From: an archaeon
Lineage (GTDB): Archaea; Asgardarchaeota; Thorarchaeia; Thorarchaeales; Thorarchaeaceae
Assembly: GCA_024276825.1 (NCBI GenBank)
Contig: JAJRWI010000040.1
Span: forward strand, 1 to 35,645
Length of the DNA: 35,645 nucleotides
Reading direction: 5' to 3'
The translations under genes and the position numbers were made by a program. Shown here in pieces: positions 1 to 35,645 of this stretch (positions are counted from its first letter, which is position 1; every line of letters starts with the position of its first letter). The notes below the pieces were generated by a model. The model ran no database searches. It was not told the origin of the DNA and saw only the letters and a program-made list of their open reading frames with translations.

Positions 1-630
1 GGGTCTGTCAAGAGCTATGCTCATTGCACTACATGTCAAAAGTGCGTGAAAGAATGCTCTGATGAAGCAATATCTCTCAAGCCTCCTTCTTTACACGATA
101 TCATTAAGGCCTCAGAAGGATTAGAATCACCCGCAAGAATGAGAACAACACTTGGTTCAGTAGTGAAGAATATTGCCGCCAAACTAGATAATATTGAATT
201 GAACATACCTGATAGCATAACAGGGCTGTTGATACCAATCTGGGACTCAAAAAAATGCATTGGCTGTAGGGAATGTGAACTTGATGTATGTCCTTTCAAT
301 GTCATTGAAACCCCCATTCGCTTACCAACATTTTCTGAAACTTCCCCTCATCGGGCTTTTGTGAGAATTCACTCGAACACTGCAATGCTTCATGGATTGC
401 ATGAAGGCGATCGAGTAGTGATCGAGTCAAGACATGGCAGAGTTGAGAACATTATTTGTGAGATAGATGACGATATTGATCCACGAATTGTCTGGGCCAG
501 CGATGGCTGGTGGGATCGGGATGGTAATATGAACCTTCTCACAGATGACTTACATACTGCATTCGGTCATACACCTGGTTTTAACTCGGTGCTTGTTAGA
601 ATCAAAAAGATGAAGCGAACTGCTAGCTGA
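1..630 (+). CDS. Molybdopterin-dependent oxidoreductase, C-terminal part (5'-truncated): two [4Fe-4S] motifs plus molybdopterin-dinucleotide-binding domain
   Basis: Frame 1 is open from base 1 (GSVKSYAHCTTCQKCVKECS...), so the track start at 46 is internal. CxxCxxCxxxC at 25-57 and CIGCRECELDVCP at 256-294. These are followed by FVRIHSNTAMLHGLHEGDRVVIESRHGRV...GWW...NLLT...FNSVLVRIKK, typical of the C-terminal domain of DMSO-reductase-family enzymes. Confidence 0.8.
   Translation, partial: GSVKSYAHCTTCQKCVKECSDEAISLKPPSLHDIIKASEGLESPARMRTTLGSVVKNIAAKLDNIELNIPDSITGLLIPIWDSKKCIGCRECELDVCPFNVIETPIRLPTFSETSPHRAFVRIHSNTAMLHGLHEGDRVVIESRHGRVENIICEIDDDIDPRIVWASDGWWDRDGNMNLLTDDLHTAFGHTPGFNSVLVRIKKMKRTAS
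471..533 (+). repeat. 63-bp direct repeat, copy 1 (inside the oxidoreductase gene)
   Basis: cgatattgatccacgaattgtctgggccagCgatggctggtgggatcgggatggtaatatgaa; 62/63 identical to 1442-1504. Confidence 0.97.
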
Positions 631-994
631 GTCCAGTTGTATTATTATGAAACATGTTCATGAATGAATACGCTCTTGAAATCCTTGGAAACCTCAAGAT
701 TTGATACTCCCATAGAGTTTGTATCTGTACGGTAGATATTGTTCATTTTATCTACTTTGTCCATGATTCTGAAATAAATCCTCAAAATGAGAACAAGAGA
801 AATTGATTCTTTTATGGTCATGCTAAATGAAACTTAAAAATATGGCATGACGAGAGCGAGTTTGTTGTCAATGATTGAACCATTAAATTTTGGCTTACAA
901 AACAAAATCACTCTCTTTTTTTGAAGCGACAAAAATTCATCTTCACTCTGGCTTGAATTACTGTTTTCTAGATATTCAGATAAATGCACATCAG

Positions 995-1246
995 CTAGTC
1001 ACCTGAATAGTGTTCAAATCGTTCTTTATTTGCTTGATTCTTCGATTGTAACAGAAAAACAATGCATATGGCAATCGGAATTAGAATGTGAATTACAAGA
1101 AACAAAACCTCTCCCAATGTAGAGTATGTTATCGCTACTGCAATTAGAGCTAAAAAGATCAAAAGACAAATCCAACCCTCTTTGGTTCTTAAATCAACCC
1201 CAATTTCTGCGTCCCCGTTCACGTCATCTCTTCCTGTATGTTTCAA
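995..1246 (-). CDS. Small two-TM hypothetical membrane protein (start uncertain; GTG at 1222 possible)
   Basis: Two hydrophobic stretches (WICLLIFLALIAVAITY; VLFLVIHILIPIAICIVFLL) and a charged tail. It is the only sizeable ORF between the two repeat copies. Confidence 0.55.
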   Translation of the reverse strand: MKHTGRDDVNGDAEIGVDLRTKEGWICLLIFLALIAVAITYSTLGEVLFLVIHILIPIAICIVFLLQSKNQANKERFEHYSGD

Positions 1247-1441
1247 ATGTTTCTGAGAATTTAGTCATTTATTCTTTTACCAGATAAAATGAAACCTATA
1301 CTTAACAAGTTCCAAATTTATATTAAATCGAATTATACAAATATAGAATAATAGATTATTATATATTAACAAATTAATTAATTCTTTTGAGGATTGTTTG
1401 ATTATCTACATGATTCAAAAGCTATATCAATTAGAAGAATT

Positions 1442-1504
1442 CGATATTGATCCACGAATTGTCTGGGCCAGTGATGGCTGGTGGGATCGGGATGGTAATA
1501 TGAA
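1442..1504 (+). repeat. 63-bp direct repeat, copy 2
   Basis: Matches 471-533 with one C/T difference (501 vs 1472); offset 971 bp. Confidence 0.97.
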
Positions 1505-1622
1505 TCTAATAACCGATCACAAACACATCGCCTTCGGTCATACCCCATGATTCAATTCCGTGCTTGTCAAAATAAAGCCCGTACAAGTGATACTGACTTC
1601 ATCCACTAAACAAGTTTCATGA
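1443..1622 (+). pseudogene. Displaced, inactivated 3' end of the molybdopterin oxidoreductase gene
   Basis: Translates DIDPRIVWASDGWWDRDGNMNLITDHKHIAFGHTP*FNSVLVKIKPVQVILTSSTKQVS*, against the intact ...GNMNLLTDDLHTAFGHTPGFNSVLVRIKK. In-frame TGA at 1548-1550 sits at the Gly position, and the upstream part of the gene is absent. Confidence 0.88.
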
Positions 1623-1751
1623 ATTAAATTTGAGCCTTGACTCATCATCTTGTGCGATTGCTCGTTCTATGAAATTGAAGCAAATGCAAATTGGAACAGG
1701 AATTGAAGTCATAAAAACAATCATAATACTGAATTTGTAATTTTATGGTTT

Positions 1752-3302
1752 CTATTTGTCTGGGCCAACTATGAACGAGATTATAAGCAGTGCTACTCCA
1801 ATGGCAGCAAACATCAAATAGCCCGAAAATGAAACATAAGCAACCACTATTAAGAATAACATATTCACACAACAAATGCAAAAACCGCACTCTGAATACT
1901 TGTCATCAACTTTTTTACTTAAAATGTTTAGACCTATTGTAATTAAAAATAATCCATAAATTCCCATATATACTAATGCAATGATATCCATCTCCAAGAA
2001 ATTCAAAGAGAATAAAAATGTAGGATTAAAAATTGAATTATATAAATCTTGATCGATAAACCAGACTATTAAAGAAATTAGTGGATATAACAACACAGCA
2101 CCTGCAATTATAAAAATAGCGGCAATAAACCCTTTATGATGTCTTTGGATAAACTGCTTGAGTTTTTGGGTTCGAGGTTCAACTGGTTCAGGCAAATCAA
2201 AAATAAATGCAGTTGTATGAATATCGCTTGTTCTAGAAATTTCTATATCTTGTTGCCTTTCTTCAATATTTATCTGGGCTTCGTCTTCTCTCTTGTATTT
2301 TCCATAATTCGGGTTTTCTTTTGCTTTCATAACAGCGAATTCATCTCCGTGCTGGATAATGAAGTCAAGAACATCTGGCGGACAATTTGGGTTCTGTGCT
2401 AGTTGATAATGAACATTCAATTTTGATAATTGACACCCTGGTTGTCCCATGATTTTTGCCATTTGGCGTAGTATATCAGGCGGTGTATTTGGATTAAGTG
2501 CAACTAAAGAACGAACAGAGTAGGCTGGATGACACGAGAGAACTCTCAATATCTCTGGATTTGTTTCATGGTTCTTTGCAATATCTTTCAACTCGCTAAG
2601 GCTTTTATTCGAGAGACTATCTGGCAGTTTGATTGATGAATGCTTAAACTCGATCCTTTCTATCGAATCGTACGCGGCATGCATTAATTCTGCAATACTG
2701 GTTTCATTATAAATCTTATAAAGAAACATTAACGCATCTTCGTCTCCAAGCACGCCAAGCGCATGAATCGCACATTCTGCTGCATACCACTGATATTGTC
2801 CAACTGGATCAGAATCAAATGTCCCTTTTGATGTGGCAAGACTCATAAGTGGCTTTAGGACGCTCTTGCCGCCAATTTTTGCTAAGATAAAGGGAATCCA
2901 CCCATTCTTCCTGATGTTTTTGACTAGTACAGGTATTGCTCGCTCACCTAAAGCAACAATTTCATCCACAGTCGAATCATATCTCAATGCAGTTCTTCGT
3001 GGTTCCAATTTATTTACAAGTTCCATGACCTTTTTATCAAAGCTATCTACTTCTTGTTCACTTTCCTGACTAACCAATTTGAATTCCATCATCCCAACAG
3101 TTTTTATGTGCCCTTGATCCTTTAATATGGCAAATATTGTTGAAAGTGCCATTCGTTCATAATCGAGGTCTGGAAATGACTCGTATCCAAATGATTTATT
3201 TCTGAATTTTTCTCTCAGCATAGCAAGGAAGTCTTGAACAAGATCCATTTGTTCTGCATAAGACATACTCATCCAAATTTCGCGGTTTAATCTCTTTCTC
3301 AT
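1752..3302 (-). CDS. HEAT (PBS-lyase-like) / LRV-repeat protein with C-terminal membrane domain
   Basis: HEAT-like units (ALGERAIPVLV; LAKIGGKSVLKPL; AIHALGVLGDEDAL), LRV-like units (VALNPNTPPDILRQMA; LAQNPNCPPDVLDFI) and about 4 C-terminal hydrophobic helices. Confidence 0.75.
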   Translation of the reverse strand: MRKRLNREIWMSMSYAEQMDLVQDFLAMLREKFRNKSFGYESFPDLDYERMALSTIFAILKDQGHIKTVGMMEFKLVSQESEQEVDSFDKKVMELVNKLEPRRTALRYDSTVDEIVALGERAIPVLVKNIRKNGWIPFILAKIGGKSVLKPLMSLATSKGTFDSDPVGQYQWYAAECAIHALGVLGDEDALMFLYKIYNETSIAELMHAAYDSIERIEFKHSSIKLPDSLSNKSLSELKDIAKNHETNPEILRVLSCHPAYSVRSLVALNPNTPPDILRQMAKIMGQPGCQLSKLNVHYQLAQNPNCPPDVLDFIIQHGDEFAVMKAKENPNYGKYKREDEAQINIEERQQDIEISRTSDIHTTAFIFDLPEPVEPRTQKLKQFIQRHHKGFIAAIFIIAGAVLLYPLISLIVWFIDQDLYNSIFNPTFLFSLNFLEMDIIALVYMGIYGLFLITIGLNILSKKVDDKYSECGFCICCVNMLFLIVVAYVSFSGYLMFAAIGVALLIISFIVGPDK

Positions 3303-3350
3303 TTGACATCACCATGACAGAAATATTCTAGATAAAGGGCATAGATCAAC

Positions 3351-5711
3351 TCAGAGTTGGTCAGGCCTGTCAGTGCAAACCAATAATGCATTCTTGCTTC
3401 CACAATTAAAGCATTCACCTCGATAAGCTGAACGCGAATGATCTGCTCCCATATTGATAACCTTACCACCATGTTCAAGGATATCAGATAGAATTCCTGA
3501 CATTGCACTCATATAAGATACCGAATGATCTAACCGAACTAAGCAATTTTTGCATATAAGAGCAAATTTGAATGGTTTTTGCGAAAGTTTTACAATTTTT
3601 TTATATATTTTGGGAAATTCGCTTAATTCGATAAAAATGGCACATTCAACTCCCATTGCCATTGCAAGTATTGCGTGTTTTACGTGTGAAAGTAAACTAA
3701 CATCTTTCCCTGAATTTGGAAAAGTTATAGTTTGTTTCCCCTCAACCTTTTTTCTAACTCTTCCTGGAGATCCCTCATATTTTGAATACACCTTGTAGGT
3801 CAGTCCAATTGCTAATATGAATCCAGATACTATTGCTAATATTATGCCTGATAAATTAGAAAATACATTCCTGGGGTCTGTTCCATCCAAATATTCATTA
3901 TAATTAGAAACGCCATCTCCATCAGCATCTAAAGCCGCATCTGAGGGATCAAGTGGATTAAGGGCATACGAAACTTCCCATTGATCCGGCATTCCGTCGT
4001 AATCAGTATCCATATTATTTGGGTTTAAGCCATTTTCAACCTCAAAAGAATCTGAAAGACCGTCTCCATCTGTATCAATATTAACCGGAGAACATCCATA
4101 TATATACTCATCCACATTTGACAGTCCATCCGAATCAAAATCAGAATTTGCATCAGCTGACGACAATGGGTTTAACCCATAAACGAGTTCCCATCCATCC
4201 GGCATTTCATCCCAATCTGAATCATAATAATCCGGATTAGTCCCAACTTTTAATTCCTGGGCATTACGTATAAAATCACTATCAGCATCAAAATCATATG
4301 TGTTACGTGTATTGTTTGCATTTCCACCTTGACTTTGCCAATATCCTTGAATTGATGAAACTGGGATATTTCTAAAATCCAATACATATAACTTCCTGTT
4401 TTGTGTTACGAACGTTAATTCTAACTTATTATCATTATCAAGATCTGCAATGACTGGTGTGGAAGCTATCACAAAATTTGAGTTTCCTGTATCAAACTGA
4501 TATTCAATAGTTCCATTTATGCCATTGAGGAAATATACTATACCAGTTGTGGTTGCAATAATCACATCAACATAATTGTCACCATCCATATCACCAACCA
4601 AAGGGGTCATCTCATGAGATATCTCTAGGTTTTGCACATCTGCCGTAATTCCTGGGGAATTCTCCCAATAAACTGACCCATCCTCACCATTGAGTGCATA
4701 TAATGTTGAAGGTCCATCATCATTATCTGCAACAACTAGAATCTCTGGCTTTCCATCTGCATCTACATCTCCAATTGAATTCTTGAAAACACTTTGCGAG
4801 CCAAAACTTCTTGTCCATAATGGATCACCGTTTTCAGCATTTAATGCGAAAACCCCTTCTTCTGAACACATTACAACTTCTAAGTCATTATTATTATCCA
4901 AATCTGTGAGTGAAAGTGAATTTACAGAACCTTCTGATGTATATGACCAAATAAGTGACCCATTCACCTGATTCAAAGAATATGTTTTGTGATCATTTGA
5001 ACCAATAAACACTTCAGGGATATCATCTCCATCACTATCACCAATGGCAATTGCATTAATGGAAGACCCTGCAGTAAACGACCACACAAGTGTTCCATTA
5101 TTCCGCAGGCAATACAGTGTACTGCCACCAGCCACTAAAATCTCTACGTTTCCATCATTATTTAAATCAATGATTGTTGGTGAAACAGACATTTTGCCAG
5201 TGATGTAGTCCCAATTCTTTTGTAAGCTGCTGGGCATTATACTATAGCAATGAACCCTTCCATCATTTAACCCTAGAATGATCTCCATCTCTGTATCATT
5301 ATCAATATTGGAAACTATTGGACTATTGAGTTGGTTTCCTTCTCCAAGGTTAGGCAACATCATATTGGCACCATCTATCCCTTTAAAAATAATCAGCATT
5401 GATGATGGGTTTCCATCCAAATGAACAACAATTTCCTCCCATCCATCATTATTAATATCTGCCACAACGGGTGCTGATGAAGCCATACTACCCGGGAGAT
5501 CTTTCGTCCAGAGTAATTCGGGCTCGTATTGGACAGTTAATTGTTTATTATGTTGATTTGCGTTAACCGCAATTTTGCTTATTTGCTGCGGATTCAAAAT
5601 ATTTTGGCCGCAAATGGCCGCTGAATAAAAAAGAGATGTAATTAATAATAGTGAAAAAGCCAATCCTCTTCTTTTAGATATATTTAGTGCCATTGACAGT
5701 ACATCCAACAT
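3351..5711 (-). CDS. Single-pass surface protein: FG-GAP/VCBS-PQQ beta-propeller, 6 thrombospondin-type-3-like Ca-binding repeats, TM helix, cytoplasmic CxxC/CxxC domain
   Basis: N-terminal signal-like segment. Repeated DxxxDGxxE(I/V) blades (ADINNDGWEEIVV, DLNNDGNVEILV, GDVDADGKPEILV and others) with ALNxxxGxxxW PQQ-type motifs. Six DxDxDxxx(D/N)xxE repeats, TM GIILAIVSGFILAIGLTY, then CKNC...CFNC. Confidence 0.85.
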   Translation of the reverse strand: MLDVLSMALNISKRRGLAFSLLLITSLFYSAAICGQNILNPQQISKIAVNANQHNKQLTVQYEPELLWTKDLPGSMASSAPVVADINNDGWEEIVVHLDGNPSSMLIIFKGIDGANMMLPNLGEGNQLNSPIVSNIDNDTEMEIILGLNDGRVHCYSIMPSSLQKNWDYITGKMSVSPTIIDLNNDGNVEILVAGGSTLYCLRNNGTLVWSFTAGSSINAIAIGDSDGDDIPEVFIGSNDHKTYSLNQVNGSLIWSYTSEGSVNSLSLTDLDNNNDLEVVMCSEEGVFALNAENGDPLWTRSFGSQSVFKNSIGDVDADGKPEILVVADNDDGPSTLYALNGEDGSVYWENSPGITADVQNLEISHEMTPLVGDMDGDNYVDVIIATTTGIVYFLNGINGTIEYQFDTGNSNFVIASTPVIADLDNDNKLELTFVTQNRKLYVLDFRNIPVSSIQGYWQSQGGNANNTRNTYDFDADSDFIRNAQELKVGTNPDYYDSDWDEMPDGWELVYGLNPLSSADANSDFDSDGLSNVDEYIYGCSPVNIDTDGDGLSDSFEVENGLNPNNMDTDYDGMPDQWEVSYALNPLDPSDAALDADGDGVSNYNEYLDGTDPRNVFSNLSGIILAIVSGFILAIGLTYKVYSKYEGSPGRVRKKVEGKQTITFPNSGKDVSLLSHVKHAILAMAMGVECAIFIELSEFPKIYKKIVKLSQKPFKFALICKNCLVRLDHSVSYMSAMSGILSDILEHGGKVINMGADHSRSAYRGECFNCGSKNALLVCTDRPDQL

Positions 5712-5901
5712 TAATCATAAACTTCCTTAATCAACGTCTTCTATAAAAATTTTGTTTGAGTGGTCGAAAAATGATATTTGGGTGGGCTCTTATTTTTTCC
5801 ACTAAATTAGCTTTTACTGGGAATTGCATGTATTATTGCACAATTATATCAACCAAGGCAAAACTATATTTTGCGCGCTTTTGAGAAACTAGTGATGAAA
5901 G

Positions 5902-6966
5902 ATGGATCCTCGAGTGGAAGAGCATGCAAAGATCATTGTAGAATGGAGTACAGAGATAAAGCCTGGTGATATGGTCACAATTGCGGCATCACCAGCATCT
6001 CATGATTTAGCTGTGGCAGTTTCAAAGGAGGTTGCTAGGGCTGGCGGCATCCCTATGGTCTTGATGTCTAGTGAAGAAATAGCTCGAGCATTCTTTGATG
6101 GTGCGAGCGAAGAAACACTGAAGATATTTCCAAAACATGAAAAGAGCCTTACAGAAAGCACTGATGTTTTCATATTCATCAGATCTCCTGTGAACATCAA
6201 GGCACTTGCAAATGTTGAGCCAAACAAGATGCTAACCGTTGGAAAAGTCAGAAAGGAGATCAATGATATTCGACTCTCGAAAAGGTGGTGCCTTACAGTT
6301 CATCCCTGTGCCACTCTTGCTCAACAAGCAAACATGAGTCTTGATGAGTATCAGGATTTTGTCTACAATGCCACTCTTATTGATTGGAAAGAAGAGAGTC
6401 GAATGATGTACTTGATGAAGGAGCATCTTGAGCGACACAATGACATTCGTTTTGTAGGTCCTGAAACCGATCTTTATGCATCCACCAAGGGCAGGATCTG
6501 GATAGCCTCAGATGGTAAGCATAATCTTCCTAGTGGTGAAGTGTTCACTGCTCCTGTTGAAGATACAGTGGAAGGCAAGATCTACTTTGACATTCCATTC
6601 TTATTTCAGGGCAAAGTCATTGAAGGCGTTCGTCTGACCTTTGAAAAAGGTGAAGTTGTTGATTACTCTGCTGAGAAATCTCAAGATGTTCTGAAAAAGA
6701 TTTTAGAGATTGATGAGGGCTCAAGGCGCCTTGGTGAGATGGCAATTGGAACAAATCGTGGCATAAAACAATATACACTAAACATGCTGTTTGATGAGAA
6801 GATTGGTGATACTATCCACTGCGCCCTTGGCAATGCATACAAGGACAATAACGGGACAAATACTTCAGCAGTCCATGTAGATATGATAAAGACAATGATA
6901 GATGGCGAAATAATTGCGGGCGATGAAGTCATCTACTCTAAGGGCAAGTACTTTTATGAAATGTAG
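5902..6966 (+). CDS. Aminopeptidase, peptidase family M29 (AmpS/AmpT-like)
   Basis: Motifs NLPSGEVFTAP, LGEMAIGTN, LFDEKIGDTIHCALGNAY and SAVHVDM. Confidence 0.95.
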   Translation: MDPRVEEHAKIIVEWSTEIKPGDMVTIAASPASHDLAVAVSKEVARAGGIPMVLMSSEEIARAFFDGASEETLKIFPKHEKSLTESTDVFIFIRSPVNIKALANVEPNKMLTVGKVRKEINDIRLSKRWCLTVHPCATLAQQANMSLDEYQDFVYNATLIDWKEESRMMYLMKEHLERHNDIRFVGPETDLYASTKGRIWIASDGKHNLPSGEVFTAPVEDTVEGKIYFDIPFLFQGKVIEGVRLTFEKGEVVDYSAEKSQDVLKKILEIDEGSRRLGEMAIGTNRGIKQYTLNMLFDEKIGDTIHCALGNAYKDNNGTNTSAVHVDMIKTMIDGEIIAGDEVIYSKGKYFYEM

Positions 6967-6976
6967 ATTGGACTGG

Positions 6977-6998
6977 TCCCCATATTCCAATATGGGGA
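6977..6998. terminator. Inverted repeat between convergent genes (putative bidirectional terminator)
   Basis: tccccatatt-cc-aatatgggga, a perfect 10-bp inverted repeat between the stops at 6966 (+) and 7010 (-). Confidence 0.6.
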
Positions 6999-7009
6999 TC
7001 TCTGCTCTC

Positions 7010-8680
7010 CTATGCAATCTTTTTCAAGAATTCAACAAATGCGTTTGCAAGCATTAGTCTATGATCAAGTTTAGTTTCAATCTCGTATTTCTTGCCATAT
7101 ACAGTGGGGACATTTTTCACAATTGCCATGGGCACATAATAGAGACCCTTAACCTCGGGATCAACCGCTTTAACACGCCCCGGGTCAAAGCCCTTTCTCT
7201 TGTATGACGAAGGAATCTCTATTCGCGAACCTTCAGCCTTTGCAAGTTCAGCCTCTTCTCTAAAGTTGTGGGCTTGGATGAATATCATCTCCGCATCCTG
7301 AGGGCTAATAATTGGGGGAATCACAATGCTATCTAGCGGTGCTGGCTCTGGCTCAATATACTTCAGGGCCTCCAATGTCTTTTCGAGATTCTTGCCAACG
7401 ACTTTCTTGCCGCTGGGAGTTAGCAAGCTCGGAAAGTCACCGCCGTAGAATCCAGAATAGAGATTGAAACCTGCATCACAAAGAGCGTAGAAGTCTTCAA
7501 CTTCACCCCTCTTCCACCATAATACACCCGTTTTTAGAATTGTTCTGACATATATCAAGTAAAACGGATAGAGAAATGGCGCATTACGAGGCCCCTTGTC
7601 AGGCGGGATAATCCTGACTTCTCTCCGATTAATTGCAGAACTGACCTCACCGATGAACCAAGTGAATTTCTTTGTATCGATATTATCGGTAAACCACGAT
7701 ATATCGATATTATTCAGGGCTTGCTTTTTGAAGAAGAATGTTCTAATAGCCAGCTGATTTAAAGCGTTAATATATTCATTAAATGTTCCCTTTGTGATAC
7801 TCACGTATGAACGCATTATCTCACGCCATGTGAGTAAAGACTCGGCATCATTGGCTAGACCTGCTTCCATAGGGACCCTATGGATTATGGAAACCCCTCC
7901 GAGACCCTTTAATTGTGCTCGCATTTCAATTAATTCACGAACAGTATCATTCAGCCAGAGTTTATCGATGTTCTCATGGTTATCAATCTTTTCTGCAAGC
8001 AATCTGTAGGTTGTTGAGGCAATGTTTAGACGATTCTCAAATATTGAATAGAATGCTGAGTAGTCATTGAAGGTATCATCTCCCTGAATTGCTTCAACGA
8101 TTGCATGCACCTCTTTTGCCAGAAGGCTTAATGTGTTTGCACAACGAATGAAGTTCTCGGGCTCGGGATCCAAACTGAGATTAATTACATCCATTAACAT
8201 CGGAATCATTAGAGCATCAAGTTTAAGCTCAAGAAGCATCTTTTTTGTTTCAGCATTTACCGCAAATGATTGCAATTCTGGTGATTCAAGCCTTCTTGCA
8301 AAGTCTTTCAACGGCTTTCCAGATGCCGCTGTCCATCTGAATCTGGGGCTAAGATCTGGCAATTGAGAATATATCTTAAGATAAACAAGAGGGAAATCGA
8401 GAGAGATATCCTCATTGCCCATAAGATTGGTAAACTCTGTAGCAAGGTCAGGATATATTTCATCCTTGAAATACAAAAGTCGCATTCCTGTGTCAATTCC
8501 CGTCTGCCCAACAACTCCGAGCCTTGAGAGCCATGAACTCATTTCCTTTTTGAATCTAGCAAGTTCGGTTTCTAGATTTGCAATATTATTTGCAAAGCCA
8601 CAGTATTGGCAAATGACCACGCTCTCATTGACTGATACTTCAAGAGGACCGCCGCATTGACCACATGAATATACCTCCAT
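7010..8680 (-). CDS. Hypothetical protein with N-terminal zinc ribbon
   Basis: CGQCGG...CQYCG at the N-terminus. Start moved to ATG 8680 because GGAGG lies 8 nt upstream, directly after the stop of the preceding gene. Confidence 0.8.
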   Translation of the reverse strand: MEVYSCGQCGGPLEVSVNESVVICQYCGFANNIANLETELARFKKEMSSWLSRLGVVGQTGIDTGMRLLYFKDEIYPDLATEFTNLMGNEDISLDFPLVYLKIYSQLPDLSPRFRWTAASGKPLKDFARRLESPELQSFAVNAETKKMLLELKLDALMIPMLMDVINLSLDPEPENFIRCANTLSLLAKEVHAIVEAIQGDDTFNDYSAFYSIFENRLNIASTTYRLLAEKIDNHENIDKLWLNDTVRELIEMRAQLKGLGGVSIIHRVPMEAGLANDAESLLTWREIMRSYVSITKGTFNEYINALNQLAIRTFFFKKQALNNIDISWFTDNIDTKKFTWFIGEVSSAINRREVRIIPPDKGPRNAPFLYPFYLIYVRTILKTGVLWWKRGEVEDFYALCDAGFNLYSGFYGGDFPSLLTPSGKKVVGKNLEKTLEALKYIEPEPAPLDSIVIPPIISPQDAEMIFIQAHNFREEAELAKAEGSRIEIPSSYKRKGFDPGRVKAVDPEVKGLYYVPMAIVKNVPTVYGKKYEIETKLDHRLMLANAFVEFLKKIA

Positions 8681-8693
8681 CACATATCCCTCC

Positions 8694-9638
8694 TTAAGTC
8701 CTTCTGGCAAGTGATGCAATAATTCGCCTGAGCTCATTTATCTCCTCTTGCAATCGTGCATAGTAGATGTTTGCTATCCTATCAGCCTCCTTGTTAATTG
8801 CCTTAAAGCAAGGAATACAAGCAGTGATCTTGTTCTCATGAACCATTCGGAGATCCTCATTATTCTCTCTTAGCAGATTAACAAAATACTCACTGACTTC
8901 AGACTCCATCCAGACCAAGTGGCTTGAACCTTGAATTCTTCGACCACAGAACCAGCATGTTCGTATAGCCCTAAGACCCATCAACATTCTTCTATATACA
9001 ACTTCATCATCAAAGAGGCGAGCCGCTCGTAGCGCTCGTACAGCAATCATAAAGTGAGGGATTGCACCTGATGGGTTTGGGTCTGCTAGTTTAGTGCCCT
9101 CAATTATCTGTGCTCTTGCCTCACATTCTAATGCCGCACGGGTTCCTGTCACTCGTCTTTTTAGGGGCTTCATATATCTGGAGTAGAACAAGAACTCATC
9201 ACTAATTGTGAGAAACAGTTCTGCAGCATCCCTTACCATTTTTGCAGACTTTGACTCCATGCCCTCATACATCAGATGAATTGCATAGATTTCATTAAAG
9301 ATGCGAGTTGTGGTGAAAACTCCAAAGCCAGAGCCCAGTAATGAAACAGTGACTTCAACCTCCTCCATTTCACCTCTTAATTTTAGAAACTCTCTTACCA
9401 CTCCTGTTCGATGAGGGTCTCTTTGTGAAACAATAGTGTCATTAATGTCATAGAGATGGGCTAGGAATTTCATGCCAAAATGCAAATCTGGTTTCACAGC
9501 CTTTGCCCAATTTGCTAACTTTCGATATTTTCTTGCTGCTTTTCCGAACAGTCTGATTCTTGCTGTATTTTCTGCGTCCTCCAGTTCTTCAGAAAATTTC
9601 CTGAGTTCCTTCTGCGACATTTTCCCCAACCTTAACAT
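8694..9638 (-). CDS. Hypothetical alpha-helical protein with C-terminal zinc finger and coiled coil
   Basis: Ala-rich TPR/SNAP-like helices, CWFCG...CIPC, terminal LQEEINELRRIIASL; AGGAG upstream of the start. Confidence 0.8.
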   Translation of the reverse strand: MLRLGKMSQKELRKFSEELEDAENTARIRLFGKAARKYRKLANWAKAVKPDLHFGMKFLAHLYDINDTIVSQRDPHRTGVVREFLKLRGEMEEVEVTVSLLGSGFGVFTTTRIFNEIYAIHLMYEGMESKSAKMVRDAAELFLTISDEFLFYSRYMKPLKRRVTGTRAALECEARAQIIEGTKLADPNPSGAIPHFMIAVRALRAARLFDDEVVYRRMLMGLRAIRTCWFCGRRIQGSSHLVWMESEVSEYFVNLLRENNEDLRMVHENKITACIPCFKAINKEADRIANIYYARLQEEINELRRIIASLARRT

Positions 9639-9745
9639 CTGACTCCTAAGATGAATGGAATTATAATTTATCTTCTATTTGAACTTAATCTTGACTTGAA
9701 AGAATATATTTTTCTATATATTTTGACCTTTGTCACTTGATTTCA

Positions 9746-10177
9746 ATGGCTGAAGTACAAGACCGAATCTTGAATCTCATCAATGATGGCATTTTGAGTT
9801 CAATAGAATTGATAAGTGAAAAAGTGGGCGTTTCTCCAGAAGAAACAGTTGAGATTATCGAAGAATTAATCAGAACTGGTAAATTGGAAGGTCATTTTTC
9901 GGAGGATCAGAAACGGTTTTTTAAGGCGGAAGTCAAATTATCTGATGCTCCTGCCGTACCACGTGAGGTGAAAGAACCCGACTTTATTCACTATGACACA
10001 CGCCCTGGCAAGATCCTCATCTTGATCGGTTTCATGGTCCTAATTATTGGCGGCATTGGATTCTTTATGTTCTATGATGATGTCATCGCCCAAGAGAGAT
10101 TCAGTATAATCTCCTTATTTGGAGTGATTATAATGATGGCAGGAGGCTATCAAATTGGTTCTCGAAAGACTCCTTGA
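9746..10177 (+). CDS. PCI-like winged-helix protein with two C-terminal TM helices
   Basis: IELISEKVGVSPEETVEIIEELIRTGKLEGHFS resembles the PCI winged-helix consensus and is followed by two hydrophobic helices. ATG 9746 preferred over TTG 9737. Confidence 0.65.
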   Translation: MAEVQDRILNLINDGILSSIELISEKVGVSPEETVEIIEELIRTGKLEGHFSEDQKRFFKAEVKLSDAPAVPREVKEPDFIHYDTRPGKILILIGFMVLIIGGIGFFMFYDDVIAQERFSIISLFGVIIMMAGGYQIGSRKTP

Positions 10178-10294
10178 AGTAATAAGCGGTCATTAACTCT
10201 TTCAATTCAGATTCTTGGGCTAATGGATGTCTAATGATATTGGCACAATCACACCCCTTAAGTATAGGTTCATTCGCGGCAAAGACGATTTGCA

Positions 10295-11272
10295 ATGCAG
10301 GACATACTAATTGAAGTAATGCCATTGATTATCTATGCAATTCTTGTTGGCACAGTGTCATCAATGATCGGCATTGGTGGTGGGACATTGAATATTCCCC
10401 TGCTGATAATTGTCTTTGGATTCAGCGCTCAAGAATCCTCCTCTACATCATTAGTAGCAACTCTATTTGCTGCAACCGCCAGTACCTATGTCTACAATAG
10501 ACAAAATCCAAGACCTATCATCAACCGTGTCGGTCTCATGATGGCTGCTGCAACGATTCCTGGGTCATTGGTCGGCATTTCCCTGCGTGAGTTTATTGCT
10601 GGTGTTCCAGCTGGAGATTTAGCGCTACGTCTTATTTTTGGCATACTTCTATTTCCTGTGGCACTAATGATGCTATTCGCCAAAAAGAAGCCTAAGGGCG
10701 ATCTCGCCTCACAATTAGAGGCTTTTGATATTGCTGATGTTCCAATCAAGCGCATTGCAATGGCCTTAATCGGAGGTCTGCTTGGAGGAATGGCTGCTGG
10801 GCTTTTAGGAATTGGCGGTGGCTCCATTATTGTGCCTGTGTTATGCATTATCGTGGGTCTGCCAATGCATGCTGCCGTGGCAACCTCAATGTTTACTATG
10901 ATCTTCACAGCTAGCGCTGGGACTTTTCGTAATTTCATCGGTGGGCATATAATGCCTGAATATGCACTCGCACTGGGTGTGGGTATGCTTGTTGGTGCTC
11001 AGATGGGTTCCCGATTGGCTTGTAGAGTGAATGCTGTACAACTCAAGCGCGTGTTTGGTCTCGTGCTAGTGTTCCCACTTGTTAAAATGATGAGATTGGG
11101 GCAGTTATGGCTGGATCCATTGGGCACAAATTATCTCTTGGCATTGACCGGCGATATCTTGATCTGGCTTGGCATTGTCGTTCCTATAGGATTGTATCGA
11201 TTCTATATGATCAAGCGGAATAATCAATTACAAGTCGAGCCAGCTTGTGAACCAGACATTAATTCTGATTAG
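10295..11272 (+). CDS. Sulfite exporter TauE/SafE family membrane protein
   Basis: Duplicated GIGGG motifs (MIGIGGGTLNIP; LLGIGGGSIIVP), AVATS and multiple TM helices. Confidence 0.92.
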   Translation: MQDILIEVMPLIIYAILVGTVSSMIGIGGGTLNIPLLIIVFGFSAQESSSTSLVATLFAATASTYVYNRQNPRPIINRVGLMMAAATIPGSLVGISLREFIAGVPAGDLALRLIFGILLFPVALMMLFAKKKPKGDLASQLEAFDIADVPIKRIAMALIGGLLGGMAAGLLGIGGGSIIVPVLCIIVGLPMHAAVATSMFTMIFTASAGTFRNFIGGHIMPEYALALGVGMLVGAQMGSRLACRVNAVQLKRVFGLVLVFPLVKMMRLGQLWLDPLGTNYLLALTGDILIWLGIVVPIGLYRFYMIKRNNQLQVEPACEPDINSD

Positions 11273-11380
11273 TCATATAATTCTATATTTATATATTGCA
11301 ATGACTCGATAACATCCAGACCCCGTTAATCAACGCGAAGATTGAATAATCCCTATTTCATTTCAATAAGGGGATATGAA

Positions 11381-12148
11381 GTGAACAATTACAATCTATC
11401 AGGCAAAGTCGCTGTAATAACAGGAGCATCTGATGGTCTTGGTGAGCAGTTTGCCCTTGCATTGTCAGAATCGGGTGCAAATGTTATCTTGGGATCCAGA
11501 AGAATTGAGAAGCTCATTGAAATCGCAGAACGAATAGAAACAGAATTCAAGGTGCGAGCAATACCCGTAAAAACTGATGTAATGAATGAGAATGAAATCT
11601 GCACCTTGGTTCAGCAGTCCAAAGCTGAATTTGACAGACTTGATATTATGATCAATAATGTGGGGAATTATCTCTCGAAACCTCTTATTGAACAAAGCCT
11701 TGAAGATTGGGATTATGTATTACGACTTAATCTCACATCCGCCTTTCTTGGATCTAGAGAAGCTGCCAAGATTATGATTCCCCAGCAATCGGGCGTAATT
11801 ATCAACATGAGTTCAGTCTTTGGATTCAGCACAACCCGCTTTCCAGTGTGCAGCTATTATGCTGCGAAAGCTGGGGTCATAGGTCTCACAAAAGCTCTGG
11901 CTGTTGAACTAGGACCCTACAACATCAGAGTTAATGCAATAGCACCAGGATTCTTTCCAACTAAACAATCAATTGATGCTATGACCGATGAGGTCATTAG
12001 AAGCACTGTTATTGAACCACGTACCGCATTGCCATTTCTGGCAAAAAAGGAATGGATTCGTGGCGCTGTTTGTTTTTTGGCAAGTGATGATGCGAAATAC
12101 ATTACGGGCCATGTTCTAAGTGTTGATGGTGGTTGGTCCGCCTTTTAG
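11381..12148 (+). CDS. SDR-family NAD(P)-dependent oxidoreductase
   Basis: TGASDGLG, NNVG, catalytic YYAAK, IRVNAIAPG and VDGG. GTG 11381 follows AAGGGGA. Confidence 0.93.
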   Translation: MNNYNLSGKVAVITGASDGLGEQFALALSESGANVILGSRRIEKLIEIAERIETEFKVRAIPVKTDVMNENEICTLVQQSKAEFDRLDIMINNVGNYLSKPLIEQSLEDWDYVLRLNLTSAFLGSREAAKIMIPQQSGVIINMSSVFGFSTTRFPVCSYYAAKAGVIGLTKALAVELGPYNIRVNAIAPGFFPTKQSIDAMTDEVIRSTVIEPRTALPFLAKKEWIRGAVCFLASDDAKYITGHVLSVDGGWSAF

Positions 12149-12275
12149 TAGATTCCAGATTGCCTTGAATTTAGAAATGTTTTAATTACGGAAAAAATAA
12201 TACATCACAATCAAAAACACCTCTATGAAACCTATTCAAGCCAAATAATGCGCACGAATATAGGGGGTTTAATCG

Positions 12276-12791
12276 ATTACTAGTGAATATGCAAAAATAT
12301 CTTTGGTTGGTGCTGGCGGTGTTGGGAAGACCGCCATTGCAACAAGGATTCTAACGGGGAAATACCTTGAAACCAAAATGACAGTTGGACTAAACATTCA
12401 ATCATGGATAATGACCGATTCTGAAACCGGCCAAACCTATAAAACGGCCACATTTGATCTGGGGGGCCAGACTCGATTCAAGTTCCTGCATCGGTCAATG
12501 GTTTCAGGATCACATGTTATGCTATTGGTCTTTGATGTTTCTCGTTATGAGTCTCTTATAGAGCTAGAAGATTGGAGCGATATCATTTTTAATGATGATG
12601 GTCCGGCTTGTTTGCTTGTGGGTAACAAACTTGATTTGGGTCTCTCATTCGCTGAAGATGAAGTCAAAGCAAGGGCTGAAGAGCTCAATATACCCTACAT
12701 ATTGCTAAGCGCAAAGACTGGTGAGAACTTCGATCAATTTCAATCTATTCTTATTGAGAGAATTAGGAACGGTATGTCCAGAAAGAAATGA
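12276..12791 (+). CDS. Ras-superfamily small GTPase (Rab-like), probable ATT start
   Basis: G1 GAGGVGKT, G2 MTVG, G3 DLGGQ, G4 NKLD, G5 SAK; no C-terminal Cys. The beta-1 strand (AKISLVG) begins upstream of the track start at 12303. Confidence 0.92.
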   Translation: MTSEYAKISLVGAGGVGKTAIATRILTGKYLETKMTVGLNIQSWIMTDSETGQTYKTATFDLGGQTRFKFLHRSMVSGSHVMLLVFDVSRYESLIELEDWSDIIFNDDGPACLLVGNKLDLGLSFAEDEVKARAEELNIPYILLSAKTGENFDQFQSILIERIRNGMSRKK

Positions 12792-13255
12792 AGGAGAAAA
12801 CGAAAGTGGTGGAAGTATCCTTTGTATGTCCCGTATGTCAAGAAAGAAAGCAAGTAAACATTGACCAAGATCAGGTCCTTAATGCGCCGCGAAACCCTGT
12901 TCCTATCGTCATTACGCATGGTTCGCCTGAACATGCTGTTACAATCTTTATTGATATTGACTTCAATATTAGAGCAGTGAGCGCTTCTGATATTGTGCAG
13001 CGACTGGATGATACAGCCATTGTGTCTTTTCGGCTTCAAAAGAAAACAGTCCCTTTCCCCAAAAAGAAGCAAGTTTCACTGTCTGGTCTGTCTGGCATTC
13101 AGTGTGCACTCATTGCACTTATTGATGGCAAACGTAGTATTGATGAGTTGGCGGAAGCGCTCGATATTTCCACTATGAAGGTCAAAATATTATGTGAACA
13201 ACTAGTCAAAATGAGTAAAATAGAATCAGTAAAAGTGGTGATAGAAGAAAAATGA
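12788..13255 (+). CDS. Putative Zn-binding (CxxC...HxxxxH) domain plus winged-helix protein
   Basis: CPVC...HGSPEH...IFID, then LIALIDGKRSIDELAEALDISTMKVKILCEQLVKMSKI. ATGA overlap with the GTPase gene. Confidence 0.8.
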   Translation: MKEKTKVVEVSFVCPVCQERKQVNIDQDQVLNAPRNPVPIVITHGSPEHAVTIFIDIDFNIRAVSASDIVQRLDDTAIVSFRLQKKTVPFPKKKQVSLSGLSGIQCALIALIDGKRSIDELAEALDISTMKVKILCEQLVKMSKIESVKVVIEEK

Positions 13256-13863
13256 AGAATTGGTTGATAATACAGGCTTCAAAACTTAAAAAGATGGCTG
13301 GCGAAAAAGTACTTGTGCTCACTCTAACAAAACTTAATCAACTTCTCGTCGAGAGTTTGGTTGAGAGAGTCGGACCCAAAGAAGGCCTGAAGATTGCTTT
13401 TGAAGGTGGCCTTTCACTTGGACACGAGTTTATGTTAGAACTTGAATCCCACCTTGAAACAGATATTGCTCGCGTGCCTGCCTATGGTGAGGCAGCTTGG
13501 ATTCTGTTCTCGGGGCATTCTCCCACCAAACAGGAATTTCGAAAATTCGATGTTGATGGGATCGAAATTCATGAGTACAAATTCACTGACAAGGATTGTC
13601 CATGGTGCAGAAACATCAGTTTTCCCCATAAATTCTGCCAGTTCCCTGCAGGTGCATTTCAAGGAGCTGCTCAGACATGGTCAGCCCTTACAAGAAATGG
13701 TGAGTTCAATCTTGTTTGTCGTGAAACTAAATGCATAGCGGTGGGCGATGAATACTGCGAATGGACAATGATATTCATTCCCAAAGGAACTTCCCTATCA
13801 TTCATTCAGGAGCATTTCCCTGAGCTATTTGAGGATGTAGATTCAGGTTTTGTTGAATACTAA
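13252..13863 (+). CDS. V4R-domain protein (HNOX/Bet3-TRAPPC3 fold family)
   Basis: CPWC...FCQFPAGAFQG...CRETKCIAVGDEYCEW V4R signature. ATGA overlap with the upstream gene; GTGGTGA RBS. Confidence 0.88.
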   Translation: MKNWLIIQASKLKKMAGEKVLVLTLTKLNQLLVESLVERVGPKEGLKIAFEGGLSLGHEFMLELESHLETDIARVPAYGEAAWILFSGHSPTKQEFRKFDVDGIEIHEYKFTDKDCPWCRNISFPHKFCQFPAGAFQGAAQTWSALTRNGEFNLVCRETKCIAVGDEYCEWTMIFIPKGTSLSFIQEHFPELFEDVDSGFVEY

Positions 13864-15050
13864 CTCCTAAGTGATTTTATCAACGAAACCGGTGCTCGCT
13901 TAAGAACAACATTTCGCGTCTTCTTGTAGCTCTCAAGACCAAATACCATTTTTCCAACATGAACCCTTGTTTCCTTATCAGCGGCAAGTAGTCTCACAAA
14001 GGTTTCCATACGAAAATTGGACTTGTAAACAAAATCAGCAATCCAGAGTCCGTATTTGATCATATCCTTTCCAAAATCACTCATCCATTTCTGTCTGTAG
14101 TTATTTGTGAGATTATCTGCTTCTTCATCAATAGCCTCACTGATGGCTTCAGCTGCGAAACGTCCTGATGCAGTGCCATAGTATAGCCCCTCGCCTGTAA
14201 CTGGCGAAACAAAGCCTCCTGCATCACCCACTACTAGCATGTTGTCAATGCCAATTGGATCAAATGGCTTCTTGAATGGCACTGGATGAGCAACCCTAGA
14301 TGAAAGATCAATATCCTCAGGGATTAATTGCATCTCTTTCAATTGTCTTGCGAATCTGTCAAACACTTGAAACTGAGTTTCATTAGGCTTGCTGGAATTT
14401 CCAAAGCCAATTCCAATATTGATAAAGCCCTTCTTTGGAAAGAGCCAACCATATCCTCTGGGAACAACCCCAAAAAATAGGCTTGGTTTTCGACCTTCTC
14501 CCAAATTCTCAATAATCCACTGGTCATCATGTTCCACTTCTACACAGACAGTCCTTGCCATGTGATCATATGGCTGAGTGAATCCGAATTTTGTCTTATA
14601 GCTCCTATTGCCAGTTCCATCAGCAATTACTACAAAACGGGACTTGATCTCTTTACCATCTTTGAGTCTAACAATGGCACTCTCATCTTTCTTGACAATA
14701 TCAACAACCATATTGGTGATTGATTCCGCCCCTGCGTCGACAGCATCCAGAAATAGCTGATGATCCCACTCCTTCCTGATGATCATCCTAAGACTCTCTT
14801 TTTGCGTAAATTCGGCCAGTCTTAATTTGGGCGAATACAAACATAGACCGTCCACTGTGCAACTATAATTCCGTTTTCCCTTTGGTCCTAGATTAGCAAG
14901 TGTGCGCAATGACAGAGCGCCGCCACATGATTTGAACCTTGGAAACTCTTTCTTATCAATCAACATCACAGCAAGTCCATTTTTGGCTGCATGATAGGCG
15001 CAGACACTTCCTGCTGGTCCAGCACCAACTATAATTAGGTCCTTCATCAT
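13860..15050 (-). CDS. Geranylgeranyl reductase family FAD-dependent oxidoreductase
   Basis: IIVGAGPAGS, FPRFKSCGG, IADG, GYGWLFPK and GDAGGFVSPVTGEGLYYG. Start is ATG 15050 or 15047, or TTG 15062. Confidence 0.92.
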   Translation of the reverse strand: MMKDLIIVGAGPAGSVCAYHAAKNGLAVMLIDKKEFPRFKSCGGALSLRTLANLGPKGKRNYSCTVDGLCLYSPKLRLAEFTQKESLRMIIRKEWDHQLFLDAVDAGAESITNMVVDIVKKDESAIVRLKDGKEIKSRFVVIADGTGNRSYKTKFGFTQPYDHMARTVCVEVEHDDQWIIENLGEGRKPSLFFGVVPRGYGWLFPKKGFINIGIGFGNSSKPNETQFQVFDRFARQLKEMQLIPEDIDLSSRVAHPVPFKKPFDPIGIDNMLVVGDAGGFVSPVTGEGLYYGTASGRFAAEAISEAIDEEADNLTNNYRQKWMSDFGKDMIKYGLWIADFVYKSNFRMETFVRLLAADKETRVHVGKMVFGLESYKKTRNVVLKRAPVSLIKSLRS

Positions 15051-15236
15051 TGCACTTTCCAATTTGCGCTTTGCATTTCAATAGCAATAGCGGTAAATAA
15101 CAATAGTGCTTCACAAGACAAGTTCGAAATGATTCAACAATCGCTGAAGATATATTTACAGTTATTTCACCAAAAAAGAGGTTATGGACAAAGACAAGGT
15201 CTTTGTCCGATCTGAATATCGAGTCTATTAGGACTC

Positions 15237-16604
15237 TTACAACTCTGCTTCCTCGACACCTGTTATTCCTGGTCCCTCTCGAAGTTTCTGAATGTCTGGA
15301 TCGATATCGATGTATCTCAAAATGAATGCTGCAACCAGCAAGAATGGTGCAAAGAGCGGACCCCACCAAAGATATCCCCAGACATCTCCGCCCATTACAT
15401 TTCTAGAATAGTCCATTAGGAATCCCAACAATAAGGAGCCAGCAGCTTGAAAGAGGTTTAGTGGAACGCCAATAAAGCCAGTGTACATTCCTGCGCGGCT
15501 ATGACCGGTGACTATCTCATCAACCTCAGCAATGTCAGCAGGCACAATATAACTCATGATATAATATACCGCCATACCTGCTGCAAGGGGAATAAAGAAT
15601 AGTATTGCTGCATTGACATTAGACATGAATGTTGCGAGTTGTGGAATCAATGGTGTGAGTGGCAGTAGTATTGCCAAGTAGACCAATGAAAACATCATTG
15701 TCTTCTTTTTGCCAAATCTCTTGATTGATTTGATCCATATGAACAGAAAGACCATTATTGATACCAGTAGTGCCAGTGCTGGAGGCAATACTTGCCCGAT
15801 TGTGTTAAGACCCAATGCAATCTGGGCGAAGCCAACTATCTGTGCAGTTATTGCTGAGAATGTAAATGATAAGAAGCCAACAGTCATAAACCAACCAACA
15901 AATGTCTTGTTCTTTAACACAATTGCAGTTTCGTCGTACAGGCTTCTTGGGGGAATTACAATGTCTGGCTTTTCTTTTATCAAAAGAATAGATGGTAAAT
16001 AGAAGATTATTATAAACAGACTGAATATCGCAATTATCGTTTGGCCCATACTACTAAGCACTTGGGGTGTTCCAACAAACAATAATGGTGTTATGAATCC
16101 AAAGGTCACCCCAAGACCATTAGCAATCCAGTTTGCTGTGTTTTGCATGCTAGAAACAAGTGGTCTCTCATCTTCATCAGTGATCTCAGGCAGCCAAGCC
16201 TGAAATGCAGTGAGTAGAAATGCATAGAAGAACTTGAACGAACTCAAGAAGAACAAATAGTACAAAAACACCTGCATCTCAATTCCTGATGCGGCAATAT
16301 CAAAGAACCTGTCTGGAATGAAAAGCAAATAGCCAGTGATTGCCAGACCAGGCGCTCCCACCATCACAAATGGCTTTCTTCTGCCAAATCTCGAGTTGAA
16401 CCCATCGCTGATATACCCAGTCAACCAATGTGTCAAGCCAATCACGACATATGAGGTTGCTAGCGATATCCCCGCGAGAATCCAATTTAGCTCGAAGATG
16501 GTGCCATAAACAAGAAAGCTGGTCAAACCTGTTAATGTAAGCATCGCTGATGAGCCAAATCTGCCCATACCATACGCAATCTTTTTGTATAATGGCAGTT
16601 TCAT
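15237..16604 (-). CDS. MFS transporter (GPH/MFS_2, MelB-like)
   Basis: KIAYGMG, GYISDGFNSRFGRRKPF, KRFGKKKT, ADIAEVDE...RAGMYTG; about 12 TM helices. Confidence 0.92.
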   Translation of the reverse strand: MKLPLYKKIAYGMGRFGSSAMLTLTGLTSFLVYGTIFELNWILAGISLATSYVVIGLTHWLTGYISDGFNSRFGRRKPFVMVGAPGLAITGYLLFIPDRFFDIAASGIEMQVFLYYLFFLSSFKFFYAFLLTAFQAWLPEITDEDERPLVSSMQNTANWIANGLGVTFGFITPLLFVGTPQVLSSMGQTIIAIFSLFIIIFYLPSILLIKEKPDIVIPPRSLYDETAIVLKNKTFVGWFMTVGFLSFTFSAITAQIVGFAQIALGLNTIGQVLPPALALLVSIMVFLFIWIKSIKRFGKKKTMMFSLVYLAILLPLTPLIPQLATFMSNVNAAILFFIPLAAGMAVYYIMSYIVPADIAEVDEIVTGHSRAGMYTGFIGVPLNLFQAAGSLLLGFLMDYSRNVMGGDVWGYLWWGPLFAPFLLVAAFILRYIDIDPDIQKLREGPGITGVEEAEL

Positions 16605-16678
16605 AATGTTCTCTCCCTAATTGAATACGTCATATACTGTCTACAACGGTGAGATTTAAGCTTCATGAATTTCAAGAT

Positions 16679-17749
16679 TCAGTGAAAAGTCCATTTTCTC
16701 TGTGAAATCACAGGCAGTGTGATTCTGAATCTTGCCCCAGTTGTTGTAGGCAAAAGTTCTATTGTTCCTCCAAGGTATTCGATTACTCTTCTTGAAAGAT
16801 ATAGGCCCCTTCCTCCATCAGTTGTGGATGTGCCATATTCAAACAATTTGTCTTTTATATGTGATACAACTCCTGGACCATTATCTTGAATGTCTATTAG
16901 CACTCTATCTTTGCCCCTACTGATTATGATCTCCACCTCTGCCGCCTTACTTGCATGTTTGATAATATTGCTTAGCAAATTATTGAACACAAAAATCAGC
17001 ATCTTGGAACCAGAAGGTAGCTGGAAGTCCGCAGAGTTCTTGCAAATTATTTTGATTCTCATTTTTGGAAAAACGCTCATGTACGAGTCAGTAAGCTCCT
17101 TCACCAAATTCAAAAAGTTCATTGGCCTGTCTGGATCATGCTCTTTAAACAGATTCAAGAGTATTGCCATTCGTTTTGCAACTGCAAAACAGAGATCAAT
17201 TGAGTTCATGTTCAAATTCTGAGGATCTTGTGATATTAGATCCAGCCTTCCCAGTAAAAGTTGAAGATCATTTATTGCATCATGACTTATTGCAAGTGAG
17301 CTTATTTCCAGCTGCAATTTGAACTCATTAATCTGATTTTTTAAATCGCGGTTTTCTCGCAACAGTTTTCTCTTTGTTGCTGTTGTTTCCACAACCAGAA
17401 GGATCTCTTCCATCACTATTGGCTTTTTAATAACTCCCGATATGTCTTCTCGAATTACCAATTCAGTCCTATGTACAGAGCTCTCAGGCATTATCATGAA
17501 TACATCTGGATTTTCATCCTTCTTTTTTATCTCATCAATCAAAATGACTCCATCCATATCTGGCAAGTCGTGATCAACAAAGGCAATATCCAAGATATGA
17601 TTCTTTATTTGTTCAATCGCTGAATGTCCAGTAAGAGCTGAACAGGCCTTATGTCCGAGATTCTGTACTATCATCTCAAGACTTCTACATACACTCTCAT
17701 TATCATCAACTATCAAAACATTGCAACAATAATTGGAGTTGGGAGTCAT
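16679..17749 (-). CDS. Hybrid sensor kinase, REC-HisKA-HATPase
   Basis: VLIVDDN...FVDHDLPDMDG...KKP receiver; H-box SHDAIND; N box NLLSNIIKH; G boxes DNGPG and GGRGLY. Confidence 0.9.
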   Translation of the reverse strand: MTPNSNYCCNVLIVDDNESVCRSLEMIVQNLGHKACSALTGHSAIEQIKNHILDIAFVDHDLPDMDGVILIDEIKKKDENPDVFMIMPESSVHRTELVIREDISGVIKKPIVMEEILLVVETTATKRKLLRENRDLKNQINEFKLQLEISSLAISHDAINDLQLLLGRLDLISQDPQNLNMNSIDLCFAVAKRMAILLNLFKEHDPDRPMNFLNLVKELTDSYMSVFPKMRIKIICKNSADFQLPSGSKMLIFVFNNLLSNIIKHASKAAEVEIIISRGKDRVLIDIQDNGPGVVSHIKDKLFEYGTSTTDGGRGLYLSRRVIEYLGGTIELLPTTTGARFRITLPVISQRKWTFH

Positions 17750-17758
17750 AATTAGAAA

Positions 17759-19228
17759 TCACCACTCTCTTCCAGTTTCAATTTCGGGGAGCCATATCTT
17801 GAAACTCGTTCCTTGACTGGGATCACCTCTAACTCTGTCATCTACTTCAAGAGTTCCTCCATACTTTACGATTATACTCTTTGCCTGATGGATTCCTATT
17901 CCTCCATATCTTCTGGTCGGGTCAAGCAACGATGTCTTTCTGTCCTTTTTTAGGCCTGGTCCATTATCTTCAACAAATATAGAATATCCCCTACTTTCTC
18001 TTTTAAGAATTATCCAAACACGTTTGTTACTATTTGAGTTGTATGTGATGGCATTTTCAATTATGTTCTTGAAGATGATTGAAGCAAATCTGTCGCCATG
18101 TATTGGCGCCCTCTTTACTGCATAGGTTTCCGATATAATGACATCATTAAACGTCTGTTTGAACTCGCTTACTACATCTCTTATAACCTCAACACAGTCT
18201 ATCTCATCAAGCGGTTCTTCAAGAAAGCCCTTTGTTGCTTGTGACCTCTTGATAAGACTTTGTATTTTTTCAACGGCCTCAATTATTATTGAAAGAGTAT
18301 CACGACATTCATCGCCTTCAATTGACATGCTCAGAATCTCAATACCCGACATTATTGCCTGCATGTAATTACGAATGTCATGGCCCAAAATGTCAAGATA
18401 GAGGGTGGCAGTTTCAGCACTTAGCTTAAGGATTTTTTCATCTTGTTTTCTCTCACTTATGTCTCGGATCAAGAGCCAGATTATGTCTTCATGAAATATC
18501 TGTTCTGCAATCATATACCCTCTAATCTCAATAGGAATGTTCAATTTAGCAATCTGGATCTTGGTTTCCATGCTGAATGGTTCTCTGCTGTTCAACAAAT
18601 CCTTGACTTTTTCTAGAAAAGCATTTCGTGCTTCTTTGTCTATAAAATCTTGAAACCGTTTTCCTATCCCAATACACTCGCCATTCGTATCCCCCACTAG
18701 TTTGGAGAAACTCTCACTGACTTGGACTATTGATCCATCTTTATCAATTGCAACCAGAATGTCCGCAACTATATTGAACAGCAATTTTGAAAGCGTTTCG
18801 GTCAGCGCGATTTGAATGCGATCGCTTTCATGGCCCGTAAGTTCTTTGCATACGCAAACCACGAAATCAATGTTTCTTGGCTTGAATGTCCTGACCATGT
18901 GCCATTCAGTTTCTCCATTAATTGCGACCTCGAAATCAATAGACTGTGACTCACCAGTATTCTTTGTTATTCTAATCGCTTCACCTATGCGATTGGCTAT
19001 TTTGCTCGGAAAAAGATATGCCAATCTCTTTGTAAACAATTCATTCGGATTGTATAGATTTCCATCTGGCTTGTAAAGTCCCAATGCTTCGCTTATTTTG
19101 CCCCCTGCCCAAACTATAACATCATCACTTGTAATCAGCATTCCAACTCCTAGATGCTGAAGTATCTCCTTTATGAGATCCGAGTCTCCGAATAGGTCCT
19201 TGATTCGGTTATCGTACTCCCTATTCAC
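17759..19228 (-). CDS. PAS-domain sensor histidine kinase
   Basis: PAS/PAC (AIDKDGSIVQVS...RDISERK), H-box GHDIRN, NIIENAITY, DNGPG, GGIGI. Confidence 0.92.
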   Translation of the reverse strand: MNREYDNRIKDLFGDSDLIKEILQHLGVGMLITSDDVIVWAGGKISEALGLYKPDGNLYNPNELFTKRLAYLFPSKIANRIGEAIRITKNTGESQSIDFEVAINGETEWHMVRTFKPRNIDFVVCVCKELTGHESDRIQIALTETLSKLLFNIVADILVAIDKDGSIVQVSESFSKLVGDTNGECIGIGKRFQDFIDKEARNAFLEKVKDLLNSREPFSMETKIQIAKLNIPIEIRGYMIAEQIFHEDIIWLLIRDISERKQDEKILKLSAETATLYLDILGHDIRNYMQAIMSGIEILSMSIEGDECRDTLSIIIEAVEKIQSLIKRSQATKGFLEEPLDEIDCVEVIRDVVSEFKQTFNDVIISETYAVKRAPIHGDRFASIIFKNIIENAITYNSNSNKRVWIILKRESRGYSIFVEDNGPGLKKDRKTSLLDPTRRYGGIGIHQAKSIIVKYGGTLEVDDRVRGDPSQGTSFKIWLPEIETGREW

Positions 19229-19365
19229 AATTATGGGCCTCTTTTCTCTTTGTCTTGGTAATATCTGCTGCTAATATTGTTTCGAAATGGATTTAACCCT
19301 CATAAAGTAAATAATTCGTGGTTATTAATAAATTATCTTGATGAATCAATCTTGGGGCGGAAAAA

Positions 19366-20445
19366 ATGGCTGAAAGGCAACCTCATAGGTCTTTGGAAGA
19401 TTGTTCCTCAAAGGATGAAATCACGTACCTGGCTCATCAGATCATCTGTCTTCGAAATGTATCCCGCCTTCTTTCAAAGCTTGATAAGGATATTGAGTAT
19501 ATCTGTTATACATTGGTCCATCTAATCCCCGAAGGATTTCAGTTTCCTGATAAGGCATCTGTGAGACTGACCCTTAATGATCAATTATTCGAAACTACTG
19601 GGTTTGCAGATTCCAAGTGCATGATAAATGTGTCTCTTTATGTCAATGGAGAAGAGAGTGGGAAGATTGAAGTATTCTATCCCGACGAACTGTTTGAGGA
19701 TAGTAATGGGTCATTTAATCAGGATGAATATGAACTCTTGGAAACAGTTGCTTTAGAACTGGGTCTCTATATTGAGAGAAAACTTGCCGAGAAGGCAAGA
19801 ATTCAACATTTTCAAGAACTTGAGATATATTCATCATTAATTCGTCATGATCTCAGAAATGACCTTGGTGTAGTTCTTGCAAATATTGACCTACTGAGAA
19901 TGCAAACAGAAGATATGTCATCTGATGTTGATGATATTCTTCAATCCCTCGAAGCTCTATGCCAGAGAATGACAAATCTTCTTAATGTTTTTAGCAGGTC
20001 GGCTGGACTTGATGAGTCATCGATCATTGCTGTCATTGAGAAATCAATAGAATGGGCCAAGGAAGCAAATCCTAACCTAACTATAAACTTCACTTATTCT
20101 CCTAATGTGAAGAATGCAAGAATTCTTGCAAGCCGAATGTTGCCAATGGTGTTTGATAATCTCCTCCGAAATGCAGCAATCCATGCTGGCAAAAATCCCA
20201 CAGTTGATATTACTGCTTCAATCACTGATCGCACTATTGAAATCATTGTTGCAGACGACGGTCCAGGTGTATCCAAGGAGATTCGACCTAAGTTGTTCCA
20301 GAAGGGCGTGTCAACTCGTGGGGGTGGCCTAGGCCTCTATTTGAGCAAAGAAATCATCAATGTGATGAATGGCACAATTGAACTAGTGGAGAATGATCAA
20401 CAACATGGCGCAGTATTCAAGATAATTCTTCCACTTGCCTATTAA
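19366..20445 (+). CDS. GAF-like-domain sensor histidine kinase
   Basis: N-terminal LIPEGFQFP...GKIEVFY...F..DEYELLETVA GAF-like domain; RHDLRN, NLLRNA, DDGPG, GGGLGL. Confidence 0.92.
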   Translation: MAERQPHRSLEDCSSKDEITYLAHQIICLRNVSRLLSKLDKDIEYICYTLVHLIPEGFQFPDKASVRLTLNDQLFETTGFADSKCMINVSLYVNGEESGKIEVFYPDELFEDSNGSFNQDEYELLETVALELGLYIERKLAEKARIQHFQELEIYSSLIRHDLRNDLGVVLANIDLLRMQTEDMSSDVDDILQSLEALCQRMTNLLNVFSRSAGLDESSIIAVIEKSIEWAKEANPNLTINFTYSPNVKNARILASRMLPMVFDNLLRNAAIHAGKNPTVDITASITDRTIEIIVADDGPGVSKEIRPKLFQKGVSTRGGGLGLYLSKEIINVMNGTIELVENDQQHGAVFKIILPLAY

Positions 20446-20503
20446 TAAAGAAAAAACTATATCAGGTATACACGGATAATAATTGTCACTGTGAGCTGAT
20501 GTT

Positions 20504-22948
20504 ATGAGCGAGGTGTTAGATGAGTCTTTAATCAAGGCTCTAGAACGCCAACCCTGCCCAATTTATCTAATAGACATTAATGGCACAATTCTCTGGACCA
20601 ACATATCAGCTCAAGAAATTGCTGGACTTGATGCTGGCCGAATTATTGGTAAAAGAATTTCTAACTTGAGTTGGAACTCCCGCCCAGAAACGTTCTTGAA
20701 ACTATTGAAGAAAGCAAATCGCCAGAAAACAGTTGATTTTGAAACGGTCCTGAAGAAGGATGATCAATGTACACTTAATAAAATCCATATATTCCGATTA
20801 TCCGATAAAACCAAAAGGCACACATTTGGAGTCGCGGTTCTTCCGTCAGATCTATTGTCCTCCCTGTCTATTCTGGAAAAAGAAAATGGTATCATCTTGT
20901 TAGTAGATAGAAAAATCATCTTTCAAAACACCATTGCAAGGAAAATATTCAACATGGATATTAATGATGAATTTATCCTACCTACATATTGCTCACAATT
21001 CGAATCAGTCCATATTTCTAAATCGGCACAATCTAAATCAGCTAGTTACTTTCAAAAAAAGATAATGAGAAACACTCGATTCAGAGTGGACTGGTGCTTC
21101 AAAAATCAACACAATTCAATCCGATTTGTGGATGTTCAGCACATTCCGCTACAAAAAACTCCCCTCGCCATCTCATTAATCCTTGCGAATGATAAAACTG
21201 AATCAAAGCTAGATGAATTGAAGTTTCGTATCCTGTTTCAGGGGTCTCCTGCAGCAACCTGCATTATAGACAAGAACTGTAGAATTCTGGATGCCAACCC
21301 TGCTATGATCAACCTGTTCGGGTATTCTCGGAAAGAACTTGTCGGGAAAATTATGCCTGACTTTTGCTATGGTGTGGATCGGAATATAATCAAGCAAATG
21401 CTTTTGGATGAATCTAGTGTGCTGAATAATATTGAGATTGCATCGAGCAAGAAGGACGGTACGCCACTTATGTTGCTTGCAAACGCCAGTGTCCAAAAGA
21501 TTGGTACTGAACCGTTTATCATTATGTCATTCATCGATCAAACTACTGAGAAAGAGGCCCTAATTAGCGCCGAAACTGCAAGAAGACTGTATCAAGACTT
21601 GTTTGAGAACATCCCAATTTCCATATTATTTGTGGATTCCAATGGTCGGATTATGGACTGTAATAAGATGATAACAACTCTAAGCCAGTACAAGCCAGAT
21701 GAACTGGTTGGGCAAAATGTCCATAGGCTATTCATGCAAGACATTTCGGATCAAGAAGCACTTACTAATGCACTTAAAAATGGCAGGGCGGAGAATATCG
21801 AATTAAGATTTGTGCGGAAAGATGGTGACATTGTTTATGTTCTGCTGGACTCTCTCTCTATAGAAATTGGGACTCTATTGGCCCTTCGGGATATTACTGA
21901 TTTGCACCGTACACTGTCTGAGCTTGAAATGAGCACTAAAAAATATGACCAGCTTGTTTCGCAACTCCCAATAGGAGTAGCAGTCACAGATTTGAAAGAG
22001 AATATCCTCTTGGCAAATGATGCACTTGCTCGGATTTTCGGGGCAAGCAAGGAAGAACTTATCGGCAAAAGCTTTTTGGACTTTGTAAGCCCCTCGTCAA
22101 AGGCCATTATTCAGGAGCAGACAAATAGTCATAACGATAATGCGGTTGCGAAATACGAGGTCCAGATTATCAGATCTGATGGTTCTTTCCGTGATGTAGA
22201 GATTATGTCCTCCTGGCTCAAAGATGAATCTGGTAGTGTTATCGGTACTCTTGGGACCATTGAGGACATTACTCATCAAAAACAACTTGAACGAATGAAA
22301 CAGATTCAAGACCAAGAAATTACTCTCTATGGTCGCTTATTACGTCACGATTTGCGAAATGACCTCGGACTGTTGCAGTGTTATATAGAAGCCATTCAAA
22401 TGATTGAATCAGATTTAGATCCTGAAAGCATTCAGTTCATTGAATCCTCACTTAATGTTATTGAACGAATGAATAATCTCATACGTTATCTCGAACGACC
22501 ACAACCTCTTACTACTGTTGAACTTGGCAAGTACATTTCCGAACTTGCAGAAGAGGCCAACAAGTCAAGCACGGCTCTGATTGTGAAAGTCAATATTGAC
22601 CCGAAAGTTAAAAATGAAAAAATAATTGCTGGCACATTACTTAATTTGGTGTTTCACAACTTATTTAGAAATGCAGAACAACATGCAGGACCAAAGCCTG
22701 TTGTATCAATAGATGTGCGAAAGAGCGGAAGCTTTGCCGAGATGATTGTCAGCGATAATGGTCCTGGGGTGCCGGATGAATTGAGGGAAAAAATCTTTGA
22801 GAGAGGCACATCGACAAAAGAGGGTGGGGGTCTGGGACTTCATCTTTGTCATGAGATCTTGATTGAACGTGGAGGATCAATCGAATTACTGCCTAGTGAG
22901 AAAGGAATGGGTGCGACTTTTCGTATATTGATTCCACTGGTATCATAA
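20504..22948 (+). CDS. Multi-PAS sensor histidine kinase
   Basis: About 5 PAS units (e.g. DANPAMINLFGYSRKELVG; LANDALARIFGASKEELIG); RHDLRN, NLFRNA, DNGPG, GGGLGL; no TM helix. Confidence 0.93.
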   Translation: MSEVLDESLIKALERQPCPIYLIDINGTILWTNISAQEIAGLDAGRIIGKRISNLSWNSRPETFLKLLKKANRQKTVDFETVLKKDDQCTLNKIHIFRLSDKTKRHTFGVAVLPSDLLSSLSILEKENGIILLVDRKIIFQNTIARKIFNMDINDEFILPTYCSQFESVHISKSAQSKSASYFQKKIMRNTRFRVDWCFKNQHNSIRFVDVQHIPLQKTPLAISLILANDKTESKLDELKFRILFQGSPAATCIIDKNCRILDANPAMINLFGYSRKELVGKIMPDFCYGVDRNIIKQMLLDESSVLNNIEIASSKKDGTPLMLLANASVQKIGTEPFIIMSFIDQTTEKEALISAETARRLYQDLFENIPISILFVDSNGRIMDCNKMITTLSQYKPDELVGQNVHRLFMQDISDQEALTNALKNGRAENIELRFVRKDGDIVYVLLDSLSIEIGTLLALRDITDLHRTLSELEMSTKKYDQLVSQLPIGVAVTDLKENILLANDALARIFGASKEELIGKSFLDFVSPSSKAIIQEQTNSHNDNAVAKYEVQIIRSDGSFRDVEIMSSWLKDESGSVIGTLGTIEDITHQKQLERMKQIQDQEITLYGRLLRHDLRNDLGLLQCYIEAIQMIESDLDPESIQFIESSLNVIERMNNLIRYLERPQPLTTVELGKYISELAEEANKSSTALIVKVNIDPKVKNEKIIAGTLLNLVFHNLFRNAEQHAGPKPVVSIDVRKSGSFAEMIVSDNGPGVPDELREKIFERGTSTKEGGGLGLHLCHEILIERGGSIELLPSEKGMGATFRILIPLVS

Positions 22949-22975
22949 TATTTGACTATTGCAAATATCAAATAT
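22948..22975. terminator. Inverted repeat between convergent genes (putative terminator)
   Basis: atatttga-c-tatt-gca-aata-tcaaatat hairpin between the stops at 22948 (+) and 22980 (-). Confidence 0.5.
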
Positions 22976-22979
22976 AGCT

Positions 22980-24230
22980 TTATAGTGATGAGTCAATAAT
23001 ATATGGTTTCCATTTTTCATTGCAGGTGTTCTTGACTCTGGTTAGCATGGCCTGCATTGATTTCTTCCCAATCACTTCACCAATCATCACACTTACATTA
23101 TCAATCAAATGATCAATTGAATCGCCAATTTGACTCATCTCTCTGGGCGTTATAAGAACATCAAGTGCCACATATGCTGATAAGTCGCGTTTCAAAAACA
23201 CTCTGGATAGCCACGGGTGTCTATCGATATTCTCTATTATAGCTCTTTGTAAAATCCTCATGGTCTGCTCTTGTCCGATTTTACTGGCACTTGATTGAAT
23301 GACTCCAGTGAGAATACACTCACTTGCAAGTAAGAGCCGCTTTTCAATTGATACTTTTTGGATATATCCCCTAGAAAGTAGACTGCCAAGCTCATAAATG
23401 ATGAATTCAGGGTAGTCAAGCTTTAGGGTTTCAAAGATCTTGTAGAGTGGAGCTCTTCCATCTAACCTTGATATTGTACGAATTGTTTCTATGCTTAGAG
23501 ACTCTGGATTCTCAATTGAAAGCAAGAATCCTAAAGATCCAGGTGAGAGTGATAGAATATCATTTTCATCCGGAACAAATACGACGTTTATGAGATTATT
23601 CCAAATTGCGATAGAAACTATGTTGACTAGGTCATCAAAGTTTACATTTAACTCATTAGCCAGTTCGAAGAGAGTCTGACCTTCCCGAGCGCTTTTGATG
23701 ATTCTTGCAATCTCAAACTTCATTTTTACTGATTTGAACATATCATGTAAACTTATGTTCCTTTTAACATCTACAATCATTGTTCGCTTTGTCAATCTAT
23801 CAACGAGGAATGTCCTTCGTACAAAATTATCGAAATCATCGAACAAGCTCCCATCTATAGTGTCTTCATCTCTTAGAAACTGAAATGTGTCCTCAAATTC
23901 CAGTACGATCGATCTTAGCTTGCTCCTTGCCTCATTCGTTTCACGAGTTACAGCTAAAACTCCAATTGCCCAATTTGCAGGTTCAACTAGCAGAGTTGTG
24001 TCCTGACCATAGATTATTTTCCACCCCCTCTGCTTAATGCCTGCGACTTCAGCGACGAAGCTCTGCATGGCAGATAGAAAGCCTGAGAGCATTTGTGGGT
24101 CTTGCATCCCCTCGATGAACTCATGGGAATATGGGGCCATTCCTGAATACTTGTTGAATATGAACATTATCTGTTCGTTAAATCCACTAGTCCTTCTCGC
24201 AACAAGTTCTTGGGCTTTCACATAGACCAC
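22980..24230 (-). CDS. Longin-like domain protein with tandem winged helices
   Basis: IMFIFNKYSGMAPYSHEF...DPQMLSGFLSAMQSFVAEV...KLRSIVLEFEDTF...FDDFDNFVRRTF fits the archaeal longin pattern. Two wH-like units follow (GQTLFELANEL...; LDGRAPLYKI...LLSRGYI). Start is GTG 24230 or 24221. Confidence 0.75.
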   Translation of the reverse strand: MVYVKAQELVARRTSGFNEQIMFIFNKYSGMAPYSHEFIEGMQDPQMLSGFLSAMQSFVAEVAGIKQRGWKIIYGQDTTLLVEPANWAIGVLAVTRETNEARSKLRSIVLEFEDTFQFLRDEDTIDGSLFDDFDNFVRRTFLVDRLTKRTMIVDVKRNISLHDMFKSVKMKFEIARIIKSAREGQTLFELANELNVNFDDLVNIVSIAIWNNLINVVFVPDENDILSLSPGSLGFLLSIENPESLSIETIRTISRLDGRAPLYKIFETLKLDYPEFIIYELGSLLSRGYIQKVSIEKRLLLASECILTGVIQSSASKIGQEQTMRILQRAIIENIDRHPWLSRVFLKRDLSAYVALDVLITPREMSQIGDSIDHLIDNVSVMIGEVIGKKSMQAMLTRVKNTCNEKWKPYIIDSSL

Positions 24231-24256
24231 ATCATTGATTTGAAGGGTGTCAAAGA

Positions 24257-24619
24257 TTATTTGCCAATGTACTTGTCAATTGCTGCAAACAGGTCTTTGC
24301 TTCGAATTGGCTTTGTTAGAAAGCCTACAGCACCAGTCTTTAATGCATCCTCTCTTATGCTCTCATCAGCACTAATAAAGAGGATTCTAGCAGATGGGTA
24401 ATTAGCAAGTATTTCATTGGTAGCTGTAATCCCGTTCATGACTGGCATTCGATGGTCCATCAATACAAGGTCTGGCTTAGGATTGGATTGAATGTACTTT
24501 TCAACGGCCTCTGCGCCATTGAAAGCATGTGCCACAACGTCATGGCCCCCAAGAGATAGGATCCTATCCAGGACTTTATGCAGTAGTTGGTCGTCATCCA
24601 CAATCATTACTCTAACCAT
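24257..24619 (-). CDS. Single-domain response regulator (CheY-like receiver)
   Basis: VMIVDDD, LVLMDHRMPVMNG, FISA, LTKP; all key receiver residues intact; no output domain. Confidence 0.95.
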   Translation of the reverse strand: MVRVMIVDDDQLLHKVLDRILSLGGHDVVAHAFNGAEAVEKYIQSNPKPDLVLMDHRMPVMNGITATNEILANYPSARILFISADESIREDALKTGAVGFLTKPIRSKDLFAAIDKYIGK

Positions 24620-24631
24620 GTTCAGTCCCCC

Positions 24632-25723
24632 TTAGTTATTCTCATCCTCCGTCTTTTGATTTTCAGCTTTGCGTATTAGTAGAACAAAGTTTGCCCCCTT
24701 GGAATAGTCGCCTTCAACTCTGTCTTCGATGTAAATCTGACCCCCATAATTCTCAATGATTTTCTTGACCAAGGTCAATCCAAGACCTAGTCCAAGAATG
24801 GTTTCTCTTCGTTCAATGATCTTATCGAAAATCTCCTCCTTCTGTTCGTCTCTAATTCCTGGCCCATGATCCTTTACCTGTATCTTTACAAAAGGAGTAT
24901 ATCTTATTTCTTCAGCTTCTACCTCAACTATTACCTCATTCTTTGGGTCGAATTTCATGGCATTGTGGATTAATGCATAAAAGACATCAACCAAAAAGTC
25001 ATCTGCCATTACTTTAAACTGACCTGGTTCAAAATTAGATCTCAAGACTAGCTTTTTATCCGGAAACGCCTTAGCAACCTCTTCAGCAGCCCGTTTCAAT
25101 GAGGCCCCTAGATCTCTTACTCCAACAACAGGCTTTTCTGTTTCAATAAGATGAAGTTTCTTTACATTAGCAATTAATTGGGAGCTACGATCAAGTTCTC
25201 TTATTCCTTCATCAAGGAGTTTTTTCATCTCTTCGGAAATATCTGGTGAATGATAGATTAGTTCAAAGATGGATAGGATTTCTTGATTGATGTTTGTAAG
25301 GTCATGAGTGATCAAGTCAATGAAAAACTCTACTTTCCGCTGTGTTTCAATAAGCTGCTTTTCGGCATTTTTCTTCTCAGTTATATTCCTATAAAAGCCG
25401 TAAGCACCAACTATCTTTTCATCCTCAATAAACGGAAATACTATCCCTTCAACATAAACCGTTTCTCCATTTTTTGTGACAAACATGGCTTCTATACTCT
25501 CTTGCCGCTCTCCCTTCATTGCAATTGAGAGTAAATCTTGATAATGCTTTATTGAGCTGGGATGAATTATGTCATCCAATTTCAAATTCGGAACTTCTTC
25601 TCTGGTATATCCCAAAGTGTTCAACCAAGCCTGATTAACAAACTCAAAAGAGCCATCAGGTCTAACAATATGCACTAAGTCGCTAATTTCATCTATCAGT
25701 TTCGCGATACGGTCCCCATACAC
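24632..25723 (-). CDS. PAS-domain sensor histidine kinase
   Basis: FVNQAWLNTLGYTREE PAS, THDLTN, ALIHNAMKF, DHGPG, GLGLGL; AAGGAGG before the GTG start. Confidence 0.93.
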   Translation of the reverse strand: MYGDRIAKLIDEISDLVHIVRPDGSFEFVNQAWLNTLGYTREEVPNLKLDDIIHPSSIKHYQDLLSIAMKGERQESIEAMFVTKNGETVYVEGIVFPFIEDEKIVGAYGFYRNITEKKNAEKQLIETQRKVEFFIDLITHDLTNINQEILSIFELIYHSPDISEEMKKLLDEGIRELDRSSQLIANVKKLHLIETEKPVVGVRDLGASLKRAAEEVAKAFPDKKLVLRSNFEPGQFKVMADDFLVDVFYALIHNAMKFDPKNEVIVEVEAEEIRYTPFVKIQVKDHGPGIRDEQKEEIFDKIIERRETILGLGLGLTLVKKIIENYGGQIYIEDRVEGDYSKGANFVLLIRKAENQKTEDENN

Positions 25724-25900
25724 CTTTATGCCTCCTTGGCTTGGTACTGCTAGATTATTGATGTCTAAAAGTTAAGAATATATCTATGTTCTATAGATAG
25801 TCATTTGAAATGCTTTTTCTTGTTCAGAAAAATAATAATCTTGTTCCCAATCAGATTTTTTTGGTTAAATTCAATTAAATAACTACTAGACTCGATTGCA

Positions 25901-26079
25901 CTTTTAAATAAGCAAGATTTATAATATTCCATTCCAAACCACCCACATTACTGGGAGACCGAGTGAGAGCAATCACGGGTCATACGCATGCCCCCAGTCA
26001 TTCTCATTGAACACGCCACCAGAAGCCCCGAGTCTGACTGTGATGCTCATATCGGTCAGATATAAGGAGGCTCATTAGT
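25901..26079 (+). promoter_or_regulatory. Putative TATA box, structured 5' leader and RBS of the giant surface-protein operon
   Basis: TATA-like TTTTAAATA (25902-25910) and TTTATAAT (25918-25925); nested stems at 25950-25998; hairpin at 26033-26060; AAGGAGG at 26064-26070. Confidence 0.5.
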
Positions 26080-29000
26080 TTGAGTAGCAGATTTAATAAG
26101 GTTCGTTTTTTGTCGCTTGTTTTTATTGCAATCTACATGCTTGGATTCATCCCACAAGCTGTCTGGGCTGGGCAAGCATTACCGAAAGATGATAACACCG
26201 TGCTACCCGCACCCTTTGAGGGATATGATCTAGACTACATTTATCTCTTCTATGATCCTGAAGATGAAGTCCTATCTGCTGTTGCAAATGCAGTGCATGA
26301 AATTCTGACATATCGTGTTAATAGCGTTAGAATGATTCCAGTTTCATCATACCTTGATTTGGAATATTACTTGCTCGATGAACCATGGATAGCAGTCTAT
26401 GCATTGCACTCAGGACTAAACGGGGTTACATTTCCTGATCGCAATATGTCCTGGCATCAGTTCTATCAGACGCTTAATAATCACAGGAGCACACGACATA
26501 TTGTAGGCATGGGCAATACGCTTGGTCTGATGAAAGATCTTCCAACGCGCAGCTCTTCAATTTACCACTGTGAGTCAGAACAGATTGACGGAATGCTCCT
26601 CATTATCTATGATCTCTGGACTATCTCCGAGATCATGGAGGACCGTGCCCAAGTCGATTCGAAATATGATCGTCCGAGTAAAGATGTCAAAGCCATGACC
26701 ATCAAGATTTATGGGGATAATCTGAATCAGGTGTTCAAACGTACGCTTGAGCCCATCAATCCAGTTGGTGAGGTCGACCCCCTTGCTCTGGAGAAAAGAA
26801 CAGAAGAGATGTGGGCAAGGCATAAGCCTGAAATTCGACCAGCAGCCTATAAAATGCAGGAAGATGGGTCTCTCAAAGAAATACCTCTAGATGAACTTCC
26901 TGAAGACTTCTCACCAGTGATCAAGCTCTCTTCGCCAGCAGAACTTTCGGAGAATGATTACGCACTTGGTGAAATTCCTCTGTTCTCTGCTCTGCGCGGT
27001 CCCATTGGTGAGATTATCGATGTCTTACTTAATGTTCTCGTAGGGGAGGGCCAGACGACAATCTCCATTCCCAGTGAAGTTGTTGATGGCTTGATGACTG
27101 CCCTTAAAGTAATAGAGCCACTAATTGGACTTGTAAACAACTCAGACAAGGACTCCGCAATTAAAGAGGTTATAGATGCCATAGCTTCAGAATTTCCGTT
27201 TATTGATGAATACAAGGGCTATCTCAACATATTAATGAAAGCACTGTTCAATATGCGTGGCGATTTCTCAAGCCTCCTAGAGATCGTCACCGAGTTGATC
27301 GTCTCTCTTCTGCCAGATTCAATCCCCAGTGAACTTACTGATTTTATTATGCAAATTCTTGGAGTGAATGATGGACTATGGGACCTAATCACTGAGACCA
27401 TAAACTCTGGCAAGGGCGTGTTCGACACCATTTTCAGTTTCTTTACAAAGAACAGCTTGAGTGCCATTCTCAATAAAACATTGGTCGCTGTTCTTGAGCT
27501 TGCACCCTCAGAAGTATCCACACTTCTTCCACGTATGACTGGCTTCATTAGTGCCGCAATTGATTTTCTTGCAACTCGTGATTATATGAAGTTTCTAACT
27601 GATGTGGCTGATGATCTTCTAGATACTCTTGTTCCAATGACTGGGCTTGAGGATGTAGTGGGCAAAATCATGAAAGTTGTAGAGCTAGCAATGACTGTTG
27701 TTGATCTCGTTGATAATTTTGATGCTGAATCAATTATGGATCTTGTCATTGAGATACTCCAAGAGTTCGTTCCTTCTGGACTTGTGCAAGATGCGGAAAC
27801 CCTTGCACGCAACTTGATGGATGTAGTGAAGAGATATAAAGAGGGTGGAATGCCTGATGTTAATGCTTTCAAGAGCGAGCTGGAATCTGCAATTTCACAG
27901 GCCGTGGCTGAAACAGTTCCTGAATCAACTCGCAATGTAATTCGTGACACTATCTCTCTTCTCGGTGCATATTTCAATGACGCCTTCGATAAGACCCAAC
28001 TTCCATCTCTATTTGATGTGGCCGTTGCGCTCGTAAACGAGTTTGCCGAATCAGCCACAGAGAATGGGGTCACACTTTCTCAGACTGAGGAATTGGTCGA
28101 TGCACTGAATAATGTGGTCAAACCGATTCTTGCAGTGATTGCTCAGGTTGCAGATTCTGACTCTCTGAAAGAGATAATCAGCCAGACAGTTTCTAATTTC
28201 AACAGCGAATTCAGTTCTATAGCAGATACTATTCTAGATGCAATTCAAGCCATGGACCTTGAAAATGTATTTAGTGGGATATCAGGTGTTATGGACACAC
28301 TTAATGACCTTGCTGAAATCGCTGGCGGTATCATTAATGTAATTAAGCTTGCCAAGGGCCAATCATTTCAAGGGATTATGCAGTCTCTTCTAATGACTGC
28401 AGGTTCAATCCTTGGTTCATTCCCTGCATTTGACGATGTTCCTCTTGATGCAGTCTTTGACCTGCTAAAGTCCTTCTTCCCTGATGCTTTTGGAATTGAT
28501 CCCCAAGACCTGCCAAGCAAGACTGAGATCATCAATACAATTCTTGATTATGCTTCTGGTCTGTTGAGTGGGATAATTGATCCCTCAACACTCCAGACAC
28601 TCCTTGAGTTCTTTATGGATGTCAAAGACATTTTCACTAACGGTGTACAATGGCTACTTGGCAAGATATTTGATTGGCTCAGCGGAATGCTGAATCCGCT
28701 CTTTGATGAGCTTGAACAGACAATAATGGGGCTCTTCGAAGGTGTGGGTGATCTACTCGGATACTCCACTAAGATTCCAATTGGCTTGGGCGACTGGTCA
28801 CTGTTTGACTTGACTGTTTCGCTGGGCATCCGTGCCAATTTCAATATTGATATTTCGCCATTGTTCGATATGATCTCGAGCATGATATTTGATGCTCGTA
28901 GCACATTCTCATTGACCAGCGTCGGAGACTTCATGAAAACAATATTTTCATTCTTTGAGATATCTCCACAATTCTACGCAGAGCTTGGCGTTGCTGGCTT

Positions 29001-32000
29001 TGATTCCTCCAAGAATGCAATCATGGGTACGTTGCTGAAGTCTTTAGGTCTAGAAATGACATTCGAGGGCAGTGCTCACTTTGTCATGACCCTCTTCACA
29101 TTCCGTGAAGGAATGTTTGAGTGGGAAGACTTCTTCAAGATTGTGGAATGGGGTCTGCATATCAAGATAACACTTGGGAAAGTCTTCACTCTTGCTGATC
29201 TATTCACTGCTGGACTTGGCGGCGGTGCCCTTGGTGCAGTGATGGAATTCTTAGGTCTTGACACGATTAAAATCACAATCTACTTTGGAGTTGAATTGGA
29301 CATTGTGAAGAAGGCGGCAACAGCGATTGCAGCAGAGGTGTCATCATTAACGCTGGCGATAACCTTTGGAATCTCCATCCATATTCCGATTGATATTGTA
29401 ATAGTTGCAATTATCATAGATGGTTCGATGGAGATAATCCTGACGTTCTTCCAAGACTTTGCATCCGGAGACCCAATGAAGATAATTCTGCGGCTGATCT
29501 TTACTGTCAAGATCAAATTCAAATTCCTGTTCTTTGAGGACTCGGCTGAGTGGACCTGGGAGCCGGGTGGACCTTGGGACCTAAGCCCCAAGAAGGGCGA
29601 GGAAGAGTATGAGAAATCTGGTGTTGGCTTCGATACTGATGAAGATGGTCTTAGCGATGAATATGAAGCCACCATTCCAGGCCTTGACCCCAATAAGCCT
29701 GACACTGATGATGATGGTGCCAGTGACAAACTGGAAGTCCAGACCATTGGAACTGACCCAGTGAATCCAGATAGTGATAATGATGGACTCCTAGATGGTG
29801 AGGAATGGGAGCTAGGCACTAATCCAATGCAACCAGACACGGATTGGGATGATATTAGTGACTATGATGAAGTCAAGGTCTATGGAACCGATCCTCTGTC
29901 GCAGGACACCGATGGGGACATGCTGAGCGACTCTTATGAAATATACACTCGATGGGACATGACTCAAATCACTCCTACAGTTGAGTATGTCACAATAGGT
30001 GGTGTGAAGTATGATGATCATACTGACCCATTGAACCCAGATACTGATGGCGATGGTGTTCTGGACGGACAGGAAGGGCCTATGGGGGCCTACTATGGCC
30101 TTGACTCGCTTTACAACGATACTGAAGGATCTGGCATGGACCCCTCACCATTAATCTTCAACTATGGCTATACTCATCCTCTAGATGCTGATACTGATGA
30201 TGACTCGTATCTGCAGTTATACAATGGCGACATTGATATGATGTTGGAGATGAAACTCTATCCTGCAGGAACCGAGGGTCAAGAATACCCGATGAGTGAT
30301 GGCAATGAGATTGCAGGTTTTGACATTATCTTGTACGATGATGATGGTGAGCCATATCAGAAGCATGTCTATACAAACCCCTGCAATCCAGACACAGATG
30401 GAGACACTGGCGTTTCTGAGAACGAACGAATTAACCCTCCAGCTGGTGCTTGGCTGAACTCGGATGGCTATGAGCTTGCTCAAGATCCGCCAAGTGATCC
30501 AACAGATGGCGATTCAGACGATGATGGTCTATTAGATGGTCTTGAGGGGGTTTTGCGTCAAGATAGTAATCACACCTTCTATTTGGACCCAGATACGGAT
30601 GATGATGGCCTTCCAGACATGCTGGACTTGCTTCTTGGAACAGATCCTCTCTCACCAGACACTGATCTTGATATGGTGTCTGATGGTGATGAGTTCTACA
30701 TATACGGCACTTCACCTGTCAACCCCGACACGGACTTTGATGGACTAACTGATGGTGAGGAGTTGTTCTTCTGGCACACTAATCCATTCTCAGACGATTC
30801 AGATGGTGATGGTCTCAAAGACGGCTACGAGGTATTGGTGACCGGAAGTGATCCCATGGATGAGGACAGTGATAATGACGGTCTCAATGATTTTGAGGAG
30901 TTCTTTATCTATTATACCCTGCCATTTGTTTACGACTCTGATGGCGATGGCCTGAGTGATGGCGAGGAGATAAAGATCTACTCAACTGACCCATTGGTCT
31001 GGGACACTGACCATGACTCTATTACTGAGCCCAATGAGTTTGGTGAGTTCACATGGCCAATGAGTGACTATCAAGAAATAATGATTCATGGAACAAACGC
31101 CACTGAGCCTGATAGCGATATGGATGGACTTGATGATGCCATTGAACTTTACCTTGGTTCAGGCGAGATTCCTTGGATGGACCCAATTCCTCTCAATGCT
31201 ACTAATCCAGACACAGACGGTGACCTTCTCTTAGATGGCTCAGAATTGATGCTTAAGAATGTCAGTGATATTGTCTATCCATATCGTGGAATCACAATAA
31301 TTCTACGGTTTAACTCATCGCCTGTGATGGCAGACACCGATAACGACAATCTCACCGACTATCAGGAGATTGTTGTATTCAATACGAATCCAGCGAACAA
31401 TGATACCGACAACGACACTATCACGGACTGGTGGGAGGTCTGGGTCTATAACACATCTGCCATATATGATGATACGGATGGCGATGGACTGTTTGATTAT
31501 GAGGAAACACTTACTGAAGTCTGGCCTTATGGGCCATGGCCCCCCGATAACTGGTCCATAGGAATGGGCTCTGGTGACAATGGTACGCCGGGTGGATGGA
31601 CACCCCCAGCTATGAACTCTATCAATGGGTTTGCCTTATCGCAAGAGCCAATCTATCCAACAAGTGCGACTGATCCTGATTCCGATAATGATTGGTTACC
31701 TGATGGTGCAGAAGTCTATCTCTATGGCAGTAATCCTATGAATAGCGACTCAGATGGAGATGGGGTGGATGACACCTATGAGTTTGATACTGATTATGAT
31801 GGTATGCCTGATGGTGTTGAGTTTCAACAGGGTCTCCAGGGTGTTGCTGGCGGAGGAATCATGAATCCCGATAGTGATTATGATGGCCTCCTTGATGGTG
31901 ATGAGTTCTATATCTACGGCACCGACCCCTCGAAGCTAGACACTGATGGAGATGGATATTCTGATGGCCTTGAGATTGCCTTGGGACTGGATCCATTGAC

Positions 32001-32607
32001 GCCAACATCGCCGGATGAGTTCAATTTGGCCTTGGCCACTGAACGTGGTAAGAATACTATGACAATTTTGCTTCCGAAGACTGGGGAAGTCACATACCAA
32101 GATGCACAACTTAGTGTTGTAAACTTCACTAATTTTCAAGACATGTGGTATCGCTACAATAACGGAACTGGTTGGAGCGACAACTACACACTGATTTACA
32201 ATCCAAGCGCTCAAATGTGGCAGAGCACCAATCAGACCTGGCCAACAGGCAACATAACAGTGCAGGTCTTTGGAAGAAACATGACTGGTGTGATTCATGC
32301 CGCAACTACCTACTTTGTTGTACTTCCGGGAACAACCCCCTTCCCATGGCTTCTTATAGGAGCAATAGCTGCAGCGGCTGTGGCCTCTGTAATAATCCTT
32401 TATGGCGGATATCGGAAGGGCCTTTGGAGTAAGTTGGGCGGGAAGGTCAAGAAGAAAGTTGGGAGAGGGAAATCTGACAAGTCCGAAAAGAGCGAAAAAG
32501 ATGGGTCTCCAGACAAGTCTGATTCTAAATCCAAACCCAAGAAATCTACGACTTCTAAGAAGAGCACGAAGACTAGCCCCAAGAAGGGGAAGAAAGGAGG
32601 CGATTAA
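26080..32607 (+). CDS. Giant (2175 aa) membrane-anchored surface protein with long helical region, beta-rich region and about 26 TSP3-like Ca-binding repeats
   Basis: Signal-peptide-like N-terminus, DxDxDGxxDxxE repeats, an N-glycosylation-sequon-rich beta domain near the C-terminus, TM helix at 32341-32412 and a basic tail. TTG start 9 nt after AAGGAGG. Confidence 0.92.
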   Translation: MSSRFNKVRFLSLVFIAIYMLGFIPQAVWAGQALPKDDNTVLPAPFEGYDLDYIYLFYDPEDEVLSAVANAVHEILTYRVNSVRMIPVSSYLDLEYYLLDEPWIAVYALHSGLNGVTFPDRNMSWHQFYQTLNNHRSTRHIVGMGNTLGLMKDLPTRSSSIYHCESEQIDGMLLIIYDLWTISEIMEDRAQVDSKYDRPSKDVKAMTIKIYGDNLNQVFKRTLEPINPVGEVDPLALEKRTEEMWARHKPEIRPAAYKMQEDGSLKEIPLDELPEDFSPVIKLSSPAELSENDYALGEIPLFSALRGPIGEIIDVLLNVLVGEGQTTISIPSEVVDGLMTALKVIEPLIGLVNNSDKDSAIKEVIDAIASEFPFIDEYKGYLNILMKALFNMRGDFSSLLEIVTELIVSLLPDSIPSELTDFIMQILGVNDGLWDLITETINSGKGVFDTIFSFFTKNSLSAILNKTLVAVLELAPSEVSTLLPRMTGFISAAIDFLATRDYMKFLTDVADDLLDTLVPMTGLEDVVGKIMKVVELAMTVVDLVDNFDAESIMDLVIEILQEFVPSGLVQDAETLARNLMDVVKRYKEGGMPDVNAFKSELESAISQAVAETVPESTRNVIRDTISLLGAYFNDAFDKTQLPSLFDVAVALVNEFAESATENGVTLSQTEELVDALNNVVKPILAVIAQVADSDSLKEIISQTVSNFNSEFSSIADTILDAIQAMDLENVFSGISGVMDTLNDLAEIAGGIINVIKLAKGQSFQGIMQSLLMTAGSILGSFPAFDDVPLDAVFDLLKSFFPDAFGIDPQDLPSKTEIINTILDYASGLLSGIIDPSTLQTLLEFFMDVKDIFTNGVQWLLGKIFDWLSGMLNPLFDELEQTIMGLFEGVGDLLGYSTKIPIGLGDWSLFDLTVSLGIRANFNIDISPLFDMISSMIFDARSTFSLTSVGDFMKTIFSFFEISPQFYAELGVAGFDSSKNAIMGTLLKSLGLEMTFEGSAHFVMTLFTFREGMFEWEDFFKIVEWGLHIKITLGKVFTLADLFTAGLGGGALGAVMEFLGLDTIKITIYFGVELDIVKKAATAIAAEVSSLTLAITFGISIHIPIDIVIVAIIIDGSMEIILTFFQDFASGDPMKIILRLIFTVKIKFKFLFFEDSAEWTWEPGGPWDLSPKKGEEEYEKSGVGFDTDEDGLSDEYEATIPGLDPNKPDTDDDGASDKLEVQTIGTDPVNPDSDNDGLLDGEEWELGTNPMQPDTDWDDISDYDEVKVYGTDPLSQDTDGDMLSDSYEIYTRWDMTQITPTVEYVTIGGVKYDDHTDPLNPDTDGDGVLDGQEGPMGAYYGLDSLYNDTEGSGMDPSPLIFNYGYTHPLDADTDDDSYLQLYNGDIDMMLEMKLYPAGTEGQEYPMSDGNEIAGFDIILYDDDGEPYQKHVYTNPCNPDTDGDTGVSENERINPPAGAWLNSDGYELAQDPPSDPTDGDSDDDGLLDGLEGVLRQDSNHTFYLDPDTDDDGLPDMLDLLLGTDPLSPDTDLDMVSDGDEFYIYGTSPVNPDTDFDGLTDGEELFFWHTNPFSDDSDGDGLKDGYEVLVTGSDPMDEDSDNDGLNDFEEFFIYYTLPFVYDSDGDGLSDGEEIKIYSTDPLVWDTDHDSITEPNEFGEFTWPMSDYQEIMIHGTNATEPDSDMDGLDDAIELYLGSGEIPWMDPIPLNATNPDTDGDLLLDGSELMLKNVSDIVYPYRGITIILRFNSSPVMADTDNDNLTDYQEIVVFNTNPANNDTDNDTITDWWEVWVYNTSAIYDDTDGDGLFDYEETLTEVWPYGPWPPDNWSIGMGSGDNGTPGGWTPPAMNSINGFALSQEPIYPTSATDPDSDNDWLPDGAEVYLYGSNPMNSDSDGDGVDDTYEFDTDYDGMPDGVEFQQGLQGVAGGGIMNPDSDYDGLLDGDEFYIYGTDPSKLDTDGDGYSDGLEIALGLDPLTPTSPDEFNLALATERGKNTMTILLPKTGEVTYQDAQLSVVNFTNFQDMWYRYNNGTGWSDNYTLIYNPSAQMWQSTNQTWPTGNITVQVFGRNMTGVIHAATTYFVVLPGTTPFPWLLIGAIAAAAVASVIILYGGYRKGLWSKLGGKVKKKVGRGKSDKSEKSEKDGSPDKSDSKSKPKKSTTSKKSTKTSPKKGKKGGD
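29632..31980 (+). repeat. Protein-level tandem array of about 26 thrombospondin-type-3-like DxDxDGxxDxxE repeats
   Basis: Hand count from DTDEDGLSDEYE to DTDGDGYSDGLE; the copies are degenerate at DNA level. Confidence 0.85.
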
Positions 32608-32609
32608 GA

Positions 32610-35600
32610 ATGAAATACAAGTTATTGACTCTGGTTGCATTAGTAATGCTCACCCTAGGGGGCTTTGCATTTATCCCATCGATGCCAATGGATAATGGCC
32701 CCTTCGAAGAGCTGGCACCCGCTAATGAATATTCAACGACTCAGATGACACAAATTGACATCGATCAAGATGAGTTTCAAAATCAAATATTAGACACTCT
32801 TGTTGGCGATACACGACCTGGAATACCCTCAGACTATGATCTGGGCGGAATTCTACAAGATAAGGATAATCAATACAAAACAATCTTTGAACCTTGGAAG
32901 ACTAAGGCTGCAATTCATGCAGTGGCCTATGATGAGGACACAGGATTTCTTGCTCTAGGTGGTGGCTATCTCTACGACAACGAGGTCCACATATTTCGTT
33001 TGAATCCTGAAACCAACAGGTTCGATAAGGTCTGGGACTCGGGAGACAGCATAATCAAGTCAGATGTTATTGCATTGGACTGGGGTGACACTGATCTCAA
33101 TGACTTCATTGAGGTTGTAGCTGCAAGTTCTGACGGGTTTGTCTATCTCTTTGAACAACGCCACATCTATGATCCGCAAGCTAATACTGAGAATATGTTT
33201 GATCATGTATGGACAAGTCCCTATACTTTCAGAGCATTTGATGTGAAGATCTACGATGCAGACAGGGACTATCGCGATGACATTATCATTGGAAGTTGGG
33301 ATGGCAAGGTCAGATGCTTTGAATATGATGACCACAGTGGTTATCCATTTGCAGAGGAGCATTGGATAAGCTTCCGTGAGGTCTGGAACTCTGGTGATGC
33401 CATTGATGGAAAAATCTATTCTATCGGTTATGGTGATACAAACTATAATGGTCTGCCAGAAATTGTAGCAGGCACTCGCGAGGGGCGTGTGTATGTCTTC
33501 GAGAATGCCGGAGTGCATTTGATGATCAATGGCGAGCCATTTCCACTGATCAATGACAACAACTATGACCTTGTTTGGACCTCCAAGAACTACACATGGC
33601 GACCGATCATGAGCATGGAGGTTGGAGAGCTTGATGGGACTCCCGGTGAGGAGATTGCCATGGTTGCTCAGGGTCAGGGGGTCTTCGTATTGAATTGGGA
33701 CGATGTTCGTCAGACCTATGATTATCATCGAGTCTTTAGACCATGGGATGCATGGCAAACCTCCGAGGTCGCTCCTTGGAGACTTGATTTTTGGGCAGAC
33801 AGTGTGGTTTCGGCAAATAATGTCACTTATCAACTTGCAAATGGAACAATAATTTCAGAACCTATCTCCTACAAGTACATTGGTGGTGGCCTATTCGATC
33901 CTGACGCAGAGTGCTATCCTTACAACACAGGAATGGCAAACGCGACCGATGGCTACTATTCTACTTTCAACGCGTTGCACAAGCCAAATGCAACAGCAGT
34001 GATAGACTTTGGGAAAGATGAAGAGGGTACTGGTAGTGCCAGTGTTGATTATGACATTGTAATACGATTTGATTCTGCTCCCAATATTAATGACATAAAC
34101 ATCTCCATTGGACAGTCATCCACTGATTTCAAACAGGTGAATCAAAGTCGAATGTTTGTTCTTGGTTCAAATCTGTATATTGATGTTGATGATGTTCTAT
34201 CGGCAGAACAATGGGACTGGTTCCGCTACATGCAGATTGTTGTCTTTCATGGCATGATTTACAAGATTGACTCAATTGAGCTCATGCAGGTCTATACCCA
34301 AATCACTTCTGCACTTACTGTAGCAATTGGTCCACTACCGAACGAGTTCAATTACTATGGTCCTCCTGACTCGTCAAACAGACTCATTGTGTCGACCGTG
34401 ATTGGAAACTTCTATGCCTTTGATTACAATGAAGTGAACGAGGACTATGATCTCATCTGGGACTCTTCACGTGATGATTTCTATTCACTTGGGACAAATG
34501 TCTGGGATATGAAATACATTGGATACTCTACAACAATCCCAATATTTCTCATGGGTGGAGTTGGATATAGCATGCCTTCCACATCGGGCAATTATCGTCA
34601 TGTGAGTGTTGGCGATCTTGATATAGTCGGTGATTGGACAGGAACTTCATTCCCGCATGATGTTCTTGTTATGGACACAAACAACGATATCACAGTCTAT
34701 CATGCACAAGGCCCATTGCTAACACAGGACACAACTGCAGGTAGCTATTTCGCCCCGATTAAGACTGAGATCGGCGATATTCCCGCATCAATTGAACTCG
34801 CATATTTGATTAATGGGCAGACCGTTGCAGTCGTTGGAACCTTTGATGATACTATTTCAACATCTGCAATATATGGGCAGGCACCTGGTACGCAGATTGG
34901 AAACATCCTATTCTTCTCACGTCCTGATGCCTCAAGTGCCTTTGAAACTCTAAATCAGCCAATGATAGATGACTTAGATAAGACTGGTGACATTGTTGTT
35001 GCCCTTAGTAACGCAAAAACAACCCCAAGGATGACATTTGTCGACTGGGATGGGGACAGTGACCTGGACATGCTGCTATCAACTGGGTTCCTCTATTATG
35101 TTGAAAACTTGGGAATCCCATCTGGTGATACTTGGCCAGAATTTGTGTTGCATCGCGGCTACTTTGAAACAATCAATGATATCAGTTCAATGAATGACTA
35201 TTGGGGTAAACCTGATGCGCTCGATATTGACCAAGACGGAGATCTTGATATTGTTTTGAACTATGACACTCGAAAGGGTGCCACTGTATGGATGAATGAA
35301 GGAACAAGTGATGAACCCATCTGGGTGCAGAACAAGAAGATACTATCCAACACTCGTCCAGAAACAAACTTGAAGTTCAATAATTACACAAATCTAATTG
35401 TAGTTCCTATGAGCTGGGCGCTTCCGCCAAAATTCTGGCAAGAATACAATGATCAATACGAGTCATTTGCTGATTCGGAGTATACACTAATGGCCTATAA
35501 TCCAAACTATGAATCTGCCATCTTCCTCTGGCCCGTCTATAATCAGGTGAGCAGCTATGTAGTAGCTACTTATCCAACAGTGAGAAAACTTGACTTTGCA

Positions 35601-35645
35601 ATACAATCAGAGGGAGGGTATAACTTTGGTTATCATATTATGGAC
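32610..35645 (+). CDS. Large secreted FG-GAP/VCBS beta-propeller protein, 3'-truncated (at least 1012 aa; absent from the ORF track)
   Basis: ATG 32610 lies 2 nt after the previous stop, with AAGGAGG upstream. MKYKLLTLVALVMLTLGGFAF signal peptide. Blades GDTDLNDFIEVVA, YDADRDYRDDIII, GDTNYNGLPEIVA, GELDGTPGEEIAM, VDWDGDSDLDMLL and LDIDQDGDLDIVL. The frame is open to the window end (...FGYHIMD). Confidence 0.92.
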   Translation, partial: MKYKLLTLVALVMLTLGGFAFIPSMPMDNGPFEELAPANEYSTTQMTQIDIDQDEFQNQILDTLVGDTRPGIPSDYDLGGILQDKDNQYKTIFEPWKTKAAIHAVAYDEDTGFLALGGGYLYDNEVHIFRLNPETNRFDKVWDSGDSIIKSDVIALDWGDTDLNDFIEVVAASSDGFVYLFEQRHIYDPQANTENMFDHVWTSPYTFRAFDVKIYDADRDYRDDIIIGSWDGKVRCFEYDDHSGYPFAEEHWISFREVWNSGDAIDGKIYSIGYGDTNYNGLPEIVAGTREGRVYVFENAGVHLMINGEPFPLINDNNYDLVWTSKNYTWRPIMSMEVGELDGTPGEEIAMVAQGQGVFVLNWDDVRQTYDYHRVFRPWDAWQTSEVAPWRLDFWADSVVSANNVTYQLANGTIISEPISYKYIGGGLFDPDAECYPYNTGMANATDGYYSTFNALHKPNATAVIDFGKDEEGTGSASVDYDIVIRFDSAPNINDINISIGQSSTDFKQVNQSRMFVLGSNLYIDVDDVLSAEQWDWFRYMQIVVFHGMIYKIDSIELMQVYTQITSALTVAIGPLPNEFNYYGPPDSSNRLIVSTVIGNFYAFDYNEVNEDYDLIWDSSRDDFYSLGTNVWDMKYIGYSTTIPIFLMGGVGYSMPSTSGNYRHVSVGDLDIVGDWTGTSFPHDVLVMDTNNDITVYHAQGPLLTQDTTAGSYFAPIKTEIGDIPASIELAYLINGQTVAVVGTFDDTISTSAIYGQAPGTQIGNILFFSRPDASSAFETLNQPMIDDLDKTGDIVVALSNAKTTPRMTFVDWDGDSDLDMLLSTGFLYYVENLGIPSGDTWPEFVLHRGYFETINDISSMNDYWGKPDALDIDQDGDLDIVLNYDTRKGATVWMNEGTSDEPIWVQNKKILSNTRPETNLKFNNYTNLIVVPMSWALPPKFWQEYNDQYESFADSEYTLMAYNPNYESAIFLWPVYNQVSSYVVATYPTVRKLDFAIQSEGGYNFGYHIMD

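Follow-up and report, generated by a model that had tools for sequence, protein, structure and literature searches.

A Thorarchaeota longin and winged-helix protein resembling NPRL2/NPRL3 and its neighbourhood of two-component genes: a candidate signalling module

Genes of the locus

The window, meaning the whole analysed stretch of 35,645 nt of a Thorarchaeota contig, carries the following genes relevant here:

24632..25723, minus strand: PAS histidine kinase, 363 aa, soluble; Pfam PAS_9 (E 3e-15) and HATPase_c (E 5e-16)
24257..24619, minus strand: stand-alone receiver, 120 aa; Pfam Response_reg (E 1e-24)
22980..24230, minus strand: NPRL2/NPRL3-like protein of subfamily A, 416 aa, soluble; longin domain, two winged helices and helical C-terminal domain
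19366..20445, plus strand: second histidine kinase, a module member, 359 aa; unassigned N-terminal domain, HisKA and HATPase_c
16679-17749: REC-HisKA-HATPase hybrid kinase (Pfam), holding the second receiver of the kinase cluster
12276-12791, strand opposite to the longin gene: Ras-family small GTPase (E 3e-24)

The kinase, receiver and longin genes are three intact ORFs, all on the minus strand, with intergenic gaps of 12 and 26 nt; the coordinates bear out the arrangement on one strand described in an earlier note on this DNA. A scan of the region for sigma-70 promoters and terminators gave hits at chance level, the consensus being one that does not cover archaeal promoters. The kinase and the receiver have the hallmarks of a two-component pair. 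The PAS kinase carries an H-box with His140 (THDL), an N box with Asn254, and G1/G2 boxes (DHGPG at 285 and GLGLGL at 311), and alignment of the receiver located a complete set of acceptor residues, namely the acidic pocket Asp9/Asp10, acceptor Asp55, Ser83 at the Ser/Thr position and Lys103. As their orthologues adjoin each other in most genomes holding both, the kinase and the receiver are probably cognate partners in phosphotransfer.

The genome encodes about 17 kinases, 7 receivers and about 30 small GTPases. It had been claimed that the receivers of the cluster have no output domain, and neither of the two has a DNA-binding or enzymatic output, but the second is part of a hybrid kinase. 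All 7 REC proteins found in the genome likewise have no such domain, and this is normal for archaeal receivers (PMC5847659), so the missing output domain is no special pointer to the longin protein and was rejected as a clue to partnership. Receiver-only regulators make up about 40% of archaeal response regulators, and their expected mode of action is protein contact (PMC5847659). In having no output domain the receiver is like the archaeal CheY-like receiver-only regulators (Galperin et al., PMC5847659). Most of those have no conserved neighbourhood or known partner, whereas this receiver has a candidate one.

Structure and motifs of the longin protein

The domains of the 416-aa protein are arranged as follows:

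23796..24182, minus strand: longin domain, residues 17-145; VIA-align Z 12-13 to Sec22b, VAMP7, Fuzzy and synbindin
23571..23738, minus strand: first winged-helix repeat, about residues 165-220; model secondary structure and weak profile matches
23346..23504, minus strand: second winged-helix repeat, about residues 243-295; model, with conserved LDGR and ELGxLxxxG motifs
22983..23345, minus strand: helical C-terminal domain, residues 296-416; model, with conserved PW and a short hairpin

The AlphaFold2 model has a mean pLDDT of 93.2 and pTM of 0.90. Residues 17-145 follow the longin order beta-beta-alpha-beta-beta-beta-alpha-alpha over about 120-130 residues (E19-26, E34-37, H45-63, E70-74, E78-84, E88-94, H99-115, H127-141), and they align with the Sec22b longin at Z 13.2 and rmsd 2.7 with 120 aligned; this topology and match confirm the N-terminal longin fold that had been proposed from the letters. 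The best single-domain structural matches, at Z 11-13, are non-GAP longins (Sec22b/VAMP7/Ykt6, Fuzzy, Mon1-Ccz1, TRAPP synbindin/sedlin and adaptin sigma/mu), which differ from the Thorarchaeota protein in their C-terminal domains; the Thorarchaeota gene has no linked GTPase or partner longin. All of the best 50 VIA-align matches are longins, and NPRL2 chains are absent among them but may match at a lower rank.

When the whole model was searched in Foldseek, the ten best matches were chains of GATOR1/SEA complexes (E 2e-5 to 6e-4), in alignments spanning about 340-490 columns, yet with TM 0.21. NPRL2 and NPRL3 are the best whole-chain matches (E 2e-5, about 340 columns), and MglB structures are also among the matches. 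The proposed layout of longin and winged helices thus agrees with the model and with the ten best matches, which support the reading of the predicted structure as NPRL2/3-like, a longin followed by domains of winged-helix type. The protein shares the N-terminal longin, the winged-helix-like repeats and a similar length with NPRL2/NPRL3, subunits of eukaryotic GATOR1/SEACIT that serve in nutrient signalling, but identity is only about 10% and TM 0.21, and the domains are therefore differently arranged.

Sequence profiles gave much less. The 416-aa protein has no significant Pfam match, and matches to M3K_C and UTP20 were below cut-off and disregarded. Nothing in the genome matches Pfam NPR2 (PF06218) at E 1, nor does any of 61 family members. 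Searches against PDB sequences returned chance helical matches and very weak NPRL2/3 matches, and nothing else. The first winged helix, which also holds the peak 19-residue hydropathy of the protein (1.87), matched MarR (E 0.03) and human NPRL2 186-257 (E 0.82) weakly; other family members gave weak matches to HTH/wHTH families of Pfam and to Sybindin and Fuz_longin_1. The helical C-terminal domain has no usable match in the ESM Atlas.

Winged helices that bind DNA would make the longin protein a trans-encoded transcriptional output of the receiver, and weak MarR/TrmB/HTH profile matches among family members point that way, as does the frequent adjacency of response-regulator and HTH genes in archaea (PMC5847659). 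Such a role is highly improbable. In charge, the helix-turn-helix parts range from neutral to acidic (means of -1.8 and -1.1 over the family), as do helices 2-3 of the second winged helix throughout the family, and the whole protein averages -12. The most conserved, acidic part is the longin domain, with a mean net charge of -6.4 and a mean identity to orthologues of 53%, against 25% and 36% for the winged helices. Furthermore, the matching C-terminal domains of NPRL2/3 are surfaces of protein contact (PMC8534245).

The GAP longins NPRL2, FLCN and SMCR8 typically carry a GP motif at the beginning of strand 2 or ahead of it (PMC12290439). This motif is absent in all 63 sequences covering the site, where the family reads G-x-[AS]-[PL]-Y-S-H. 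The Arg78 finger of NPRL2 we take to lie in the beta4-beta5 loop, and at this position, compared by sequence and topology, the connection E-x-G-x-W is a tight turn of fixed length, in which 2 of 68 sequences have Arg. A published account sites the arginine finger of NPRL2 in a 'loop of the longin domain' (PMC8534245). Arg96, Arg102 and Arg106 are conserved in more than 90% of subfamily A, but they lie behind beta5 and on the helix that follows it, away from the finger site. Because the GP motif and the finger arginine are missing, an NPRL2-type GAP role is unlikely as judged from these sequences. The protein further differs from NPRL2 in an extra helical tail, and the missing motifs place it closer to non-catalytic NPRL3. 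No counterpart of DEPDC5 or Rag was identified. The protein may act as a GEF or platform for some other GTPase.

Neighbourhood of the longin gene and predicted complex

Full-length homologues of the longin protein are present in Thorarchaeota, with three full-length paralogues within the same genome. Within the order, 73 of 87 genomes carry such a protein, as do 55 of the 57 that belong to the window's taxonomic family and are at least 85% complete; in other Asgard archaea it is scattered. Of the 73 copies of subfamily A, 40 have a two-component gene no more than 2 kb away, in 35 of 57 other genomes and 12 of 15 other genera, related genomes and genera being non-independent samples for these counts. 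In controls, the same was true for 2 of 287 genes from arbitrary regions of the same genomes and for 65 of 2478 genes of this genome (0.7-2.6%), and for none of 20 loci of paralogue B. Three paralogous groups were seen; subfamily A is linked to one particular kinase-receiver pair, and B in no case.

The neighbours of subfamily A are mostly orthologues of these very genes and not just any kinase or receiver of the genome. In 19 of 57 other genomes, from 9 other genera, the longin gene has an orthologue of the PAS kinase or of the receiver no more than 5 kb away: the receiver (56-68% identity) in 15 of 57 genomes and 9 genera, the PAS kinase in 15 of 57, and both in 11 genomes. Orthologues of the second kinase are within 5 kb in 11 of 57 other genomes and 7 genera. 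The exact kinase-receiver-longin order, whose conservation the earlier note had proposed to check, recurs in only 4 of 57 other genomes, but proximity is kept in several orders. Kinase and receiver neighbours were found upstream, downstream and convergent, on branches spread over the tree (a quick tree with an unresolved backbone), and from these varied arrangements on scattered branches it follows that the linkage has outlasted rearrangement. Non-signalling neighbours of the longin gene are common to no more than 1-2 genera.

The linkage is far from universal. About 45% of subfamily A copies are without a two-component gene within 2 kb, the receiver orthologue is encoded elsewhere in about half of the genomes carrying it, and many subfamily A genomes have no close receiver match at E 1e-38. 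A receiver directly upstream and co-directional was found in 8 of 73 copies only, and in several lineages a kinase alone is the neighbour, so that a kinase may be the true partner. In favour of an ancestral Thorarchaeota adjacency, now drifting apart and without functional link, about half of the genomes are unlinked, and linkage is mostly missing for distant homologues in other Asgard families, which have a kinase nearby in 1 of 10 genomes (G140, by coordinate check). This hitch-hiking is nevertheless quite improbable. In ten genera proximity has outlived inversions and changes of order, non-signalling neighbours do not spread so far, and copies separated from the pair often adjoin other kinases.

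A predicted complex of the receiver with the longin protein scored 0.56, against 0.00 for the best of three controls; runs agreed in at least 92% of contacts, and partner pLDDT was at least 86. Of 80 solved complexes, 58 reached the mark used for such predictions, as did 2 of 110 mismatches. Those that reached it with scores up to 0.60 were 7 solved complexes only and both mismatches, and 0.56 falls in a range where a prediction fails more often than it holds, save where the pairing had good prior odds. To the receiver-longin contact suggested earlier the prediction lends weak support. A functional tie of the longin protein to the kinase-receiver pair is supported by a neighbourhood far above background together with the weakly positive prediction.

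The longin protein could instead belong to the module by acting on the kinases. It would bind either the PAS kinase or the one of 359 aa, as input or scaffold, and adjust the kinase/phosphatase activity of that enzyme, a part that roadblock proteins play next to kinases in actinobacterial conservons. Kinases are the commoner neighbours here, with a two-component gene adjacent to 33 of 73 copies and a receiver within 2 kb of only 18, and in four genomes of g11 the PAS kinase orthologue directly follows the longin gene with no receiver found nearby. A likeness of longins to GAF/PAS sensor folds, as given in the title of a review cited in PMC8534245, fits as well. On the other side, in the closest relative (51% identical) the receiver adjoins the longin gene at 33 nt with no kinase in front, two other genomes likewise keep receiver-longin adjacency without the kinase, and the receiver-longin prediction passed its controls. 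Action on the kinases is rather unlikely.

Proposed module and relation to small GTPases

The observed genes, catalytic residues, fold and conserved neighbourhood are best read as a kinase-receiver-longin module in which the longin protein is a non-catalytic scaffold bound by the receiver, a reading to which we give an even chance. The module would have three to four parts: the PAS kinase, the receiver, the longin protein and often the second kinase. The cytoplasmic PAS kinase most likely senses an internal cue and autophosphorylates at His140, from which the phosphate would pass to the receiver at Asp55. Without an output domain of its own, the receiver may then bind the longin protein in a manner dependent on phosphorylation, and the scaffold would relay the signal by protein contact, presumably in this direction. 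By analogy to eukaryotic longins it may be dimeric in this role, one of the three full-length paralogues perhaps being the other subunit. Direct binding that depends on phosphorylation is possible, with somewhat less than an even chance.

An 'NPRL2-like' family that occurs in the majority of Thorarchaeota and in a small number of other Asgard genomes, with longin fusions to two-component domains in Asgard archaea, is already known (Liu et al. 2020, bioRxiv 10.1101/2020.10.19.343400, Fig. 5c), and so is its tie to two-component signalling. The longin family described here has the same layout and distribution and was matched to it on those criteria. The preprint, in its account of this family, deals with domain fusions; it gives no conserved neighbourhood of the protein in its stand-alone form, nor does it name a partner. 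Added here is the repeated pairing with the same kinase and receiver in ten genera, which names a candidate partner. The module bears on the targets of archaeal receiver-only regulators, few of which have been identified, and on the role of GATOR1-like proteins before TOR. With a specific, small and soluble set of kinase, receiver and longin protein kept in ten genera, what had been a published surmise becomes a concrete question about three proteins. The discovery value is limited, as the family and its two-component link are in print and the striking GTPase step is unsupported at the locus.

That step came from the earlier note, in which the phosphorylated receiver controls the longin protein as GEF/GAP of a small GTPase, perhaps the one at 12276-12791. 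This GTPase has intact G1, G3, G4 and G5 motifs and a probable ATT start. It is 10.2 kb and eight genes from the longin gene, on the opposite strand, and 17.9% of this genome's genes have a GTPase within that distance by chance. None of its best 36 homologues, in 25 other genomes, is within 20 kb of a longin orthologue. Small GTPases are not enriched near subfamily A (0 of 73 within 2 kb and 5 of 73 within 5 kb, with backgrounds of 3.5-5.6% and 7-10%), and the window has no roadblock gene and the putative longin operon no GTPase. On distance, background rate and absent conserved linkage it was rejected as partner; the proposed coupling is not borne out, and there is no reason to name this GTPase as a downstream target.

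The full chain is stronger when an unlinked GTPase among the about 30 of the genome is assumed, the one at 12276-12791 making its weakest version; the phospho-receiver would bind the longin protein which, dimerised with a paralogue, would regulate a small GTPase encoded elsewhere. Both this form and the chain as first proposed are improbable. The longin fold with GATOR1-like layout and the three conserved arginines speak for it, as do a metagenomic locus (L003) with a Ras-family gene 1.8 kb upstream and a distant paralogue in the window's genome, which precedes a Rab-like GTPase by two genes within a receiver cluster, an arrangement conserved in genus g16. The missing enrichment, the 36 unlinked homologues, the absent GP motif and finger arginine, and the position of the conserved arginines off the finger site speak against it. 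If true, His-Asp signalling would feed in trans into a proto-GATOR1-like switch, and an Asgard receiver-only regulator would have its first identified target.

Kinase-roadblock-GTPase conservons and MglAB have a small GTPase and a roadblock gene in the kinase operon. The Thorarchaeota locus is similar in that a histidine kinase gene is beside a gene of the roadblock/longin superfamily, but it differs in having a true receiver, a longin where those systems have a roadblock, and a putative operon free of GTPase genes. Only one subclade (L110-L113) has a GTPase and roadblock in the kinase operon, in the order roadblock-GTPase-roadblock-roadblock-kinase-HTH-longin, which again would fit the full chain. 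As to the GTPase gene at 12276-12791, its two neighbouring genes are syntenic in the closest relative, where the stretch compared ends short of the GTPase gene itself.

Kinase, receiver and longin genes at 22980-25723

The window is contig C31, part of a 2.94-Mb genome (G000) that is 98% complete. The PAS kinase, stand-alone receiver and longin genes form a real operon-like unit, correctly described in the earlier note; the ORF coordinates confirm that all three are on the minus strand, with intergenic gaps of 12 and 26 nt.

Genes of the unit
24632-25723, minus strand: PAS histidine kinase, 363 aa; His140 and ATP-binding boxes intact
24257-24619, minus strand: receiver, 120 aa; Asp9/10, Asp55, Ser83 and Lys103 present
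22980-24230, minus strand: longin protein, 416 aa

Four further kinases, including one receiver-kinase hybrid, are coded at 16679-22948. The receivers of this kinase cluster have no output domain, as had been noted, and the same is true of all seven receiver proteins found in the genome; receiver-only regulators represent about 40% of archaeal regulators (PMC5847659). Beside the unit, positions 26080-32607 code for a protein of 2175 aa that is predicted to be secreted; it has a long helical stretch of amphipathic character, numerous repeats of the DxDGDG type, and a membrane anchor at the C-terminus. Its 2177-aa counterpart is syntenic in L001, a locus of the closest relative.

Family distribution and gene neighbourhood

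Among 87 genomes of the order, 73 have matches to the longin protein; these split into orthologues (subfamily A) and a paralogue (B). Named homologues of the 416-aa protein are mostly from Candidatus Thorarchaeota records, and weaker homologues are scattered in other Asgard families. G000 also encodes two more distant full-length paralogues, on contigs C35 and C50. Liu et al. (bioRxiv 10.1101/2020.10.19.343400) reported that most Thorarchaeota MAGs have an NPRL2-like family and that longins of this NPRL2-like type are fused to two-component domains in many cases; they proposed a role of eukaryote-like regulators inside two-component pathways. The neighbourhood of A, kinase, and receiver is not described in that preprint, and no paper on it was found in a literature search with subscription papers largely outside its coverage. 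A specific candidate partner, drawn from conserved linkage and a weak structural prediction, is a useful addition to the known family.

Paralogue B (G000:C77:55767-56963 = L126:9468-10664; also L127-L145) is nearly universal in Thorarchaeota. Its context is constant and non-signalling, with a ZPR1-like zinc-finger gene in divergent orientation on one side and genes for a membrane protein and an ABC transporter following it. Paralogue B may serve subfamily A as a constitutive dimer partner. In other proteins (P0079, P0082, P0083, P0103), related longin domains occur in fusion with ATPase domains of the KaiC/DUF835 type and with Ig-like repeats, which again ties this kind of longin to prokaryotic signalling.

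With profiles seeded from the window, the DNA around 72 further A copies, around 20 B copies, and in 40 arbitrary regions from the same genomes was annotated over up to 20 kb. Of the 73 A copies (window's copy counted), 40 (55%) have a two-component gene no more than 2 kb away, compared with 0/20 B copies, 2/287 control genes, and 65/2478 G000 genes; these counts are a pattern and not a test statistic, because the genomes are related, hence non-independent, and many contigs are short. When neighbours were assigned by best match to G000 proteins, orthologues of the receiver and of the PAS kinase were each within 5 kb of A in 15 of 57 other genomes, one or the other in 19 (nine other genera), and both in 11. 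The second histidine kinase of the module (19366, 359 aa, plus strand) has an orthologue there in 11/57. Converse searches were concordant: where a genome has a close match to the receiver or the kinase, that match is beside A in about half of the cases.

The order kinase-receiver-longin recurs exactly in G057, G054, G023, and G014 (kinase interrupted in the latter two); in other genomes with linkage, proximity is kept and the order varies. Receiver-A is found in G055, G008, and the closest relative, A-kinase-receiver in G039, G007, and G074, A-kinase in four genomes of genus g11, and convergent arrangements in G055 and G013. Linked copies are distributed over the tree, and each non-signalling neighbour is common to one or two genera at most, except an HTH gene of kinase operons. 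The two-component neighbours of subfamily A are specific, and it is very unlikely that the longin gene merely hitch-hikes.

A second subfamily A copy in genus g16 (L082, L083, L107, L108) is convergent with a PAS kinase, beyond which are an acetyltransferase-like gene, a MinD/ParA-like ATPase, and two other longin genes.

Fold of the longin protein and its predicted partner

The model of the 416-aa protein, predicted from a 61-sequence alignment, has pLDDT 93.2. Residues 17-145 are the longin domain (Z 13.2, rmsd 2.7 against Sec22b; Z 11-13 against VAMP7, Fuzzy, synbindin, and adaptin subunits), followed by two winged-helix-like repeats and a helical tail. In whole-chain Foldseek, the ten best matches are GATOR1/SEA entry chains (E 2e-5 to 6e-4), with TM of only 0.21 and identity of about 10%. 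By this domain layout and these top matches, the modelled architecture is NPRL2/3-like, as expected earlier, but in contrast to NPRL2/3 neither the protein nor its family matched Pfam NPR2.

Longins with GAP function are marked by a GP motif and an arginine finger (PMC12290439; PMC8213707), and the GP motif is in no subfamily A sequence. The beta4-beta5 connection, where NPRL2 has Arg78, is in subfamily A a tight turn of fixed length with Arg in 2/68 sequences. A GAP role like that of NPRL2 is therefore unlikely, and it is improbable that the protein is a GEF or GAP for some GTPase. Neither winged helix is basic, and both are more variable in the family than the longin domain; this argues against DNA binding, a most improbable function.

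A complex of the longin protein with the receiver, also suggested in the earlier note, was predicted with a score of 0.56 (runs 0.56, 0.50, 0.62), the best of three controls reaching 0.00; contact agreement between runs was at least 92% and partner pLDDT at least 86. The score mark is reached by 58/80 solved complexes and 2/110 mismatches, but only seven solved complexes and both mismatches are at 0.60 or less, so the prediction gives weak support. The gain is modest, because the conserved neighbourhood had made this pair fairly likely beforehand.

In one way or another, the longin protein is very probably a functional part of this two-component module. The most likely mechanism, held with middling confidence, is a relay in which the PAS kinase would phosphorylate the receiver, the receiver would bind the longin protein, and the latter would pass the signal on as a non-catalytic scaffold. 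It is rather unlikely that the longin protein instead regulates the kinases.

Small GTPases and the longin family

Coupling to the GTPase at 12276-12791 had been proposed and is not supported at this locus. The GTPase is intact and lies on the opposite strand, 10.2 kb from the longin gene, in its own three-gene unit; about 30 small GTPases are encoded in G000, and for 17.9% of G000 genes at least one of them lies within 10.2 kb. For the GTPase at 12276, the 36 best matches from 25 other genomes (36-48% identical, perhaps not all orthologues) have no A gene nearby, and only one is on a contig with A, 151 kb off. Nor is there enrichment near A for small GTPases in general, with 0/73 within 2 kb (background 3.5-5.6%) and 5/73 within 5 kb (7-10%). 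The exceptions are roadblock-GTPase-kinase operons of subclade L110-L113 and metagenomic locus L003.

The unit at 12276-13863 consists of three overlapping genes. They code for the Rab-like GTPase, which probably starts at an ATT codon, for a protein of 155 aa that has a CxxC motif and an HTH-like part at its C-terminus, and for a V4R-domain protein. The genes for the 155-aa and V4R-domain proteins are conserved in the closest relative (L001, 61-65%) and did not turn up at the other loci retrieved.

Contig C50 (G000:C50:2836-12653), outside the window, offers a better candidate for coupling of a longin to a GTPase. The distant, full-length 427-aa paralogue (C50:7623-8906) precedes a Rab-like GTPase (6731-7252) by two genes on the same strand, and the two are flanked by a receiver pair and a large PAS kinase. 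In genus g16 the paralogue (49-52%) and the GTPase (62-63%) again occur together, with subfamily A about 8 kb away (L196:2-2024, L067:537-1061, L043, L044).

Subclade L110-L113 (e.g., L113:8266-15712), from four genomes of two genera, has a one-strand unit of roadblock, Arf/MglA-like GTPase, two roadblock-like genes, histidine kinase, MarR-like HTH, and longin protein, resembling a kinase-roadblock-GTPase conservon. Directly 3' of the orthologue, L113:8647-9258 codes for a 203-aa protein without Pfam match that has two repeats of the cysteine-rich motif NCWE...C...GRICW..AGTLCGG...C..C.FY; a roadblock gene is next. In L003:274-11242, the orthologue is last in a cluster of receivers, kinases, a DEAD/ResIII helicase, and a Ras-family GTPase, the last 1.8 kb upstream of it.
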